A DNA stretch of 64,000 bases from Bdellovibrio sp. (lineage in GTDB: Bacteria; Bdellovibrionota; Bdellovibrionia; Bdellovibrionales; Bdellovibrionaceae). Location: contig JAKFCY010000002.1 of the NCBI GenBank assembly GCA_036676395.1, positions 2,592,001-2,656,000 of the forward strand, given 5' to 3'. The notes beneath the pieces are model-generated. The model did no database searches, was not told the origin of the DNA, and was given only the letters and a program-made list of their open reading frames with translations. The stretch's first letter is position 1, and the number at the start of each line of letters is the position of its first letter. This document shows positions 1 to 64,000 of this stretch, one piece after another. Both the position numbers and the translations under genes were made by a program.

Positions 1-1
1 C

Positions 2-226
2 TAAGTAAAACTGCGCGTACTTGCCGCGCACTTCACGCAAAGTTGAGATCTCTTTAAGAGTCACAGTTTTTAAGCGGTATTGGGTATGGCCATCGCTGGT
101 TTCGGATAGCGGAATTTGCACCGAAACATCTCCCATAGCCGGAGCCTCAGCTGGAGCCGGTTTGCAGCCAGTAAAACCGACTAAGAGTGCGCCTAAAAAT
201 AGCATAGAAATTCGAGAGATATTCAT
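2..226 (-). CDS. Lipoprotein, hypothetical (5' part only; runs off the window start)
   Basis: Not in the ORF track. My translation from ATG at 226 gives MNISRISMLFLGALLVGFTGCKPAPAEAPAMGDVSVQIPL..., open to the window edge, with a hydrophobic signal and lipobox-like FTG-C. Confidence 0.75.
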   Translation of the reverse strand, partial: MNISRISMLFLGALLVGFTGCKPAPAEAPAMGDVSVQIPLSETSDGHTQYRLKTVTLKEISTLREVRGKYAQFYL

Positions 227-273
227 TGCGTCAAATATAGAGTATTTCGCTGAAATTCTCCACTTATAGGGGT

Positions 274-2583
274 ATGAATTATCCTCTTATGTCAGTCGTT
301 GAAAACCTTACACGTAATTTGAACCCTACTCAAAAGAAAGCTGTCGAAACTTTAGACGGTGCTCTGTTGATCTTAGCCGGAGCCGGCTCTGGCAAGACCC
401 GTGTACTGACTCATCGTATGGCTAATTTGATCGGTTCGGGTGTTTGTATGCCTGAAGAAATCCTGTGTGTGACCTTCACAAATAAGGCCGCGCAAGAGAT
501 GGAACACCGTATTTACAACCTGCTTGTAGAGATCGGCGTGCCTGTAACTCGTGATTTATGGATCAGTACTTTTCATAGTTTCTGCGTGCGTATTTTACGT
601 CGCCACGTTGAGCTTTTAGATTATAAAAAACCCTTCACGATCTATGATTCTTCAGACCAATTAGCCCAGATTAAAAAAGTGATGCAGGCCTTAAACATCA
701 ACGACAAGATGTTTCCGCCAAAAAGCTTTCAACATCGCATCAGCAACTCAAAAATGTTGGGCTTAGCTCCTGAAAATTTACGTAATGGATCTAAGAACGT
801 TATCGATCAGAAAACTTTAGAAGTTTACACGCGCTACGAAGAAGAAATGAAACGTGCGAATGCCCTAGATTTCGATGATTTATTATTAAAAACTTACGAC
901 CTGTTTCGCATGTATCCAGATTTACTAACTGAATACCAAAATCAATTTCGCTACATCATGGTTGATGAGTATCAAGATACCAACCGTATTCAGTACCTCC
1001 TAGTGCAGCAGTTAGCTTCAGCCCATAAAAACTTATGTGTGGTGGGTGATGAAGATCAATCGATCTATTCTTGGCGTGGAGCTGATATCAGCAACATCTT
1101 AGATTTCGAAAAAGATTTTCCGAATGCAACAATTGTAAAACTTGAAGAAAACTACAGATCATCTGCAAACATTGTAACTGCAGCTACAAAAGTTATTTCA
1201 AACAATACTGAACGCAAAGATAAAACATTATTCACGAATAACGAACCCGGTGAATTAATTCATGTGCGCGAAGAGCGTAATGAATACGACGAAGCCAGAT
1301 ACGTGGCTAAATCAATCGAAGATTTAATGAATGCGGGCGAAAGTTTAAATAACTTCGCTATTTTTTACAGAACCAATGCGCAATCACGTGTTCTCGAAGA
1401 ACAATTACGTACACTCCTTATTCCCTACCGTTTAATCGGTGGAATTCGTTTCTATGAACGTGCCGAAGTCAAAGATGCGATCGCTTATTTAAGAATGGCG
1501 ATGAATTCAAGAGACGATATCGCCGTAAAACGCATTATCAATGTACCAGCCCGTGGTTTAGGAAAAACAACTGTCGAAAAAATTGATGAGATTGCGGCTA
1601 ACGAAAGAATTTCGTTTTTCGAAGCGATTCAAAAAGCCATTGATAGCCGCGAATTCAACGCAGGCACGACCGGCAAACTTCGCCGGTTTTATGAATTAGC
1701 TGAAGGTTTAATTTCGCAAAAAGACAGCTTCAAACTTTCTGAATTCTACACCATTGTTTTAGAACGTACTGAATACACAGCTCTTCTAAAAAAAGAAGAC
1801 ACTGCTGAAGCAGATGCTCGTATTAACAATTTACAAGAGTTAGAAAATGCGATGGTTCAATTTGAAAAAGAGCGCGGCGATGAAGCGACTTTATCAAATT
1901 ACTTAGAAGAAATGACCTTAGCTTCTGATCAGGATCAAGTGGATCAAAACCACAACGCCGTGACGATGATGACTTTGCATATCTCTAAAGGCTTAGAATA
2001 TCCTTACGTTTTTATTATAGGCTGCGAAGAAAGTTTATTTCCGTCTATTCGTGGTGGTGCAGATGAGATCGAAAATCATGATCTTGAAGAAGAACGCCGC
2101 TTAGCTTACGTAGGCATGACCCGCGCCCGTAAAAAGCTTTGGATGACTCACGCTAAGGTTCGCCGTGTGTGGGGCCAAGAGCAAATGAATCCAGTCTCAC
2201 GTTTTATTGGTGAGATTCCAAAAGAGTTAATCAAACAAAGTTCTGCGGTAACCGCATTTGGTGTAAATAGTTTTGCTTCAAAATATGGTTCACGTAATGA
2301 CGAATACGGTAGCTTTGGCCAAACCAACAGTTATGGCAAAAACAAATCAAACTCGTATGACGATGCTCAAAGCTTTCCAGATTATGACGAACACACACAA
2401 TCCGCGACAGCAGCCAGAAATGGCGGATACGCTAAGGGCATGAAAGTGCGCCATCCTACATTTGGCCCCGGGTCGATCTTTGAAACCGAAGGTTCAGGCG
2501 AGAATTTAAAGATTAGTGTGTTATTTCAAGATAATACGATCAAGAAGTTCGTAGCCAAGTATGCTCGCCTAGAGCGCCTATAA
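274..2583 (+). CDS. uvrD: ATP-dependent DNA helicase UvrD/PcrA
   Basis: Walker A AGAGSGKT, DEYQD, VGDEDQSIYSWRGA, LEENYRS, EEERRLAYVGMTRA, and C-terminal Tudor-like V-H-PTFG-G domain. Start may be ATG at 289. Confidence 0.95.
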   Translation: MNYPLMSVVENLTRNLNPTQKKAVETLDGALLILAGAGSGKTRVLTHRMANLIGSGVCMPEEILCVTFTNKAAQEMEHRIYNLLVEIGVPVTRDLWISTFHSFCVRILRRHVELLDYKKPFTIYDSSDQLAQIKKVMQALNINDKMFPPKSFQHRISNSKMLGLAPENLRNGSKNVIDQKTLEVYTRYEEEMKRANALDFDDLLLKTYDLFRMYPDLLTEYQNQFRYIMVDEYQDTNRIQYLLVQQLASAHKNLCVVGDEDQSIYSWRGADISNILDFEKDFPNATIVKLEENYRSSANIVTAATKVISNNTERKDKTLFTNNEPGELIHVREERNEYDEARYVAKSIEDLMNAGESLNNFAIFYRTNAQSRVLEEQLRTLLIPYRLIGGIRFYERAEVKDAIAYLRMAMNSRDDIAVKRIINVPARGLGKTTVEKIDEIAANERISFFEAIQKAIDSREFNAGTTGKLRRFYELAEGLISQKDSFKLSEFYTIVLERTEYTALLKKEDTAEADARINNLQELENAMVQFEKERGDEATLSNYLEEMTLASDQDQVDQNHNAVTMMTLHISKGLEYPYVFIIGCEESLFPSIRGGADEIENHDLEEERRLAYVGMTRARKKLWMTHAKVRRVWGQEQMNPVSRFIGEIPKELIKQSSAVTAFGVNSFASKYGSRNDEYGSFGQTNSYGKNKSNSYDDAQSFPDYDEHTQSATAARNGGYAKGMKVRHPTFGPGSIFETEGSGENLKISVLFQDNTIKKFVAKYARLERL

Positions 2584-2691
2584 TAACAGCACTCGAATCA
2601 TGAATTTTACTTATCGTATTATTACTTAAATAGAATTGAGTTTCGTTCTTAAGTTAGGTAACTATCCCCATCACTTTCGAGGGGAATTCTC

Positions 2692-5157
2692 ATGAAGTTA
2701 CAAATTACTTTATTATTCATTTTGGCCTTAGCTTTTTCTGCATGTTCGAAAAACTCAACTGAATCAGTTGTCGCAAATATCGACCAAGTTGAATTATCTC
2801 ATAAGCTGACAGCTCCTGTTGAACCAAGCCAATGGGCACAACACATGACGCCTTCTACGAAAGAAGTTAAGACGTCGGTTAAGTTTAATAAAAGCGCGAT
2901 CTTTGATCGTGATTTTTTATACGGCGCCGATCTACAGCATTCGACAATCTATGATGCTGATTCAATGTTATATGACCAAGTTTATTCTATGGGGCACGAA
3001 ATCGCGTTCTTTCGTAAAGTGGGCCAGTACTTACAACTTGTGGCTGAACAATCTTGGAAATTCGAATCAGATGTTAATAAACCAGAGCGTTTAATTAACG
3101 AATTTTTTATCTTAGACGAAACAGATACAACAATCACCGTTGATGTCAGCAACCCGTCTCCGGTATTACGCCAGATGTTCTGGGGTTCACAAACTGATCA
3201 AACTCGCACATCTTGGTTACGTTCAGTTCAGTTTGATCCAAACGGCAATTACCTTTTAATGGAATCTTCGATCGAAACTTTAAAAGGTGACATCGTTGAA
3301 CACATGGAAAGTTTATTTCCGCGCGAAAATTTAGTTTCTGAAAAAACAACGCCATTTTGGTTAACTGATACTGAAGCCTTAGCTAAGCGTTTTGAGTTCT
3401 TAGCTTGGTTTCCGGTATTTCGCCAAACGGATGCAGGCCGTGTAGCTGCTCCTGCAGCTTTCAAATTCGATATCACTAAAACTAAAACAGTAAAGTGGTA
3501 TGTGACTGCCAATGTGCCTGACGATATCCTGCGCGACGTACAAACTTCTGTTGAAGGCTGGAACCGCTACTTTCAAAAAATGTGGGGTAAAGACGGTTTA
3601 GTATTTGCCGGAAAACTTCCTGAACACGCAAAACTTGGTGATCCTCGTTACAACGTGATCGTTTGGGATAACGTACAGGATGGCGACGCCGCTTATGAAT
3701 CACAAGCTGTTGATCCATTAACAGGTATTCAATCACATTCGAATATATATATTCCGTTTTCTTGGTTAAAAACAGCCACTGAATACTGGACTGACGGTCA
3801 ATTCGCTAATCACGACGAAGACGCTGAAGCCAAAATCACAAAACAACAAAAGTGGTTATCTTCTAAGTCGTTTATGGGATCACCTTTACGTTTTGGTTGT
3901 TATCGCGATCTTTCAAAAATCGTTCTTAACGGTCAGCAAAAATCTAAAGAAGAATTACACATCTTAGCGCGCGATGTTTTAAAAGCCGTGATCATGCACG
4001 AAGTAGGTCACGCACTGGGTATGGGTCATAACTTTAAAGGTTCATTATACAATGAAGATGGTCAGTTCACTTCTAGTATTATGGATTACAACCATTACAA
4101 TTTAGAACGCCCTATCTTTGATAACGTTGATTCTGCCAATGGCCCGATCTTAGAATACGATCGCCAGTTTATTGATGCACTTTACAATAACGGTGAAACG
4201 TTAGAAGAAAGCCCCGTGCTTCCATCTTGTGACGATGCCGAAGCAGACACTACCGCAGGTGGTGTTGATCCAACGTGCAGCCGCTACGATGCAGGTTCTA
4301 ATCCGTACAACTGGATGTTAGAAACAATTCAGTTAATCGAAAAGCCTTCGTACACATTAGGTTACATGAAAAGTTTAACTGAGGCTTTAGCCGATGTTCA
4401 AACTTCACTGACTGCAACCGAAGAAGTAGCTACAAAAGAAGATTACGAAACTGTTCGTGATGACTTTTTTACCCGTGAATCGGCACTATTTGATTTCTAC
4501 GCTTTTGCCGGCGCTCACAGCTTACGTTATTTAACGACGATCAATTTAAAAACATTAAAAAACGTAGCTCCGGGTATTTTAGAAAACACGGCGTTCAACG
4601 AAGTTAATCTTCGTAACCAAGTGCTTTCAAGCCTAGAATACATCTACACTTTACAAGCTGTTCCTGCGGCACCGCTGGCGCAATTAGAAGCAAATGTATC
4701 TGCATTCACAAAATGGGTGCAAACAACGAAATACTTTGCGGCTCTTGATTTAAATGCTCAGGCTGTTTTAGTAAATGAACTGCAAGATAAAAATAAAGAA
4801 GTAATCACGCATGTTCAAACTGTGACATTCACAAAAGTTCGTCAGCGTATTGCTGCTAACTTAGCTCACGATGAAACAAATGCTTATTACTTCTCATCTG
4901 AAGCAAATTTAGATGTTGAGACTTACGTTGTAGAACTATTAAAGAAACTTGCGATCACTAAATCGCAAGGTGACTTTGTTAGATCAAACGACGAAAGAAA
5001 AGCAGCCATCGCAAGCTTCATGACTTTCCGTGCAGCTAACATCGCCGATGCCGCCTCAGCTGAAGAAATCTCGACAGTTTTAAAAGCAGATCTTAAAGCC
5101 GCAAAAAATTCTCAGGAGCGCACAACTCTTAGAGCGTTACTTGCGATGGTCTATTAA
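2692..5157 (+). CDS. Zinc-dependent metalloprotease lipoprotein (metzincin, DUF4953-like)
   Basis: Lipobox LAFSA-C, HEVGHALGMGHNF zinc motif, Met-turn SSIMDY, and GDPRYN motif. RBS GAGGGG upstream. Confidence 0.85.
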   Translation: MKLQITLLFILALAFSACSKNSTESVVANIDQVELSHKLTAPVEPSQWAQHMTPSTKEVKTSVKFNKSAIFDRDFLYGADLQHSTIYDADSMLYDQVYSMGHEIAFFRKVGQYLQLVAEQSWKFESDVNKPERLINEFFILDETDTTITVDVSNPSPVLRQMFWGSQTDQTRTSWLRSVQFDPNGNYLLMESSIETLKGDIVEHMESLFPRENLVSEKTTPFWLTDTEALAKRFEFLAWFPVFRQTDAGRVAAPAAFKFDITKTKTVKWYVTANVPDDILRDVQTSVEGWNRYFQKMWGKDGLVFAGKLPEHAKLGDPRYNVIVWDNVQDGDAAYESQAVDPLTGIQSHSNIYIPFSWLKTATEYWTDGQFANHDEDAEAKITKQQKWLSSKSFMGSPLRFGCYRDLSKIVLNGQQKSKEELHILARDVLKAVIMHEVGHALGMGHNFKGSLYNEDGQFTSSIMDYNHYNLERPIFDNVDSANGPILEYDRQFIDALYNNGETLEESPVLPSCDDAEADTTAGGVDPTCSRYDAGSNPYNWMLETIQLIEKPSYTLGYMKSLTEALADVQTSLTATEEVATKEDYETVRDDFFTRESALFDFYAFAGAHSLRYLTTINLKTLKNVAPGILENTAFNEVNLRNQVLSSLEYIYTLQAVPAAPLAQLEANVSAFTKWVQTTKYFAALDLNAQAVLVNELQDKNKEVITHVQTVTFTKVRQRIAANLAHDETNAYYFSSEANLDVETYVVELLKKLAITKSQGDFVRSNDERKAAIASFMTFRAANIADAASAEEISTVLKADLKAAKNSQERTTLRALLAMVY

Positions 5158-5818
5158 GATCATCTTTATCCCATAGACGCATTTCACGCGCTCTCTCTTT
5201 GAGAAAGCGCATTTGTCTAAAGTATTCCTGCATAATTGTTCGAAGCTCATGCCCGTGACCGCGGGCCCAGTCGCGCTGCATTTCGCACGCTATCGCCAAT
5301 GCCGTAACCGGAATTGCTCCGGCCTGAACCATACGTTGAATCGCCGCTTCGTGACTTTCTTGCGTGACCCCACCGATGGCATCAATCACGGGGTAAACTT
5401 CATAACCATCTTTAATCGCATCCAGAGTTGGGTAAGCCACGCACACTTCAGTCCACAGACCTGACATAATTATTTTTTTACGCCCTGTTTGCGCAATCGC
5501 ACTGACAAAATTTTCGTCTTCCCACGCATTTAAAGTGGTGCGGTCAATTTCGATCTGCGGAGGCAAAGCATCGATTAAATCTTTATGCGTACCCTGATTT
5601 ACACCAAGTTGTACACCGACAGTTGTTACCACTGTCGGAACATTAAAAGCTTTCGCGATCTTTCCCAGAGTGACTACATTCAGAAGTAACTCACTCGCTG
5701 TTTTTGAACCCACACCGCGAAATTGTTCGGGCTGGTAATCAATAAAAGCGATGACTGAATTTTCTGGTGTAATTAAATGATCTTTTTTCGCATTACGAAT
5801 AGATGCAAGCTGCGCCAT
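5129..5818 (-). CDS. Isochorismatase-family cysteine hydrolase (YcaC-like)
   Basis: FIDYQ, NAWED, GRKKII.GLWTEVCV.YP motifs. RBS GGAGGT. Overlaps the convergent gene by 29 bp. Confidence 0.9.
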   Translation of the reverse strand: MAQLASIRNAKKDHLITPENSVIAFIDYQPEQFRGVGSKTASELLLNVVTLGKIAKAFNVPTVVTTVGVQLGVNQGTHKDLIDALPPQIEIDRTTLNAWEDENFVSAIAQTGRKKIIMSGLWTEVCVAYPTLDAIKDGYEVYPVIDAIGGVTQESHEAAIQRMVQAGAIPVTALAIACEMQRDWARGHGHELRTIMQEYFRQMRFLKERAREMRLWDKDDLNRPSQVTL

Positions 5819-5883
5819 TCCTGACCTCCCAATAGATTCAGTGAGGCAAAACGACTCATAGTCGGCCTCTATCTTAGGGATTA

Positions 5884-5899
5884 TGCAAAGGCGCTGCCT
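5884..5899 (-). promoter_or_regulatory. Candidate sigma-54 promoter for the YcaC-like gene
   Basis: Minus strand AGGCAGCGCCTTTGCA has GG-N10-GC with TTGCA. Confidence 0.45.
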
Positions 5900-6711
5900 C
5901 AGTAAAGATCAAGAATGACATATTCAGGTATAGCGTTGATTCGCACAGGTAAAATGCTTGTACCAATTCCGCGACTCACGAAAAGCTTACCCATCGGAAA
6001 ATCAATCCAACCTTTGGCCCAACTTTTCGGGGCCGCACCTGGCGTAACTGGTGCGCCAAATCCTGGAATGAAAATCTGGCCACCGTGCATGTGACCGGCT
6101 AAAGCTAAACTATAATGATGTTTTATTTTTAATAGTGCCGCAGGATCATGCATGAAAACAAGTCTTGGTGTCTCTCCGTAAACTTTAGAAAATGATTTTT
6201 CTGTATCTGCGTGTTCAGTGAAATCATCACCGATTCCAATGAGCCAAAAAGTTTTTTCCTTATGTTTTAAAAAAACTGAATCATTTTCTAAAACACGCAG
6301 CCCATTTTCCTCTAGTACTTTGCGAATATTTTCGCCGTCGTTCCACCAATCATGATTACCAAGAGTTACATATGTACCTAGCGGCGAAGAAAGCTCTTTG
6401 AGATAAACGACTAACTGTTCGATATCCATTTTTTTGCCGCCTGGCACTCCGTTTATTACAAGATCACCGCCGATTAAAATAATATCCGGCTTTTGTTCAT
6501 TAATACGACGAACTAAATTTTTAATGTAATCTTTTGAAATATGCGGAGAACCTGCATGTAAATCAGAGAAAAAAGCTATTTTCAAAACGGGGCCTTGCCA
6601 CGAAAAATCCTGATCATTTTGAACTAACAATCTCGGCTCGATAAGCACGCCCCAGATTGCGAGAATAATGCTTATAAAAACTAATAAAACAGTGAGCCTT
6701 CTTAATTTCAT
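5899..6711 (-). CDS. Calcineurin-like metallophosphoesterase (YkuE-like)
   Basis: SDLH, GGD, LGNHD, GHMHGGQ, VSRGIG motifs and an N-terminal membrane anchor. Confidence 0.9.
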   Translation of the reverse strand: MKLRRLTVLLVFISIILAIWGVLIEPRLLVQNDQDFSWQGPVLKIAFFSDLHAGSPHISKDYIKNLVRRINEQKPDIILIGGDLVINGVPGGKKMDIEQLVVYLKELSSPLGTYVTLGNHDWWNDGENIRKVLEENGLRVLENDSVFLKHKEKTFWLIGIGDDFTEHADTEKSFSKVYGETPRLVFMHDPAALLKIKHHYSLALAGHMHGGQIFIPGFGAPVTPGAAPKSWAKGWIDFPMGKLFVSRGIGTSILPVRINAIPEYVILDLY

Positions 6712-7922
6712 TTATTTTTTGAAGCTTTAACTTCTTCCCATTCAGGAATATACATTTCGGCATCGATCGGTTTTACAATCTTTCCTGCGCTAGGATTTTT
6801 ATAAACCGAATCTACGCCGTCAAAACCGGTAAACGTGCGCTCTGCTTCAGAAACTGAAGTTTCAAATTTCGGGACGTAATAGGCTTTGCCGCCGCCATCC
6901 GGAATATCTACAGACAGATTCGGCATCGCAAGGCCCGATAAATGGCCCCATAATTCTTTTTGAATTTCTAACGAGTCATCAATTGATGTGCGTAAGTGGT
7001 CAGTACCGATCGAAGGATCGCACTGAAACATATAATAAGGCTTAGCCCGTAAAAATAATAGTCTGCGCGAAAGCGCTTGCACGATCGCTGGGTGATTGTT
7101 CACGCCGTTTAATAACACCATCTGATTCATCACAGGGATTCCGTGATCAACAAACATCTCTACAGCCTGAGTTGATTCTGCGGTTAATTCACGCGGGTGA
7201 TTAAAATGAGTCATTAAAAACACGGGTTTATGTTTTCGTAAAATTTTAACTAAGTTTTCTGTTATACGCATCGGAGCCACAACCGGCATACGTGTGCCGA
7301 TACGAATGATTTCGATATGTTCGATTTTACGTAAATCAGATAATACGCGTTCTAACTGCGAATCAGAAACTGTTAACGGATCGCCGCCTGATAAAATAAT
7401 TTCGCGAAGGCCTTTGGTGTTTCTGAAATACTCTAAAGCATTTTCGTATTCAGAGTTTTTGATAAAAGCCTGATCACTGCCCGTGAAATGTTTTCTGGTG
7501 CAGTAACGGCAATACACTGAACAAATATCGGTAATTAAAAATAAGGCGCGATCAGAATAACGGTGCACCACGCGGGCCACCGGATTATTTGAATTTTTTC
7601 TTTCGCCCAAAGGATCAAGCTGGGCTTGCACTTGCTCAGATAATTCTGCGGCATGTGGCATTAAGATTCTGCGAATCGGATCTTGCTCTACCGTTGGGTG
7701 CGCAAGGCTTGCGTAATAAGGTGTGGCACGAATATTAAAAACTTGTTTGGCATCTTTGGCTTCGTTTGAACGAAACGCGATCGATTCATTTTCAGAAAGC
7801 GTAAAGTGAGTTTGAAAATCAGTTAATGATTTCATCGACTGGCGCAGTTGCCAGTTCCAATCCATCCAATCAGATGGGTTGATATTTTCAGGTTTTGGGG
7901 CTGAATCAAACTTGATCTTCAC
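6708..7922 (-). CDS. KamA-family radical SAM protein (lysine 2,3-aminomutase-like)
   Basis: W.WQL, HRYSDRAL, CSVYCRYCTRK, LSGGDPL, RIGTRMPV, HFNHPREL, GGGK motifs. Confidence 0.9.
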   Translation of the reverse strand: MKIKFDSAPKPENINPSDWMDWNWQLRQSMKSLTDFQTHFTLSENESIAFRSNEAKDAKQVFNIRATPYYASLAHPTVEQDPIRRILMPHAAELSEQVQAQLDPLGERKNSNNPVARVVHRYSDRALFLITDICSVYCRYCTRKHFTGSDQAFIKNSEYENALEYFRNTKGLREIILSGGDPLTVSDSQLERVLSDLRKIEHIEIIRIGTRMPVVAPMRITENLVKILRKHKPVFLMTHFNHPRELTAESTQAVEMFVDHGIPVMNQMVLLNGVNNHPAIVQALSRRLLFLRAKPYYMFQCDPSIGTDHLRTSIDDSLEIQKELWGHLSGLAMPNLSVDIPDGGGKAYYVPKFETSVSEAERTFTGFDGVDSVYKNPSAGKIVKPIDAEMYIPEWEEVKASKNK

Positions 7923-7937
7923 ACCCCAAGATATAGC

Positions 7938-9554
7938 TTAATCGAGCTGCAAATCCAAGAAGGTTGTGTACGTTGGCTGAAGCGGGATAACCAATTTACG
8001 CTTTTTAAGCCCCGGAATGCTGATAACCATCTGTAAAGGGTATTTTTTGGTCACATCAAAAGCCACATCCGGATTACTTGATTGAATGCTTCCGGTCAGT
8101 TGAATGTTCAGCTGATTTTTTTCGGCTGAATAATTCACAATGCGCGAACCCCATTCATTACGGCGGCCAATACGGATTTCGTAATTCACCGGCCCAACAT
8201 TTTTAACTAAGCCATCTTTTTTAACATCTTTTAAATGTTTTTTCTCATCATTACCGTAAACATAATCCACTTTCATGTAATTCATTAACGTTTTGCTATC
8301 TAATAATTCTTTTGGCGGTATAAAGTTTTTCGGTAACGATAAATCTAAACCTAAATTATAGGTGCGCATTTCATTACGAATCATATCACTTGTTTCTAAG
8401 CTCAGCGGCGCTCTGGCGACTTCAAGTTGTTTTACAATTGATGTGTAGCGATTCATCTGACAATGACTTTGCGGTGTTTCGCAATTAGCTAAGTGTTTTA
8501 ACACATGTAAGTACGTGGGGTGTTTACATTGATCGGCCTCGACACAAGCTTCGGGAACAGCCGCAATAGCATGATCAGGGTAACCAATCGCTTTAGAGTG
8601 CACGGCTTCAACAAATATCATTTTCGGGTCAGTTTTAAAAAAGCGCGAGTAATCAAAATCAGTCATCATTAAATTTTGCTGTTTGTCGAACTCCATGTAC
8701 TGTCTGATCGCATCTGAATAATAATAAAAACCTAAACGGCCACTCGCCACATTCACCGCTTGATCTGACTCCCAGCGCACACCTACGTTTAAGCGGTAAT
8801 CAAAAACCTTCACTGCTTTTTTCTTTAAATCATTAATGATCTTTAAAAACTTATTTTTAGGAACTTCTTCACCCTTAGTGGCTGGCACTACACCGGCGAT
8901 GTTCAACATTCTTGGGTCGTAATAAATATTAACGTAATTTTTTGAGGCCATTTTACTAAAATAACCATAAATTTTCTCAGAAGCTGCAGTTAGATCTGTA
9001 AGCTCTTGATCGCCAAATTTCATTTTATCAAAAATATAATCTTGAATCGCTTCATTCGGAATAAATTTTTTCAATAAAAAGGTTGTGCGCGAGCCCCAAA
9101 ACGGAGCCCCTAAAGTTACAAAGCCATCTATTTTTTCAAGATAACTTTTTTGTCTCAGATCGACGCCGTCTAAAGTTTTTAAATACCAGACATAACCAAC
9201 AAGCCCGCCTTGCGAGTGCGCAACCAGACTGATTTTGTCGCCTTCATTTAAGACCGGAATTTCTTTAATCAAAAAGTTTTCAAATTCACTGACAAAACGT
9301 TCGATCTCGGCACCCTTTTCACCGCTTGAATATTTAAAATTCATTGGAACATACTCATAATTAGGGTCGATCTGGCTTAAATGCTCTTCTAAAGCAGGTA
9401 AAAGCCCAAGAAAAGTTTCTGCAGACCCACTTATTCCATGCATCGTGATGATGTATTTCTTAGGCTTAACGCTCGATATATTACGTTGAACATTTTTAAA
9501 TGTCTCACAAGAGGCCAACAGCAATACAGTAAACAGCAATAAATAGTTTCTCAT
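7938..9554 (-). CDS. Alpha/beta-hydrolase (lipase-like) lipoprotein
   Basis: Lipobox LLAS-C, MHGISG oxyanion region, nucleophile elbow AHSQGG, TLGAPFWG. Confidence 0.75.
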   Translation of the reverse strand: MRNYLLLFTVLLLASCETFKNVQRNISSVKPKKYIITMHGISGSAETFLGLLPALEEHLSQIDPNYEYVPMNFKYSSGEKGAEIERFVSEFENFLIKEIPVLNEGDKISLVAHSQGGLVGYVWYLKTLDGVDLRQKSYLEKIDGFVTLGAPFWGSRTTFLLKKFIPNEAIQDYIFDKMKFGDQELTDLTAASEKIYGYFSKMASKNYVNIYYDPRMLNIAGVVPATKGEEVPKNKFLKIINDLKKKAVKVFDYRLNVGVRWESDQAVNVASGRLGFYYYSDAIRQYMEFDKQQNLMMTDFDYSRFFKTDPKMIFVEAVHSKAIGYPDHAIAAVPEACVEADQCKHPTYLHVLKHLANCETPQSHCQMNRYTSIVKQLEVARAPLSLETSDMIRNEMRTYNLGLDLSLPKNFIPPKELLDSKTLMNYMKVDYVYGNDEKKHLKDVKKDGLVKNVGPVNYEIRIGRRNEWGSRIVNYSAEKNQLNIQLTGSIQSSNPDVAFDVTKKYPLQMVISIPGLKKRKLVIPLQPTYTTFLDLQLD

Positions 9555-9734
9555 GTATTTATCATCGTGATCTTGGGTCTCACTCTTTAGTTTTCTTTAC
9601 TCTGACACAGGCTCTGTATGACTTTTTTTGTTCCAAACATGAAGTTTGACACCAGTCTCAGAGTGAAACGAAAAAAAAATCGTCAATTTCCCTCTGATAT
9701 TCAGCACTTGTAGCTTATGACTCAGTCTAAGACA

Positions 9735-9750
9735 TGGTGCCAGGTTCGCA
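9735..9750 (+). promoter_or_regulatory. Candidate sigma-54 promoter
   Basis: TGGTGCCAGGTTCGCA (GG-N10-GC), about 30 nt upstream of the ATG at 9779. Confidence 0.55.
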
Positions 9751-9778
9751 ATTATGTTCATTATCAAACGGAGGACAT

Positions 9779-11242
9779 ATGAAACATCAACAAGCCCCAA
9801 AATGGTTATTAACAACTGCCTTACTAGCGGTTCTTGGTGCTAACTACGGTTTTCAAGCAAGCTCTTTAGCTTTACATAAAGACGCCGGCTTATTTGAAAT
9901 GTCTTCTGAAACATCTGGCGGCACAGGCGCACGCGGCGGTCGCAGCACTCCGAAAGTAACTACGACTTCTGCTTCGGCGTCGGCTACAGTGACAGCCTCG
10001 GCAACTGTTACAGCTTCACAAACAGTGGTTGCATCCGCAACAGCGTTACCTCGCACCGGCGAAAAACCAGCTGTCGATAATACAGGTAAAGAAGTTAACT
10101 TCGTTCGCGAAGGTAAAGTATTAGCAACTGGCACATGCGCTGATGGGGCATGTAAATCAGTGGTCTTAAATATGTCAACTTTAGAAAGTTTTGCTGCAAA
10201 TTTAGTTTCTGCAACTTCTCGCGTAGCTCCAACATCTCAAGTGGCTGCGGCAGTAACTGCTTCTGCTACGGTGGTAGCGTCTGCAGATGCAGAATATGAC
10301 TGTGATTTTACTGAAGACGGTAAACCTGAAACCCGCACGCAAAAACGTGACCGCTTAAAATGTGTTAAAAGTGAAAAAGAAAGAGTTAAAAAAGAAGACC
10401 GTATCGCTAAATTCGAAGATAAAATGGATGACATCAAAGACCGTTGCGAAGTGACTACTTCTGAAACTAAATTAGAGTGTTTAACGCGTGAATTTAACAA
10501 CGCAGTATCACGCTACTCTGGCCGTAACGCGATCCCTGCTAACGTAGCCCAACGTTACTTTAAAAATGTAGTAGGCGCTGAGTTAAGCAAAATGTTATTC
10601 AACAATGAAATCACGCCACAACAAGCTATGAGCACATTGCAAGATGTATTCGACGGTTTACCTTCTGAGTACGGTGTAATTCGCCAAAACATTTTAACTG
10701 CAATTCAAAACGAAACTAAAACTCGCGCTCAAGCTATCAACCAACAGTACAAATTGGCTGATACATTAAAAAACAAACCGCAACAAGCTGGCGAATACTT
10801 ACAATTAATGGGCGAAGCACAACAAGCTCAAACTGAACTTGGACAAATGGTTGATGTTTACTCGGCAGCAGCACGCACATCTGATGCTTTTTCTGAAGAC
10901 ACTAGCTTTTCAAGATACTACCAAACGAACTACATGCCACAAATGAGAAGTTTATTTGCTTCAATGGGTGTTCAAGGTTCTACGGGTACAACGACGACTC
11001 CTGAAAAAGTTGAAAATCCAACTCGTGGCAACACACGTGGTAGCGCAACAACAGGAACTTCAACTTCGATTCCAAGTGCTGGTACTCGCGGTCAAGCTAC
11101 AACAACTACTGCTAAAGTTGGAGCTTCGAACCCTCCACAATGGAGTTTCTTAGACAACTCTTCATCTGGAGTGCGTGTAGGTTCACCTTCGAACACTTCA
11201 AGCGGCAACACTCGCGGTGCTCGCTCGATGGGTAACAACTAA
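9779..11242 (+). CDS. Secreted hypothetical protein with Ala/Thr/Ser/Val-rich low-complexity ends
   Basis: RBS GGAGGA before ATG 9779 (track start at 9734 lies inside the promoter). Signal-like N-terminus, ATVTAS repeats, Cys-containing helical core, repeated TRG near the C-terminus. Confidence 0.8.
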   Translation: MKHQQAPKWLLTTALLAVLGANYGFQASSLALHKDAGLFEMSSETSGGTGARGGRSTPKVTTTSASASATVTASATVTASQTVVASATALPRTGEKPAVDNTGKEVNFVREGKVLATGTCADGACKSVVLNMSTLESFAANLVSATSRVAPTSQVAAAVTASATVVASADAEYDCDFTEDGKPETRTQKRDRLKCVKSEKERVKKEDRIAKFEDKMDDIKDRCEVTTSETKLECLTREFNNAVSRYSGRNAIPANVAQRYFKNVVGAELSKMLFNNEITPQQAMSTLQDVFDGLPSEYGVIRQNILTAIQNETKTRAQAINQQYKLADTLKNKPQQAGEYLQLMGEAQQAQTELGQMVDVYSAAARTSDAFSEDTSFSRYYQTNYMPQMRSLFASMGVQGSTGTTTTPEKVENPTRGNTRGSATTGTSTSIPSAGTRGQATTTTAKVGASNPPQWSFLDNSSSGVRVGSPSNTSSGNTRGARSMGNN

Positions 11243-11270
11243 GATTTACGATAGAAATTTGAATTTAAAT

Positions 11271-11303
11271 AAAAAAAAGCCAACCGTAACAGGTTGGCTT
11301 TTT
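11271..11303. terminator. Bidirectional rho-independent terminator, copy 1 of a 33-bp direct repeat
   Basis: A8-GCCAACC-GTAACA-GGTTGGC-T5 between convergent genes. Confidence 0.9.
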
Positions 11304-12120
11304 ACTTTTTCGCAAAACTCACTGGAATAATATTGAAATGAATTTGAAACAATCGGCGATCTTCATAAGTGTCTGGGTTAAATTTTGTCAAATTCTCGGC
11401 AGTAAATACGTCTAAACCTTCTAAGTAACTTTGAAACTCAGTTGTGTTCAAAGGCAGAAACATACTTTTAAAACGCCGCTCCTCTTTTGGTAATGCAATG
11501 GCCTGTTTAGCTTCTTCTAAATTTCTTTGATAAAATGCTTCTAGACCATGATGGCCAAACTGATCCGGAACTTTAAATGATTTTTGCAGGGGTTTAAAAC
11601 CATTCGGTGTTTTTTCGATAATTTGCAGCTCTAAAAGTTTTTCGATGGCCTGATTCACTTCAACTTCACTACAGCCTAAAATCCAACCTAGTGTATCTGC
11701 TGCTGGCGACACATCAGAAAAACTGAGCAATATTTGTAACCTTGGAAGTAAAGGATTTGATAAAAAATCATAATGATTATTAATCTCTAATTGATCAGAA
11801 GGTTGTTTTAGATAGCTGAGCAGTTTTTTCCAAAATACGTTTTTTTGCTCTTGAGTTTTACTTTGGGTGTAATGAGCCAGTACTGAAAAATAATCGCTAT
11901 CATCCTTATCTAGTTTTAAATTCTCGCTGAAAGCCGCGATCATTTTTTCGTTTAATGGCCTTTTTCCTAATACAATAAAACGAACATAGGATTTATCACT
12001 CGCCTTAAGCTCTTTGGCCCATACATCATATGAAAACTGGGGCTCACGCTTTTTTCTAAGCTGATAACAATCCTGAAGATACTGATAAACGTTTAGATAA
12101 TTTCTTATTTTTACTATCAT
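11302..12120 (-). CDS. TIGR02147/DUF4423-type protein with an N-terminal HTH-like domain
   Basis: YQYLQDCYQLRKKREPQFSY...GKRPL N-terminus and C-terminal A..AI.LP.EER....FQI.FNI.P pattern typical of this family. ATG 12120 preferred to the track start at 12174. Confidence 0.8.
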   Translation of the reverse strand: MIVKIRNYLNVYQYLQDCYQLRKKREPQFSYDVWAKELKASDKSYVRFIVLGKRPLNEKMIAAFSENLKLDKDDSDYFSVLAHYTQSKTQEQKNVFWKKLLSYLKQPSDQLEINNHYDFLSNPLLPRLQILLSFSDVSPAADTLGWILGCSEVEVNQAIEKLLELQIIEKTPNGFKPLQKSFKVPDQFGHHGLEAFYQRNLEEAKQAIALPKEERRFKSMFLPLNTTEFQSYLEGLDVFTAENLTKFNPDTYEDRRLFQIHFNIIPVSFAKK

Positions 12121-12156
12121 GCAGCCATGATTTATTAAAACTTCTTCAAAAGCAAA

Positions 12157-12175
12157 CGTGGACAACTTGTCCACG
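12157..12175. promoter_or_regulatory. Perfect 9+9 bp palindrome, candidate operator or activator site
   Basis: CGTGGACAA-C-TTGTCCACG in the divergent intergenic region. Confidence 0.55.
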
Positions 12176-12250
12176 CCAAATTTTACTTACTGCCAAACGT
12201 CTCTGCGTGGCCATTAGTTAAACACTCATATCGCAGATATCGCAGTTAGC

Positions 12251-12267
12251 TTGGCCATTTCTTTGCA
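12251..12267 (+). promoter_or_regulatory. Candidate sigma-54 promoter
   Basis: TTGGCCATTTCTTTGCA, close to the TGGCAC-N5-TTGCA consensus. Confidence 0.65.
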
Positions 12268-12353
12268 CTTATCAAGATCAAACAGTTTTTATTGTTTCTG
12301 CCTAAACGGGTGTGCTCGTAAAAACTAAACCCAACAAACCCGAAAGGAAATTT

Positions 12354-12740
12354 ATGAAACACATTTTTTTGATCTCTCTAATTACTTTATCGTCTGTTAT
12401 GGCTTTAGCTACTGGCAATGAAGGCAATGGTGTTGTCGGCAGCGTGAATACAAAAACGATTCAAGGCAAAGATGCCGCCGCAATCATGCACGTTTTAAAT
12501 ACCATCAGAACCGCAAATGTCGGCGAAACTGGTGAAAATGTGCAAAATGGCATTGAATTTTACGTTGGTGGATCTCAGGAAGGTTATGGTAACGACGATG
12601 TGACTGATCACTGGGAACAAATCTCAGGAAAAATCGGCGACTTAAATTTAGAATGTGAATCTCATGAATACATGACATACAAAGTAGCGAAAGCTAATAA
12701 AAACGCTTACAAAGACACTTTCATCTGCAAAACTAAATAA
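12354..12740 (+). CDS. Small secreted hypothetical protein
   Basis: RBS AAGGA before ATG 12354. Signal peptide MKHIFLISLITLSSVMALA, two C-terminal Cys. Confidence 0.8.
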   Translation: MKHIFLISLITLSSVMALATGNEGNGVVGSVNTKTIQGKDAAAIMHVLNTIRTANVGETGENVQNGIEFYVGGSQEGYGNDDVTDHWEQISGKIGDLNLECESHEYMTYKVAKANKNAYKDTFICKTK

Positions 12741-12760
12741 GACTTAAAGAACAAATCCCA

Positions 12761-12793
12761 AAAAAAAAGCCAACCGTAACAGGTTGGCTTTTT
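12761..12793. terminator. Bidirectional terminator, copy 2 of the 33-bp direct repeat
   Basis: Identical to 11271-11303. Confidence 0.9.
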
Positions 12794-12822
12794 TCGTTTG
12801 TTTAGAAACTTAAACTTATTGT

Positions 12823-12966
12823 CTTACAGCGGCGTAAGCTCTTCGAAAATCCGGCGGGAGTTTCCCCCCGCCGGCCCTGCTCAAGCCAACATCACCAGCT
12901 GTAGTACACATTCTGTGTTCAAGTTGTCATCCTAAGCTGTCGTACATGCTGTCATCACGTTGTAAG
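12823..12966 (-). ncRNA. Putative structured RNA or repeat element of unknown family
   Basis: GC-rich 10-bp stem with GAAA tetraloop on the minus strand (12851-12874), near-complementary ends, and no convincing ORF. Confidence 0.3.
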
Positions 12967-12971
12967 TAATC

Positions 12972-14381
12972 TTAAAAGGTGATGGCGGCTCTAGTCGTTA
13001 ATCCATATGTTGTCTTACTATCGAAGCTGTTGGTTCCACCTTCCCAAGCGGCACCGGGAAACAACACTCCTAAACCTGTCGACCACGTTACGCGTTCACG
13101 CGGTTTATAGACAAGCTCTACATCTAATTCTAGGCCCAAGTCTTTTTTCATGTCTACAAATTTCTTTTCATTCATTAATTGAGCGTAAACAATCGTTGCC
13201 TTTAGATCGATTTGATCATCGTATGCATACTTCACAGTTGGTGCTAAGAACATTGCATTTGTTACGGCTTCATCATCTGCAGAATTTTGCGTACTTAAAC
13301 CACTTGCTCCATCATTTGCATGAATCGGAGACGTTCCGATAATGTCTGCTGAACCTAAACGGTGATTAAATAATAAAAATCCTAAATCATAATTGCGATC
13401 TAAGATGTAACCTTCGTAAGTGTCTGCTGTATCTGGGTTATCACCACTGACAACGCCGGCTTTACCAGAGTATTCCCAAGAACTTTCGCCCGGAGGAAAT
13501 AAACCTTCCATAACAACTGCATATGAATCGACTTTGATTTCTGCGGCAGCTGCATTTGTTACACCCGTGTTACCAGTTAAGAAGCTGGCTTCGATTTTAA
13601 ATTCAAACGCAGACCATTTTCTTTCTAAGAAAATATTAACTGTTTGAGTTTTTAAACCTGTAGTTGCAGATGTAACGCCGCTTGGCAATTCAGCCGCACC
13701 GTAATCATTATAGGCTGGCCCTGCAGAACGTGTTTGGTGAAACAACCCTGCGCGAGAACCTGCATCTTTATTATTGTACTCTAAAATATAGATTTGGTCA
13801 GTTGCTACGCCACCACCGAAATCATCTTGTGATACACGGGCAATCATTGGTGCAATTGATAAGTTATCAACAACAAAACGGTACGAAATAACTTCTTTCG
13901 TATCTATCCAATGATCAAATTGGCCTTTACCCGCGTTATGCGTGATACCAATACCGAATTCAACCGGAGCGCGGCCAACTAATAACGAACCATATTCATG
14001 ATTTACGTTTAAATATAATTGGCTGACTTGAATAGAAGATGAATTTTGATTTTGTGAAGTCGCATTTGATCCATTTGCGCCAGCTGACCCATCATTTAAA
14101 CCAGTGCCGATGATTGAACCCATTTGTGAGTTTTTATAAGCTGGCAATTGGTTTGCCATCACATCAAAACGACTGTGGATATTGATGCCATCAGATCCGA
14201 TGATACGAGGTTGTAAGTATAAAAAATTAAGCGCGTAGCTTTTGCCTAATTTTTGATTTGCCAAAGAAGTGCTATTTACACCAGTGTATTCAGCGCGGTA
14301 GCCACCAGTCCAATCAATCGAAATAGCGGCCGCAGTTTGCGATACAAGTAATGCAGCTACAAAAAGTTGTGAAAGTTTCAT
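12972..14381 (-). CDS. Outer-membrane beta-barrel protein (porin/alginate-export-like)
   Basis: Signal peptide, amphipathic beta strands, DLGLELDVELVY motif, C-terminal Phe. Confidence 0.75.
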   Translation of the reverse strand: MKLSQLFVAALLVSQTAAAISIDWTGGYRAEYTGVNSTSLANQKLGKSYALNFLYLQPRIIGSDGINIHSRFDVMANQLPAYKNSQMGSIIGTGLNDGSAGANGSNATSQNQNSSSIQVSQLYLNVNHEYGSLLVGRAPVEFGIGITHNAGKGQFDHWIDTKEVISYRFVVDNLSIAPMIARVSQDDFGGGVATDQIYILEYNNKDAGSRAGLFHQTRSAGPAYNDYGAAELPSGVTSATTGLKTQTVNIFLERKWSAFEFKIEASFLTGNTGVTNAAAAEIKVDSYAVVMEGLFPPGESSWEYSGKAGVVSGDNPDTADTYEGYILDRNYDLGFLLFNHRLGSADIIGTSPIHANDGASGLSTQNSADDEAVTNAMFLAPTVKYAYDDQIDLKATIVYAQLMNEKKFVDMKKDLGLELDVELVYKPRERVTWSTGLGVLFPGAAWEGGTNSFDSKTTYGLTTRAAITF

Positions 14382-14396
14382 CGTCAGTTCCCCTTA

Positions 14397-14963
14397 TTAT
14401 TCTGTCACACCAAGAATTTCATTCTCGTGCACGATATGTAGATCTTCATTATTAAATTTAACTTTAGTGCTTGAATATTCATTGAATAAAACCGTGTCAC
14501 CGATTTTTACATCAAGCAGTTTGTGGTGGCCCTTTTTAGTATAAGTGCCATGACCCGCAGCTAAAACTTCACCTTTAAGGTAACCTTCAGTTGAAGACAT
14601 TGAATCCGGAAGAATTAATCCGCCCGGAGACACTTTTTCAGTTTTAACTAAACGAATCACTAAACGATCGCCTAATGGCGTGATCGCTTTTGTGTAATCA
14701 ACTTTAACTACTGCAGCTTTTGCAGGAGCCTGAGCCGGCCGCGCCGCTTTTTTAGCCGTAACTTTTTTAGCAGGTTTAGCTTTTACAGTTTTTTTAACTG
14801 GAGCAGATTTTTTAATAGCTTTTTTAGGAGTTACCTTTTTAGGGGCCTTCTTTGCTGTAGTTTTTTTCACAGCTTTTTTAACTGGCTTGGCTTTAGCTTT
14901 AGGTTTTGCAGTCGCCTTTTTAGCTGGAGCTTTTTTAACTGGTTTTTTCGTTTTCTTAGCCAC
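14397..14963 (-). CDS. groES: Co-chaperonin GroES with an N-terminal Lys/Ala/Pro-rich extension
   Basis: ITPLGDRLVI..SPGGLILPD..GEVLAAG.G..VKIGDTVLF..EILGV is the Cpn10 signature. GTG at 14963 is preceded by GAGGAG and overlaps the upstream stop. Confidence 0.85.
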   Translation of the reverse strand: MAKKTKKPVKKAPAKKATAKPKAKAKPVKKAVKKTTAKKAPKKVTPKKAIKKSAPVKKTVKAKPAKKVTAKKAARPAQAPAKAAVVKVDYTKAITPLGDRLVIRLVKTEKVSPGGLILPDSMSSTEGYLKGEVLAAGHGTYTKKGHHKLLDVKIGDTVLFNEYSSTKVKFNNEDLHIVHENEILGVTE

Positions 14964-15225
14964 GACGGTTTTTCTCCTCTTCATAATATTTCTTGTACAT
15001 GATTTCCCATTCTGAGGTGCCTTCCATGACATTGCGTTTTAGAGACGCTACTTTTTCACGGGCTTTGGTATCAATTTCTGCATCTTCGCGAACAAACAGA
15101 ACAATAGCGCGTCTCGCGGCTACTAAAGCCTGGTCATCATCAGAAAAATCGACGATGTCATCGCCCCAAACTTTATCTGTGATAACTTTAGCCCAATGAC
15201 CGATACGCTCTTCAGAAAGAATCAT
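14956..15225 (-). CDS. DUF507-family protein
   Basis: MILSEERI...ID.KAREKV.SLKRNV.EG.SEW.IMY.KYYEEE pattern. Coupled to the upstream gene. Confidence 0.75.
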   Translation of the reverse strand: MILSEERIGHWAKVITDKVWGDDIVDFSDDDQALVAARRAIVLFVREDAEIDTKAREKVASLKRNVMEGTSEWEIMYKKYYEEEKNRRG

Positions 15226-15500
15226 AAGATCACCTTTTTCTCTTTGGCTAATTTCATTTTTAATAAATTAAACATCTTGCCGCGTTGAAATTCTTGGCCT
15301 TCACGTTCCATGTGATCCATCAAAGCATGCACATCTTTTTCTAATGCAATTTCAGCCTGCAACTCTACGTTGATGGCGTCTTTCATGGCTTGCAGAACTT
15401 TAGATTCTTCAACCTTTAACGTGATTAGATTATTTGTTTTCCACTCTTTTAAGATTTTTTCAGACAGTCTTTGTATTTGACTTGCAGATAGCTTCATCAT
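15222..15500 (-). CDS. DUF507-family protein (second paralogue type)
   Basis: MKLS..QI..L...I....E..LE..V...KMF...K.KLAKEK.VIL pattern. Confidence 0.75.
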   Translation of the reverse strand: MMKLSASQIQRLSEKILKEWKTNNLITLKVEESKVLQAMKDAINVELQAEIALEKDVHALMDHMEREGQEFQRGKMFNLLKMKLAKEKKVIL

Positions 15501-15511
15501 TGTAATTACTT

Positions 15512-17761
15512 ATGTCCTTTTATTCGATATTAAAGACCAGTTTTTTTATTCTTACAAGCGCAATATCTTTAAGCGTCAGCGCCATTGATATACAAGAGGA
15601 GTTTGAAAGCAAACTCTCTTCACAAGCCATTTTACAATCGACAAAGTACTATGCCAGAGGGCTTTCGTACAAAATTAACCAGAAATTCGACGCAAAAGCT
15701 GTGCAGAAGAGCTTTTTAGACAAAGGTTATCGCGAAAGAGCAGGAGATCAGGTCATTTTAGCTGGAGATTTCATCACCCTACAAGCGCAAGCCTGCAGCA
15801 ACTTGTTCGGCATTTCTCTGATGCAGGATTCCACATGTTTTCACTGGAAGAACCAAACCAGCACGCTAAGTGGTTCAGAATCTTATGTGGCCGTGATCTA
15901 CCAAAACACCATTCAGCAAATTTTCAAAGCTGACCCGACTCGTGTTGTGACATCGGCGCAAACCGATCCAGTGATGGTGGCGCAGTTTCGCAACAACGAA
16001 CCGCTGATGCAAGAAGAGCTTAAATTGGCCGATTATCCGGTTCAGTGTTTGAATGCTGTGATCGCCATCGAAGATAATGATTTTTTAGATCATTCTGGTA
16101 TCAGCATCATGGGTCTGGCGCGCGCAGCGGTAAAAAATATTATGGCTTTACGAAAAGCCCAAGGTGGATCAACGATCACGCAACAATTAGTGAAAAATTA
16201 CTTTCTAACTCCAGAAAAAACTTATTCGCGCAAAGCCAAAGAACTTTACATGGCCGTAAAACTTGAATCCAAATGGAGCAAAGATGAAATTCTGCAAACT
16301 TACTTAAATGTGATCTACATGGGGCAAAGTGGAGCTTTTCAAGTGCGTGGTTTTGGCGCGGCCAGCCACTATTATTTTGGTAAAACAATTACGCAGCTAA
16401 ATTTATCAGAATGTGCGTTATTAGCAGCCATCGTTAACAATCCAGGCTTAAATAATCCCTGGAAAAAAACTGAAAAAGCAAAAATTCGTCGTCAGTTAGT
16501 GTTATCAAAGATGAAAGAACTTAAACTGATCACCGAAGATGAGTTTAAAAAAGCGAATGAATATAGGATGCCCGCACCAGCAGTTGTGAAAGCGACAGAA
16601 ACGGCACCCTACTATTTCGAAGCCGTTAGAAAACAAGCTACAGAACTTGGAATTACGATTGAAGGCACGACTTTTTACACAAGTCTTGATCTAACAATTC
16701 AAGAAACCGCACAAAAAGCTTTGCAATCCGGAATCAAAAATCTAACCGAGACAAAAAAATCTCTAATTAAGAAAAAAGCCAATGGTTTAGAACTTCAAGG
16801 TGTGGTTCTAGCGACAGATAATCAATCTGGCTTTGTCACCGCCTTTGTCGGCGGGCAAAATTTTCGCCAATCGCAGTTTAATCGCGCTCTTTATGCTAAA
16901 CGCCAAGTGGGCTCACTGATTAAGCCTTTTGTTTATCTATCGGGTTTGCAATACGGCTTAACAGATGAATCATCGGTAACGCCGACAACAACTCTGAATG
17001 ATCAGGCGTTCGAGTGGAAGTTTGATAATAACCGTAAAACATGGAAGCCAGAAAACTACGATAAAAAATTTCGCGGCGAGATCCCTTACTTTTTTGCTTT
17101 AAAAGAAAGTCTAAATTCGCCGACGGCACAAATTGCCCATCAGGTTGGAATCGAAAAAGTCATCGAATTATCGCACCTGCTTGGGTTAACCTCAGATATG
17201 ACTGCATTACCTGCGACTTCACTGGGATCAAGCCAGCACACGCCGCTTGAAGTGCTGCAAGCTTACAGCAATATTTCACGTTTTGGTGACCAGATTAAAT
17301 TGTCATTTATTGAAAAGGCTTTCGATGATTCAGGAAAATTACTTTTCGAATCAACTGCGAACTTTGAACCACAGCCCGAAAGTAAATCTGATAAAACAAA
17401 AACAGCGGTACTTGTGGGAATGATGAAAGAAACGATGCAATCTGGTACTGCCAAGTATGTCGTCGCCTCTGGATTTAAAAAACCATCTGCAGGCAAGACT
17501 GGAACCACATCTGACGGAAAAGACGCTTGGTTTGCCGGGTTTACTCCGAGTACAACAGCGATTGTATGGATTGGTTTTGATCAAAGCTTGGCAACAGCGT
17601 TAACCGGCGGTGGTGCCGCTGTGCCGATCTGGACAAACTTTATGAAACAAATCACTGAATCAGATTCAGATAGCGATTTTATTTGGCCCGATACTGTTGA
17701 AATCAAAGAAATTGAATCAACAGTAGACCAGAAAAAAATAAATTTAGTTTTTGAAAAATAG
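15512..17761 (+). CDS. mrcB: Bifunctional class A penicillin-binding protein (PBP1B-like)
   Basis: Transglycosylase motifs EDNDFLDH.G, GGSTITQQLVKN, RKAKE, SKDEIL..YLN. Transpeptidase GSLIK (SxxK), SLN, KTGT. Confidence 0.85.
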   Translation: MSFYSILKTSFFILTSAISLSVSAIDIQEEFESKLSSQAILQSTKYYARGLSYKINQKFDAKAVQKSFLDKGYRERAGDQVILAGDFITLQAQACSNLFGISLMQDSTCFHWKNQTSTLSGSESYVAVIYQNTIQQIFKADPTRVVTSAQTDPVMVAQFRNNEPLMQEELKLADYPVQCLNAVIAIEDNDFLDHSGISIMGLARAAVKNIMALRKAQGGSTITQQLVKNYFLTPEKTYSRKAKELYMAVKLESKWSKDEILQTYLNVIYMGQSGAFQVRGFGAASHYYFGKTITQLNLSECALLAAIVNNPGLNNPWKKTEKAKIRRQLVLSKMKELKLITEDEFKKANEYRMPAPAVVKATETAPYYFEAVRKQATELGITIEGTTFYTSLDLTIQETAQKALQSGIKNLTETKKSLIKKKANGLELQGVVLATDNQSGFVTAFVGGQNFRQSQFNRALYAKRQVGSLIKPFVYLSGLQYGLTDESSVTPTTTLNDQAFEWKFDNNRKTWKPENYDKKFRGEIPYFFALKESLNSPTAQIAHQVGIEKVIELSHLLGLTSDMTALPATSLGSSQHTPLEVLQAYSNISRFGDQIKLSFIEKAFDDSGKLLFESTANFEPQPESKSDKTKTAVLVGMMKETMQSGTAKYVVASGFKKPSAGKTGTTSDGKDAWFAGFTPSTTAIVWIGFDQSLATALTGGGAAVPIWTNFMKQITESDSDSDFIWPDTVEIKEIESTVDQKKINLVFEK

Positions 17762-17762
17762 T

Positions 17763-18290
17763 TTAGTCATTACCTTTGTATTCTTTATCCAGATCAAGAT
17801 CACAACCATTTTTAAAAACATCACCATTTGGTCTTACATAAGTGACCATAACAATGGCGTGATTTTTTTTAGTTTTTTCAACTTCTAAAATTTCAGAAGA
17901 ACCGTCTTTTCTATCAACAGCTGTGATTGATACTTTTGTTTCTGAAAAACTGGCTTGTGTAATTTTATCATCAATCGACATAAATGTAATGCCCACTGGA
18001 TTCGGATGGTAACTATCCAAGAAAGCCTCTAATGGAAAAGCTTTATTTTCGCGTAAAGAAGATGAAAGTGTTTCGGGATTAACCGAAAAAACTCCACCAA
18101 CGCATCTATGAACATTAAATGGATTTTTCGACACACCGACAATGTGACCTCTAAATTCGCCTTTAGGTAAGAAATTAGCGATCGTTTGAAAAGCAAAAAG
18201 TTTTTCTTCGCGACCCAATTCGTCTTGAATTCCTTCAGCGAAGCTGTTTAAAGACAATAGAACCGTTGCAGCTAATAAAATACTTTTCAT
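17763..18290 (-). CDS. Secreted hypothetical protein
   Basis: RBS AGGAG and signal peptide ending NSFA. Confidence 0.75.
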   Translation of the reverse strand: MKSILLAATVLLSLNSFAEGIQDELGREEKLFAFQTIANFLPKGEFRGHIVGVSKNPFNVHRCVGGVFSVNPETLSSSLRENKAFPLEAFLDSYHPNPVGITFMSIDDKITQASFSETKVSITAVDRKDGSSEILEVEKTKKNHAIVMVTYVRPNGDVFKNGCDLDLDKEYKGND

Positions 18291-18336
18291 AAAAACTCCT
18301 TTTGAAAACTTTCAATTTTCTAACAAAAGAAGATAT

Positions 18337-18352
18337 TGCCAAAGACAGGCCA
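18337..18352 (-). promoter_or_regulatory. Candidate sigma-54 promoter
   Basis: Minus strand TGGCCTGTCTTTGGCA (GG-N10-GC). Confidence 0.45.
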
Positions 18353-18454
18353 GATAAAATTAGATAGAAATGAATTTAGTAGGAATAGCGACGGCCAGAA
18401 AAGACCGCGGCCATTAATTGCTAGTCAGCTGTTATTTACGGCGAACAATAGCCA

Positions 18455-18469
18455 GTCTCAGATTGAGAC
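18455..18469. promoter_or_regulatory. Palindrome GTCTCA-N3-TGAGAC, candidate regulator site
   Basis: Perfect 6+6 palindrome. The same palindrome recurs at 33363-33377. Confidence 0.5.
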
Positions 18470-18476
18470 AAGCTTG

Positions 18477-19427
18477 TTATGACTTCAGTTCGACTACTTG
18501 AGTTTCGAAGGCGAAATCCCAAGTAGTCGTTTCTTTAGCGGGATGTTTTTCAAAGGCTGCGCCAGCTCTTTCTTTGATCTTCTGAATGTCCTGAAGACTA
18601 GCAGAAGGATCATAGTGAGCCATGTATACTTGTTTAATAGCAAAATTCCCGCAAAGATTAAAAGCTCTTTCAAAAGTTCCATGGCCCCAACCTTTTTTCT
18701 GGTTCATTTCGTCTTCTTCGTACTGCGCATCGATATACATTAAATCTAAATTTTCGTAAAGCCCTGCGTCTTTGCCTAAGTCTTCACGAGTTACACGTGT
18801 GGCTTCGGTATCGACTGCGTGCCCATAGGCTTTACCACCATGTTCGATACGAAAACCGTAACAAGGATCTGGATGATCAAGCAAGTACGGAGTCACTGCA
18901 AAGCCATTAATGTAGCGCTTTTCATGCGGAGAAAGTTTAATAAACTGAATGTTCGCTTTAAGATCTTCATAACCCACCGGAAAAATCGGTTTCTGAAAAA
19001 GATCGCGCACAATTTTTTCACACTCAGGCTGTACGCAATAATACTTAACTGTACAACCCGGAATAAAATGTGGAGCAAAGAAAGGTAACCCAAGAATATG
19101 ATCAAAATGAAAGTGAGTAATTAAAATATGATATTCTTTTTGCGCAAAACGATTTTTCGCCAACGTATCGCTAAGGTATTTGATGCCACTGCCACCATCG
19201 ATAATAATAGTTTGATCGTCGCCTTGAACTTCAACACAAGTTGTAGCAACACCGTAACCGCTGATATCAACAAGTCTTTTTTCAGAAAGAAATTTATCAA
19301 CTTCAACGGGTGTTTTATAACCTTTATCCAAAAACTCGCGCATCAAAAGAGCGAATTGCTCTTTTGCTTCAATTGGGCTCGAACTGCTCGGAAGCGATCC
19401 ACGAACTCCCCAAAATTTTACTTTCAT
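18477..19427 (-). CDS. MBL-fold metallo-hydrolase (phosphodiesterase/RNase Z-like)
   Basis: KFWGVRGS, IDGGSG, THFHFDHILGLPFF, DAQY, GWGH, HYDP motifs. Confidence 0.9.
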   Translation of the reverse strand: MKVKFWGVRGSLPSSSSPIEAKEQFALLMREFLDKGYKTPVEVDKFLSEKRLVDISGYGVATTCVEVQGDDQTIIIDGGSGIKYLSDTLAKNRFAQKEYHILITHFHFDHILGLPFFAPHFIPGCTVKYYCVQPECEKIVRDLFQKPIFPVGYEDLKANIQFIKLSPHEKRYINGFAVTPYLLDHPDPCYGFRIEHGGKAYGHAVDTEATRVTREDLGKDAGLYENLDLMYIDAQYEEDEMNQKKGWGHGTFERAFNLCGNFAIKQVYMAHYDPSASLQDIQKIKERAGAAFEKHPAKETTTWDFAFETQVVELKS

Positions 19428-19633
19428 GTGTTGAATACCACGATGTGTTTTCCTTATTTAACACTATTAGTCTATTTTCTGATCATAACTTCCGCAAACA
19501 TTTCTGGGTAAACCTAGACAAGATTTCGTATGTTTACGAAGACCAAAGTCGGTAACCTCGACCAAGGTATTTCGCAAGCTACTAAATATCTAAGTATTTA
19601 GCCATAATCAGATTTGTCGAAGGTGGTTATCGC

Positions 19634-21448
19634 ATGAAGTGGTTGAATCGTTGGTTCTCGTTTTCTTGGAAGAAGTTGGTGTTGGTTGTCTCGCTTGTAC
19701 CTTTGATGTGGTTTTTTCATGGTCTCGATTTCCCTAAAGTTGATATGTTTTCGAGAGATGTACTCCAATTTTTAAACGATAACTCGAATGTCGAAAAATC
19801 CATCGTCACGATCAATATGAATTTAAAAAACGAACAATTTAAACGTCCATTTGAATTCGAGTCTTTTAAAACTTTAGTTGATACTCTCCTGAAGCAAAAT
19901 CCAAAAAATTTAATACTATGCTTTTCTCCGAGAGAATTCACTGGTGATGATACTCACGAGGACATTCGCCAAAAAGTTCTCAATTATCTACTCCCGCTTA
20001 AAAATGTCTATCTATATTCCCAAAGTTCAAATGATAAACATGATCCCAACACAGACCGTATATTCGAAAAATTTCCAAGAATATTTTTATTAACAATGCC
20101 ATTTGATAATTCGGGCGGAAGAAAACGTCGACGGGCTATTGTTTGGTTTGAAACAGTGGGCATTGCTACTGAATTCGCAGAAATGCAGAAGTTAGGATTT
20201 CAAACTAAAAATCATACCGATTTTCCATATGGCTGGCATTATTGGAAAACGATTCAACCCTATATAAAAACTTTTAAACAAGATTCTTTTGGCTCGCATG
20301 ACGCTTATGAAGTTATAGATACAAATTTTAAAGATGTTAATGTCGAAGGAAAAACCGTAATTCTTGGCTCGATTGACGAATTTGCAATGCTTGGAACTGA
20401 ATCAATTTTTAATTTATACTCTAAAATTGGAACTCCTGGATATAAAGATTTTCCGCCTGCTGACTCGCTAGCCAACTATATGAATTTTTATATTCATGGT
20501 GATTACATAAAGCTAATTTCTAACTTTAACGATTTGATACTATTTGGTTTTGTATTAATAATCCTGATTTTCATCAATATTGAAACTAGAAAGAAATTAT
20601 ATATCCTGTTATCACTCATTCCGTTGATCGCAGTATGTACTCTAATCCTTTACATCGTGGATAGTTATTACATTAATTTCTCCCGTAGTATTACTGCGCT
20701 ATTTTTCATTCAGTATCTTGGCATTCCAATTATTATGTTTGCTATGTTTAAAGAACAAGAAACAAAGAAATTGCAAGAAATCAGCGATGCAAGGATAGAT
20801 GCCTTACTCACAGTTTCAGAAAAGGTTGCACATGATATTCGCTCACCACTTTCCGCAATAAATCTGGTAATGCACAAAGTGAATTTCGACGATCCAGAAT
20901 ATAAAGAAATCTTTGACAGCGCTGTTCAGCGAATAGACGAAACCGCGACCAAAATTCTTACTCGTTACAGAACAAAAACAGGCAGTGAGAATGAACCCGT
21001 CGAACAAATTGATCTTGCTGAAATTATATCTTCAATAACTAAAGAGAAAAAAATTCTAAATACAAAAGTTGAATTCGAATTAGTTATTAATTCAGAAACC
21101 ACAACAGCTTTAGGATTAAAATTAGATCTAGAACGCATTATCAGTAACATTTTAGATAATTCAATCTTCGCACTTCAAAGCATCTTAGAACCCAGAATTT
21201 TTATTTCAACAGATTCACATGACAACATGATTCGGGTAGGCATCACAGATAATGGCACAGGAATTCCCGATCAAATTTTGAAACTTTTAGGTACAACCCG
21301 CATTACAACGAAAGCAGACACCAACCAAGGTAACGGCATTGGAATTTTACATGCTAAGCGAGTTATCGAACGACTGAACGGTCGATTTGAAATCTCTTCG
21401 GCTGAACATGTCGGAACAACGATCAAAATCAGTTTACCAAAAGCCTAG
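19634..21448 (+). CDS. Sensor histidine kinase with a divergent CHASE2-like periplasmic domain and three TM helices
   Basis: H-box AHDIRSPL, N-box NILDNS, G1 DNGTG, G2 GNGIG. N-terminal TM, then a periplasmic domain ending in EGKTVILG (CHASE2-like), then three TMs. Confidence 0.85.
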   Translation: MKWLNRWFSFSWKKLVLVVSLVPLMWFFHGLDFPKVDMFSRDVLQFLNDNSNVEKSIVTINMNLKNEQFKRPFEFESFKTLVDTLLKQNPKNLILCFSPREFTGDDTHEDIRQKVLNYLLPLKNVYLYSQSSNDKHDPNTDRIFEKFPRIFLLTMPFDNSGGRKRRRAIVWFETVGIATEFAEMQKLGFQTKNHTDFPYGWHYWKTIQPYIKTFKQDSFGSHDAYEVIDTNFKDVNVEGKTVILGSIDEFAMLGTESIFNLYSKIGTPGYKDFPPADSLANYMNFYIHGDYIKLISNFNDLILFGFVLIILIFINIETRKKLYILLSLIPLIAVCTLILYIVDSYYINFSRSITALFFIQYLGIPIIMFAMFKEQETKKLQEISDARIDALLTVSEKVAHDIRSPLSAINLVMHKVNFDDPEYKEIFDSAVQRIDETATKILTRYRTKTGSENEPVEQIDLAEIISSITKEKKILNTKVEFELVINSETTTALGLKLDLERIISNILDNSIFALQSILEPRIFISTDSHDNMIRVGITDNGTGIPDQILKLLGTTRITTKADTNQGNGIGILHAKRVIERLNGRFEISSAEHVGTTIKISLPKA

Positions 21449-21478
21449 TACTAAAGTCCTAACGGTTTACATAAACTC

Positions 21479-21500
21479 AAGTAACTTCCGCAAGTTACTT
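21479..21500. promoter_or_regulatory. Perfect inverted repeat next to the rSAM promoter
   Basis: AAGTAACTT-CCGC-AAGTTACTT. Could be an operator or a weak terminator of the kinase gene. Confidence 0.5.
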
Positions 21501-21504
21501 TCAA

Positions 21505-21521
21505 TTGGCTCTAGTATTGCT
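21505..21521 (+). promoter_or_regulatory. Candidate sigma-54 promoter of the radical SAM/peptide operon
   Basis: TTGGCTCTAGTATTGCT has GG-N10-GC with TTGC, ending 33 nt before the ATG. Confidence 0.65.
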
Positions 21522-21554
21522 ATTCTAATTTAGATTGAATAACTGAGAGACAAA

Positions 21555-22889
21555 ATGAAACCAATAGAACTGCGCCGACATAATGAAATTATCGCATTTA
21601 GAGCTGAGGACGACTCCCTTGTAGCTCTGCATGGTTTTAATATGGAAGTCGCAGAAATTAGTGAGGAATCATTTGCTCAAATGACACCGATTTCAATCTC
21701 TACAGGTGAAATTCCTGATGTCAAACTTCCAGACAACCATGAAGAAAAGGAAGCATTCGACGCATTGAGAGAATGGAACGCAGAAGAAAATCCAAATGCT
21801 AAAAGTGGAAAATTAGAGTTCGGAATTCGCTCAATTAATTTAAATGTAAACCAAATTTGTAATTTAAAATGTGCCTATTGCGCTGCCGGCGGCGATGGAA
21901 CTTACGGCGAACCCATGAATAAAATCTCGATCGAAAAAACCCTACCGCAACTCAAATTTTTCTTAATGCAGCTAAAGCCCGGTCAGAAATTTCGCGTGAT
22001 TATTATCGGTGGTGAGCCCCTTTTATATCCAGAAGCTATAAAGGCTGTGCACGACTATTTAATGTCAGAAGCGCCAAGCCGCGGAATTATCCCAAGACTT
22101 AGCATTGTGACAAACGGAACACTTCTTAACGGTAAAACTCTCGAGTTAATCCGCTCATTAAAAATCGAAATCAAAATTAGTCTCGATGGCGCTAAAGAAA
22201 TAAATGATGTTGTTAGACCAAGTAAAAACAATTCTAGCTCAACAGACCAAACAGTAGCTGGGATCGCTGAGTTAGCAAAAGATCGCGGTAACGTAACTAC
22301 ATGGGGAATCTCAGCGATCAGCACTTCAAAAAATCCAGAAACACTTTTAGCGTATCGTTATTTAAGAAGCTTAAATCCTGATTGGTTAGAATTTCATTTC
22401 GATGTTGGTGAGAAGTCGCAAGAACTTCAAGACAAACATATTGAACAAATGAACCTGATTGCTGCTGAAGCCTGGAAAATTGGTGGCGAAAAAGAACTCA
22501 GAAAAATAGCTCAGTTTGATCAAATTTTTCATCTTTTAGATAGCCAGCTTCGCCTTGAAAACCACTGTGGTGCTGGAAAAACTTACTTAATGGTCGACGC
22601 CAAAAACAAGATGTATCCTTGTGTTTGGGAGGCTGGCGACAAGGAGCAAGTTGTTGGTCAAAATGAACAACTCGACCATGCCAAGCTATCTAACTATTCA
22701 AAATCTCTTATAGAACTTAATAATTGCCAAACCTGCTGGGCTAGACACTTTTGCGGTGGCGGTTGTATGTATATCAATAAGCTCAATAATGGCAGTAAGC
22801 ATGTAAAAGATAAAATGTTCTGTGAACGTACGAGAAGCTTGCTTTTGCCTATTATTTCGTATTATAAATTAGCTAGGTCTGCGGAATAA
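21555..22889 (+). CDS. Radical SAM/SPASM peptide maturase (thioether-forming CteB/QhpD-like) with a probable N-terminal RRE
   Basis: CNLKCAYC, GGEPLL, TNGTLL, ISLDG. SPASM motifs HCGAGKTYLMVD....YPC and CQTCWARHFCGGGC...C. About 90-aa N-terminal extension with a beta-beta-beta-alpha pattern. Confidence 0.9.
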   Translation: MKPIELRRHNEIIAFRAEDDSLVALHGFNMEVAEISEESFAQMTPISISTGEIPDVKLPDNHEEKEAFDALREWNAEENPNAKSGKLEFGIRSINLNVNQICNLKCAYCAAGGDGTYGEPMNKISIEKTLPQLKFFLMQLKPGQKFRVIIIGGEPLLYPEAIKAVHDYLMSEAPSRGIIPRLSIVTNGTLLNGKTLELIRSLKIEIKISLDGAKEINDVVRPSKNNSSSTDQTVAGIAELAKDRGNVTTWGISAISTSKNPETLLAYRYLRSLNPDWLEFHFDVGEKSQELQDKHIEQMNLIAAEAWKIGGEKELRKIAQFDQIFHLLDSQLRLENHCGAGKTYLMVDAKNKMYPCVWEAGDKEQVVGQNEQLDHAKLSNYSKSLIELNNCQTCWARHFCGGGCMYINKLNNGSKHVKDKMFCERTRSLLLPIISYYKLARSAE

Positions 22890-22906
22890 AGCCGCAGGGG
22901 GAATAT

Positions 22907-22990
22907 ATGAAAAAACATATCAAAAAAGTTAAAGCTCAAGAAGTTAGCGAAAAGCCGATTAAAGAACCGGGCTGCTCACCTATGAAATAG
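22907..22990 (+). CDS. Putative RiPP precursor peptide, 27 aa: MKKHIKKVKAQEVSEKPIKEPGCSPMK
   Basis: Below the track length cutoff. Strong RBS AGGGGGA ending at 22902, starts 17 nt after the rSAM stop and fills the gap to the next kinase gene. KHIK leader motif and one Cys. Confidence 0.75.
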   Translation: MKKHIKKVKAQEVSEKPIKEPGCSPMK

Positions 22991-23004
22991 CTTGTGATTT
23001 TCTC

Positions 23005-24867
23005 TTGGAAGCATCACAAAAACTTGAACTTAAGTATTTAATTCTACGTACAATTTTCGCAATCGCCGTCGGCGTCCTTATCTCAGCATTTAATTTAGAT
23101 TTTATCGAAGGCTACCTGGTTGATTTTCGTATCCAAGCAAAAGCTTTTCTTGGGTTAGCAAAACCAAAAAACCCACAAGTTGCGATCGTATTAATTAACT
23201 TCAAAACAGTTGAAAAATATCAACGCCAACCTAACTTTCCTGATCACATCAAGTTTCTCAATCAACTCTCTGGATTAAACCCGAAATTTATCGTTTATGA
23301 GTTCAGAACAAGCGATGAAGAATTTTTAGAAATCAGTGGAACCTACAAAGAAAAACAAGAATTTGCAGATCAAATTAAAAGTTTTTCGAATCTTCATTTC
23401 TCAACTCAAAATTTAACTATTAAAGGTGAAACAGAAGAGTTTCGCCTTAAAGCTCCTTTAGACGAAATTAAATTCTCATCTATGCCTTTTACTGCTGATG
23501 GAAAATCATTCGGTAAAGATGGAGTTTCACGTCGCCTAATGTATCAATATCAGGATCAAGCAATGGTCCAACCTCGGATCGCTGCCTTCTATAATCCAGA
23601 GATTCAGAATCCAGAAAAGATCAGAGGAAACTTTTATTATTTAGAGTCATATCAAACTTATATTGATTATCACCCCGTTGGCTCATTTCCGACATATGCC
23701 TTTGAAGATGTCGTCGATGGCAAAGTTCCTAAAGATGCTTTCGAAGGTAAAGTAGTTATTGTGGGTTCAGATCTAGGTAAAGACCCCGATGACTATGCTT
23801 CTACTCCATATAATCGCCATTTCAGTGGTATGACTAAGACCGAACTTCAAGCCAATCAGATTCAAACTCTCATAGATAACAGTGCCCCACTTAAACCACA
23901 TCGTGCTGTTAATATTGCTATCGTTATTTTAATTTCATTCTTAACTCTCTACGCTACTTTATCTCTTACCCCAGCACGCGGTCTTTTAATCTTAGGCGGT
24001 ACTTTATTTGGGCTAGGCGTAATTTCTATTTTAGCATTTAGCGTTTTCGGTATCTGGTTCGATCTTTCGCATCCATTTCTAGCAATCTTCCTCTGCTACT
24101 ACTTCTTCATCCCCTACCGTCTTATCCGAGAAAACCGCAAGAGCTGGGAATACTACCAAAAGCATAAACTACTCTCTGAAGTCGAAGAGCTTAAAACAAA
24201 CTTCATCTCAATGATGTCGCACGATCTAAAGACTCCTATCGCGCGTATTACCGGCATGACTGAAGTAATCTACAAAGACCCACAGCAACTATCGTCTCAC
24301 CAAAGAGAAGCGCTGGACACGATCAGACATAGCTCTGACGATCTATTAAAATTCATCAACGCTATCCTTCAGTACGGAAGCATCGAAAGCCAAGGCGTTC
24401 AGTTACACAAACAAGCTAAAGATCTTAATCAGCTTCTAGCCGACGTCGTGAAGAAACACCAATTTCTAGCTAATGTTAAAAAGATCAAGATCATCCAAGA
24501 GCTTGAGCCGATGTTTCCTACCCAAGTAGACCCAGAGCTTATTAAACAAGTGTTTTCGAACTTACTCGAAAATGCGATTAAGTACTCTCCTGAAGAATCT
24601 ACCGTCTGGGTGCGTAGCCGCGAAGGCGACGATACTATAATAGTAGAGTTTCAAGATCAGGGTATGGGGATTCCGCCATCTGATCTTCCGAATATTTTCA
24701 TGAAATTCTTTCGTACCCACACGGTTAAGACCACAACCATTAAAGGTTCTGGCTTAGGGCTTTATTTAGCCCAGTACTTCGTAGAATTGCATAAGGGTAA
24801 AATCACGGTCGATAGCTCGCCTGAACGAGGCTCTAAGTTCACCGTTGAGCTTCCATTAGACAAATAA
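23005..24867 (+). CDS. CHASE2-domain sensor histidine kinase
   Basis: DGVSRR, FEGKVVIVG, TPY, ELQANQIQTL (CHASE2), three TMs, H-box SHDLKTP, NLLENAIKYS, DQGMGI, GSGLGL. Confidence 0.92.
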   Translation: MEASQKLELKYLILRTIFAIAVGVLISAFNLDFIEGYLVDFRIQAKAFLGLAKPKNPQVAIVLINFKTVEKYQRQPNFPDHIKFLNQLSGLNPKFIVYEFRTSDEEFLEISGTYKEKQEFADQIKSFSNLHFSTQNLTIKGETEEFRLKAPLDEIKFSSMPFTADGKSFGKDGVSRRLMYQYQDQAMVQPRIAAFYNPEIQNPEKIRGNFYYLESYQTYIDYHPVGSFPTYAFEDVVDGKVPKDAFEGKVVIVGSDLGKDPDDYASTPYNRHFSGMTKTELQANQIQTLIDNSAPLKPHRAVNIAIVILISFLTLYATLSLTPARGLLILGGTLFGLGVISILAFSVFGIWFDLSHPFLAIFLCYYFFIPYRLIRENRKSWEYYQKHKLLSEVEELKTNFISMMSHDLKTPIARITGMTEVIYKDPQQLSSHQREALDTIRHSSDDLLKFINAILQYGSIESQGVQLHKQAKDLNQLLADVVKKHQFLANVKKIKIIQELEPMFPTQVDPELIKQVFSNLLENAIKYSPEESTVWVRSREGDDTIIVEFQDQGMGIPPSDLPNIFMKFFRTHTVKTTTIKGSGLGLYLAQYFVELHKGKITVDSSPERGSKFTVELPLDK

Positions 24868-25006
24868 ACACACTATAAACACAGCCCTAGAGCTTCTGCT
24901 CGCTAAGTAAACAATTCCTAGCTGGTGTCATTTTGCTTTTTTCGGTGTTCATTCGCTTAAAACTTGTGCTATACCCTACGACATATCGCTTACGGGGGAA
25001 TTATAT

Positions 25007-26578
25007 ATGTTAAAGGTTTTAGTTGTTGATGACGACCAAGCTCTACGCTTTTCGATCCGCTCTGCCTTAGAAGCTACTCGCAGATTCTCTATTGAAGAGG
25101 CTTTCGATGGCGTCAACGCTTTAGAAAAAGTTAAAGCCACTGATAGCACTAAACGTATCTATGACATCGTCATTCTTGATGTGGATATGCCGCGCATGAA
25201 CGGCTTAGCCGCACTTAAAGCGATTAAAGAATTCGATCCAGGCATTATCGTCTTAATGTTAACTGCACACGCGACGGTAGAAGCCGCTGTAGCAGCCGTT
25301 AAAGACGGAGCTTACAACTTTTTATCTAAACCAATCTCGGGTGATGATCTTACAGCCTTAATCGACAGAGCCATCAACGCTCACCGAATGATTTCGAACT
25401 TAGCCGTATCTTCACCGGTGTTTGTTGATGAAGGCCGTAAAATCATCGGTAACACTTCGCAAATGCAAAAAGTTTTTAACGTGATTCATAAGCTTGCTAA
25501 AGTTGATACCCCGGTATTAGTGCGCGGAGCTTCAGGAACAGGTAAAGAGCTTGTTGCTAAAGCCATCCACTTTAACAGCGCCCGTAAAGATGAAAAATTC
25601 GTGGCGATCAACTGTTCGGCGATTCCTGAGAATTTATTTGAATCTGAATTATTTGGTCACGAAAAAGGATCGTTTACTGGTGCTGACCAACGTAAAATCG
25701 GAAAGTTTCAATTTGCTGAAGGCGGAACTTTATTCTTAGATGAAGTTGGCGACATGCCACAGTTGATGCAAGTTAAAATCTTACGTGTATTACAAGAAAA
25801 ATTATTTACTCCGGTTGGATCAAATCGCGAGATTCCTACAAACGTAAGAATTATCGCAGCGACAAACCGTCCGTTAGAAAAAATGATGGAAGAAGGCCGC
25901 TTTCGTGAAGACTTATTCTATCGTTTAAATGTTGTACCTATTATTTTACCTCAGTTAAATGACCGCAAAGATGATTTAGATGTTTTAATTAATATCTTCA
26001 TCAAAAAATTTAACGTAGCTCACGGTAAAAAAATTAATGGCTTAACCAAAGATGCACTTGATGCAATGAAACGTTATAACTGGCCAGGAAATATCCGTGA
26101 ATTAGAGAACGTGATCGAACATTCTTTCGTTCTTGAATCAGGAAATCAGATCACTTTAGGAAGCTTACCAGAAGCGGTTTTGATGGCTGCTGGAATCAGT
26201 TTAATCGACCAAATGGATAAGATTCAGAGTCAATCAGAAACTATGAAGCAAATGAACGGCGCAACTGCTGTAAACATGGGCGTGACAGATTCTGACGACG
26301 ACGATGATTTATCTATTGACGCAGATTCTGAAATCGATGGCGATGATGAAATTGACGGCGAAGTGATCGGCCTAAGTGTTTCACCAAATGGCTTACTTGA
26401 TTTCAATGCACAAAAAGAAGAGTTCGAAAAACAGTTTATTATCAAGGCCTTGAAAACATTTAAAGGCAAAATTAATCAAACAGCATTGCACGCAAACATT
26501 CCGAAAAAGACTTTATTACGTAAAATTGAAAAGTACGGAATCGTGGCGAAAGAATATGCAAAAGTTGATCTTGATTAA
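25007..26578 (+). CDS. Sigma-54-dependent response regulator (REC-AAA+-Fis HTH, NtrC family)
   Basis: REC VVDDD and LDVDMP. GASGTGKE, GSFTGA, LFLDEVG, FREDLFYRL, WPGNIREL, C-terminal HTH. RBS GGGGGA. Confidence 0.95.
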   Translation: MLKVLVVDDDQALRFSIRSALEATRRFSIEEAFDGVNALEKVKATDSTKRIYDIVILDVDMPRMNGLAALKAIKEFDPGIIVLMLTAHATVEAAVAAVKDGAYNFLSKPISGDDLTALIDRAINAHRMISNLAVSSPVFVDEGRKIIGNTSQMQKVFNVIHKLAKVDTPVLVRGASGTGKELVAKAIHFNSARKDEKFVAINCSAIPENLFESELFGHEKGSFTGADQRKIGKFQFAEGGTLFLDEVGDMPQLMQVKILRVLQEKLFTPVGSNREIPTNVRIIAATNRPLEKMMEEGRFREDLFYRLNVVPIILPQLNDRKDDLDVLINIFIKKFNVAHGKKINGLTKDALDAMKRYNWPGNIRELENVIEHSFVLESGNQITLGSLPEAVLMAAGISLIDQMDKIQSQSETMKQMNGATAVNMGVTDSDDDDDLSIDADSEIDGDDEIDGEVIGLSVSPNGLLDFNAQKEEFEKQFIIKALKTFKGKINQTALHANIPKKTLLRKIEKYGIVAKEYAKVDLD

Positions 26579-26672
26579 TAATTGAACTGCATTTTCTTAC
26601 ATAAAATTTTGCATTCGGTAACGTGGTATTACGATTGACTCGAATATAGGGAAACTTTACCGTTGAGTCCCT

Positions 26673-27218
26673 ATGACAGTTAACCCGTTGCCTCCTCAAG
26701 CTTATACCAAAGATACTTTACAGAAAGCGTATTCGTGGCTGTTGTCACAATCGTCTTCTGTTAAAGAAATGGCGCAAGATCAAAATATGTTGGTCAGCCT
26801 TTATCTAAAAGCACAACGTAATGGGGATGCTGTTCTTGAAACTCCAAGCATTCAAAATTTCAAACAAGAATTAAAATCGTTAGCTAACATGATGGGTGAT
26901 TTTCAATCGCCGCAACAGTTAGCTACAGCGGCTTCGCACATGCACGCCCCAGCACATAAACATGCGCCAACAATCCATTCGCATGCTTCGCAAACCAATG
27001 CGACAGCTACCGCAGCAGCGGTTTCTACGTCGCATGTCACGACGACGACGGTTAGTCAGTCGCGTGTATCAACTGATATGAATGCAAATGGTTTTGATCA
27101 AAAAACTTTAGAGGCTATTCAGCAAGTGCGTGAAACTTTTAACTTAAGTTCTGATGCTGAAGCGATCCGCGCCTTAGTGGCGTTAGGAATTAAACAATTC
27201 CGTAAATCTGGTTTATAA
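26673..27218 (+). CDS. Hypothetical protein with a low-complexity linker
   Basis: 181-aa ORF with typical codon use and two short helical domains separated by an Ala/Thr/His-rich linker. Confidence 0.75.
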   Translation: MTVNPLPPQAYTKDTLQKAYSWLLSQSSSVKEMAQDQNMLVSLYLKAQRNGDAVLETPSIQNFKQELKSLANMMGDFQSPQQLATAASHMHAPAHKHAPTIHSHASQTNATATAAAVSTSHVTTTTVSQSRVSTDMNANGFDQKTLEAIQQVRETFNLSSDAEAIRALVALGIKQFRKSGL

Positions 27219-27235
27219 TTTTTCAATTTCAGCGT

Positions 27236-27278
27236 TACAGCAAGTGCGCAAAAAATTTTTAATCGCGCACTTGCTGTA
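27236..27278. terminator. Stem-loop between convergent genes
   Basis: TACAGCAAGTGCGC-N15-GCGCACTTGCTGTA, a perfect 14-bp stem. Confidence 0.55.
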
Positions 27279-27302
27279 TAAATTTTTTTAAGTTCTGTTA
27301 AT

Positions 27303-27743
27303 TTAATTTGGCTCAGGTACGAATTTATCAATCGCGCAAAGATAACGTCTTTCTGGCGGATTATCTTTATTCGGCCACCAATAAATGCATTTGATATCTG
27401 CAGTACGGGTAAAACATTTCGGCCCTTCACAGACAGCTCCATTAACGTCTTTTAAAAAGTAGTACAGTTTTTTCGCGACCATACCGGTCTTTTGTACATT
27501 CACGTTATGAAATTCATCGTGCAGCAGACAAGTGTAATTAACTCCACCGTTTACGGCTCTTTGGCAAAGCACAGGTTTTGCCCATTCGCGTGTTTGCATT
27601 TCTGCCGGAAAAGCTGTGCGTAAGCCATATGCGGCTAAGACATTGTATAATTTTTTTGATTGCCCTTCATTTAAAGCAACGGGAACAGCTTGCGCTGCTT
27701 GCGCAAAGGCGAAAAGTAACAAACTTACTAGTAGTGATTTCAT
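27303..27743 (-). CDS. Secreted six-Cys protein (paralogue 3)
   Basis: Signal peptide ending AQA, LNEGQSKKLY motif, six Cys. Confidence 0.8.
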   Translation of the reverse strand: MKSLLVSLLLFAFAQAAQAVPVALNEGQSKKLYNVLAAYGLRTAFPAEMQTREWAKPVLCQRAVNGGVNYTCLLHDEFHNVNVQKTGMVAKKLYYFLKDVNGAVCEGPKCFTRTADIKCIYWWPNKDNPPERRYLCAIDKFVPEPN

Positions 27744-28252
27744 TTTCGATCTCCATTTTTTGGTTTTGGTTTCGGTTGTGATAAAAGGTATTCAACAGAA
27801 CAAGAATATTTATTAGCAACTAACGAACAGGCCATTTTTTCTGCGGCGTTCATACAAGTTTCGCTGTCATCTTCGCAATCCATAGATACATGCTTAACCA
27901 TCAGCTTGAAAAGCGGATCAGCGATCTTATTATATTTCGTTAGTTCACGCGAGCGAAGGTCATCATACAATGAACACCCGAGCTTGCGGCCATCTTCCAT
28001 ATTTTCGACACAAATCACATCTGAAGCCTGAATATTCTTAGTTTGCGTCTGACGGTCTATAACAACAAGTTTCCATTTGTTAAGCACATCAAACAGCTCT
28101 TTAGAATCGACTTCGTTGAGTTCAGTTTTTACCAATTCAGGCTCTGGCGGAATCACTGGATCAGTGGGTAATTCTTGGGCCCAAGCAGAGTTAAAATAAA
28201 ATTGACCGGTGATAAGTAGCGTAAGAAAACTGCGAAGAATATTCTTTTTCAT
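27740..28252 (-). CDS. Secreted six-Cys protein (paralogue 2)
   Basis: Signal peptide ending AWA, ELNEVDSKELF motif, six Cys. Confidence 0.8.
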   Translation of the reverse strand: MKKNILRSFLTLLITGQFYFNSAWAQELPTDPVIPPEPELVKTELNEVDSKELFDVLNKWKLVVIDRQTQTKNIQASDVICVENMEDGRKLGCSLYDDLRSRELTKYNKIADPLFKLMVKHVSMDCEDDSETCMNAAEKMACSLVANKYSCSVEYLLSQPKPKPKNGDRK

Positions 28253-28272
28253 GTTGAATCCTAATATAAAAA

Positions 28273-28752
28273 TTAATTCGTTGGAATTGGTGTGCGAATC
28301 GGCTCAAGCCAACAGATGTGACGTCTTCCGATTGGAATAAGAACTGGCGGATTTTTAGGATCCCATGGATGCCAACAACGGATTAAACGAGCTGCCGTTA
28401 AGCATTCTCTGTTTTCTAAATTGTTTGGTCCACAGATTGTTCCCACATGGCGGTCTAATAGTTTTGCTAACCAGCCGGCCGCCTTATCCGAGCGAGTAAG
28501 TTCTTTATCATGATTAGTGTCTAATAAAGTACAACCTGGATATTTGTATTGATCTTTGTTGTCCCAGTAACAACGGGGATCGATTACATCAATGCGGATA
28601 AGACGTCTTTCTTGATCAGCATAGCGGGTTCCCCATTTTGACAGGGCCATATACATATCTTTTGAATCAGCCTCGTTCAGTTCCATGGGGACCACGGCGG
28701 CAAATGCAGATGACGACATCATTAGCACTAGTGCGACTAACAGTTTTTTCAT
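28273..28752 (-). CDS. Secreted six-Cys protein (paralogue 1)
   Basis: RBS AGGAG, signal peptide ending AFA, ELNEADSKDMY motif, six Cys. Confidence 0.8.
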   Translation of the reverse strand: MKKLLVALVLMMSSSAFAAVVPMELNEADSKDMYMALSKWGTRYADQERRLIRIDVIDPRCYWDNKDQYKYPGCTLLDTNHDKELTRSDKAAGWLAKLLDRHVGTICGPNNLENRECLTAARLIRCWHPWDPKNPPVLIPIGRRHICWLEPIRTPIPTN

Positions 28753-28985
28753 AAAAGCTCCTTTTTTATGTTCTTTTTGTTCGTGTTTGTTTTCCAGAGG
28801 CTTCTATTTTAGAAAAACTGCTGCTTTTGTGAATGTATTTATTTTTTGAACGCCCGTAATAAAACCTACCCTGAGGAAACTTGAGATTGTCGGGGTAAGT
28901 TGATCGGGGCCAGTGCAGCGCAAAAAACGACTTAAAGGCCCAGCTAGCCCTACTATCACTGGGGCAGTTGTGCTAAAGTTTTCAG

Positions 28986-31733
28986 ATGCAAAATTCAAAT
29001 AGCCCCGACTACAAAAGCACGATCCGTTTACCGCAAACTGACTTTCCGATGAAAGGTGATTTACCAATTCGCGAACCTCAGATTATTGCTGGTTGGGAAA
29101 AAAATAATATTTATCAAAAGCTGCAGGAGAAAAACAAAAACGGCCCAGGTTTTACAATGCCTGATGGCCCTCCGTACGCGAATGGTTCAATCCATATCGG
29201 CCATGCTTTAAATAAATCTTTAAAAGATTTCGTGATTAAATATAAAAATATGCAAGGGTACTCTGCCCCGTTTATTCCTGGGTGGGATTGCCACGGTCTT
29301 CCGATTGAGCACAAAGTCATGAAAGACCTTGCCGATAAAAAGATAACAAAAACTGATCAAGAAATTCTAGCGCTGTGTCGTGAAGAAGCGACTAAATGGG
29401 TAAATCATCAACGCGAACAGTTCAAAAGATTAGGCGTGTTAGCTGATTGGGAGAACCCGTACCTAACAATGTCGAAACAATACGAAGCTGAAGAGGTTCG
29501 TGAATTCGCCCGCGCGTTCAAACGCGGCGTAATCTATCAAGGTGTAAAACCAGTTTACTGGAATTGGACTTTAAAAACTGCATTAGCTGATGCCGAGATC
29601 GAATACCACGATAAGGTTTCTCCTTCGATCTATGTAAAATTTAATATCACTGATGATAGAACTTTAGCAAAACTTGGAAATCCAAAAGGCACAACTTCAT
29701 ATGTGATCTGGACAACAACGCCATGGACATTGCCTGCTAACGTGGGTATCGCGCTCCATCCTGAATTTGATTACGGCGTATTCTCGTCTAACGGTGAAAA
29801 CCTAGTGATCGCAAAATCATTAAAAGAATTTTTTGAAAAAGACTCAGGTCTTTCTTTAACATTAGTTTCTACTGTAAAAGGTTCTGATTTAGATTTAACT
29901 GAAGCCCGTCACCCATTCTTAGATCGCAAATCCATTGTCGTCTTGGCTGATCACGTAACTGCTGATGCAGGTACTGGCGCGGTTCATACAGCTCCGGGCC
30001 ACGGTGCAGACGATTTCCGTGTTGGACAAAAATATAATTTACCAATTATCAATCCGGTGGCCGAAAACGGAACCTACACTGATGAATTTCCCGAAATGCA
30101 GGGCATGAATATCTTTAAAGCGAATCCTGTGATCATTGAAAAATTAAAAGCTTCAGGGCATTTAATTAAACACACTGATATCACGCACAGCTACCCGCAC
30201 TGCTGGAGATCGAAAACGCCATTAATCTTTAGAACGACGGCGCAATGGTTTATCGGTATCGATCAAGAAAACACCGAGATCAGAAAAAATACTTTAAAAG
30301 CGATGAATGATGTTCAGTTTTTTCCTGAATGGGGTAAAGCGCGTTTTGAAGCGATGATGCAGAATCGTCCCGACTGGTGTTTATCTCGTCAAAGAATCTG
30401 GGGCGTACCAATCCCGATTTATTACAACGAAGAAACTGGCAAACCCTTAGCTGACCTTGATGTTATGATGAAAGTCGCAGATGTTATTGAAGCCGGCGGT
30501 ATCGAAGCGTTTTATACTACCCCTCCAGAAAAAATCATCGGTAAGCCAGGTTATAAACTTGGGCGCGATATTTTAGATGTGTGGTTTGATTCGGGCGTAT
30601 GCCATGCGGCAGTCCAAGCAAAACGCGGATACAAAAATGTTCAGGCTGATATTTACTTAGAAGGTTCTGATCAACATCGCGGCTGGTTTAACACATCAAT
30701 GCTTTCAAGTATGTCGACAACAGGCAAGCCTCCGTTTAAAGCTTTAATCACCCACGGTTTTGTGAATGATTCTCAAGGTCGTAAGATGTCTAAGTCTTTA
30801 GGCAATGTTGTTGATCCAAATGAAATTACAAAACAATCAGGATCTGAGATCGTACGCCTTTGGGCATCGTCAGTAGATTACGGAACAGATGTCGGCTGTG
30901 GTAAGGAAGAATTAACTCGCGTAACTGAGACCTACCGTAAAATCAGAAACACGATGAAATTCTTATTAGGCGCGATCAATGATTTCGATGCCTCTAAAGA
31001 ACAAATCGAAGTTGCAAAAATGCCAATGATTGATCGTTGGATGATGCACCAGTTGAATAAATTAATCACTGAAGTAACTAAAGCTTACGAAGTTTACGAG
31101 TTTTACAAAGTTTACCAATTATTAAATCACTTCTTCACAGTGACTTTGTCTGCAACATACATGGATATCTTAAAAGACCGTATGTACACATGGAAAGCTG
31201 ACGGATTAGAACGTAAGTCGACGCAAACTGTTTACCATCACGTGACTACGTCAGTAATGCGTATGATGGCGCCGATTTTAACTTTCTTAGCTGAAGAAAG
31301 TTATGGTTATATGAAAAATAAAGCGCACGATTCCATCTTGTTAGAATCATTTCCGAAAGCTAACGCTTCTTGGAATGCTCCTGATTTAGATGTGACTTTC
31401 GATGATTTGTTAAGAATTCGCTCTGAAGCGCAAAAGAAATTAGAAGAACTACGCACAGCCAAAACAATCGGAGCAAGCTTAGAAGCTTCATTAAATGTTT
31501 CTGCTGATGGCGAAGCCTTTGCTGCGTTAGAAAAATTAAACTTGTCACATGCAAAATGTAACTTACGTGAATTTTTCATCGTGTCGAATGTAACTTTAGT
31601 TAAAGGACCTTTATCTGTAACAGCTGTTAAAGCTGATGGAGAGAAATGTCTTCGTTGTTGGGTGTACGACACTTTATCAACAGCAGCAAACACACAAGGC
31701 TTATGCCCTAAATGTGTTGAGGCCTTAGCGTAA
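28986..31733 (+). CDS. ileS: Isoleucine--tRNA ligase
   Basis: DGPPYANG.IHIGH, GWDCHGLPIE, WTTTPWT, KMSKS, C-terminal C.RCW...C..C zinc finger. Confidence 0.98.
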   Translation: MQNSNSPDYKSTIRLPQTDFPMKGDLPIREPQIIAGWEKNNIYQKLQEKNKNGPGFTMPDGPPYANGSIHIGHALNKSLKDFVIKYKNMQGYSAPFIPGWDCHGLPIEHKVMKDLADKKITKTDQEILALCREEATKWVNHQREQFKRLGVLADWENPYLTMSKQYEAEEVREFARAFKRGVIYQGVKPVYWNWTLKTALADAEIEYHDKVSPSIYVKFNITDDRTLAKLGNPKGTTSYVIWTTTPWTLPANVGIALHPEFDYGVFSSNGENLVIAKSLKEFFEKDSGLSLTLVSTVKGSDLDLTEARHPFLDRKSIVVLADHVTADAGTGAVHTAPGHGADDFRVGQKYNLPIINPVAENGTYTDEFPEMQGMNIFKANPVIIEKLKASGHLIKHTDITHSYPHCWRSKTPLIFRTTAQWFIGIDQENTEIRKNTLKAMNDVQFFPEWGKARFEAMMQNRPDWCLSRQRIWGVPIPIYYNEETGKPLADLDVMMKVADVIEAGGIEAFYTTPPEKIIGKPGYKLGRDILDVWFDSGVCHAAVQAKRGYKNVQADIYLEGSDQHRGWFNTSMLSSMSTTGKPPFKALITHGFVNDSQGRKMSKSLGNVVDPNEITKQSGSEIVRLWASSVDYGTDVGCGKEELTRVTETYRKIRNTMKFLLGAINDFDASKEQIEVAKMPMIDRWMMHQLNKLITEVTKAYEVYEFYKVYQLLNHFFTVTLSATYMDILKDRMYTWKADGLERKSTQTVYHHVTTSVMRMMAPILTFLAEESYGYMKNKAHDSILLESFPKANASWNAPDLDVTFDDLLRIRSEAQKKLEELRTAKTIGASLEASLNVSADGEAFAALEKLNLSHAKCNLREFFIVSNVTLVKGPLSVTAVKADGEKCLRCWVYDTLSTAANTQGLCPKCVEALA

Positions 31734-31734
31734 T

Positions 31735-32229
31735 ATGCGCCAAAAGCTAATTTACCTAATGACGATTTCAAGTTTAGTGATTGCTGCTGACCAGCTCACT
31801 AAACTTTTAGTGCACACAAAGTTTCAGTTACATGAAAGCCGTGTTGTGATTGAAAATTATTTTAATATCACTTACGTCAGAAACTTTGGCGCAGCTTTTG
31901 GAATTTTAGCGCAAACACCCGCGGTTTTTCGCGAAGTGTTTTTCTTGTCGATGCCGCCACTAGCCTGTTCGCTGATTTTATACATCATCTGGGGTTTGAA
32001 AGAAAAACAGACATCACAAATGATCGCGCTATCTTTTATTTTTGGCGGAGCCATTGGTAATTATTTAGATCGCATTCAGTACCGCTATGTGGTCGATTTT
32101 ATTGATTTTCATTTTTATAACCGCCAAACTTGGCCTGCATTCAATATCGCTGATATGGCGATTGTTTGTGGTGTCGGTGCTCTGGTTTATTTGATTATGA
32201 CTGAAAAAGAAACGAAACCTGTAGCGTGA
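31735..32229 (+). CDS. lspA: Lipoprotein signal peptidase II
   Basis: DQLTK, N.GAAFG, GAIGNYLDR, VVDFI, PAFNIAD. Follows ileS. Confidence 0.95.
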   Translation: MRQKLIYLMTISSLVIAADQLTKLLVHTKFQLHESRVVIENYFNITYVRNFGAAFGILAQTPAVFREVFFLSMPPLACSLILYIIWGLKEKQTSQMIALSFIFGGAIGNYLDRIQYRYVVDFIDFHFYNRQTWPAFNIADMAIVCGVGALVYLIMTEKETKPVA

Positions 32230-32960
32230 AACCCATTTTAGATTTTGGTTTTATTCAGATTCCTACATTCTATTTAGTGATTTCGATGTCAGTGACTTTT
32301 ATCTTGTTGCTGATTAACGCTGAACTTAACCAAAATTCTAAAATCGACCGTAAGATCACTTTTGATTTAGCTCTGATCATTATGATCACTGGCTTCATCG
32401 GCGGCCGATTGGTGCATGTACTTTATGAAGAGTTTGCTTTTTATCAGGAGTTTCCGTTAGAGATTTTTAAATTTTGGAAAGGCGGCTTTGTTTTTTACGG
32501 CGGCTTTATTTTAAGTTTAATTTCAGTGATGGCTTATTTAAAATCTAAAAAACAAAACTTTTACGTATGGGCTGACTTTTTAACCCCCTATTTAGCGTTA
32601 AGCTATGCCCTAGGGCGCATGGGTTGTTTTTTTGAAGGCTGTTGTTATGGCAGCCACTGTGAACTGCCCTGGGCTATCGCCAACCGCCACCCGACCCAGC
32701 TGTATATGGTTGTGGCCGAATTAATTCTGGTTGCAGCGATTATGCTGATCAACAAAAGAAAAAGCTTACCCACAGGCTTAGTCTTTCTAACTTGGGTTTG
32801 TGGCCATGCTATTAATCGTTTTGTTATAGAATTTTTTCGCGAAGATGATCGCGGTGCTTTGATTCTGAATTTAAGTATTTCACAATGGTTAAGTGCGCTG
32901 TTATTTGTTAGCGCACTTTATATGATAAAAAGATTATTGAACTTCGCCAGAAATCGTTGA
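32226..32960 (+). CDS. lgt: Prolipoprotein diacylglyceryl transferase
   Basis: GGRL.HV, WKGG..FYGG, GRMGCFFEGCCYG, RHPTQLY, RFVIEFFR. Confidence 0.92.
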   Translation: MKPILDFGFIQIPTFYLVISMSVTFILLLINAELNQNSKIDRKITFDLALIIMITGFIGGRLVHVLYEEFAFYQEFPLEIFKFWKGGFVFYGGFILSLISVMAYLKSKKQNFYVWADFLTPYLALSYALGRMGCFFEGCCYGSHCELPWAIANRHPTQLYMVVAELILVAAIMLINKRKSLPTGLVFLTWVCGHAINRFVIEFFREDDRGALILNLSISQWLSALLFVSALYMIKRLLNFARNR

Positions 32961-33320
32961 AAACACAGTATAACCTGATGGCACGCCACCAACCAATGGT
33001 TGTTGCGCTGTCGCCGGAGTTCCAGAAGCCGAACTACCCTGTTGAAACGTGTCACCCACACTATGAGTTACCGCATACTGTTGTGCACCTGGAGCTTCAC
33101 CATTCGGACATGGGATTTGGCCAACGCCATTACCGCACTGAACAGTCCCGGTCGACGAAGCACTCGAGATTACGCTTGTGCTTGTTTTACCCGGAATAAA
33201 AACCCCGATCTCGTTTGAGATATCTTGAATTAATGATTGATTACCAAACGGCGAACAGGCAGAGACAGCCATCACCGCAAAAACTAACACACCTAAACGA
33301 AAAGTATTTTGTTTTTTCAT
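32934..33320 (-). CDS. Small lipoprotein, hypothetical
   Basis: Signal peptide with lipobox VSA-C, preceded by a sigma-28-like promoter. Confidence 0.7.
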   Translation of the reverse strand: MKKQNTFRLGVLVFAVMAVSACSPFGNQSLIQDISNEIGVFIPGKTSTSVISSASSTGTVQCGNGVGQIPCPNGEAPGAQQYAVTHSVGDTFQQGSSASGTPATAQQPLVGGVPSGYTVFSTISGEVQ

Positions 33321-33328
33321 ACAAGACT

Positions 33329-33355
33329 CTATCGGCAGAATCCTGGATTTTATTA
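33329..33355 (-). promoter_or_regulatory. Candidate sigma-28 (FliA) promoter
   Basis: Minus strand TAAT-N15-GCCGATAG versus consensus TAAA-N15-GCCGATAA. Confidence 0.65.
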
Positions 33356-33362
33356 AGCCTGC

Positions 33363-33377
33363 GTCTCAACATGAGAC
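33363..33377. promoter_or_regulatory. Palindrome GTCTCA-N3-TGAGAC
   Basis: GTCTCAACATGAGAC, just upstream of the sigma-28-like -35 element. Confidence 0.5.
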
Positions 33378-33386
33378 AAACTCTAG

Positions 33387-35222
33387 TTATTCGATCGAGT
33401 AATTTAAGCCAGCGCGAACCACCGGGCCATCTACATAATAACCATAAGTCGTTTGGTATTCTTGACCAAGAATATTCTCGGCCCGGGCAAATAAATTTAA
33501 ATCTGGACGCACTCGATAATTTCCCACGATATGCACCACAGTATAACTTGGGATTGTCGAAGTTAACGTCGCAAACGTAAATGGCGGCGTAAAAGTAAAG
33601 TACTGATCGCGGCGGCTTCCGGTATGAATAATTTCAGTGCCCAATGCAACTTGATCGTTTACATCGTAGTTAGCTTTTAAGGCTGCCGTTCTTAAAGCAC
33701 GGCGCACAAGCCATGTTCCTGTCGAATGATCTTTTGGCTCTTGGTAACCGAATGATAATTGAACTTTTAACGCTTGCTCTTCATTCACATAGTTAAAATA
33801 AGCTTCGGCACCCGTCGTTTCAGTTTTTGCCACGTTTTGGTATTTACTTGGTGATCCTTGCGGGATAATTAAATTTTCATATTCAGAAGAAAATACCGTT
33901 AAAGCACCGCGTGTTTTTTCGGTTAATTGATTTTCAATCGTTGCTGCTGTTGTTGTTACATTTTCTGGTTTTAAATCAGGATTACCGCGTGTTGAGAAAA
34001 ATTGCTGATACAACGAAGGTGATTTAAAGCCTGTTGAGTGTTCAACTTTTAAAGTGTCTGCGTATGAAAAACCCACTTGATAAGTATCAGCAACAGATTT
34101 CATTTTACTAAGTTCTTTGCGAACACCGGCTTCAGTCACAACCTTGTCAGTTACTTTGTAAGCGCCTTTTACAAAAATGCCTTCGTACTCTTGAAAATAA
34201 TCTGCACCGACCACACCCGTTGATTTATAAAATAATTCTTCGTGGTTAAAACTTACACCTGTGTCGATTTTAAACTTTTCAGATTCAAAAGCTTTTACAT
34301 CTAAACGAATAACTTGCAATAAACCTTCATAGACTTCATCTGTTGCTGTGCCGTCACCAGAAATCGCATCTTGTTCGAATTTACGATCAGTCTGTTGTTG
34401 TGAAAATGCCAATGAAAACCTATCTTTTTTACGAACAACTACACCGGCATTTACAGCTTCAGTTTGGGCATCGAAATTTTCAGTATCAAAAGCTACTCCA
34501 GTTGGGCCATCGTAAGTTGAAATTTGGCTTTGATCGTCAGTGTATTGGCCTTTTAATAAAACTTCATATTCAGGCGAAAATAAATCGCGGTGAATATAAG
34601 TTAAATCTACGTTGGTTAAACGTTGCGGGTAAGTTTTCGAAGACCCCTTAGCTGGCGATTTATTATGCGCATCTGAAACTTTGATGTTGCCGGCAAAACC
34701 CTGTACGTCAGTTAATTTCACCTGTTGAGCTAAATTAATTTCGGCAAAACGCTCGCCACCTTGAAGCATAAAATCAGAAGTCGTTTTAATATCTGTCGGA
34801 AAAGTTTCAATTTTAATAACGCCAGCTAGTGCTTGGCCACCGTAAAGCACAGATTGTGAGCCCTTGATAATTTCAATTTTTTTAATCGCGCGTAAATTTA
34901 ATGTCGAAAGATTTACTGTGCGTTGAATTGTTGATGGATCATAAAACGGAATGCCATCGATTAAAAATAACACGTGGCTGGTGTCGCCACCGCGAATATA
35001 AATTGAATTCGGCGTGAAATTTGAACTCGCAACAGCAACGTTAGCCTCAGAAGAAAGCAGAGTTGAAATGTTATTCACATGTGATTTTTTAATTTCTTTT
35101 TCAGTGATAACTACTTTACTTGAAGAGCTAAAGCTTTGATCGGCAACAACCACTTCAATTTCTTGAATGGCTAAGGTTTGAAGGCTAACGAATAAAACTA
35201 ATAATAGACTTGTGATTTTCAT
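33387..35222 (-). CDS. TonB-dependent outer-membrane receptor (BtuB-like)
   Basis: Plug motifs IYIRG, LIDG, IEIIKG.QSVLYG..ALAGVI. Barrel motifs GFKSPSLYQ, GNPDLKPE, ENILG.EY. Confidence 0.9.
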   Translation of the reverse strand: MKITSLLLVLFVSLQTLAIQEIEVVVADQSFSSSSKVVITEKEIKKSHVNNISTLLSSEANVAVASSNFTPNSIYIRGGDTSHVLFLIDGIPFYDPSTIQRTVNLSTLNLRAIKKIEIIKGSQSVLYGGQALAGVIKIETFPTDIKTTSDFMLQGGERFAEINLAQQVKLTDVQGFAGNIKVSDAHNKSPAKGSSKTYPQRLTNVDLTYIHRDLFSPEYEVLLKGQYTDDQSQISTYDGPTGVAFDTENFDAQTEAVNAGVVVRKKDRFSLAFSQQQTDRKFEQDAISGDGTATDEVYEGLLQVIRLDVKAFESEKFKIDTGVSFNHEELFYKSTGVVGADYFQEYEGIFVKGAYKVTDKVVTEAGVRKELSKMKSVADTYQVGFSYADTLKVEHSTGFKSPSLYQQFFSTRGNPDLKPENVTTTAATIENQLTEKTRGALTVFSSEYENLIIPQGSPSKYQNVAKTETTGAEAYFNYVNEEQALKVQLSFGYQEPKDHSTGTWLVRRALRTAALKANYDVNDQVALGTEIIHTGSRRDQYFTFTPPFTFATLTSTIPSYTVVHIVGNYRVRPDLNLFARAENILGQEYQTTYGYYVDGPVVRAGLNYSIE

Positions 35223-35270
35223 AGAGCGTAGTTTGCACCACGCCCTTAATAAAATGCAATCCTGAAGACG

Positions 35271-37109
35271 CTAGTTCAACTTGTTGGCAACCAATTGATC
35301 AACCACAGATGGATCTAACAAAGTCGATGTGTCACCTAAGCTATCAATTTGATTTTCAGCAATTTTTCTTAAAATACGACGCATGATTTTACCTGAACGA
35401 GTTTTCGGCAATTGTGGTGCCCACTGCAGTTTATCAGGTGTAGCGATCGGCCCGATCAGCTTACGCACATGTTGAACGAGCTCTTGTTTAAGTGTGTCAG
35501 TGCTATCAACGCCATTTTTTAAAGTCACATAAGCATAAATGCCCTGACCTTTGATATCATGCGGGTAACCCACAACTGCAGCTTCGGCTACGCTATGATG
35601 ATCAACCAGTGCTGATTCAATTTCTGCTGTTCCAATACGATGGCCTGACACATTGATCACGTCATCGACACGGCCGGTGATCCAGTAATAGCCATCTTCA
35701 TCGCGCTTACAACCATCACCGGTAAAGTAATATCCCGGATAAGTACTAAAATAAGTTTCTTCAAAACGCTTATGATCTTTATATACCGTACGCATTTGCC
35801 CAGGCCAAGAATCAGCAATCGCCAATACGCCTTCACAAGCTCCCTCTAAAACTTTACCTTCAGGAGATAAAATTATAGCTTCAATACCTGGTAGCGGAAA
35901 AGTCGCTGACCCTGGTTTTGTTTTAGTTTCAGCGGCTAACGGAGAAATTAAAATCCCGCCAGTTTCTGTTTGCCACCAAGTATCTACAACCGGACAGCGA
36001 TTATCGCCGATATTTTCAGAATACCAATGCCAAGCTTCTGGATTAATCGGCTCACCCACCGAACCCAACACGCGTAAAGATTTGCGCGATGTTTTTTTGA
36101 CAGGTTCAGTGCCTTCACGCATCAACGCGCGAATGGCCGTGGGTGCAGTATAAAAAATATTAACCTGATGTTTATCAACCACTTCCCAAAAACGTGATGA
36201 TGTTGGGTAATTTGGAACCCCTTCAAACATCACTGTGGTCGCAGCATTGGCCAGTGGGCCGTAAACGATATAACTATGGCCTGTTACCCAACCCACATCA
36301 GCCGTGCACCAGTAGATTTCATTTTCTTTGTAATCAAAAACTTTTTCATGCGTGTAGCTGACAAAAGCTAAATACCCAGCTGATGTATGCAGTACACCTT
36401 TTGGTTTTCCGGTCGAACCTGAGGTGTACAGAATAAATAACGGGTCTTCAGCATTCATCGTCTCGGGAACACATTCTGCGGATACTGTTTTTAATTCGTC
36501 TTCGTAAGATAAGTCTTTATCTGTGCGCGAAACCGCGCCACCCGTGCGTTTTACGACTAGAACTTTTTCAACAGTTGATACCTTTGTTAAAGCTTCATCG
36601 ACATTTTTTTTCAACGGCACTGTTTTGCCACCGCGATAACCCTCATCAGCTGTAATCACAAATTTAGAATCACAGTCATGAATACGATCTGCTAATGAGC
36701 TCGGCGAAAATCCGCCGAACACCACCGAATGAACGGCTCCGATACGGGCACAGGCAAGCATTACATAAGCAGCTTCTGGAATCATCGGTAAATAAATCGT
36801 GACGAAATCACCTTTTTTTACACCATGCTTTTTTAAGATATTCGCCATACGGCAAACACTAGCGTGTAATTCTTTATACGTGATTTTTTTGGCTTCTTCT
36901 TTAATGTTATCTGGCTCCCAGATAATTGCTACTTTATCAGCATGCTTTGCTAAATGACGATCGATACAATTAGCTGCTACATTTAATTCACCATCGGCGT
37001 ACCATTTGATACTGACTGGCTTTTTAAAAGAGACCTCTTTAAGTTTTGTCCAGGGCTTGATCCAAGTTAAACGCTTCGAAATTTCTGTCCAGTGTTGTTC
37101 GCTATTCAT
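35271..37109 (-). CDS. acs: Acetyl-CoA synthetase
   Basis: [45 protein letters not shown]. Confidence 0.97.
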
Positions 37110-37217
37110 GGGTGATCTCCAGTCGCAAAAATCTTAGCTAAAGCCCTGAGAGGGGTCACTTTTTTTATCACAATGGAGCGCGTCTTTTAAGTGACAATCC
37201 TTGTTGAAATAACAGAC

Positions 37218-37236
37218 CTGTCAAATCTGTTGACAG
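37218..37236. promoter_or_regulatory. Palindrome CTGTCAA-N5-TTGACAG in the divergent promoter region
   Basis: Perfect 7+7 inverted repeat that fits the GTC-N9-GAC pattern seen elsewhere. Confidence 0.45.
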
Positions 37237-37307
37237 CTCAGATCGTATAAATTGTTTAAAAGCTCGGTACACTAATTGTAACTCTTCTGGTTGTCAGAGG
37301 AGTTTTT

Positions 37308-38069
37308 ATGAAACATGTACTTTATGTATTAGGCTTATTAGTAATGGTTGGTGGCTTATCAAGTTGCAAAGGCAACAGTGATGACGGCCAAACGAACTTG
37401 TCATGCCCAGCGGGTACTACATATTACAACGGAGCTTGTTACACTGGTAACGGTGGCTACGTGCAACCTGCAACTTACAATTATCAAAATGGTTTCTACG
37501 CAGATACATATTCTGGAACTTCTTCATTACGTATTGTTAACGGTGCAAAAATGACTGAGTTTTTTAAATATGGAATGGGCGTTTGTGATCGCGCTGGCGG
37601 ATACAACGGTGGCCAGTCTTCATGCCAATCTTATGTTGGTGGTTCAATGGATATGATTATTCAATTTCCTCCAAATGGCGGAAACTCGGTATTAGCTACT
37701 TTCGTTGCACAGCCTCGTTATAATCCTTATTTTAATTACTCAGCGCAATTACCATCTGGTTGGGGTGCTCTAGGTATCGCTTTAGGTTATGTAACTGGTG
37801 TTTTCTTGCCAGATCCTAAACAATACAACGGTGTTTATCGCAATCCATTACAATTAGAATTAGCGGTATCTGCAATTAATAATTCTGCAGGTTTTTCAGC
37901 AAACGGCTACGGTGACTACTGGTCAGGATTAAACAGAACAAAAATTACTATTGAAGTTGCTCAAGGAAAGATCCAAGACAACACATTGCCATTTATCTTT
38001 AAAATCGGCGATATTCCTGCAGCGCAAGGTAGCTTCACTCGTTGCCAACGTCAAAACTGCGGTCTTTAA
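37308..38069 (+). CDS. Gly/Tyr/Cys-rich lipoprotein, hypothetical
   Basis: RBS GAGGAG, lipobox LSS-C. Confidence 0.8.
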
Positions 38070-38076
38070 TATAAGA

Positions 38077-38322
38077 GTGACAGACAATTCAAATTCATCA
38101 AATGTTAGAAAAGTTAAATGCCCGCAATGCGGGCTTTTAGCGTTGTATTCACCTGAAAATCCAGCTCGTCCATTTTGCTCAGACAGATGCAAACTTATTG
38201 ATCTTGGGGAATGGGCCAGCGAAGGCTATAAAGTCCCCGTTCAAGCCCAAGAATATAACGAAAAAGAACTAGAGCAATTATACGAAGCTTTAAACGACGG
38301 CGAACCAGACGATTCGAAATAG
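38077..38322 (+). CDS. yacG: DNA gyrase inhibitor YacG
   Basis: VKCPQCG...[21 protein letters not shown] signature. GTG 38077 preferred to the track start. Confidence 0.92.
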
Positions 38323-38357
38323 TTGCAGGTCATAAGCAACAGGAGTAGTCTTTTTTC

Positions 38358-40187
38358 ATGTTTGCTTCGAAAATTCGTAAAATACTGATCGGTGACCCAC
38401 TTCATAACTCTCAACAAGCTCATGAACTTATTCCTAAATGGAAAGCCTTAGCTTTACTTGCATCCGACGCCTTATCATCAATTGCGTACGCGACTGAAGA
38501 GATTATTATTCCGCTGACTTTATCTGGAATCGCTTTTGCGACGACATGGTCTTTACCGATTGCCTTAGGAATTTTAGCGCTGATGACGATCATCACGCTT
38601 TCATACCGCCAAACGATTAAGGCTTATCCAAATGGCGGCGGAGCCTACATCGTTGCCAAAGATAATTTAGGAACTGGTGCCGGCTTAGTCGCAGGTGCGG
38701 CTTTACTGATTGATTACACGTTAACGGTTGCCGTATCGGTTTCTGCAGGTATGGAGAATTTAGTTTCAGCTTTTCCAAGTCTTGCGTCAGTGCAAGTTTT
38801 CGCCGCCGTCTGGATTATTTTATTATTGATGGTTCTAAGTCTTCGTGGCGTTAAAGATTCTGCGACGATATTTGCGATTCCTACTTACTTATTTATTTTT
38901 TCAATTTTCACTTTAATCTTAACGGGCTTAATTAGAGGTCCAGAAGATACAACTATTCACCCGCATGTCGTGGTGATGAATAACATGCCAGAAATCGGAT
39001 TGATTTTACTGTTAAAAGCTTTTTCATCTGGGTGTACGGCTTTAACAGGTATTGAAGCGGTTTCTAACGGGATTCCGCTTTTTCGCCACCCTCAATCTAG
39101 AAATGCCAATCTAACACTAATGATGATGGTTATGATTTTAGGAAGCATGTTCGCCGGAATCACTTATTTAGTAAATTCTTACGACATCGTTAAAATTGAA
39201 GGCGTAACGTTGCTTGCAAGCTTAACTCAGGCTGTTATGGGTAACGGTTTTGGATTTTACTTTATTCAAATTTCAGTTTTCTTAATTTTATTTATGGCGG
39301 CATCAACTGCTTATGCGGATTTTCCACGCTTATCGTCATTACTTGCGATTGATCGATATGCTCCGCGCCAGCTAATCAGCATGGGCGACCGCTTAGTGTT
39401 TTCTAACGGAATCATCGCACTCTCGATGGGAGCAATTGCTTTAGTGATTATCTTTCGTGGACACACACATTCATTAATTCCCCTTTACGCTGTGGGCGTA
39501 TTTTTATCGTTCACTCTTTCTCAGGCCGGCATGGTCGTTCATCACTGGAAACTGCGCGAAAAGGGCTGGAGAGGCTCGATGATCATGAATGTGATCGGAA
39601 CGATTGTTACATTTTGCGTACTGATCGTGATTGGTTCATTCAAATTCACTCATGGCGCCTGGATGGTGATCGTTACGATTCCTGCGATTGTGTATGCGTT
39701 TCACCGCATTCACGTCCATTACGTGATGTTTGCGCGCGAACTTTCACAGTCTCATTACGACATCGTTGACCGCGAAGTGACTGATCACGTGGTCGTGATT
39801 CCTATCTCTGGCCTACATTTGGGCGTTATGAACGCAATCCGTTATGGAAAAAGCATGAGTAAAGATGTGCGCGTTATTTTCGTTAAAACCGATGAAGTTT
39901 CGTTGCAACGCATGAACGAGGCTTGGACAGCGAAATTTCCAGACATGAAGTTACATGTTTTAGATTCTCCGTACCGTTCAATTTCTGCTCCGATTTTAGA
40001 ATTTATTGATCATATTCGTAATGAGAATCCGAGTGAATTTATCACTGTGATTTTTCCTGAATTTGTGACTTACAAATGGTATCACCAACTGCTGCATAAC
40101 CAAACGGCTTGGCTGATCAAGCTTTCATTGATTTACAAAAAAAATGTCATCGTGACGAGCGTGAAATATCATCTTTCAACGACTTAA
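38358..40187 (+). CDS. APC-family transporter, KimA/YdaO-like (probable K+ uptake)
   Basis: ASDALSS.AYATEEI, YRQTI.AYPNGGGAY.VAK.NLG, GCTALTGIEAVSNG.P.F, LIPLYAVGVF, C-terminal cytosolic domain ending LHNQTA. Confidence 0.85.
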   Translation: MFASKIRKILIGDPLHNSQQAHELIPKWKALALLASDALSSIAYATEEIIIPLTLSGIAFATTWSLPIALGILALMTIITLSYRQTIKAYPNGGGAYIVAKDNLGTGAGLVAGAALLIDYTLTVAVSVSAGMENLVSAFPSLASVQVFAAVWIILLLMVLSLRGVKDSATIFAIPTYLFIFSIFTLILTGLIRGPEDTTIHPHVVVMNNMPEIGLILLLKAFSSGCTALTGIEAVSNGIPLFRHPQSRNANLTLMMMVMILGSMFAGITYLVNSYDIVKIEGVTLLASLTQAVMGNGFGFYFIQISVFLILFMAASTAYADFPRLSSLLAIDRYAPRQLISMGDRLVFSNGIIALSMGAIALVIIFRGHTHSLIPLYAVGVFLSFTLSQAGMVVHHWKLREKGWRGSMIMNVIGTIVTFCVLIVIGSFKFTHGAWMVIVTIPAIVYAFHRIHVHYVMFARELSQSHYDIVDREVTDHVVVIPISGLHLGVMNAIRYGKSMSKDVRVIFVKTDEVSLQRMNEAWTAKFPDMKLHVLDSPYRSISAPILEFIDHIRNENPSEFITVIFPEFVTYKWYHQLLHNQTAWLIKLSLIYKKNVIVTSVKYHLSTT

Positions 40188-40374
40188 TGGGCGCGCCAAG
40201 CGCGACATAAAAATCGCGCATTAAATTATTGTTAAGAACTAAGTCAAAATTTATTTGTCAAAAATTAATTGACGACAACGACTTTTTGTTTTGTGATGTG
40301 GGCATCACGGAAGATTAACAACAACAGGATGTACTACATCGATCTCAACAAGAGATAACACAACAGGAGTTCAC

Positions 40375-40647
40375 ATGAACAAAGCACAATTAATCGAAAA
40401 AATGGCTACTGAAACTAAAATGTCTAAAGCTCAATGCGAAAACGTAGTAGACTGCTTTATCGCTAACGTTAAAAAAACTGTTAAAAAAGGTGACGACGTT
40501 AAATTAGTTGGTTTCGGTACTTTCACTAAAGCTAAACGTAAAGCTCGCACTGGTCGCAATCCACAAACTGGCAAAGCCATCAAAATTCCTGCTGCTTGGG
40601 CTCCAAAATTCCGCGCTGGCGCTGAATTCAAAGCTTTAGTTAAGTAA
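40375..40647 (+). CDS. hup: DNA-binding protein HU
   Basis: MNKAQLI...LVGFGTF...RKARTGRNPQTG..IKIPA...PKFRAG. RBS AGGAG. Confidence 0.97.
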   Translation: MNKAQLIEKMATETKMSKAQCENVVDCFIANVKKTVKKGDDVKLVGFGTFTKAKRKARTGRNPQTGKAIKIPAAWAPKFRAGAEFKALVK

Positions 40648-40680
40648 TTAACTGATCTTTAAATTTCCAAATATAGAATT

Positions 40681-40712
40681 AAGGCTTGGTTGAAAAACCA
40701 AGCCTTTTTTAT
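40681..40712 (+). terminator. Rho-independent terminator after HU
   Basis: AAGGCTTGGTT-GAAA-AACCAAGCCTT followed by a T-tract. Confidence 0.85.
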
Positions 40713-40720
40713 TTTAAGCA

Positions 40721-41599
40721 CTAAGGTTTAAAACGATCACAAGCAGATACGATATCTGTATCGCTGATGTCCTGACATTGTCCGTTGATTTTAACAGCCC
40801 ACGCTTGAGCCAGGCCTGACAAGCTTTGGCATTGAGTGTAACGATCAACGATCGCAACTAGCGAACCATTACAACTGTCTGATTTATAAATCTCAACGTT
40901 ATTCGATGAAACCGCGCCACGAAGCGAACGACACGCCATTTTCGGAGATGTATCAGCTAAATCTTTACATACTCCACCGATAGTTACTGCCCATGCAGAG
41001 CTATCAGTCGATAAAGATTCACAGTTTGTGTGAGTTGAAATCACCGCAGATAAACTTCCGTTACAACTGTCAGACTTAAATACTCTTAAAGTATTCGGAT
41101 TACCCGCGCCTTTAAAAGTTTCACAAGCTTGCACCGCGTTCATATCTAACGTGTCTGTACATTTACCATTTACTTTAATCGCCCAAACAGCTGCTGCACC
41201 TGAATAAGATTGGCAGTTAGTTCCTGGATTAACGATTCCAACTAGTGAACCGTTACAGCTATCTGATTTAAACATTTCAACCTGGTCACCTGGCTGTGGG
41301 TGTGGTGGTTGGTATGGCGGCGGTTGCGGATGAGTCGGTGGCTGCGCAAGCACTTGGCGCAATAAATTTTCGGCGCGATCAAGACGATCGTTCACATAAC
41401 GAAGTCTTTCTTTTTGATCATTCGTCGTTGCTGTTTGATACAGAATACGAGTTTGTTGGTGAGCTGCTTCAACCTCAGTTAAAGAGTTTTGCACAAGAAT
41501 ATTATCGTTATTTAACATTCCGATATTATGTAATTGTGCTACCGCGAACTGACTGCAAAAAGTACCGATCAAGGCACATGCGATCAACTTAGTTTTCAT
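40721..41599 (-). CDS. Secreted protein with three tandem four-Cys repeats
   Basis: Signal peptide, coiled segment, Pro/Gln linker, then 3x KSDSCNGSL..C..WA..G.C.D..AC. Confidence 0.85.
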   Translation of the reverse strand: MKTKLIACALIGTFCSQFAVAQLHNIGMLNNDNILVQNSLTEVEAAHQQTRILYQTATTNDQKERLRYVNDRLDRAENLLRQVLAQPPTHPQPPPYQPPHPQPGDQVEMFKSDSCNGSLVGIVNPGTNCQSYSGAAAVWAIKVNGKCTDTLDMNAVQACETFKGAGNPNTLRVFKSDSCNGSLSAVISTHTNCESLSTDSSAWAVTIGGVCKDLADTSPKMACRSLRGAVSSNNVEIYKSDSCNGSLVAIVDRYTQCQSLSGLAQAWAVKINGQCQDISDTDIVSACDRFKP

Positions 41600-41653
41600 A
41601 GAATTCCCCCTGGTTTATTTAATCCCCAGCGAAATCTATACCATAATTTATTT

Positions 41654-41669
41654 AGCTATTATGACACCA
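41654..41669 (-). promoter_or_regulatory. Candidate sigma-54 promoter
   Basis: Minus strand TGGTGTCATAATAGCT (GG-N10-GC). Confidence 0.45.
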
Positions 41670-41769
41670 GCGATAATTACTGTGTCACAACTCAGTTTCA
41701 CTTGGAATTTTAAGCAGTTAGAGTTCTGGAATTCTTTATCTGTAAACAGAGTAGACAGGCTTTAGGCAT

Positions 41770-41803
41770 AAAAAAAGCCCGGTTATTTCTAACCAGGCTT
41801 TTT
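41770..41803 (-). terminator. Rho-independent terminator after the protease gene
   Basis: Minus strand AGCCTGGTTA-GAAA-TAACCGGGCT followed by a T-tract. Confidence 0.8.
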
Positions 41804-41838
41804 GAATATCAATTACTGCGGACTAAAACTCGGCGCGC

Positions 41839-42660
41839 CTACGGCACAACAAAAGATGGAGTTTCAGTTTTTAATAACGCTGCAGTTTCTAAGATGAAAG
41901 TTTCAAACTTAGAAGCATAAGTGTATTCACCGAAGTGATGGCAATCTGGAGCGCCATCATGAGGACCGCGGGTGATACCGTAGACGTATAACACACCATC
42001 TTTTTCTAAGTAAGCTGGGCCACCAGAATCACCGTTACAAGCGCCAGTAGCTTTAGTTTGATCAGTCACTAAGATTGCATCTGCATCTAAGATTTTTGCC
42101 ATTGGCACAGTTACTTTACGTAATGCTTCAGTGTCTTTACCCGTTGTATCGTCAGTTACACCGTAGCCAGCAAGTAACATCGGCATACCTACCGTTAATG
42201 GGTAGTTAGCGCTGATGATAGAAACTGGTTTGTAAGGAGCTGGAGCTGATTTCGCTAATGCGATTAAAGCCACATCGTTAAGTCTGTTCGTTCCGTATTT
42301 TGGGTGAATTTGAAAATCAGCTAATTCGATCATTGTTTCAGGATCTAGCTTGTCGATCACGTTAATTGAAAAAGCCACGCGAATTGAGTTTTTGCTCATA
42401 CCACGCAAACAGTGCGCTGCTGTTAATACTAAATTTGGAGAAATTAAGGTTCCAGTACACATTGCATAGGCGTTGTTACCTTCAATGTATTTTAAAGCTA
42501 CTGTTGAATTAGCAACGATATCACTTGGCTGAACAACTTCGCCGCCAAGAATTTTTGCTGTTTCAGCGTTATTATCGTAAATAGAGCTTACGTTTTTTTG
42601 ACATGCTGTGAAATTTAGAAGTGCAGCTACCGCTAATAATGCAGATATGTTTTTTAACAT
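41839..42660 (-). CDS. Trypsin-like (S1) serine protease lipoprotein
   Basis: Lipobox FTA-C, ILGG mature start, CTGTLI, LTAAHC, NDVAL, GDSGGP. ATG 42660 with RBS GAGGGG. Confidence 0.93.
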   Translation of the reverse strand: MLKNISALLAVAALLNFTACQKNVSSIYDNNAETAKILGGEVVQPSDIVANSTVALKYIEGNNAYAMCTGTLISPNLVLTAAHCLRGMSKNSIRVAFSINVIDKLDPETMIELADFQIHPKYGTNRLNDVALIALAKSAPAPYKPVSIISANYPLTVGMPMLLAGYGVTDDTTGKDTEALRKVTVPMAKILDADAILVTDQTKATGACNGDSGGPAYLEKDGVLYVYGITRGPHDGAPDCHHFGEYTYASKFETFILETAALLKTETPSFVVP

Positions 42661-42735
42661 TGGAATCCCCTCTTGATATTTGAGCCGCAACCTAACAAAA
42701 TCATAGGGTGTCCGTCAGTAAAAAAGAGGTGCCAT

Positions 42736-43704
42736 ATGAAGAAAATAGCTGTTTACACCAGTGGTGGAGATGCTCCAGGAATGAATGCTGCCATTCGCGC
42801 GGTGGTTAGAACTGCCCACAGCAAAAGTGTTGAAATCGTAGGGATTTTAAGTGGTTACGTTGGCATGGTCGAAAATAAAATGGTGACCTTGGCCGCCCGG
42901 GATATGGCCAATATCGTTCAGCGGGGCGGAACCATTTTAAAGACCGGCAGATCAGCCGAATTCATGAAGCCCGAATACCGCGCAATTGCTGCAGAAAATT
43001 TACGAAAAGCCGGCATCGAAGGGTTGATCTGCATTGGTGGTGATGGATCTTTTCGCGGGGCTCAAGCCCTCTTTGCCGAACATAAAATTCCTGTGATCGG
43101 CATTGCCGGAACAATTGATAACGACGTTTACGGTGTTGATGACACGATTGGTTTTGATACTGCAGTCAACACCGCTCTGGATGCCATTGATAAAATCCGT
43201 GATACTGCCGATTCGCATGACCGCATTTTTATTGTTGAAGTGATGGGAAGAAATTCTGGCTTTATCGCATCTGCCGTGGGTTTGGCCGGAGGTGCCGAAG
43301 AAATTTTGACCGCCGAAAATGTTGTCGGTGTTGATAAAATTGTGGAAAAACTGCGCGAATCTCGAGCGAAAGGAAAAACCAGCAGTATCTTAATCACCGC
43401 CGAAGGACAAAAACCCGGGCGTGGTTATGATTTAGCTGAAGCTATTCGCAAAAAATCAAATCTTGATGCCAAAGTTTGCATTTTAGGCCATCAACAGCGC
43501 GGTGGCAGCCCTACGGCTCACGACCGGATTCTGGCTTCCCGCCTGGGTTCTGAAGCGGTCGCTGCTTTACTGAGCGGAAAAACTAATTTGATGATTGGAA
43601 CACTTGGAAATAAATTAGTAGAGCTTCCTTTGGAACAAGTTGCGCAGAATGAAAAACGTGGTGACACCACTCTGATTCAGCTTGCCAGAATACTCTCTGT
43701 TTAG
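42736..43704 (+). CDS. pfkA: ATP-dependent 6-phosphofructokinase
   Basis: TSGGDAPGMNA, GGDGS, TIDND, EVMGR, LGHQQRGG.P. RBS GAGG before ATG 42736. Confidence 0.97.
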   Translation: MKKIAVYTSGGDAPGMNAAIRAVVRTAHSKSVEIVGILSGYVGMVENKMVTLAARDMANIVQRGGTILKTGRSAEFMKPEYRAIAAENLRKAGIEGLICIGGDGSFRGAQALFAEHKIPVIGIAGTIDNDVYGVDDTIGFDTAVNTALDAIDKIRDTADSHDRIFIVEVMGRNSGFIASAVGLAGGAEEILTAENVVGVDKIVEKLRESRAKGKTSSILITAEGQKPGRGYDLAEAIRKKSNLDAKVCILGHQQRGGSPTAHDRILASRLGSEAVAALLSGKTNLMIGTLGNKLVELPLEQVAQNEKRGDTTLIQLARILSV

Positions 43705-43820
43705 GTTAAATTAAACCGTTAAATAATTAGATTACAGTTAATCGACAAATTAATGAATACAGTTTGTTGAAAACAAATTACTTAAGTTAAACGGTTTAAT
43801 TACCCTAAAGGAAGGTCTCA

Positions 43821-44957
43821 ATGAAAAACATGTTCTCATTACTTTCAATTGCAGCATTGCTTGCATTTGTTGGTTGCACAAAAAAAGAAGAAAACAAAAA
43901 CGAAATTTTATTAGGAAGCTACAGTTCTAACACGGGCGCAACGGCTACTTTTGGCGTTTACCAAATGCGCGGTATCGAAATGGCGATCAATGAAATCAAT
44001 GCTGCTGGCGGCATCAACGGCAAGATGATCAAACACATCAACTACGATAACAAGTCTGATAACTCTGAAACGTTAGCTGTAGTGAATCGTTTAATCTCTC
44101 AGGATAAAGTTGTAGCTATCATCGGTGAAGCAACTTCTGGCCGTTCTAAAATCGGCGCACAAGTCGCTCAGGAAAACAAAATTCCAATGTTAACTTCTTC
44201 TGCAACAAACCCAGAAGTAACTAAAGTTGGAAACTACATCTTCCGCGCTTGTTTTATCGATCCATTCCAGGGTTTAGTTATGGCTAAATTCATGGTTAAT
44301 GATTTAAAAATGAAAAAAGCAGCTATTTTACGTGACGTAAAAAGTGATTACTCTGTGGGTTTATCAGATGTTTTCAAAGCTGAATTAATTAAAGCTGGCG
44401 GCGAAATCGTTGATGATATCGCTTACCAAGAAGGTGACGTAGATTTTAAATCTCAGTTAGCTTCTATTAAGGGTAAAAAGCCAGACGCTATTTTTGTTCC
44501 TGGTTACTACAATGAAGTGGCACTTATCGCTCGCCAAGCTAAAGAGTTAGGTATGAACCAACCTCTATTAGGCGGTGACGGTTGGTCTTCTCCAGATCTT
44601 TTCAAAATTGCTAAAGATGCAATCAACGGATCTTACTTTTCTAACCACTATACAACTGAATCAACTGATCCTAAAACTGTTGAATTCGTAAAAAACTTCA
44701 AAGCTAAGTACAACGAAGATGCTGACGTAATGGCTGCTCTTGCTTACGATGCAACTTACATGATGGCTGAAGCGATGAAAACGGCTAAAGAAATTACACC
44801 AGAAAATATTCGCGCAGGTTTAGCTGGCATTAAAAACTTTCATGGTGTAACTGGAACAATTACTATGAACGAAAGCCGTGATGCGGTTAAAAGTGCTGTT
44901 GTTGTTCGTGTTCAGGGTCCTGAATACAAATTCGTAACAAGCGTAACACCACAGTAA
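43821..44957 (+). CDS. livK: Branched-chain amino acid ABC transporter substrate-binding lipoprotein
   Basis: Lipobox FVG-C, INAAGGING, type I periplasmic-binding fold, first gene of the liv operon. Confidence 0.88.
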   Translation: MKNMFSLLSIAALLAFVGCTKKEENKNEILLGSYSSNTGATATFGVYQMRGIEMAINEINAAGGINGKMIKHINYDNKSDNSETLAVVNRLISQDKVVAIIGEATSGRSKIGAQVAQENKIPMLTSSATNPEVTKVGNYIFRACFIDPFQGLVMAKFMVNDLKMKKAAILRDVKSDYSVGLSDVFKAELIKAGGEIVDDIAYQEGDVDFKSQLASIKGKKPDAIFVPGYYNEVALIARQAKELGMNQPLLGGDGWSSPDLFKIAKDAINGSYFSNHYTTESTDPKTVEFVKNFKAKYNEDADVMAALAYDATYMMAEAMKTAKEITPENIRAGLAGIKNFHGVTGTITMNESRDAVKSAVVVRVQGPEYKFVTSVTPQ

Positions 44958-44977
44958 TCTTTCAACAGGAGTTGATA

Positions 44978-45880
44978 ATGCAGGAATTTCTACAACATAC
45001 GTTAAATGGCCTTAGCTTTGGCAGCGTTTACGCCCTCATCGCCCTAGGATATACGATGGTGTATGGAATTCTTGCTATGATTAACTTTGCCCATTCTGAT
45101 ATCTACATGATGGGTGCTTTCGGCACGTTTTATTTTATTAATTTTTTAAAATTAGGTGAAAGCCCAAGCCCAATTACTTTCGCGATTGGTTTACTGGCGG
45201 CGATGTTATTTTCGGGTTTAGTGGGCTTCTTAGTTGAAAAGCTTGCTTATAAGCCTTTACGCAATTCTCCTAAGATGAATGTTTTAATCACGGCGATTGG
45301 CGTAAGTATTCTTTTTGAATTCGGCGGACAAATTGTATTTGGTGTAAACCCAAAATCATTTCCACAATTAATGGTCGATGCCGAGATTTTTAACTTCATG
45401 GATATCTCGGTGCGCTTGTTAGATATCATTATCTATTTGGTGACGATCATCTCTTTAGTTTCGTTAAGTTTTTTAATTGGCAAAACCCAAACTGGCCGCG
45501 CCATGCAAGCCGTGAGTTCACGCCCAGATATGGCGCCTTTAATGGGAATCAACATTAATAAAATTATTTCTTTTACTTTTGTTGTTGGTTCAGTTTTAGC
45601 CGGTGTAGCTGCAGTTCTTGTGGCGATGAAATATCCAAAAATTGATCCGATGATGGGTGTAAAAATCGGAACCAGCGCTTTCGTCGCTGCCGTATTCGGC
45701 GGTATCGGCTCATTACCCGGGGCAGTGCTTGGTGGATATATTTTAGGTCTTGGCGAATACTATCTAATCGGTTACGGGGCTTCGACTTACAAAGAAGCTT
45801 TATCGTTTATGTTATTAATCTTAATTTTATTGGTTAAGCCAACGGGTCTTATGGGCACTAAAGCCAAAGAGAAAATCTAG
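44978..45880 (+). CDS. livH: BCAA ABC transporter permease
   Basis: GSVYALIALGYTMVYG...INFAH, GGIGSLPGA.LGG. ATG 44978 after AGGAG. Confidence 0.92.
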   Translation: MQEFLQHTLNGLSFGSVYALIALGYTMVYGILAMINFAHSDIYMMGAFGTFYFINFLKLGESPSPITFAIGLLAAMLFSGLVGFLVEKLAYKPLRNSPKMNVLITAIGVSILFEFGGQIVFGVNPKSFPQLMVDAEIFNFMDISVRLLDIIIYLVTIISLVSLSFLIGKTQTGRAMQAVSSRPDMAPLMGININKIISFTFVVGSVLAGVAAVLVAMKYPKIDPMMGVKIGTSAFVAAVFGGIGSLPGAVLGGYILGLGEYYLIGYGASTYKEALSFMLLILILLVKPTGLMGTKAKEKI

Positions 45881-45882
45881 TT

Positions 45883-46812
45883 ATGAATTTTATGGCGAAA
45901 AATAAATTAGTTTTATTTGTGATTTCATTCATAGTTATTGGCGTAATTTGCCAATTTGCTTTGAATTCGTATATTCAGGCCTTAGTCATTAGTTTTATGA
46001 TCAATGCGATTATGGCTTTATCATTAAATTTTATCACTGGCGTTGCTAATCAATTCTCGTTAGGCCATGCAGGATTCATGGCCTTAGGCGCTTACACTTC
46101 AGCTGTATTAACCAAAATGTTTTTAGCTGATCAATGGTACTTTATTCCTGTAACAGCACTTGCCGGCGCCATTGTTGCAACGGCTGCAGGTTATTTAGTG
46201 GCGCTTCCGTCATTTAAACTTCGCGGTGATTATTTAGCCATCGTCACTATGGGTTTTGCCGAAATCGTTCGGGTATTATTCTTAAATTGGGATTACGTTG
46301 GCGGGCCGCGTGGCTTTAATGCGATCGTTAAATGGCCTGATTTTTCAATTTCTTACGCAATGACGGGTTTTTTCTTATTCATCACGTTCTTAGTTTTATA
46401 CCATTTAAAAATTTCTTGGTTCGGCAGAAATCTTTGGGCCCTCAATGAAGATGAAATTGCGGCCGAAGTCATGGGTACTCCGATTGCTAAAAATAAACGT
46501 TACGCGTTTTTATTTTCAAGCTTTTTTGCTGGCCTTGGCGGAGCGCTTTTCGGTCACCAGCTTGGTTATATCAGCCCGGCCTCTTTTGGTTTTTTAATGT
46601 CTGTGCAAATTCTAATTTTTGCCGTGCTTGGCGGCCTTGGTTCAATGTCGGGCTCTGTATTAGCTGCCGGAATTTTAACGGCACTGCCTGAAGTTCTTCG
46701 TTCGCTTCCTACGGGGGGCATTGATATTCGTATGATCGTATTTCCGATCTTGCTAATCTTACTTATGATTCTTAGACCACAGGGCTTATTAGGCCGTAAG
46801 GAGTTATTCTAA
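45883..46812 (+). CDS. livM: BCAA ABC transporter permease
   Basis: SLGHAGF..LGAY, LRGDYLAIVTMGFAEI, LGGLGS.SG. Confidence 0.92.
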   Translation: MNFMAKNKLVLFVISFIVIGVICQFALNSYIQALVISFMINAIMALSLNFITGVANQFSLGHAGFMALGAYTSAVLTKMFLADQWYFIPVTALAGAIVATAAGYLVALPSFKLRGDYLAIVTMGFAEIVRVLFLNWDYVGGPRGFNAIVKWPDFSISYAMTGFFLFITFLVLYHLKISWFGRNLWALNEDEIAAEVMGTPIAKNKRYAFLFSSFFAGLGGALFGHQLGYISPASFGFLMSVQILIFAVLGGLGSMSGSVLAAGILTALPEVLRSLPTGGIDIRMIVFPILLILLMILRPQGLLGRKELF

Positions 46813-47591
46813 TGAGTACTCCCGTTAAAATGTTATCAGTTGAAAATTTAAACTTAAGTTTCGGCGGCATCAAAGCCGTTGATCAAGTCAGTTTTCATAT
46901 TAATGAACATGAATTATTAGGCCTTATCGGCCCGAATGGCGCCGGTAAAACGACAGTGTTCAATATGATCTCGGGCTTTTACCGGGCCGATTCTGGAACC
47001 ATGAAACTTCGCGAAGAAGTTATTAACGAATTTTCTCCGGATAAAGTTAATAAAGCCGGTATTGCCCGTACCTTTCAAAATATCCGCCTGTTTGGCAAAT
47101 TATCTGTTTTAGAAAATGTTTTATTGGCGATGCAACAAACTGAAACACTCGGCTGGTTTGAAAGTTTATTTCGCACCAAAAGTTATTTAGAAAAAGAACA
47201 AATCTTAAAAAACCGTTCTTTAGAACTTTTAAAAATCTTCAGTCTTGATCACTTAGCCGAAGAATTATCGTGCAATCTTCCGTACGGTTTACAACGCAAA
47301 CTTGAAATTGTGCGCGCATTGGCCACGAAACCCACGCTATTAATCTTAGATGAACCTGCAGCAGGCATGAATCACCAGGAAACTGATGATTTGAAAAAAT
47401 TAATTCATTTCGTAAAAGATAAATTCAACTTAACTGTTTTATTAATCGAACATGACATGAAGCTTGTGATGTCAATTTGCGAGCGTATCGTGGTATTAAA
47501 TCGTGGTGTTAAGATTGCCGAAGGTGTTCCTGCCGAAATTAAAGCTAATCCTTCAGTGATTGAAGCCTACTTAGGAAAAAGGTCTCATTAA
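46812..47591 (+). CDS. livG: BCAA ABC transporter ATP-binding protein
   Basis: GPNGAGKTT, GIARTFQNIRLF, LPYG, LDEPAAG, EHDM. Confidence 0.93.
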   Translation: MSTPVKMLSVENLNLSFGGIKAVDQVSFHINEHELLGLIGPNGAGKTTVFNMISGFYRADSGTMKLREEVINEFSPDKVNKAGIARTFQNIRLFGKLSVLENVLLAMQQTETLGWFESLFRTKSYLEKEQILKNRSLELLKIFSLDHLAEELSCNLPYGLQRKLEIVRALATKPTLLILDEPAAGMNHQETDDLKKLIHFVKDKFNLTVLLIEHDMKLVMSICERIVVLNRGVKIAEGVPAEIKANPSVIEAYLGKRSH

Positions 47592-48313
47592 TGGCTGCTA
47601 AAATTAAAATTGAACATCTAGCTATTAATTACGGAAACATCAAAGCTGTTAAAGAAATTAGTTTTGAATTTAAACGTAGCCAAATCACCACCCTAATCGG
47701 CGCCAATGGCGCTGGTAAAACATCGACCTTAAAATGTATTGCAGGCTTGCTTCCGGCAAAAAACGGTAAAATTACCTTAGATAACGGCAGCATTCATATC
47801 GATATCACGAAAATGACTCCTGCAGATCGTTTACGAGCTAAGCTTGCGTTATGCCCTGAAGGGCGCGGTGTATTTCCGAATCTATCTGTGCGCGATAATT
47901 TAATGTTAGGGGCTTACCTTAATAAAGATTCTAAAAGAATTCTGGAACTTGTTGAACAGCAATATGAATTATTTCCTAAATTAGCCGAGCGCCGTACTCA
48001 GCTGTCTGGAACATTATCTGGCGGCGAACAGCAGATGTTAGCTATTGCCAGAGCGTTAATGAGCGAACCTGAATTTTTAATGTTAGATGAACCATCGTTA
48101 GGTTTAGCACCGGTTATCGTTGAGCAGATCTTTGATAAATTTGTGATGTTAAAAAAACAAGGGCTTGGATTATTAGTTGTCGAACAAAATGCAAGTTTAG
48201 CTTTAGAAGTTTCTGATTATGCCTACGTTCTTGAAACAGGCACTATGACGTTGAATGGAACTGGTGAGGCTTTGTTAAAAGATTCTCGCGTACAGGAAGC
48301 GTATCTTTCATAG
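47591..48313 (+). CDS. livF: BCAA ABC transporter ATP-binding protein
   Basis: GANGAGKT, PEGR.VF, LSGGEQQMLA, LDEPSLGLAP, VEQN. Confidence 0.93.
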   Translation: MAAKIKIEHLAINYGNIKAVKEISFEFKRSQITTLIGANGAGKTSTLKCIAGLLPAKNGKITLDNGSIHIDITKMTPADRLRAKLALCPEGRGVFPNLSVRDNLMLGAYLNKDSKRILELVEQQYELFPKLAERRTQLSGTLSGGEQQMLAIARALMSEPEFLMLDEPSLGLAPVIVEQIFDKFVMLKKQGLGLLVVEQNASLALEVSDYAYVLETGTMTLNGTGEALLKDSRVQEAYLS

Positions 48314-48393
48314 TCATTTGTACAAATAGCTAAAACAGCGAACGTGACTAATCGCTCGCCGTTTTAATGGAGTGTTGGTTCTATTTCTAAAAA

Positions 48394-48415
48394 TGAGCGG
48401 TCTTTCAACCGCTCA
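48394..48415. terminator. Stem-loop between convergent livF and flgE
   Basis: TGAGCGGT-N6-ACCGCTCA, with a second longer minus-strand stem at about 48332-48365. Confidence 0.55.
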
Positions 48416-48426
48416 CCTTATTTAAA

Positions 48427-49716
48427 TTATCGTTTTAATTGGATCACTTCGTTCAGTAATTCATCTGACGTTGTGATTGTTTTTGAATTGGCTTGGAACG
48501 CTCTTTGATTCGTAATCATGCTTACGAACTCAGAAGCTAAATCCACCGTCGAACGCTCAAGTGATTTTGCCATCACCGAACCACGGCCCGCCATACGAGG
48601 ACCACCGACAGCTGCTGCGCCAGAATCGCGAGATTCTTTGAACATGTTGCCACCGATTTTGAATAACGCTTCAGGAGCTTCGAATTTAGCTAATGCGATT
48701 TGTGCTAAATCTAATACCTGACCATTCGAGTATGAAGCTGTTAATACACCTTCATCATTGAATGATAAACCAGTTACCGTACCTGCAGCGTAACCATCTT
48801 GTGACCATGCAATTACATCTGAATCTTTACCGAACTGTTTTGTTCCGTCGATACCTTTACCACCAGAAGCTAAATCATCACCAAAGTTAAGTTTGATTTG
48901 TTGATCTTGCTTAGCTCCGCCTTTGAAATTTAAAGCAGAATTTGTAACTTCTTGAGATTGTAATTTACCATCTTCAGTAAATTGCAATTTACCTTCAAGA
49001 ACTGTTGCTAAATCTTGGCCTTCTGGAGCGTCAGACACTTCTTTACCATCAACTAAACCTTTGAATGTCCATGTACGGTCTTCGCCTTTGTTAAAGAATA
49101 AATTTAATAAATGTTTATTACCCTGAGAATCGAACATCTCAACCGCTGTAGAGTAGTGAGAAGTCTTATATGGATCTTTTGCATCGAAAGTTTTCGAGTT
49201 AGCAACGTTTCTTGAATCTAAGTTAAGATCCAATTTTAATTCTTTCGTTGCAGAAGCATTAACTAATGCACGAGGGAATTTGATGTCGCTTACTTTATTT
49301 TCGATTTTACCTTTTTCATCAGCTTGGAAACCCTGAACTCTTTGACCAGAGTTATTTACAAGTAAACCAGCTTTATCGAACTTGAAAGATCCATCACGTG
49401 AATACGTTGTTCCTTCAGTTCCTTTTAAAGTAAAAAATCCGTTACCATTTACAGCTAAGTCAGTTGAACGATCTGTGTTATCTAGATTACCTTGAGACAT
49501 AATCGGTGTGATTGATTGAATACGCACACCACGGCCCATCTGATTACCGCCATCGATCCCTTTTAGAGAACGTGACATCACATCAGAAAACTCTGCTCTT
49601 GATGCTTTGAAACCGATTGTGTTTGAATTTGCAATGTTGTCTGCAGTTACGCCCATTGCTTCGCCGTTCGCTTGAAGACCAGTGATACCAGTCCACATTG
49701 ACGATAGAACTCCCAT
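48427..49716 (-). CDS. flgE: Flagellar hook protein
   Basis: GL.ANG..M.V..DNIANSNTIGFK, DLAVNGNGFF, LERSTVDLASEFVSMI..QRAFQANSK. RBS GGAGGT before ATG 49716. Confidence 0.95.
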   Translation of the reverse strand: MGVLSSMWTGITGLQANGEAMGVTADNIANSNTIGFKASRAEFSDVMSRSLKGIDGGNQMGRGVRIQSITPIMSQGNLDNTDRSTDLAVNGNGFFTLKGTEGTTYSRDGSFKFDKAGLLVNNSGQRVQGFQADEKGKIENKVSDIKFPRALVNASATKELKLDLNLDSRNVANSKTFDAKDPYKTSHYSTAVEMFDSQGNKHLLNLFFNKGEDRTWTFKGLVDGKEVSDAPEGQDLATVLEGKLQFTEDGKLQSQEVTNSALNFKGGAKQDQQIKLNFGDDLASGGKGIDGTKQFGKDSDVIAWSQDGYAAGTVTGLSFNDEGVLTASYSNGQVLDLAQIALAKFEAPEALFKIGGNMFKESRDSGAAAVGGPRMAGRGSVMAKSLERSTVDLASEFVSMITNQRAFQANSKTITTSDELLNEVIQLKR

Positions 49717-49735
49717 GATAACCTCCATGTTTTTA

Positions 49736-49863
49736 ATCTAAGAAATCATTTCTTAGATCGTTTGTTTTGGTTTGAAGAATATTCGTATTCTTCTCACCGT
49801 TTCAAACTTGCTAGTCGAGCAAGTTTGTTTCTGAAGGGCCCCCTCTAGGAGGACCAGCCCTTT
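49736..49863 (-). promoter_or_regulatory. Four consecutive hairpins in the flgE leader
   Basis: Inverted repeats at 49736-49758, 49774-49793, 49803-49827 and about 49833-49863. Confidence 0.5.
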
Positions 49864-49874
49864 AAAATCTTTAC

Positions 49875-50342
49875 TTAGATAACTATTGTGCTGTCGATGT
49901 TGGTAAAAACATTTTCTTTCAAATTGTTTTTATCCATCACTGTCACCACAGTGTTATTTTTAACACTCACGATCGCTGCTGAGTCGTCCATCAGAACTAA
50001 AGTGTCTTTCGATCCTTTAGCTGCGGCCTTCTTCACAGCTTCATCAAGTTTAGCTAATCTTGCCGGATCATAACTGATCCCTCTTGATTGCATACGCTCG
50101 ATCGCGTGATTCGAAAACTTTAGACCACCTGCTGCTTCGCCCTTTGCTAAAGAACCGGCTTTCGGTGTCTCTTGCGCGGGAGTGTTGGCAATCAAGCCTT
50201 CTAACGTCTCCTTGAACGAACCTGACTCTTGCGCACCTTGTGCTCCACCCTGAATGTTTTTATCATTCTTGATTTCGCTGGGCGCCTTTGGAATCAGATT
50301 ATCTATGCGACTTAAACTGTTCGCCAGTTTCATCTTATCCAT
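49875..50342 (-). CDS. TIGR02530-family flagellar operon protein
   Basis: LKFSNHAIERMQSRGI...A..KGSKDTLVL...IVSVKN.TVVT......ENVFTNIDS, between flgD and flgE. Confidence 0.9.
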   Translation of the reverse strand: MDKMKLANSLSRIDNLIPKAPSEIKNDKNIQGGAQGAQESGSFKETLEGLIANTPAQETPKAGSLAKGEAAGGLKFSNHAIERMQSRGISYDPARLAKLDEAVKKAAAKGSKDTLVLMDDSAAIVSVKNNTVVTVMDKNNLKENVFTNIDSTIVI

Positions 50343-50345
50343 CGT

Positions 50346-51392
50346 CTATAACTCCTTAGCGGCTTCTGCAGGCGGTGCTGCTGTCGCTACTTTTTCTTCT
50401 TCCGATTGATGCTGGTCAAAAAGTTCTTTCGCTGCCGAAAGGCCTTCCCACATTTCCATCGGCGAAGAGTCCATTGCCTTTAGTTGCTCTGGAGTTTTCG
50501 TCTCTGCTGTAACTTTAGTTTGCTTCGTAGCATCACCTTTATTCAAGTCGAGGTTTGTAACATCGCTTAATTTCTGGTCATTGTTCTTAAGACTTGGGTC
50601 TGAGAACTGACGAATGTCCTTAAGACGAACATTCTGTTTTCCCACCTGAAGTATAGGTCCTTCTTGCGAAAAACTCATACCAGTCACTACTCCGGTGAAG
50701 TCAGTTTTGATATTTAACTTCTGACCTGCGCCACCTGTAGCTTCTAATCTTACTTTGTAATCACCAGCTTTAGCTTTGTTGCCTTTGTCATCTTCGCCAT
50801 TCCAAGAAAATTTATTTTCACCTTCTTTTAGCTGCGGAAATTTCATTTTGCGAACAACATCACCCTTCGCATTCACAATTGAAACATTAGTTTCTTTGGC
50901 TTCTTGCGGAAGAGAAAATTTTACTTCGTGATCTTTATCTAAATCTGTACGTGTGATTTTTGCACTGTCGCCAGAAACTTCTTTGCCGATTAAATTCAGC
51001 GCCTGAAATTGTTCAACAGGCTTACTGGCCTGTTTCATTTCTTGCAGTGTAGTGTTGATATTCGACATTTGCTCTAAACCAGAGAACTGCGCTAATTGCG
51101 CGGCCATTTCATGATTCTTTAATGGGTTTGATGGATCTTGATGTTTAAGCTGTGTAATCATCAACTTAAAAAATGCATCTTTATCCATATTGGTATTACC
51201 CACGCCACGAGTCTTTTTCGACGGATCAACATAATTAGGATCAGCAATTTTATTTAAGGCTTCACCGATGTTCTCAGTGCCTAAAGCATCTTTTTCTTGC
51301 TGCGACATCGCACGGTTATTACCCTGAGCTTTTAAATCAGGTTCTGCTAACTGCGGATCTCTCCAAGTTTTTGTTCCTGTTTTTACATCCAT
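50346..51392 (-). CDS. flgD: Flagellar hook assembly protein FlgD
   Basis: KDAFFKLMITQLKHQDP.NP......AQLAQFS.LEQM, FSWNG.D..G Ig-like domain. Confidence 0.92.
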   Translation of the reverse strand: MDVKTGTKTWRDPQLAEPDLKAQGNNRAMSQQEKDALGTENIGEALNKIADPNYVDPSKKTRGVGNTNMDKDAFFKLMITQLKHQDPSNPLKNHEMAAQLAQFSGLEQMSNINTTLQEMKQASKPVEQFQALNLIGKEVSGDSAKITRTDLDKDHEVKFSLPQEAKETNVSIVNAKGDVVRKMKFPQLKEGENKFSWNGEDDKGNKAKAGDYKVRLEATGGAGQKLNIKTDFTGVVTGMSFSQEGPILQVGKQNVRLKDIRQFSDPSLKNNDQKLSDVTNLDLNKGDATKQTKVTAETKTPEQLKAMDSSPMEMWEGLSAAKELFDQHQSEEEKVATAAPPAEAAKEL

Positions 51393-51403
51393 GTTATGCT
51401 CTC

Positions 51404-52960
51404 CTACGCTACCACGTTAACACTAGATCCCTTGTTGGCGGCAACATATGCTGCGCGGCCTTGAGTGGATTTAGCGATCGGTGTTTGTACCGATTGTTGT
51501 TGTGATGTTTGGTAAGACGATCCGTGCTCACGCTGACGGCCAGAATTTGAATTTGCAAAGTTTTGAAAATTCATTTCTTGCTGCTGTCTGTTTTGAAAAC
51601 TCGAATTCGATGAGTTTGCATCAGACTGAAACTGAGCCTGGTTCTGCGTATCTACCGCGACCACATTATTAATCTTAACATGTTCTACGCGCATTTGGTG
51701 AGAGGCTAGACTAGACTTTAGATCAGAAAGGCTTTCTTCTAACATCTTTTTTACAGATTTATCCTGAGCGTTCATCTCAATGTTAATTTTGCCGTTATCC
51801 AGCATCACTTTAAGATTCACTTCGCCCATGCCTTCCGGAGTCATCTTCACCGTCATCTCACCGCCACCTGCAGTCACTAAATACTTCGCTTGGTTCATCA
51901 CTTCGCGAACATTAGAGTCTTTCATGGCATCAGTCTCTGCACCTGGCTTAGCGGCTGCAGCAGCTCCTGCTGCTCCGGCTGCGGCTCCTAAGTGTGACTG
52001 AAAACTGCGTTGGCCGGTGTGAAGTGCTGACACTTGCGCTGCTAAATCGTTTGAACCATCAAACTTTGGCAAAGACGCTTGTTGCCCGCTATCACCCGAT
52101 GAATTTTGCTTTTCTCCCTGGCCTTGTTTTTCGTTTTCAGCTGAAGACTTCGCTAACACAGCACTTGTTTGATTAAGTGCCTGATCTTTTGCCTGAGCTG
52201 CATCCTGCTGCACAAGTTTAAGATCCGCGGGTTTTGCGGCTTCTTTGCTTAGAATGTCAAAAACCTTACTTTCAAGAGTGGGCGCCGCAGATTCTTCAAC
52301 GTTTGCATCCTGCATCGGTTGAATCATTTGCTGTTCAAGTGCTGCACTCTCTCCAGCTGGAGATTTTAATAATTGCTCTAATACCGCAGGCTGCGCTTCG
52401 CCGTTAAGCTCGGCTAATACGGCTTTTTCAGCATTAGTCATATACTGAAATTCCGGAGCAGCTTCTAATGCACCCTGTGGTTGTGCTTCAGCAGATACGG
52501 CTGTGCCTTCTGCTAAAACTTCTGTTTGAATATTTTGAATGTTGGCAAATTGTTGGCCGGTTGCGATTTGTTGCAGATTTTTTTCGGAATCTGCGATTTC
52601 AACTTCACCCTCGTCTGAGACCATGACATTTGAAATCTTTTGATCAATCGCTATTGGCTGAACTACTGCTTCTGCCGTTACATTCGCTTCAGGTTTTTCT
52701 GCATCGGATTCATCATCCTTTGCGCGAGCCATCTTCTTTTTAATTCCCCCAGATGACTTCTTCGAAACCTGATCAGAATCTTTTTTCTGATCGTCCTTTT
52801 TTTCTGCTTTCGGCTGATCTTTTTCTTTATCTCTGCCTGCAGCTTTGAGTTCTTTTTCAAAATCCTTGCGGATATTTTTATCGAACTCTTTTGGAACTTT
52901 CAGATCAAGATCGTCTATCGTTCCCTGCGGGGGGCCGACACGTATCAAGTCTTTTATCAC
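51404..52960 (-). CDS. fliK: Flagellar hook-length control protein
   Basis: Long disordered N-terminus, C-terminal M.PEGMGEV.L...L.DLKSSL domain, position before flgD. Confidence 0.88.
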   Translation of the reverse strand: MIKDLIRVGPPQGTIDDLDLKVPKEFDKNIRKDFEKELKAAGRDKEKDQPKAEKKDDQKKDSDQVSKKSSGGIKKKMARAKDDESDAEKPEANVTAEAVVQPIAIDQKISNVMVSDEGEVEIADSEKNLQQIATGQQFANIQNIQTEVLAEGTAVSAEAQPQGALEAAPEFQYMTNAEKAVLAELNGEAQPAVLEQLLKSPAGESAALEQQMIQPMQDANVEESAAPTLESKVFDILSKEAAKPADLKLVQQDAAQAKDQALNQTSAVLAKSSAENEKQGQGEKQNSSGDSGQQASLPKFDGSNDLAAQVSALHTGQRSFQSHLGAAAGAAGAAAAAKPGAETDAMKDSNVREVMNQAKYLVTAGGGEMTVKMTPEGMGEVNLKVMLDNGKINIEMNAQDKSVKKMLEESLSDLKSSLASHQMRVEHVKINNVVAVDTQNQAQFQSDANSSNSSFQNRQQQEMNFQNFANSNSGRQREHGSSYQTSQQQSVQTPIAKSTQGRAAYVAANKGSSVNVVA

Positions 52961-52970
52961 TTTCCTCCTT

Positions 52971-53777
52971 TTATGGTTTTACATTTTCCTCTGGCGCAGC
53001 AGCTTCTTTGTCGGCTTTAGGTAAGCTTGTAGGCAACCTGTAGCCGGCATATTTTTCTGCAAAAGCCTGAGCTTTTTCTGTTTTAATTAAATTAAGAATT
53101 TCAGCTGCGCTTTTCTTTTTCATGCGGCTTAAAATATCTATCACTAAATCTTCATCCATAGTTTCAAAGATTTTTGCGGCTTGGTTTGGTTTCATATTTG
53201 TATAAACCTGAACCAATGTGTCAACTTTACCGTCATCTGATTTAATACGATCTTGCAACATAGATGAAATTTTAGTGCGGTACTCTTCAAGCTCAGATAA
53301 TTTTTTCTCGATAGCTACTTTTTGCGCTTCGATTTCTGCAGCTTTTTTATTTAACTCTTCTTCGCGGGCGTCTAATACACGTTTACGCTCAGTTAATTTA
53401 TAAATGTAATCTGAATCATCTTCAACTTCGGCACGAATCGTACCTGAAGCCGGTGCTACAGCTGCCGCGACAACCGGCGCAGCAGGAGCTGCTGTTGCCG
53501 CTGGAATTGTTTCAGCTTGTGCCACGCCTAAGCCAATTTCAATTTTTTGCAATGTTGATTCAATTTGGTCAAAATTTTCAATTGCTAAAAACAAACCTAA
53601 TCCGCAAAAGATAAAAATGGCAAATTGCACGATTGGAAACTTACGCACAGGCTTTTTATTTTTTTTCGTTTGCATATTTTCACGAAGCTTCGGCATAGAA
53701 ATAGTTTTAGCTGGCGCTTGTGTTTGCGCATTTTTTTTAGCTTCTTTGAAAAATTGATCGTAACCATTTCGTTTCAT
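52971..53777 (-). CDS. MotE/FlbB-like flagellar protein (MgtE N-terminal-like domain)
   Basis: TM helix, coiled coil, LVQVYTNMKP.QAAKIFE.MD..L...IL..MK. Confidence 0.8.
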   Translation of the reverse strand: MKRNGYDQFFKEAKKNAQTQAPAKTISMPKLRENMQTKKNKKPVRKFPIVQFAIFIFCGLGLFLAIENFDQIESTLQKIEIGLGVAQAETIPAATAAPAAPVVAAAVAPASGTIRAEVEDDSDYIYKLTERKRVLDAREEELNKKAAEIEAQKVAIEKKLSELEEYRTKISSMLQDRIKSDDGKVDTLVQVYTNMKPNQAAKIFETMDEDLVIDILSRMKKKSAAEILNLIKTEKAQAFAEKYAGYRLPTSLPKADKEAAAPEENVKP

Positions 53778-54223
53778 GCTTTTGTCGTCCTAACAAAACG
53801 AGTTGATGAAATTTCATCTAACTCTTTAGCTTCTTTATCTCTTACATCTTGTAAGAAATCGGCTTTCTTTTTCTCTTTAAGCCTTTCCATTATCTTAACC
53901 TCAATTAGCGCATCTTTCAAAATTTCACGTCTGGACTCGACTACTTTTTCGATTTTTAACAGACGTTCGTTCTGATTAGCTATGCGGAGGTCTTGGCCAA
54001 TAAGAAAACCGTTAATCTGATTAACCTGTTCTTGCCAGCCGCTTGAACTGCCCACCAGGCTTGATCTTTGCGCTAGACTGCGAGTTTTGATATCTAACAT
54101 TTCTTGTAATTTATTTTGTTCTTCAACTAAAAAGGCCTGAGCTTCCAGATAATCTTTGCGTGCCAAATCCATCTTGATATGGCGATGATCTAAAACTTTT
54201 TGCATCGGAAATTTATACTTCAT
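53774..54223 (-). CDS. fliJ: Flagellar export protein FliJ
   Basis: YKFPMQKVLD.R...K..E.LKEK...E.K.LDE, follows fliI. Confidence 0.88.
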   Translation of the reverse strand: MKYKFPMQKVLDHRHIKMDLARKDYLEAQAFLVEEQNKLQEMLDIKTRSLAQRSSLVGSSSGWQEQVNQINGFLIGQDLRIANQNERLLKIEKVVESRREILKDALIEVKIMERLKEKKKADFLQDVRDKEAKELDEISSTRFVRTTKA

Positions 54224-54255
54224 AACCCTAACATCCTGTTAAGTGATTATTTTTA

Positions 54256-55575
54256 TTAAGCGCCAGCAGTGATCTGCTGCATCGTGCGCAGACACTGAGT
54301 CATCGTTGCTGAGTCTTCAGTTTTTTGCTTTAAAAAATCGTTGATCTGATCAATGACTTTTACGGCTTTATCAATTTTTGGATTTGCACCGGTCTTGTAA
54401 GCACCAATATTAATTAAATCTTCAGCTTCTTTATAAGTTGCCATAAGTTCACGAATTTTTAAATTCATGCGCATATGATCTGTGTTCGTGACGGCTTTCA
54501 TCACACGACTTGCACTTTGTAGAATATCAATCGCCGGGTAATGACCACGCTGGGCTAATTGACGTGTTAATACAATGTGGCCATCCACGATTGAACGCAC
54601 ACAATCTCCGATCGGATCATTCATATCATCACCATCAACTAAGGTTGTATAAAATCCGGTGATTGAACCCGCGCCTTCAAAATTACCTGCGCGCTCTAGT
54701 AATTTTGGTAAAGTCGAAAACACACTTGGTGTATAACCGCGTGTTGTTGGCGGCTCGCCAATAGATAAACCAATTTCACGCAAGGCCATTGCAAAACGTG
54801 TTACTGAATCCATCACTAATAAAACATTTTTATTATTCTTTGCAAAATATTCGGCAATCGCTGTAGCGACATACGCCCCGCGCATACGTAATAACGGGCT
54901 TTGATCACTCGTTACACAAACCACAACGGTTTTTTTCATGCCTTGTTCGCCAAGTTCATGCTCGATAAATTCACGAACCTCGCGGCCCCGCTCACCGATA
55001 AGCGCGATCACGTTCACATCAGCTTCGGTATTTTTTGCCATCATACCCATTAACACTGACTTACCAACACCTGAACCGGCCATAATCGCGACACGTTGTC
55101 CGCGACCGGCAGTTAATGTTGCATTAATTGCGCGCACACCTACATCTAAAGGTTCACGAATCGGCTGACGATGAAGTGGATTAACCACCTCTGCGTATAA
55201 TGGAAACTCTTTAAAATTTTCAATCGGTAATTGATCATCAATAGGTAAACCCATGCCATCAACAACACGGCCTAAAAGTTCATCGCTGACCTTAACAGTG
55301 GCGATCGAACGTGAAAGAGTAATTTTACAACCTAACGAAACCCCGCGCATTTCATGCAAAGCCATCATCAAAACCTGACGGTCTTTAAAACCAACAACTT
55401 CTGCTAATAACGGTTTTGATGAATGAGGAGTTTCAATACTGCAGATACTTCCAACAGAAGCCCCCGGAAGAAAGCCTTTAATTAACAGGCCCGTAACTTC
55501 TGTCACCTTACCGCTATCTTCGGTTAAGTGACAGTTTTTGATAATTTCTTCGTATTTCTCAAAGTTTAATTTCAC
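54256..55575 (-). CDS. fliI: Flagellar export ATPase FliI
   Basis: AGSGVGKS, LIGERGREV, DSVTRFA.A.REIGL, DGHIVL.R.LA..GHYPAID. Confidence 0.96.
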   Translation of the reverse strand: MKLNFEKYEEIIKNCHLTEDSGKVTEVTGLLIKGFLPGASVGSICSIETPHSSKPLLAEVVGFKDRQVLMMALHEMRGVSLGCKITLSRSIATVKVSDELLGRVVDGMGLPIDDQLPIENFKEFPLYAEVVNPLHRQPIREPLDVGVRAINATLTAGRGQRVAIMAGSGVGKSVLMGMMAKNTEADVNVIALIGERGREVREFIEHELGEQGMKKTVVVCVTSDQSPLLRMRGAYVATAIAEYFAKNNKNVLLVMDSVTRFAMALREIGLSIGEPPTTRGYTPSVFSTLPKLLERAGNFEGAGSITGFYTTLVDGDDMNDPIGDCVRSIVDGHIVLTRQLAQRGHYPAIDILQSASRVMKAVTNTDHMRMNLKIRELMATYKEAEDLINIGAYKTGANPKIDKAVKVIDQINDFLKQKTEDSATMTQCLRTMQQITAGA

Positions 55576-55578
55576 TTT

Positions 55579-56379
55579 TTATGTCCCATCATCATCTGAT
55601 GATTCTAAAGAGTCTTTAACTTTAGGAGTTGCTGCTGATAATTCTACCCAAACTTTTTTGAAGCGCTCAGCAATACGTGCATCGATTGCACCATAGTTCG
55701 TTTCAACAATACAACCACCCGGTTGAATTTGATCCGAAGCTTGTAATTTAATATTTTCTAAAAATTCATAATTTTCATTATCGCTATTTTTATATGTCTC
55801 TAAAAACTGCACTTGTTCAGGAGCTACAAGCACTGTCACTTCTTCTTCAGCTTGCGCCGTGTGAATGGCACGACGAACCACTTCTAAAACGATCTCAGGT
55901 TTTTGCTCGATATGATCGTAAGCCAGTTTTTCGGCGATTTGATAAATCAAATTAAGAATATGAGCTTCATTATTTGAAATTAAATCTGGTTTTAGACTTT
56001 GAACAGATTGTAAAACTTCGCTTAAATCCAATAAACCACGATCAATTTCGTTGTTTCTTTTTTCTAAAGCTGCTTTGTAGCCTTCGTCTTTACCTAAAAG
56101 ATAACCTTCGTCATACGCTTGTTTTTGAATAAGCGCGATACGTTCTAATACTTTTTGTTCAATGCGGGCTTCTTCGGATTGTTTTTCGATTTCTTCTACG
56201 CCGGTTGTTGCACGCAAAACATCACTTAATACGAAATCCGAACCATGTTTTTTACGTTCTAAATAATCAAGGGCCGCGCCGGGAGTTCCCAGCACGAATT
56301 CGCGCGGCTGATACTCAAGTACCGTAGTATTTTTCTCAGCTTCGTCAGTCTTAGACTTGATCAGATTAGACCATCGCAT
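55579..56379 (-). CDS. fliH: Flagellar assembly protein FliH
   Basis: AYDEGY.LG..EG repeats, PGGCIVET.YG.IDARI. ATG 56379 overlaps the fliG end. Confidence 0.9.
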   Translation of the reverse strand: MRWSNLIKSKTDEAEKNTTVLEYQPREFVLGTPGAALDYLERKKHGSDFVLSDVLRATTGVEEIEKQSEEARIEQKVLERIALIQKQAYDEGYLLGKDEGYKAALEKRNNEIDRGLLDLSEVLQSVQSLKPDLISNNEAHILNLIYQIAEKLAYDHIEQKPEIVLEVVRRAIHTAQAEEEVTVLVAPEQVQFLETYKNSDNENYEFLENIKLQASDQIQPGGCIVETNYGAIDARIAERFKKVWVELSAATPKVKDSLESSDDDGT

Positions 56380-57400
56380 CTTCAGAGCTTCCTCTTGCAA
56401 TAATTAATTTACCTTCAGCTTCTAATCTACGCGCAACGTTGACGATCTCTTGCTGTGCACCCTCTACGTCTGATAGACGTGCAGGTCCCATATTTGCCAG
56501 ATCTTCACGTAACATTTCTGCCGCACGAGCTGAAATATTTTTAAATACTTTAGCTTTGATATCTTCATTCGCTGTTTTAAGAGCAAGAAGTAATCTGTCA
56601 TTAGGGCATTCTTTAAGAAGCAATTGAATACCGCGGTCGTCGATTTTCGCAATATCTTCGAATACGAACATAAGTTTGCGAATCTCTTCTGCCAGTAATG
56701 GATCTTTTTCTTCTAATCTAGACATGATCGTTTGTTCAGAAGATTTATCCATAACGTTAAGCATTTCAGCCACTGGTTGTACGCCACCAAGAGAAGATTG
56801 TTCAACTGTTGAAGTCGCAGATAATTGTGCTTTTAACACGCGATCGATTTCGGCAATAAGCTCGGGATCAACGTTATCTAAATGGGCCATACGAAGTACA
56901 ACTTCGGCCTGTAGACCTTCTGGTAAACGGCGTAATACATCACCTTTTTTCTCAGGCTCTAAATGGGCTAAGATTACCGCTACTGTTTGTGGATGCTCAT
57001 TCACTAAGAATGTTGATAATGATTTCGCATCAACCATTTCTAATGATTCAAGCGTTCTACCACCACCCGAGCTGATATTTAAACCACCTAGGATACCACG
57101 GGCACGTTCTTCACCTAAAGCTTCAACGATTGATTCTTTGCTTGAAGTACGGTCAGAGAAAATGAATTCATCAGACTCACTGATGGTTTCATAGAACTCT
57201 TCTAACACGCGTTTAGTCACGTTCACTGGAACAATTTTAAATTTAGTCATTAAATGGATTAATTTTCTGATATCAGCATCATCCATTTTTTTAAATAGAA
57301 TACGAATAGCATCTTGGCCTAAGTAGTTCACCAGGATGGCCGCTTTATCAATACCGCGTAGAGTGTCATAATCTAAATTTTCATATTTCGACATTTTCAT
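56366..57400 (-). CDS. fliG: Flagellar motor switch protein FliG
   Basis: KAAIL, EHPQTVA, GG...VAEMLN, MFVFEDI, GP.RLSDVE.AQ. Confidence 0.97.
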   Translation of the reverse strand: MKMSKYENLDYDTLRGIDKAAILVNYLGQDAIRILFKKMDDADIRKLIHLMTKFKIVPVNVTKRVLEEFYETISESDEFIFSDRTSSKESIVEALGEERARGILGGLNISSGGGRTLESLEMVDAKSLSTFLVNEHPQTVAVILAHLEPEKKGDVLRRLPEGLQAEVVLRMAHLDNVDPELIAEIDRVLKAQLSATSTVEQSSLGGVQPVAEMLNVMDKSSEQTIMSRLEEKDPLLAEEIRKLMFVFEDIAKIDDRGIQLLLKECPNDRLLLALKTANEDIKAKVFKNISARAAEMLREDLANMGPARLSDVEGAQQEIVNVARRLEAEGKLIIARGSSEDAMV

Positions 57401-57403
57401 AGA

Positions 57404-59053
57404 TTATTCCTTTCTAGAGACCCACATGTTGATAGCACTTGCTGCTTTTTCTTCATCTTTGGTCACTAGATTCATAATACGGTCTTTTAATAATTCAGAT
57501 TCAGCTTTATCCGGATCAACCGAGTCTTGTAACATTGGTAAGACTCCACCTAAACCAGGTAATGTATTATCAACGGCTTGTAGTTCTTCTAATTCTTCAA
57601 TCGTGCGCGGTAACATATCTTCAACAGAATCTGTGAATGAATCTGTAACCCATTGCATGAATGGACGAACCACTAAGAAGAAGAAAAGCATTAATGCAAA
57701 ACCTAACAAACCCCATTTAAATAAAGACTGAATAAGTTTTTTCTTTTCTAAGCTAGTAAGCAATGTTTCGCTCTCGTTAAAGTCTTCAACTTGAAATTGA
57801 ATTGATTCAATCTTAACACTGTCTCCGCGGGCTCCGACAAAACCAATCGCACTTTTTACTAATGATTCATATTTTGCGATCTCTTCAGGAGTTCTTGCAT
57901 CCCATTTTGTAACTGGTTTACCATCTGCTCCAACAGTTGTTGTAGCTACACCATCGACTAAAACGGCAACGCTGATTTTTTCAACCGCACCGGCAGCTTC
58001 ACGCACGTTACGAATAGTTTTTGGCACTTCGTAAGTCACAGTTTTCAATTCTTTGCGAACATCTTGTTTAAAACCAACACTGCCTTGGTTGTCTTCAGAT
58101 CCCGGCACATTCGCACGCGATCCCGGAACACCCGTTGGATTTGTGCGTGACCCGTCTAATGACTCTTCATTCGTTGTCATACTGCGAGTGGCTGTTTTAT
58201 CCGGATCAATAATTTCTTCAACCGAAGAAACAACTCTGTGGTTAATTGTCGCATCAACTTTAGTTACGATGCGGCCTGCTCCAACAACTTTTGATAAGAT
58301 AGAATCAATTCTTTCTTCTAAAGCTTTTTCAACTTGCGATTTAAGCTCCATAATTTCATTTGAAGCGCCTAATGCGCCATCAGATTTTTTAGATAACATA
58401 CGACCGTGTTCATCTAACACAGTTACTTTTTCTGGATCCATGCCTTCAACTGCATTCGCGATTAAATAACGAATACCGCGAACTTGTTCAGGTGATAATT
58501 GTTTTCCTGAATTAAGAGCTACAACTACCGAAGCTGACGGCGGAGTTGATTCATCCATCATTGTTTTCTTCTGTGGTAACGCTAAAATCACTTTTGACTG
58601 CTTAACCGCAGTCAACGTGTTAATCGCACGCATTAATTCGCCCTGAAGAGCTCTTTGGTAATTAATTTTTTGCGAATACGTATTAGCTCCGAAATTTTCT
58701 TTTTCAAAAATCTCTAAGCCAATGCTACCCATATTGGTAGAGCCTACTTCAGTTGATAATTGCATTAATGTCGCATGCAAAAATTCTTTAGGTACCGTGA
58801 TTGTAGAACCATCTTCCATTACACGGTACGGAATCTGTTTTGCATTTAATTTTCCAATGATTATGGGAACTTGATCTGCGGCTACGTTTTTAAATAAAAC
58901 TTCGTAGTCTTTTCCTGAAGCCATAAAGAAAACAAAACCAATCGCCATTACAACGATTAATCCTGAAGCAACAAAGGCCATACGCTTGGTTGGCCCAAGC
59001 GACTTATAGAATTCATTCAACTGGGCAATTAGCCCACCAAACAACTTAGTCAC
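57404..59053 (-). CDS. fliF: Flagellar M-ring protein FliF
   Basis: Two TMs, GLEIF, YQRALQGEL.R.I, SASV, RGD.V. Confidence 0.95.
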   Translation of the reverse strand: MTKLFGGLIAQLNEFYKSLGPTKRMAFVASGLIVVMAIGFVFFMASGKDYEVLFKNVAADQVPIIIGKLNAKQIPYRVMEDGSTITVPKEFLHATLMQLSTEVGSTNMGSIGLEIFEKENFGANTYSQKINYQRALQGELMRAINTLTAVKQSKVILALPQKKTMMDESTPPSASVVVALNSGKQLSPEQVRGIRYLIANAVEGMDPEKVTVLDEHGRMLSKKSDGALGASNEIMELKSQVEKALEERIDSILSKVVGAGRIVTKVDATINHRVVSSVEEIIDPDKTATRSMTTNEESLDGSRTNPTGVPGSRANVPGSEDNQGSVGFKQDVRKELKTVTYEVPKTIRNVREAAGAVEKISVAVLVDGVATTTVGADGKPVTKWDARTPEEIAKYESLVKSAIGFVGARGDSVKIESIQFQVEDFNESETLLTSLEKKKLIQSLFKWGLLGFALMLFFFLVVRPFMQWVTDSFTDSVEDMLPRTIEELEELQAVDNTLPGLGGVLPMLQDSVDPDKAESELLKDRIMNLVTKDEEKAASAINMWVSRKE

Positions 59054-59054
59054 A

Positions 59055-59381
59055 TTATACCTGCATTCTCATGATTTCTTGGTAAGCATCGATAATTTTA
59101 TTTCTGACTTGAACCATCGTACGTAATGCGATGTCAGCTTTCTCTGCTGATAACATAACGCCAGCGATATCATCTGTTTTGCCAGTCGCAAGCTCTTGCA
59201 TCTTAACATCAGATTCTTTTTGTACTTCATTCACTTTGCCAATGGCTTCAGTCAATGTTTCAGAAAAAGTTTTTCCTGCTTCGTTTGTTTGTGCTGCTTT
59301 ATTTAAATCTGCAAGAGAACCAGCAGTTGTACCGCCAGCTTCAACAAATCTATTCGCATTTGAGATATTTAAACCATCCAT
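59055..59381 (-). CDS. fliE: Flagellar hook-basal body protein FliE
   Basis: VML.AEKA.IAL...VQVRNKII.AYQEIMRMQV. ATG 59381 after GGAG. Confidence 0.95.
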   Translation of the reverse strand: MDGLNISNANRFVEAGGTTAGSLADLNKAAQTNEAGKTFSETLTEAIGKVNEVQKESDVKMQELATGKTDDIAGVMLSAEKADIALRTMVQVRNKIIDAYQEIMRMQV

Positions 59382-59463
59382 GGTTACTCCCAATTTCTTA
59401 GGCCTACGCGGCCCGGCCTTGTCGGCCACGTCCCGGCAATAATTGCTGGGCGTGTTACATTAA

Positions 59464-59907
59464 TTATCTACCAATTTCCAATGCACTTAAAGCCATATCT
59501 TTAGTTGCCTGCACAGCCTGTACGTTAGCCTCGTACGACCGTGTAGCTTGTATCATGTTAGTCATTTCTTCCATCAAGTTGATATTCGGGTAAGCGACGA
59601 ATCCATCTTCGTTCGCGTCTGCGTGTCCAGGCTCGTATTTCATGATAGGACCGCGTTTATCGTAGATGACATCAGTCACCTGGACCCGGTTTAAATCTTT
59701 TGTCGGATCATTAACCCCAACGATATCACCAAACGTCTTACCGTCTGGCATTGCCTCGAAAACCACGTCTTTACGGCGGTACGGGCCACCTTCTGGAGTT
59801 TTTGTCGTATTAATGTTGGCAATATTTGAAGAAATAGTATTCATGCGCGTGCGTTGCGCTGCCATACCACTTCCGCTAATTCTAAAGCCCGATAAAAAAT
59901 CTGACAT
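59464..59907 (-). CDS. flgC: Flagellar basal-body rod protein FlgC
   Basis: SGM.AQR.RMN.ISSNIAN..TT...GGPYRRK, YPNIN..EEM.NMI.A.RSYEAN. Confidence 0.97.
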   Translation of the reverse strand: MSDFLSGFRISGSGMAAQRTRMNTISSNIANINTTKTPEGGPYRRKDVVFEAMPDGKTFGDIVGVNDPTKDLNRVQVTDVIYDKRGPIMKYEPGHADANEDGFVAYPNINLMEEMTNMIQATRSYEANVQAVQATKDMALSALEIGR

Positions 59908-59909
59908 AA

Positions 59910-60278
59910 CTATCTACCTTCGCTAATTGCGTATCTTAGCGCCGCCATTTTTTTGTTAATTAATTGTAATGCTGACTTATACAAAATCGAGTTTTCTGCC
60001 AACGCTGACATTTCTTTTTCCATATCGACACTGTTGCCATCGTTGTTCACAGCGGCTTCAGGGTTATCGAAAACTTCTGCATTCACAGGCAAACCACCTT
60101 CAGCCGTACCACCAATTTCTAAAGATCTTGCCAAGGCCTCTTCAAATTCAACTTTTTGCGCTTTGTAACCAGGCGTTTCGTGATTGGCAATATTACTTGC
60201 TGTCACATTGTGCTTGATTTGGCGCATGCGGATCGAAGTTGCAAGAGCATCTGTTGTTTTGTCGAACAAATTACTCAT
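59910..60278 (-). CDS. flgB: Flagellar basal-body rod protein FlgB
   Basis: NIAN.ETPGYK, DGNSVD.EKEM..LAEN.I.Y. Confidence 0.95.
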   Translation of the reverse strand: MSNLFDKTTDALATSIRMRQIKHNVTASNIANHETPGYKAQKVEFEEALARSLEIGGTAEGGLPVNAEVFDNPEAAVNNDGNSVDMEKEMSALAENSILYKSALQLINKKMAALRYAISEGR

Positions 60279-60976
60279 AGGTAACCCTCCTGGCGGTATT
60301 GGTTGAGTTTATTTCTTAAGGTACGAATAGAAATTCCAAGAATCTCGGCAGCTTTTGTTCTATTTTGCTGGGCGAAAAATAATGTTTGCAAAATGTACTG
60401 GCGCTCGACGTTTTCTAATTTTAAACCTAATGAAAAAGACAAGTCGCGGTTAGATTCTTCTAATTTAAGATCTTCTGGCTCGATCACATTTTTTTCACAA
60501 ACTTGCACGGCCTGCTCTAAAGCACGCTCTAGTTCAGGAAATTCGCCAGGCCATCTGTAAGCCAGAATTTTTTCTTTAGCTTTTTCAGAAATTAAAATTC
60601 TGCCTGAACCATTCATTAAAGCATGCACTTGAATATGAAATTCAGCTAAAGCAATTAAATCATCTTTTCGTTCAACCAATGACGGCATCTGAATTACAAA
60701 AATGTCGTCATCAGTTTTTACATCATCCATATCAAGGCAAATATAAATTTTGTGATCTTCGATAATTGAAAGCTCGCTTAATTCTACGATTTCAAATTGC
60801 GAAAGCTTAAAATTAAGTTTTTGCAAATGCAGAGCTAAGGTTTTACGTCCAGAGCCTTTAGCTCCTTTGATCACTACGGTTTTATAATCACCGATTGATG
60901 GGTTACCAAGTTTTTGCACTATGTTGACCATGACTTGTGAACTGCAGTTCACTGAATTAAACTCTGCAAAACTCAT
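60275..60976 (-). CDS. Truncated or degenerate sigma-54-activator-like protein (partial AAA+, lid, Fis HTH)
   Basis: Walker A-like GAKGSGRKT, MPSL.ERK.D, Y.WPG...EL, NRTKAAEILGISIRTLRNKL. No GAFTGA or Walker B region. Confidence 0.75.
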   Translation of the reverse strand: MSFAEFNSVNCSSQVMVNIVQKLGNPSIGDYKTVVIKGAKGSGRKTLALHLQKLNFKLSQFEIVELSELSIIEDHKIYICLDMDDVKTDDDIFVIQMPSLVERKDDLIALAEFHIQVHALMNGSGRILISEKAKEKILAYRWPGEFPELERALEQAVQVCEKNVIEPEDLKLEESNRDLSFSLGLKLENVERQYILQTLFFAQQNRTKAAEILGISIRTLRNKLNQYRQEGYL

Positions 60977-63816
60977 TTTGCGTCCTCCGCTTTTTCAGAC
61001 TTTGACATTGCCGGTATACGTTTTAAATACTTTTTATTTTCTTCGCTCCAGTTAGAATCACGCATTTTGTTTTGCGCAAGCTGACTCCAGAACGACGCCT
61101 CGTTGCCTTTTAATTCGCTCCATACATTTTCAGCTTTTTTTAATTCACCCTGATTGAAATGCAATTCACCTAATTTATATCTGTAAGATGAAAGACTTTC
61201 TTTGCTTTCAAAATTCGTCAAAAGATTAGAAATAGTTTTAATCGCCAAGTCTGATTTTTTTTCGCTGATAGCTAAGTCAGATAGTTTTTTATAGGCTTCT
61301 AATTTATATTTATCTGAAACTTTGCTTTTTAAAAGTTCAGATAAATTATCGATCGCTAATTCTGGCTGCTTACGTTTGACTTCTAAATCCGCTAAATGAA
61401 GTACGCTTGGTGCTAACAATTCAGCTTTATCTTTCCAAACTTTAGTTAGCTCAGATAAATATCTAACAGCCGCATTAAGCTCGCCTTTTTTCTCGTATAA
61501 TAAAGCCGTGTAATGAACGCGGTTAATCTGATCTTGCTCTGTTAAGACATCAGGATTTTTTATCGATTGCATTTTTTCGTAAGCTTCTTGATAACGGTTT
61601 TCTTCAAACAAACATTGGGCTTGCATTAAATTAATCACATCTTCTGTCGGAATATCCTGATTAGCGCGAATCGCATTTGAAATAGTATCGTCTTTTAGTA
61701 AACTGATTTGTTTACGTAATTTATCGTATTGTTTTAAGGCTGTATTATAAGAACCTGCTGATTGATAAGCTTTCGCTACGTAAAAATTAGTATCAATGCG
61801 CGGTTGCGCTTTTAACCAAGTATCTGCGAAACGTTTATAAGTTTTTAAAACATTTCTAAAGTCATCTTTTGCAGAGTACTCTTTCATCTGGTCGTTAATA
61901 TTACGCATAATGCGTAATGTGACCTGAAATGAATCTGGTTTATTTGGCTCTTTTTGGTAAAAGTGCGTAAGAATTTCAATCGCTTTATCATACTCTTTAC
62001 GACGGGCATAACCATCAGCAATCATCGTTGTCTTAAATTGTTGAATGTCTTCAAGCTGGCTTTGTTCAGCTAACTCATTCATTTTAGCAATGGTTTCTTT
62101 TACTTCCTGAGGTTTCATAACTTTCATGCGTGTACTTAACATATGTAAACGCGGAACAACTGTTTTAGGGTTATCACCGTAACGAAAATGCGTTTCTAAA
62201 TATGCTCCAACAGATTTTGATTGATCAGCACCTAAGATTTCTAATAATTCACCCACGCGAGTTAATGCATACGGAGCATAATCATGCGCAGGATAACGTT
62301 GTACGAATTCTAAAGCTTCTTTGTGAGAAAGCTCAGGCAATTTCAGGCGAAATAAAGCTTCCATGCGATTAAAGTGTGAATTCGGAAATAACTGCGAATG
62401 GTTTGGATACTTTTTAAAAGCGGTATTAAAAGCATCAACAGCTTCTGTGTATTTATTTTGATGAAAGAAAAAATCACCACGACGATATGCCGCTTCGGCG
62501 CGGGTCATTTCATTTTTAGTTGTTTTTTCAACGTCATCTAAAAGATCCAAGCCGTCTTGTAATTTATTGGCACTGAGCATAGCTAAAGCTAATCCAAGTT
62601 TTGCGTACTCTTGTGACGGACGACCTTTATATGCAGGATTTTCAACATGCGTACTTAATTTTCTTACTGCAGTTAAATAATCTTTTTTATCCAGATTTAG
62701 AAAACCTAATAATAAAGAAGTACGTTCATTTAATTTTGATTCCGGAAACCGAGACATTGCTTTTGCATAGAACTGCATTCCATCATCAAAATATTTTGCT
62801 TCGCCCGTTTCACGCCATGTTTGCATGTGTGAATCACCGTTCATGTAATAAATTTGTTCTAAATATTGTGAATTTTTAAATTTCTTTTCAAACCAATCAG
62901 AAGTCTTTTTAAGAACTAGTGTTCTTTTACGCTCATACAGCAATTTTAAAAGTCGAGCTTGTTTATTTTCTTCTGTATCTGCCTGCTGAATTTCATACTG
63001 TGGAGGGTTGTTTTTCATCGCTGTCCAGAAATTCATTTCATGGCTTAACATCGGGAAGCGTAAATAGTAGTTAGCCAAACCTTTAATGATCGCATTTTTC
63101 TTGATTTCGATTTCTTTAATTTTAAAGCGGTGAAACTTTTCATCGCCCCCATCAAATAAGCCTGATTTAAGATCAATCTCTTGCTGGACAAACGTTAAAA
63201 TGCCGTTTTCTTCTTCGATTTTTAAACCATCAACATCGGCCGGGTATCTTGAAGGACTTTGATGTTTTTTATCAGTGGCCACTTTTCCTGTATTACTACG
63301 CGCTTTTTTAGCTTTCGATGATTTTTTAATAGGCTTACCAAAATCATCTAAAGTCGCTTCTTCGCCGTAAGGAACTACCTCGCCGTTACCATTGGCTTGC
63401 GGGGCTTTAACGCGCTCTTCATTTTTATAGAAATCGACAACTAACTTTGAAGGTTGATCAGTTAAGTAGTCAAAGGCATCCATTGAATCATTGGCTAAAA
63501 TAAATTCGATAACCGTAAAACCATCAACGGCTTTCGGCAAAACCTTAATCTCTTTTACAAACGGATTTTGAATTGTTTTTAAATTACGTGTTGAACTTTC
63601 ATCAAGACCTTTGACCTGTAACTGCACTTTCACAGTTTTACCGTCTTGCACGCGCTTCAAATCATAATCCCAATTTTTTTGGCCACTGACTTCAAAATTC
63701 AAAGTATCACCCTGAACTCGAAGGTTAGTTTGCATATTGCCAGCCCAAGACTTAGGTAATGAAATTCCTAAGATGATTATCGTCGCGGTAGTAAGTTTTA
63801 GAAAATGCTTTTTCAT
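60973..63816 (-). CDS. Large secreted TPR-repeat protein heading the flagellar operon
   Basis: Signal peptide, N-terminal beta domain, many TPR-like helices (e.g. AEAAYRRGDFFF, APYALTRVGE). ATG 63816, alternative TTG 63819. Confidence 0.85.
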   Translation of the reverse strand: MKKHFLKLTTATIIILGISLPKSWAGNMQTNLRVQGDTLNFEVSGQKNWDYDLKRVQDGKTVKVQLQVKGLDESSTRNLKTIQNPFVKEIKVLPKAVDGFTVIEFILANDSMDAFDYLTDQPSKLVVDFYKNEERVKAPQANGNGEVVPYGEEATLDDFGKPIKKSSKAKKARSNTGKVATDKKHQSPSRYPADVDGLKIEEENGILTFVQQEIDLKSGLFDGGDEKFHRFKIKEIEIKKNAIIKGLANYYLRFPMLSHEMNFWTAMKNNPPQYEIQQADTEENKQARLLKLLYERKRTLVLKKTSDWFEKKFKNSQYLEQIYYMNGDSHMQTWRETGEAKYFDDGMQFYAKAMSRFPESKLNERTSLLLGFLNLDKKDYLTAVRKLSTHVENPAYKGRPSQEYAKLGLALAMLSANKLQDGLDLLDDVEKTTKNEMTRAEAAYRRGDFFFHQNKYTEAVDAFNTAFKKYPNHSQLFPNSHFNRMEALFRLKLPELSHKEALEFVQRYPAHDYAPYALTRVGELLEILGADQSKSVGAYLETHFRYGDNPKTVVPRLHMLSTRMKVMKPQEVKETIAKMNELAEQSQLEDIQQFKTTMIADGYARRKEYDKAIEILTHFYQKEPNKPDSFQVTLRIMRNINDQMKEYSAKDDFRNVLKTYKRFADTWLKAQPRIDTNFYVAKAYQSAGSYNTALKQYDKLRKQISLLKDDTISNAIRANQDIPTEDVINLMQAQCLFEENRYQEAYEKMQSIKNPDVLTEQDQINRVHYTALLYEKKGELNAAVRYLSELTKVWKDKAELLAPSVLHLADLEVKRKQPELAIDNLSELLKSKVSDKYKLEAYKKLSDLAISEKKSDLAIKTISNLLTNFESKESLSSYRYKLGELHFNQGELKKAENVWSELKGNEASFWSQLAQNKMRDSNWSEENKKYLKRIPAMSKSEKAEDAK

Positions 63817-63830
63817 CAACTATTGAACAA

Positions 63831-63846
63831 AGCATTTCAAGTGCCA
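63831..63846 (-). promoter_or_regulatory. Sigma-54 promoter of the flagellar basal-body operon
   Basis: Minus strand TGGCACTTGAAATGCT: canonical TGGCAC -24 box and correctly spaced TGCT -12 box. Confidence 0.75.
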
Positions 63847-64000
63847 TGCTGTTGCGCCCGCGGTTAGCGGTTTAATTTCAGGCTAGGCAAAAATAACCAT
63901 GTTTTTTGGCGAACACCGACAATTCCATGACGTTCATGTCAACCGATCACTAGCGCTTTCGACTCGGGGCTCGACTAGACCTTCAAGCTAGACGCAGGAG

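What the first reader, a model, noticed from the sequence alone, without database searches (positions are those of the whole stretch)
19634..26578. Candidate RiPP-based peptide signalling circuit: sensor kinase, rSAM/SPASM, tiny precursor, CHASE2 kinase, sigma-54 regulator
Seen: five co-oriented genes in which a peptide-maturase-type radical SAM and a 27-aa single-Cys ORF sit between two CHASE2-type membrane kinases, followed by an NtrC-family activator, with a sigma-54-type promoter directly in front of the maturase. Established: rSAM/SPASM enzymes with an RRE cross-link short ribosomal peptides, CHASE2 is an extracytoplasmic sensor domain whose ligands are poorly known, and NtrC-type regulators act on sigma-54 promoters. 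Inference: the modified peptide is the kinase ligand and the regulator drives the maturase/peptide operon, giving an autoinducing loop. I know of no such thioether-peptide circuit in Bdellovibrio-like predators. Caveat: the locus has no exporter or leader peptidase, so these would have to act in trans or the peptide stays intracellular.
Basis: partly seen in the sequence, partly recalled or inferred. Interest (0 to 1): 0.9.

Follow-up and report, generated by a model that had tools for sequence, protein, structure and literature searches.

The report
Strain-variable radical-SAM peptide signalling cassette
Predatory Bdellovibrio-type bacteria carry a conserved operon for a tiny one-cysteine peptide, its radical-SAM modifying enzyme, a membrane sensor kinase and a sigma-54 activator, and the enzyme, peptide and sensor part vary together between close strains as they do in known peptide-pheromone systems.

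Summary
Five co-oriented genes lie at 19634-26578: a divergent CHASE2-like kinase (HK1), a radical SAM/SPASM enzyme, a 27-codon single-Cys ORF, a CHASE2 kinase (HK2) and an NtrC-type activator. A sigma-54-type motif lies at 21506-21521.

The small ORF is a real gene. It follows the enzyme in every related locus whose contig reaches that far. It has a conserved N-terminal leader and one Cys followed by Pro. The order rSAM-peptide-HK2-activator is kept across one order of Bdellovibrionota. HK1 is an accessory.

New here: between near-identical strains the flanks, the HK2 kinase core and the activator stay 95-99% identical. The rSAM drops to 56-72% and the HK2 sensor to 43-72%. The switch point falls at HK2 residue 350-361 in 9 of 9 pairs. 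Synonymous divergence and trees show allele exchange. Two other CHASE2 proteins of the genome do not do this. ComQXPA pherotype loci show the same pattern.

This supports, but does not prove, that the modified peptide is the kinase's ligand. The chemistry, export and the activator-promoter link remain inferred.

The scan had already noted this cassette in three other genomes. I found no paper describing it.

The parts
19634..21448 (+). HK1: accessory, divergent CHASE2-type membrane histidine kinase. The sensor and TM part is about residues 1-375 and the kinase core 376-604.
   Evidence: ORF. HATPase_c. The sensor aligns to HK2's CHASE2 at E 3e-7. An orthologue passes Pfam CHASE2. HK1 adjoins the rSAM in only 4 of 34 related loci. 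Variants with a kinase core 87-94% identical have sensors 35-49% identical.
21480..21499 (+). 8-4-8 inverted repeat between the HK1 stop and the sigma-54 motif. It could be the HK1 terminator or a protein site. Its function was not tested.
   Evidence: Read directly. G018 keeps it with one change. It is not conserved in loci without HK1.
21506..21521 (+). Sigma-54-type -24/-12 promoter motif (TGGC-N7-TTGCT) in front of the rSAM gene.
   Evidence: A motif at the same relative place occurs in 15 of 22 loci and 9 of 13 loci, including other families. rpoN is present in the genome (446 bits).
21555..22889 (+). Radical SAM/SPASM peptide maturase with an N-terminal domain of about 90 residues. It is CteB/PapB-like.
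   Evidence: Pfam. NCBIfam best match is PapB at 158 bits, below the 340 cut-off. PDB sequence match to CteB 5wgg, E 1.6e-26. AF2 model pLDDT 93. Foldseek to CteB 5why, TM 0.76 over about 460 columns.
22907..22990 (+). Precursor peptide gene of 27 codons: a conserved basic N-terminal leader, a variable linker, and a single Cys followed by x-Pro near the C-terminus.
   Evidence: A homologous ORF follows the rSAM in 20 of 20, 19 of 20, 13 of 13 and 14 of 16 metagenome loci. In the 26-row alignment Cys and Pro are invariant. Conserved residues use several synonymous codons.
23005..24867 (+). HK2: CHASE2 sensor histidine kinase. The variable sensor and TM part is residues 1 to about 355 (23005 to about 24070). 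The conserved juxtamembrane, HisKA and ATPase part follows.
   Evidence: Pfam. AF2 model of residues 1-366, pLDDT 90. Change point at residue 350-361 in 9 of 9 pairs.
25007..26578 (+). NtrC-family response regulator and sigma-54 enhancer-binding protein (REC, AAA+, HTH_8).
   Evidence: It is 99% identical to G018 while the module differs. It stays next to the cassette even after a rearrangement (L076).
19600..24100 (.). Allelic (pherotype-like) block: HK1, the rSAM, the peptide and the HK2 sensor are diverged against a closely related genome whose flanks are about 93% identical.
   Evidence: Sliding identity. dS is 0.75 to saturated inside the block against 0.23-0.33 in the flanks. Reciprocal tree conflict.

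Best explanation
The cassette is a self-made peptide signal with its own receptor.

Proposed mechanism:
1. The 27-aa precursor is bound through its conserved N-terminal leader by the N-terminal domain of the radical SAM/SPASM enzyme.
2. The enzyme modifies the peptide at its single Cys. The most likely product is a small thioether ring of the ranthipeptide or sactipeptide type.
3. The product leaves the cytoplasm by machinery encoded elsewhere.
4. It is sensed by the periplasmic CHASE2 domain of the kinase encoded 14 nt downstream. Where HK1 is present, it is a second receptor.
5. The kinase controls the adjacent NtrC-type activator.
6. The activator, with sigma-54, drives the promoter in front of the rSAM-peptide-kinase unit. 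This gives positive feedback.

Maturase, peptide and sensor domain exist as many alleles that are swapped as one block. Strains would therefore fall into signalling groups, as in ComQXPA or agr pherotypes.

Shown here: the genes, their conservation, the promoter motif, and the block-wise allelic diversification with a fixed breakpoint.

Inferred: the substrate relation (very likely), the chemistry, export, peptide-CHASE2 binding, the kinase-to-activator link and the feedback.
For: (1) The peptide is a real gene. It is found after the rSAM in 20 of 20, 19 of 20 and 13 of 13 genome loci. Cys and Pro are invariant and the leader nearly so in 26 rows. Synonymous codons are mixed at conserved residues.

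(2) The maturase is a peptide maturase. It has the CX3CX2C and SPASM cysteines. CteB is the best solved relative by sequence and fold over the full length. The best NCBIfam models are PapB, the nif11-peptide maturase and the SCIFF maturase.

(3) The genes are tightly packed, with gaps of 17 and 14 nt. HK2 follows wherever the contig allows, in 19 of 19 and 13 of 13 loci. The activator follows in 18 of 18 and 12 of 13 loci. In the 13th it sits divergently upstream, still adjacent.

(4) The sigma-54 motif is conserved in place in 24 of 35 loci. rpoN is present.

(5) Window against G018:
- PBP 97%, activator 99% and HK2 kinase core 98% identical.
- rSAM 72%, HK2 sensor 65%, and the peptide core differs.
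- dS is 0.23-0.33 in the flanks against 0.75 to saturated in the block.

Window against G036 is the reverse: more distant flanks, but the same module (94%) and a mostly uniform dS of 0.5-0.6 (1.05 in the HK2 kinase core).

The module proteins reject window+G018 as a clade (p-AU 1.6e-43). The ntrC DNA rejects window+G036 (p-AU 0.008).

(6) The pattern recurs:
- Among 28 HK2 representatives picked by kinase-core similarity, the cores have a median pairwise identity of 0.91. The sensors fall into 18 clusters at 80% identity.
- In 9 of 9 pairs the mismatch rate falls from 28-58% to 0-4% at residue 350-361.

(7) rSAM identity follows sensor identity, not kinase identity. The partial correlation is 0.50, with 0 of 2000 permutations reaching it. 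Among 68 pairs with kinase identity of 0.90 or more, r is 0.57 with the sensor and -0.12 with the kinase.

Peptide-core identity also follows the sensor. The partial r is 0.60, with 0 of 2000 permutations reaching it. Against the kinase it is -0.23.

(8) Control: the genome's two other CHASE2 proteins are 99% and 98% identical in G018.

(9) Precedent: in ComQXPA, comQ, comX and the 5' end of comP are the poorly conserved parts that define pherotypes (PMC6334282, passage read).
Against: No experiment and no RNA data bear on this.

Linkage: the peptide gene lies between the rSAM gene and the sensor-coding DNA. Block-wise recombination alone would therefore produce the correlations. They show joint inheritance, not binding.

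The fixed breakpoint could simply mark the first DNA conserved enough to recombine.

The window and G036 have 94% identical sensors. Yet their peptides differ by a four-residue insertion before the Cys and in two of the four residues after it. This argues against a strict residue-by-residue lock and key.

The cassette encodes no exporter or leader peptidase. The genome has only one weak C39-type hit, far away.

No shared activator site was found upstream of the promoter.

11 of 35 loci lack the motif at the expected place.

The 39 rSAM-HK2 pairs were linked only by equal longest-contig length. That link is an inference.

The protein tree of kinase core plus activator leaves the trio unresolved (p-AU 0.295). 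Only the DNA tree resolves it.
Confidence: 0.55

Rival explanations
1. The peptide is the output, not the input. The CHASE2 kinase senses some other variable outside cue, such as a prey or competitor surface. Through the activator it switches on the rSAM-peptide pair. The product would then be an effector: an antimicrobial, a predation factor or a kin-discrimination factor. Sensor and product vary together because both face an arms race and are physically linked.
For: The gene order and the sigma-54 motif fit regulated production equally well. Linkage explains the correlations. The peptide core differs between two genomes with 94% identical sensors. No exporter dedicated to a signal is present. 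HK1 sensors are even more variable than HK2 sensors, at 35-49% identity under an 87-94% identical kinase core. That is what an arms-race receptor might show.
Against: No immunity gene, transporter or lytic partner accompanies the pair in any of the 34 loci inspected. The product would be very small and has only two invariant core residues. The other CHASE2 sensors of the same genomes do not vary. The variable block ends exactly where the sensor ends in 9 of 9 pairs. This matches systems in which the sensor reads the neighbouring peptide.
Confidence: 0.25
2. Alternative chemistry. The enzyme does not make a thioether. Like anaerobic sulfatase-maturing enzymes, it oxidises the Cys of a Cys-x-Pro motif to a formylglycine-type aldehyde, or it performs another single-residue change. 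This rival concerns only the enzymatic step and is compatible with either role of the peptide.
For: The only invariant core residues are Cys and a Pro two positions later (26 of 26 rows). This recalls the Cys/Ser-x-Pro/Ala-x-Arg sulfatase motif, which I cite from memory and did not test. No acceptor residue is conserved. The commonest residues are Gly at -3 (22 of 29) and Thr or Ser at +3 (17 of 29). anSME structures are good fold matches (4k37, TM 0.61-0.66).
Against: NCBIfam ranks the thioether formers first: PapB 158, SCIFF maturase 121 and QhpD 105 bits, against anSME at 79 bits. The Arg of the sulfatase motif is not conserved. Position +4 is Gly in 14 of 29 rows. In two families the Pro directly follows the Cys (L033; L077-L079). 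anSME lacks the N-terminal domain that this enzyme shares with CteB.
Confidence: 0.2
3. Neighbours by descent only. The rSAM-peptide pair and the kinase-activator pair are functionally unrelated. They stay adjacent because this chromosome region is syntenic in the whole order.
For: The wider region (PBP, MBL hydrolase, the 181-aa gene, IleRS) is also syntenic. The cassette is confined to one order in the sample.
Against: The gaps are 17 and 14 nt. The activator stays adjacent after an inversion-like rearrangement (L076). The allelic block joins the rSAM and peptide to the sensor half of the kinase gene. It excludes the syntenic flanks.
Confidence: 0.07

Closest known systems
ComQXPA quorum sensing of Bacillus subtilis (ComQ modifying enzyme, ComX pre-peptide, ComP kinase, ComA regulator)
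   Same: Four adjacent co-oriented genes run in the order enzyme, small precursor, membrane histidine kinase, response regulator (PMC4008528, abstract seen in the listing). The enzyme, the peptide and the 5' sensor part of the kinase gene are poorly conserved between strains, which gives pherotypes (PMC6334282, passage read). Searches show the same pattern here.
   Different: No protein is homologous. The enzyme is a radical SAM/SPASM enzyme, not an isoprenyl transferase. The sensor is a periplasmic CHASE2 domain, not a multi-pass sensor. The regulator is a sigma-54 enhancer-binding protein. The host is a Gram-negative predator. The signal function is unproven here.
agr system of staphylococci (AgrB, AgrD, AgrC, AgrA)
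   Same: It has a maturase, a precursor peptide, a sensor kinase and a regulator with autoinduction. Its hypervariable region spans the maturase, the peptide and the kinase sensor. This is recalled knowledge and no paper was read here.
   Different: The chemistry (a thiolactone made by a membrane peptidase), the protein families and the promoter type all differ. There is no sequence relation.
SCIFF and ranthipeptide systems (CteA/CteB, PapA/PapB)
   Same: These are the closest enzymes by sequence and fold: PapB model 158 bits, CteB E 1.6e-26 and TM 0.76. They have a short Cys-containing precursor beside the maturase. SCIFF-derived ranthipeptides have been linked to quorum sensing in clostridia (Chen et al. 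2020, seen only as cited and summarised in PMC8102284).
   Different: The enzyme scores below every curated cut-off. The precursor has one Cys rather than several. The leader and core motifs are different. There is a dedicated CHASE2 kinase and a sigma-54 activator. The allelic diversification has not been described for these systems.
Anaerobic sulfatase-maturing enzymes (anSME)
   Same: They share the SPASM fold (4k37, TM 0.61-0.66). They act on a Cys followed two residues later by Pro.
   Different: The anSME model scores 79 bits against a cut-off of 349. The substrate here is a small dedicated peptide, not a sulfatase. The motif's Arg is not conserved. This enzyme has an extra N-terminal domain.

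Membership tests
Radical SAM/SPASM RiPP maturases (CteB/PapB type) | CX3CX2C radical SAM cluster motif | tested here: met
   The motif is read. C102, C106 and C109 are invariant in 53 sequences. Pfam Radical_SAM scores 57 bits against a cut-off of 29.5.
Radical SAM/SPASM RiPP maturases (CteB/PapB type) | C-terminal SPASM cysteine set for auxiliary clusters | tested here: met
   C338, C356, C391, C394, C400, C404 and C423 are invariant. This region aligns to the CteB SPASM region. The Pfam SPASM model itself was not listed at E 0.01.
Radical SAM/SPASM RiPP maturases (CteB/PapB type) | N-terminal leader-binding (RRE-like) domain | tested here: inconclusive
   The model has a confident beta-rich domain at residues 6-46 and a helix at 62-76. 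The whole chain aligns to CteB over about 460 columns. The domain was not searched alone, and leader binding was not modelled.
Curated NCBIfam families PapB (NF047865), SCIFF maturase (TIGR03974), nif11-peptide maturase (TIGR04064) | Score above the curated cut-off | tested here: not met
   Scores are 158 against 340, 120.6 against 425, and 150.9 against 518.7. The enzyme belongs to no curated family.
Ranthipeptide or sactipeptide | Cys sulfur to carbon thioether in the product | not testable with these tools
   This needs mass spectrometry or NMR of the modified peptide.
CHASE2 sensor histidine kinase | CHASE2 domain between an N-terminal TM helix and a TM bundle, followed by HisKA and HATPase_c | tested here: met
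   For HK2: CHASE2 76 bits against 26.3, HisKA 58 and HATPase_c 101. The helices and the alpha/beta domain are in the model. The window's HK1 is not met by Pfam. It is related to HK2 (E 3e-7), and relatives pass.
NtrC-family sigma-54 enhancer-binding response regulator | Receiver domain, Sigma54_activat AAA+ domain and HTH_8 | tested here: met
   Scores are 96.7, 241.3 and 26.3 bits, all above their cut-offs. It is not the NtrC equivalog itself: TIGR01818 scores 413 against 558.6.
Sigma-54 promoter | GG and GC elements ten bases apart (TGGCAC-N5-TTGCW type) upstream of the gene, with rpoN in the genome | tested here: met
   The motif is at 21506-21521. Its position is conserved in 24 of 35 loci. 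rpoN scores 446 bits. Promoter activity was not tested.
Peptide-pheromone two-component cassettes (ComQXPA/agr type): works like, not a member | Enzyme, precursor, sensor kinase and regulator in one locus | tested here: met
Peptide-pheromone two-component cassettes (ComQXPA/agr type): works like, not a member | Enzyme, peptide and kinase sensor part are polymorphic while the kinase core and regulator are conserved | tested here: met
   with the control.
Peptide-pheromone two-component cassettes (ComQXPA/agr type): works like, not a member | Homology to ComQ/ComP or AgrB/AgrC | tested here: not met
   The Pfam and NCBIfam scans list only radical SAM, CHASE2 and NtrC-type families.
Peptide-pheromone two-component cassettes (ComQXPA/agr type): works like, not a member | Secreted peptide activates its own kinase (autoinduction) | not testable with these tools
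   This needs culture and reporter experiments.
Anaerobic sulfatase-maturing enzyme | Curated model score, and a Cys/Ser-x-Pro/Ala-x-Arg substrate motif | tested here: not met
   TIGR03942 scores 79 against 349. Cys-x-Pro is present, but position +4 is mostly Gly, not Arg.

The most novel reading that the evidence does not exclude
Bdellovibrio-type predators use a radical-SAM-modified one-cysteine peptide as a strain-specific pheromone. The periplasmic CHASE2 domain reads it. This would be the first ligand class assigned to CHASE2 and a ComQXPA-like pherotype system in Gram-negative bacteria. It would let predator cells tell kin from non-kin, or count themselves, through a sigma-54 feedback loop.
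Probability: 0.4. Interest if true: 0.9.

Novelty: new variant of a known kind. Interest (0 to 1): 0.8.

Why it matters
Modified-peptide pheromones with a dedicated sensor kinase are textbook for Gram-positive bacteria. For Gram-negative bacteria I found none in print that uses a radical-SAM peptide and a CHASE2 kinase.

CHASE2 is a widespread sensor domain without an established ligand. This cassette offers a concrete, genetically linked candidate ligand. It also offers many natural allele pairs on which to test specificity.

For predatory bacteria, it would point to strain-level communication or kin recognition.

The single-Cys, Cys-x-Pro precursor belongs to no curated RiPP family, so the enzyme's chemistry is open as well.

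Tried and rejected
Complex prediction of the CHASE2 periplasmic domain with a 39-aa precursor from a relative: no answer, so it is no evidence either way. The window's own peptide is too short for that tool.

RNA runs: no RNA holder was listed.

Activator binding site: a 7-mer census of 14 upstream regions gave only A/T-rich words.

CHASE2 fold: Foldseek against the PDB gave nothing below E 0.2. The wide VIA search matched only the helical membrane part, with Z of 8 or less. The periplasmic domain was not searched alone.

The single-protein scan of genome contigs found only one close relative. The genome search was used instead.

The metagenome scan held no relative closer than 81% in the kinase core. 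It therefore added peptides but no close-strain pairs.

My first promoter pattern had the wrong spacing (N8). It was corrected.

The protein tree of kinase core plus activator does not resolve the trio of window, G018 and G036 (p-AU 0.295). The conflict rests on the DNA tree and on dS.

A second precursor copy in the genome: only the known gene was found, plus two chance-level hits.

HK1 as a core part: rejected.

The peptide ORF as a chance ORF: rejected.

Literature: the listings showed no paper on this cassette. Only titles and abstract starts were seen.

Full report
**What is there**

The + strand of 19634-26578 carries five ORFs.

- **HK1** (19634-21448, 604 aa). Pfam finds only an ATPase domain. 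It has one N-terminal and several later hydrophobic stretches.
- **rSAM** (21555-22889, 444 aa). It is a radical SAM protein with CX3CX2C and a C-terminal SPASM cysteine set. These cysteines are invariant in 53 homologues.
- **Peptide** (22907-22990). It is a 27-codon ORF with one Cys and a G-rich ribosome-binding site, 17 nt after the rSAM stop.
- **HK2** (23005-24867). It starts 14 nt later and has CHASE2, HisKA and HATPase_c.
- **Activator** (25007-26578). It has a receiver domain, a sigma-54 interaction domain and HTH_8.

A TGGC-N7-TTGCT motif lies at 21506-21521. The genome has rpoN. The organism is an uncultured member of Bdellovibrionota. Named relatives of its proteins are labelled Pseudobdellovibrio and Bdellovibrio sp. 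qaytius.

**The peptide is a gene and the cassette is conserved**

- The rSAM occurs in 33 of 36 genomes of the same genus. The three without it are 64-89% complete.
- In a phylum-wide sample it occurs at E <= 1e-60 in 25 of 201 genomes. These are 20 of 20 in the window's family and 4 of 16 in other families of the order. It occurs in 0 of 164 genomes from the other families sampled.
- A short ORF with the same design follows the enzyme:
  - in 20 of 20 loci (which includes the window's own locus);
  - in 19 of 20 (the missing one ends at a contig edge);
  - in 13 of 13;
  - in 14 of 16 metagenome loci (a motif-filtered search).
- In a 26-row alignment, the Cys and a Pro two positions later are invariant. 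Two residues of the N-terminal basic leader are nearly invariant. The linker varies in length.
- Exceptions: one locus (L033) and three (L077-L079) have the Pro directly after the Cys.
- Conserved residues use mixed synonymous codons. Examples are Cys TGT 11 / TGC 15 and His CAC 11 / CAT 12. Selection therefore acts on the protein.
- HK2 follows the peptide wherever the contig allows (19 of 19; 13 of 13).
- The activator follows in 18 of 18 and 12 of 13 loci. In the last one it lies divergently upstream, still adjacent.
- The sigma-54 motif is in place in 15 of 22 and 9 of 13 loci.
- HK1 is next to the rSAM only in the window and in 4 of 34 related loci.

**The enzyme**

- No curated NCBIfam cut-off is reached. 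The best models are:
  - PapB, 158 bits against a cut-off of 340;
  - the nif11-peptide maturase, 151 against 519;
  - the SCIFF maturase, 121 against 425.
- The anaerobic sulfatase maturase model scores 79 bits.
- The closest solved protein is CteB, by sequence (E 1.6e-26).
- It is also closest by fold. The AF2 model has pLDDT 93. Foldseek gives TM 0.76 over about 460 columns, so the match includes the N-terminal domain.
- A thioether at the single Cys is therefore the favoured chemistry.
- No acceptor residue is conserved. Gly at -3 occurs in 22 of 29 rows, and Thr or Ser at +3 in 17 of 29.
- The invariant Cys-x-Pro recalls the sulfatase motif, so a formylglycine-type reaction stays open.

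**The new result: the module behaves like a pherotype locus**

*The window against G018*
- The flanks are about 93% identical in DNA.
- Identity falls to 50-57% in the HK1 sensor, 60-82% in the rSAM, 56% at the peptide and 62-73% in the HK2 sensor.
- It jumps back to 93% at about 24100.
- Protein identities are PBP 97%, activator 99% and HK2 kinase core 98%. Against these stand rSAM 72% and HK2 sensor 65%.
- Synonymous divergence is 0.23-0.33 in the flanks and 0.75 to saturated inside the block, including the protein-conserved HK1 kinase core. The block is therefore an old allele, not a recent burst of change.

*The window against G036*
- This pair shows the opposite. The flanks are more distant, the module is 94% identical, and dS is 0.5-0.6 throughout except 1.05 in the HK2 kinase core.

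*Trees*
- The module proteins join the window with G036. They reject window+G018 (p-AU 1.6e-43).
- The ntrC DNA joins the window with G018 (support 93). It rejects window+G036 (p-AU 0.008).
- The protein tree of kinase core plus activator is unresolved (p-AU 0.295).

**The pattern recurs**

- I took 28 HK2 representatives chosen only by similarity of the kinase core. Their pairwise core identity has a median of 0.91. Their sensors fall into 18 clusters at 80% identity.
- Nine pairs were chosen for a kinase core at least 94% identical with a divergent sensor. In all nine the best change point lies at residue 350-361, the end of the last membrane helix. Mismatch rates are 28-58% before it and 0-4% after it.
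- I linked 39 rSAM and HK2 proteins by equal contig length, which is an inference. rSAM identity then follows sensor identity after allowing for the kinase core. The partial r is 0.50, and 0 of 2000 permutations reach it. Within the 68 pairs whose cores are at least 90% identical, r is 0.57 with the sensor and -0.12 with the core.
- In 29 loci, peptide-core identity follows the sensor (partial r 0.60; 0 of 2000). It does not follow the kinase core (-0.23).
- HK1 shows the same split. Cores 87-94% identical go with sensors 35-49% identical.
- Control: the two other CHASE2 proteins of this genome are 99% and 98% identical in G018, and 94% and 91% in G036. The variability is a property of this cassette, not of CHASE2 sensors in general.

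**Reading**

The unit that is inherited and exchanged is maturase plus peptide plus sensor domain. The kinase core and the regulator are generic. ComQXPA shows the same anatomy: comQ, comX and the 5' end of comP are the variable parts (PMC6334282). From memory, agr does too.

I therefore favour a self-made modified peptide read by the CHASE2 domain, with sigma-54 feedback (confidence 0.55).

**Limits**

- Linkage alone can produce the correlations.
- The breakpoint may simply mark where homology resumes.
- The window and G036 have nearly identical sensors but visibly different peptide cores.
- No exporter, peptidase or activator site was found.
- Nothing here shows modification, secretion or binding.
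- The main rival (0.25) is that the kinase senses another variable cue and the peptide is the regulated product.

**Novelty**

Four literature searches gave no description of this cassette.

The nearest published idea is a role of SCIFF ranthipeptides in clostridial quorum sensing. I saw it only as cited in PMC8102284.

The scan itself had already reported the cassette in three other genomes (e1-2167118, e1-2152102 and e1-5166655).

Noticed in passing
window 26673-27218 (+): A 181-aa protein with no Pfam or NCBIfam family has a His/Ala/Thr-rich middle. It lies directly after the activator gene in most related loci, including other families (30-56% identical). It is 98% identical in G018, so it is not part of the variable block.
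   Followed up: partly
L055:641-910: One metagenome locus carries two tandem precursor genes of the same design before the kinase.
   Followed up: no
L076 (G250), 2154-7323: Here the activator gene lies divergently upstream of the rSAM instead of after the kinase. The four genes stayed together through a rearrangement.
   Followed up: partly
L033, L077, L078, L079: In two more distant families the precursor has Pro directly after the Cys instead of Cys-x-Pro. The residue after the Pro is often Glu.
   Followed up: no
L022:11460-12353 (G018): G018 has an extra 297-aa gene with a signal-peptide-like start, between the MBL hydrolase gene and HK1. It sits at the left edge of the variable block and is absent from the window.
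   Followed up: no
window 31508-31523 (+): A second exact TGGC-N7-TTGCT match lies inside the 3' end of the IleRS gene, about 210 nt before the ORF at 31735-32229. Two matches in 64 kb are near the chance number.
   Followed up: no
window 18477-19427 (-): An MBL-fold hydrolase gene lies divergently upstream of the cassette in most same-genus loci. Its weak matches are to RNase Z and lactonase-type models, all below their cut-offs. It is conserved (96% in G018) and not part of the variable block.
   Followed up: no

Follow-up and report, generated by a model that had tools for sequence, protein, structure and literature searches.

We found that a short open reading frame (ORF) in the window, the 64,000-nucleotide stretch of Bdellovibrio DNA analysed here, is a real conserved gene under selection at the level of the protein and always paired with the radical-SAM (rSAM) enzyme encoded next to it. 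Its 27-residue product is very probably a genuine precursor peptide that is modified by the adjoining enzyme. Judged by its sequences, the family appears to be a new minimal one-Cys variant of the radical-SAM thioether peptides, for which we infer the chemistry, and what sets it apart is a fixed link with a CHASE2 kinase and a sigma-54 activator. The genes and the features of the peptide are as follows.

21555-22889 (+): putative radical-SAM/SPASM peptide maturase, 444 aa; Pfam Radical_SAM 3.4e-15
22896-22902 (+): Shine-Dalgarno sequence AGGGGGA of the peptide gene, by direct reading of the sequence
22907-22990 (+): putative precursor peptide gene, 27 aa, ATG to TAG, from the sequence and from comparison of orthologs
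22916-22936 (+): leader motif H4-I-K-K-V-K-A10 of the peptide
22973-22975 (+): core Cys23 of the peptide, after a variable linker
22979-22981 (+): Pro25 of the peptide
23005-24867 (+): sensor histidine kinase, 620 aa, TTG start; Pfam CHASE2 22-310, HisKA 397-462 and HATPase_c 509-619
25007-26578 (+): NtrC-type response regulator with receiver, sigma-54 AAA+ activator and Fis-type HTH domains, from Pfam, NCBIfam and synteny

A conserved peptide gene behind the radical-SAM gene

Translation of the ORF at 22907-22990 (+) gives the residues quoted in the earlier note, with a single Cys, and four residues follow Cys23. The ORF starts 17 nt past the rSAM stop (22889) and ends 14 nt ahead of the TTG start of the CHASE2 kinase gene (23005), and these two spacers confirm its description as filling the gap between the rSAM and kinase genes. 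Upstream, 5 nt separate a GGGGG run at 22897-22901 from the ATG of the peptide gene. The near identity that had been claimed between this ribosome-binding site and that of the response-regulator gene also holds, with GGGGGAATTATAT preceding the regulator gene at 25007. No terminator-like sites were found on the + strand between the rSAM, peptide and kinase genes, and an Rfam scan of 19000-27500 returned no RNA family.

The ORF was followed through two sets of loci, which come from relatives and are not independent of each other. The rSAM gene was detected at E <= 0.001 in 46 of the 61 related genomes searched, among them 33 of the 36 that belong to the same genus. The first set comprised 30 loci with rSAM identities of 50-100%, and all 30 carried an ORF of 27-46 aa starting between -4 and +47 nt from the rSAM stop. 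In the peptide alignment of these loci M1, H4, K7, K9, C23 and P25 were invariant. The second set took one genome per species and the best 80 of 109 relatives, which gave 79 loci with rSAM identities of 37-94%; among these best 80 of 109, nearly all are labelled Pseudobdellovibrio, Bdellovibrio or Bdellovibrionales. Four of the 79 were left out, two without the 3' end of the rSAM gene and two ending at the end of that gene. An equivalent ORF was present in all 75 usable loci, in 63 by a strict leader motif and in the other 12 by eye. Across both sets, an ORF of 27-49 aa directly follows the rSAM gene in 105 of 105 loci with readable downstream DNA. A relaxed pattern applied to the pooled sets recovered 103 of the 105, the two misses (L099 and L104) being among the 12 loci found by eye.

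Since the two sets overlap in genomes, the fair counting unit is the 70 distinct peptides. One Cys is found in 69 of these and two in the remaining one, while Pro stands at Cys+2 (C-x-P) in all 70. The peptides have an N-terminal motif of the H-I-K-K-V-K-P type and the C-x-P near the C-terminus; the core and the linker are highly variable, and only C-x-P is fixed there. The earlier note had expected a scan behind homologous rSAM genes to reveal a conserved KHI-type motif and a Cys with a variable core, and this is what the 105 loci contain.

At the nucleotide level 75 distinct versions were compared. Over the seven codons of the leader motif the entropy is 0.44 bits at first, 0.19 at second and 1.15 at third codon positions. 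In the same versions Cys is encoded by TGC in 48 cases and by TGT in 27, and all four Pro codons are in use. Third positions thus vary while the residues are kept, hence selection acts on the protein and not on an RNA or a spacer. A profile of the full peptide set searched against the six-frame translation of the genome found this site alone (E = 6.7e-4). When the window and its 94% twin were removed from the profile the ORF ranked first, but with E = 0.21, so the significance is carried by position and synteny and not by the short sequence alone.

An ORF with no function, either a chance ORF or a translated spacer through which synthesis of the enzyme and of the kinase is translationally coupled, would be in keeping with the very short length, with the E-value of the leave-out profile and with the failure to match any family model. 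We consider such an explanation extremely improbable. The ORF is present in every one of the 105 usable loci with its Cys and Pro invariant and its leader kept despite rSAM identities down to 37%, its variation falls mainly at third codon positions, and the peptide-enzyme complex described below is predicted to be specific.

In one distant clade (L096, L099, L101, L103 and L106) the peptide gene lies about 75-185 nt past the rSAM stop, and this longer spacer may hold a promoter of its own. The leader of the same clade reads S/N-I-K-K-I-K-P and not H-I-K-K, and its peptides have a C-L-P-I-R ending.

We found no model for the peptide in Pfam or NCBIfam. The SCIFF model TIGR03973 (cut-off 50) matched one of 30 peptides with 12.5 bits (E = 0.1) and left the other 29 unmatched, and a genome-wide search with it did not retrieve the peptide ORF; the SCIFF/QhpC-like leader proposed earlier is reduced to that one match. 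Membership in SCIFF was rejected on this score and on the number of Cys (one in 69 of 70 peptides vs six in about 45 residues), and a PapA-type or sulfatase-type membership of the peptide family was likewise rejected. Searched against PDB chains, the peptide profile gave a chance-level match only (E = 0.65) and no CteA chain. In a large protein collection, a profile whose alignment had a 46-aa member placed first found 63 small proteins, all of them unnamed or 'hypothetical' and devoid of Pfam domains. Annotations include the gene in some cases and never give it a name.

The enzyme and its predicted contact with the peptide

By sequence and predicted fold the enzyme is of the CteB type. It carries one further feature that bears on the peptide.

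About residues 1-85 of the rSAM enzyme: RRE-like N-terminal domain, from the predicted fold

The CX3CX2C motif of radical-SAM enzymes (C102/C106/C109) is invariant in 32 orthologs. Exactly seven further Cys are invariant in the same orthologs (C338, C356, C391, C394, C400, C404 and C423), with no conserved eighth, and this seven-Cys SPASM arrangement, which is that of CteB, aligns with CteB Cys for Cys. At the site of the extra Cys of the anaerobic sulfatase-maturating enzyme anSME (C-G-M-N-G-T-C) there is no further Cys in the enzyme family or in CteB; alignments to PDB sequences place one Cys in the family and in CteB where anaerobic sulfatase maturase has two or more. In the CteB structure the missing eighth ligand is reported to leave one iron of auxiliary cluster I free for a substrate Cys.

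Among family models, the Pfam SPASM model was not reported for the enzyme at E <= 0.001, and neither Pfam nor NCBIfam reported a PqqD/RRE model for its N-terminal domain. The best NCBIfam matches all lie below their cut-offs, namely PapB (NF047865, 158 bits vs 340), a nif11-type rSAM model (151) and two ScfB-related models (124 and 121, with ScfB itself, TIGR03974, at 120.6 vs 425). QhpD (TIGR03906, 105 bits, or 105.3 vs 453) and CcpM (104) follow, also below cut-off. The enzyme is hence not a member of the PapB, ScfB or QhpD families as these models define them, and its top matches are Cys-thioether maturases (PapB, ScfB, QhpD and CcpM). The anSME model TIGR03942 gave 79.2 bits, which is also below its cut-off for membership (349.45). 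A profile of the enzyme family searched against PDB sequences matched CteB, the thioether synthase of SCIFF, with 1.4e-43, TigE with 4.7e-19 and anaerobic sulfatase maturase with 2e-14.

The AlphaFold (AF2) model of the enzyme (pLDDT 89, pTM 0.89) has CteB as its best fold match, with a Foldseek TM of 0.75-0.80. VIA-align superposed 401 residues on CteB over model positions 10-441 (Z 33.7, rmsd 3.2 A), the alignment starting at model residue 10, which pairs with chain residue 2. In contrast, the alignments to anSME (Z 28.5) and ChlB (Z about 28) begin only at about residue 87-90. Hence the first 85 residues appear to be the counterpart of the leader-binding domain of CteB.

Because the window peptide is under 30 residues long, we modelled the pair from a 94%-identical ortholog (locus L002, 31-aa peptide), using alignments, three 4Fe-4S clusters and SAM. 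The complex scored 0.87 in all three runs, compared with 0.02 for the best of three controls, and the runs showed at least 45% contact agreement and a partner pLDDT of at least 56. In calibration, 116 of 157 solved complexes and 2 of 215 mismatched pairs scored this high, all modelled in a setting unlike the custom alignments and small-molecule ligands of the present job. A passing score can also arise from resemblance to a complex of known structure, and this may apply here, since CteB has been solved with the CteA leader (5WGG).

In the predicted complex the leader (peptide residues 2-14) lies on rSAM residues 24, 31-36, 38-39, 66-67, 70-71 and 74, of which A33 and W74 are invariant and E31 and V32 nearly invariant in the 32 orthologs. 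Peptide residues 25-30, with the Cys, are placed among barrel and SPASM residues including 337-339, that is, in the active site. The fold alignment and the predicted complex both point to binding of the leader by the RRE-like N-terminal domain. The earlier suggestion that the HIK segment is the part bound by the maturase fits these predicted contacts, in which peptide residues 2-14 face rSAM 24, 31-39 and 66-74.

Candidate chemistry at the single cysteine

On balance we favour a Cys thioether as the modification, and a single one, because of the ranking of families and structures together with the single invariant Cys. The system resembles SCIFF/thermocellin (CteA/CteB, the ranthipeptides of Clostridia) in its rSAM/SPASM enzyme with a predicted N-terminal leader-binding domain and a seven-Cys SPASM, and in its small precursor with a basic N-terminal leader and a Cys in the C-terminal core; both systems also behave as core genes of their clade. 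It is unlike SCIFF in that the peptides of 27-49 aa have one Cys and not six, the precursor follows the enzyme gene in an operon hard-wired to a CHASE2 kinase and a sigma-54 activator, and it occurs in Gram-negative predators.

No acceptor residue is conserved among the 70 distinct peptides. Exactly four residues follow the Cys in 36 of the 70, which places the C-terminal residue at Cys+4. Either the C-terminal residue or an Asp/Glu occupies +4/+5 in 50 of the 70; with Asn/Gln the count rises to 63, and seven peptides have neither. A study of PapB describes joining of Cys to the carbon adjoining the carboxylate of a downstream Asp/Glu and, in vitro, also to the C-terminal residue if this is a D- or beta-amino acid (PMC12373016). 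Taken with the end residue at Cys+4, this C-terminal linkage makes a ring from Cys to the C-terminal residue a lead, not a finding, and a link to a backbone alpha-carbon is an equally open alternative. The earlier note had put forward a ring from Cys to the Glu three residues upstream. At position -3, 54 of 70 peptides have Gly and only 4 have Glu, which makes this ring unlikely as the link of the family, and we rejected it on conservation.

PapA/PapB (freyrasin) offers a second point of comparison. PapB is the best NCBIfam match of the enzyme, and the repeated motif of PapA, C-x-x-x-Asp, has the same spacing as the Cys+4 C-terminal residue found here in 36 of 70 peptides. The differences are the score of the enzyme below the PapB cut-off of 340, one Cys as against six repeats, and the lack of a conserved Asp/Glu acceptor. 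To our knowledge, an invariant Pro at Cys+2 is not a feature of PapA.

The same Pro raises the question of whether the enzyme carries out thioether chemistry at all. Anaerobic sulfatase maturases oxidise Cys to formylglycine on a C/S-x-P/A-x-R motif (the C-x-P-x-R form being the one with Cys), and anSME, with its SPASM fold, is a clear structural relative (Z 28.5). Oxidation of the Cys to formylglycine would agree with the invariant C-x-P, which is often followed by x-R/K (Arg at +4 in 13 and Lys in 11 of 70 peptides, the window peptide having Lys), and with the C-I-P-V-R ending of many distant Bdellovibrio-labelled peptides. We nonetheless regard this oxidation, or another radical reaction in place of a thioether (epimerisation or a C-C link), as improbable. 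The enzyme scores 79 bits with the anSME model, whose cut-off is 349, and scores higher with the thioether maturases; its CteB-like N-terminal leader-binding domain is an addition that the anSME structures do not cover; and the extra anSME Cys, the eighth cluster Cys, is absent. Furthermore, Gly occupies +4 in 27 of the 70 peptides, and the substrate here is a free small peptide and not a sulfatase.

Operon, distribution and possible role of the peptide

Upstream of the rSAM gene we located a candidate promoter.

21506-21520 (+): sigma-54-type promoter motif TGGCTCTAGTATTGC (GG-N10-GC), one mismatch to TGGCAC-N5-TTGC

This motif lies 35 nt before the rSAM start codon. Near-matches to sigma-54 sites occur at chance level across the whole window (52 found vs 53.8 expected), and the case for the motif comes from the relatives. 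In 66 of 78 distinct upstream regions TGG-N9-TGC occurs no more than 160 nt ahead of the rSAM gene, compared with 3 regions when the opposite strand is read and with a mean of 1.06 and a maximum of 5 in 200 shuffles. The stricter pattern TGG[CTA][ACT]N6TTGC gave 66 vs 0. The motif is absent in 12 of the 78 regions.

A perfect 8-bp inverted repeat with a 4-nt spacer, AGTAACTT CCGC AAGTTACT (21480-21499, +), ends 6 nt before the -24 element of the sigma-54 motif and is only partly kept in a 72% relative. It may serve the kinase gene upstream as a terminator, or it may be a site bound by a protein.

In 73 of 79 loci from the best 80 of 109 relatives, the next gene downstream, on the same strand, encodes the CHASE2 kinase. 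In the six loci without it the contig stops within the rSAM gene or less than 1 kb beyond it. The regulator, whose Sigma54_activat domain is matched with 5.5e-72 (Pfam), follows the kinase wherever the flank is long enough, with the one exception of L093, in which it lies upstream on the other strand. The gap between kinase and regulator is 10 nt in 17 of 58 distinct spacers, and all 17 come from the more distant loci, most of which carry a Bdellovibrio label. We rejected a sigma-54 promoter specific to the regulator gene, as TGG-N9-TGC occurs in none of the 58 spacers. In the window a sigma-54-like motif whose spacer is short by one base, TGGTGTCATTTTGC (24923-24936, +), stands 83 nt upstream of the regulator start; it is identical in five close relatives and absent elsewhere.

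The two marks of a sigma-54-dependent operon, a GG-N10-GC motif upstream and an AAA+ activator encoded within, are both present. These findings are most simply read as a single sigma-54 operon that includes the gene for its own activator, in which the co-encoded regulator would activate the rSAM promoter.

In an even sample of 301 genomes of the phylum the enzyme was found at E <= 1e-40 in 44. Within the window's family 34 of 35 sampled genomes (G000 not counted) carry it at this threshold, as do 7 genomes from three other families of the order; outside the order the sample gave only two weaker matches. The module of rSAM enzyme, peptide, kinase and regulator is nearly confined to Bdellovibrionales, and in the window's genome it occupies a single place. 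Its flanks, with genes for a class A penicillin-binding protein, an MBL-fold protein, a 181-aa ORF and isoleucyl-tRNA synthetase, are syntenic too, and the module is therefore core and vertically inherited.

Several neighbours are of note in their own right. A second histidine kinase gene (19634-21448, +, 604 aa) lies directly upstream of the sigma-54 motif; Pfam reports HATPase_c only and recognises no named sensor domain in it. It is found at the same place and on the same strand in only nine of the loci compared, in which it is 37-57% identical, and hence falls outside the conserved module. The MBL-fold hydrolase gene (18477-19427, -), with weak RNase Z-like matches far below cut-off, is upstream of the module. 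In many loci it stands directly before the rSAM gene, and in the window and some relatives the extra kinase intervenes. The 181-aa ORF (26673-27218, +) comes after the regulator in most loci across the order with 36-86% identity and no Pfam or NCBIfam family, and may be a target of the system. Beyond it, three consecutive ORFs of 146, 170 and 159 aa (27303-28752, -) have no family match and are kept only in the closest relatives. Locus L089 (JBLMWG010000318.1), labelled 'Bacillota bacterium', carries a complete Bdellovibrio-type module with its flanks in Bdellovibrio order, and the label of this bin is probably wrong.

We propose a model where the short basic leader (H-I-K-K-V-K-P type) would be held by the RRE-like N-terminal domain of the rSAM/SPASM enzyme encoded upstream, with the C-terminal core (G-x-x-C-x-P-x-x) threaded into the active site of the enzyme. 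As in CteB, the open iron in auxiliary cluster I would most likely be the site at which the single Cys binds, and one thioether would connect this Cys to a carbon close by. That carbon may belong to the residue 4-5 positions after the Cys, with which the peptide ends in about half of the family, or it may be a backbone alpha-carbon. One sigma-54 promoter would serve all four genes, those for the peptide, the enzyme, the kinase and the activator, so that the activator probably drives its own operon. The modified peptide would most likely provide all or part of the signal that the CHASE2 kinase reads, and this would close a self-amplifying loop.

We hold the parts of this model with different degrees of confidence. 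The combination of a precursor, a thioether and one sigma-54 operon, with the ligand claim set aside, has our moderate confidence. That the peptide is exported, sensed by CHASE2 and hence the ligand of the co-encoded kinase is a tentative proposal, conceivable but short of probable. The fuller version, in which a one-thioether peptide is the natural CHASE2 ligand and the four genes form a self-activating, species-specific pheromone circuit common to Bdellovibrionaceae, we regard as rather unlikely.

The arrangement of the operon looks like an undescribed peptide-signalling loop. In the agr/com pheromone operons of Gram-positive bacteria, precursor, modifying enzyme, sensor kinase and response regulator are encoded in one self-activated operon. 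The same gene set is found here in one operon that is probably self-activated, and here too the peptide and the sensor domain diverge quickly; unlike agr/com, this system has a putative radical-SAM modification, a CHASE2 sensor, a sigma-54 activator, no exporter or protease in the operon and a Gram-negative host. Locus L033, whose rSAM enzyme is 67% identical to that of the window, shares with it 55% identity in the CHASE2 domain, 90% in the kinase core and 96-97% in the regulator, and the same gradient, with CHASE2 diverging fastest, is seen across 20 loci. A fast peptide, enzyme and sensor beside a slow regulator would be the pattern expected of a diversifying signal-receptor pair, and it is only suggestive because sensor domains evolve fast in general.

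Other observations fit a role of the peptide as an output. CHASE2 would then sense another cue, for instance one derived from prey or envelope, the sigma-54 activator would switch the operon on, and the modified peptide would act as an effector, an intracellular regulator or a cofactor-like molecule. We found no exporter or leader protease gene in the operon or among its neighbours, and the peptide has no signal sequence while the CHASE2 domain is periplasmic, which speaks against a signal. A single-copy core feature, present in 34 of 35 family genomes and at one site in the genome, would suit the housekeeping type of rSAM peptide, and the streptococcal rSAM peptides under a separate quorum-sensing system are a reported precedent for wiring from regulator to peptide (PMC9389541). 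Against this, a core and linker so variable that only C-x-P is fixed would be unusual for a cofactor, the sensor domain diverges together with the peptide and the enzyme, and in 73 of the 79 loci from the best 80 of 109 relatives the peptide gene is closely packed between those for the enzyme and the kinase. We therefore see an output role as possible, if on the unlikely side.

A literature search, covering sources other than subscription journals, found no description of the module and no reported peptide ligand of a CHASE2-type domain. One supplement to an rSAM-RiPP compendium (PMC10288494) contained no mention of 'Bdellovibrio'.

Known radical-SAM thioether peptides are mostly multi-Cys products of Gram-positive bacteria. 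The system described here is small and tractable, with one enzyme, one 27-aa substrate and one invariant Cys and Pro, and Bdellovibrio bacteriovorus is a cultured, genetically tractable relative with the same module. It could serve for defining the chemistry, what CHASE2 senses and whether Bdellovibrio-type predators signal to each other. If the ligand circuit is true, these predators would have a form of population or kin sensing made by radical-SAM chemistry.
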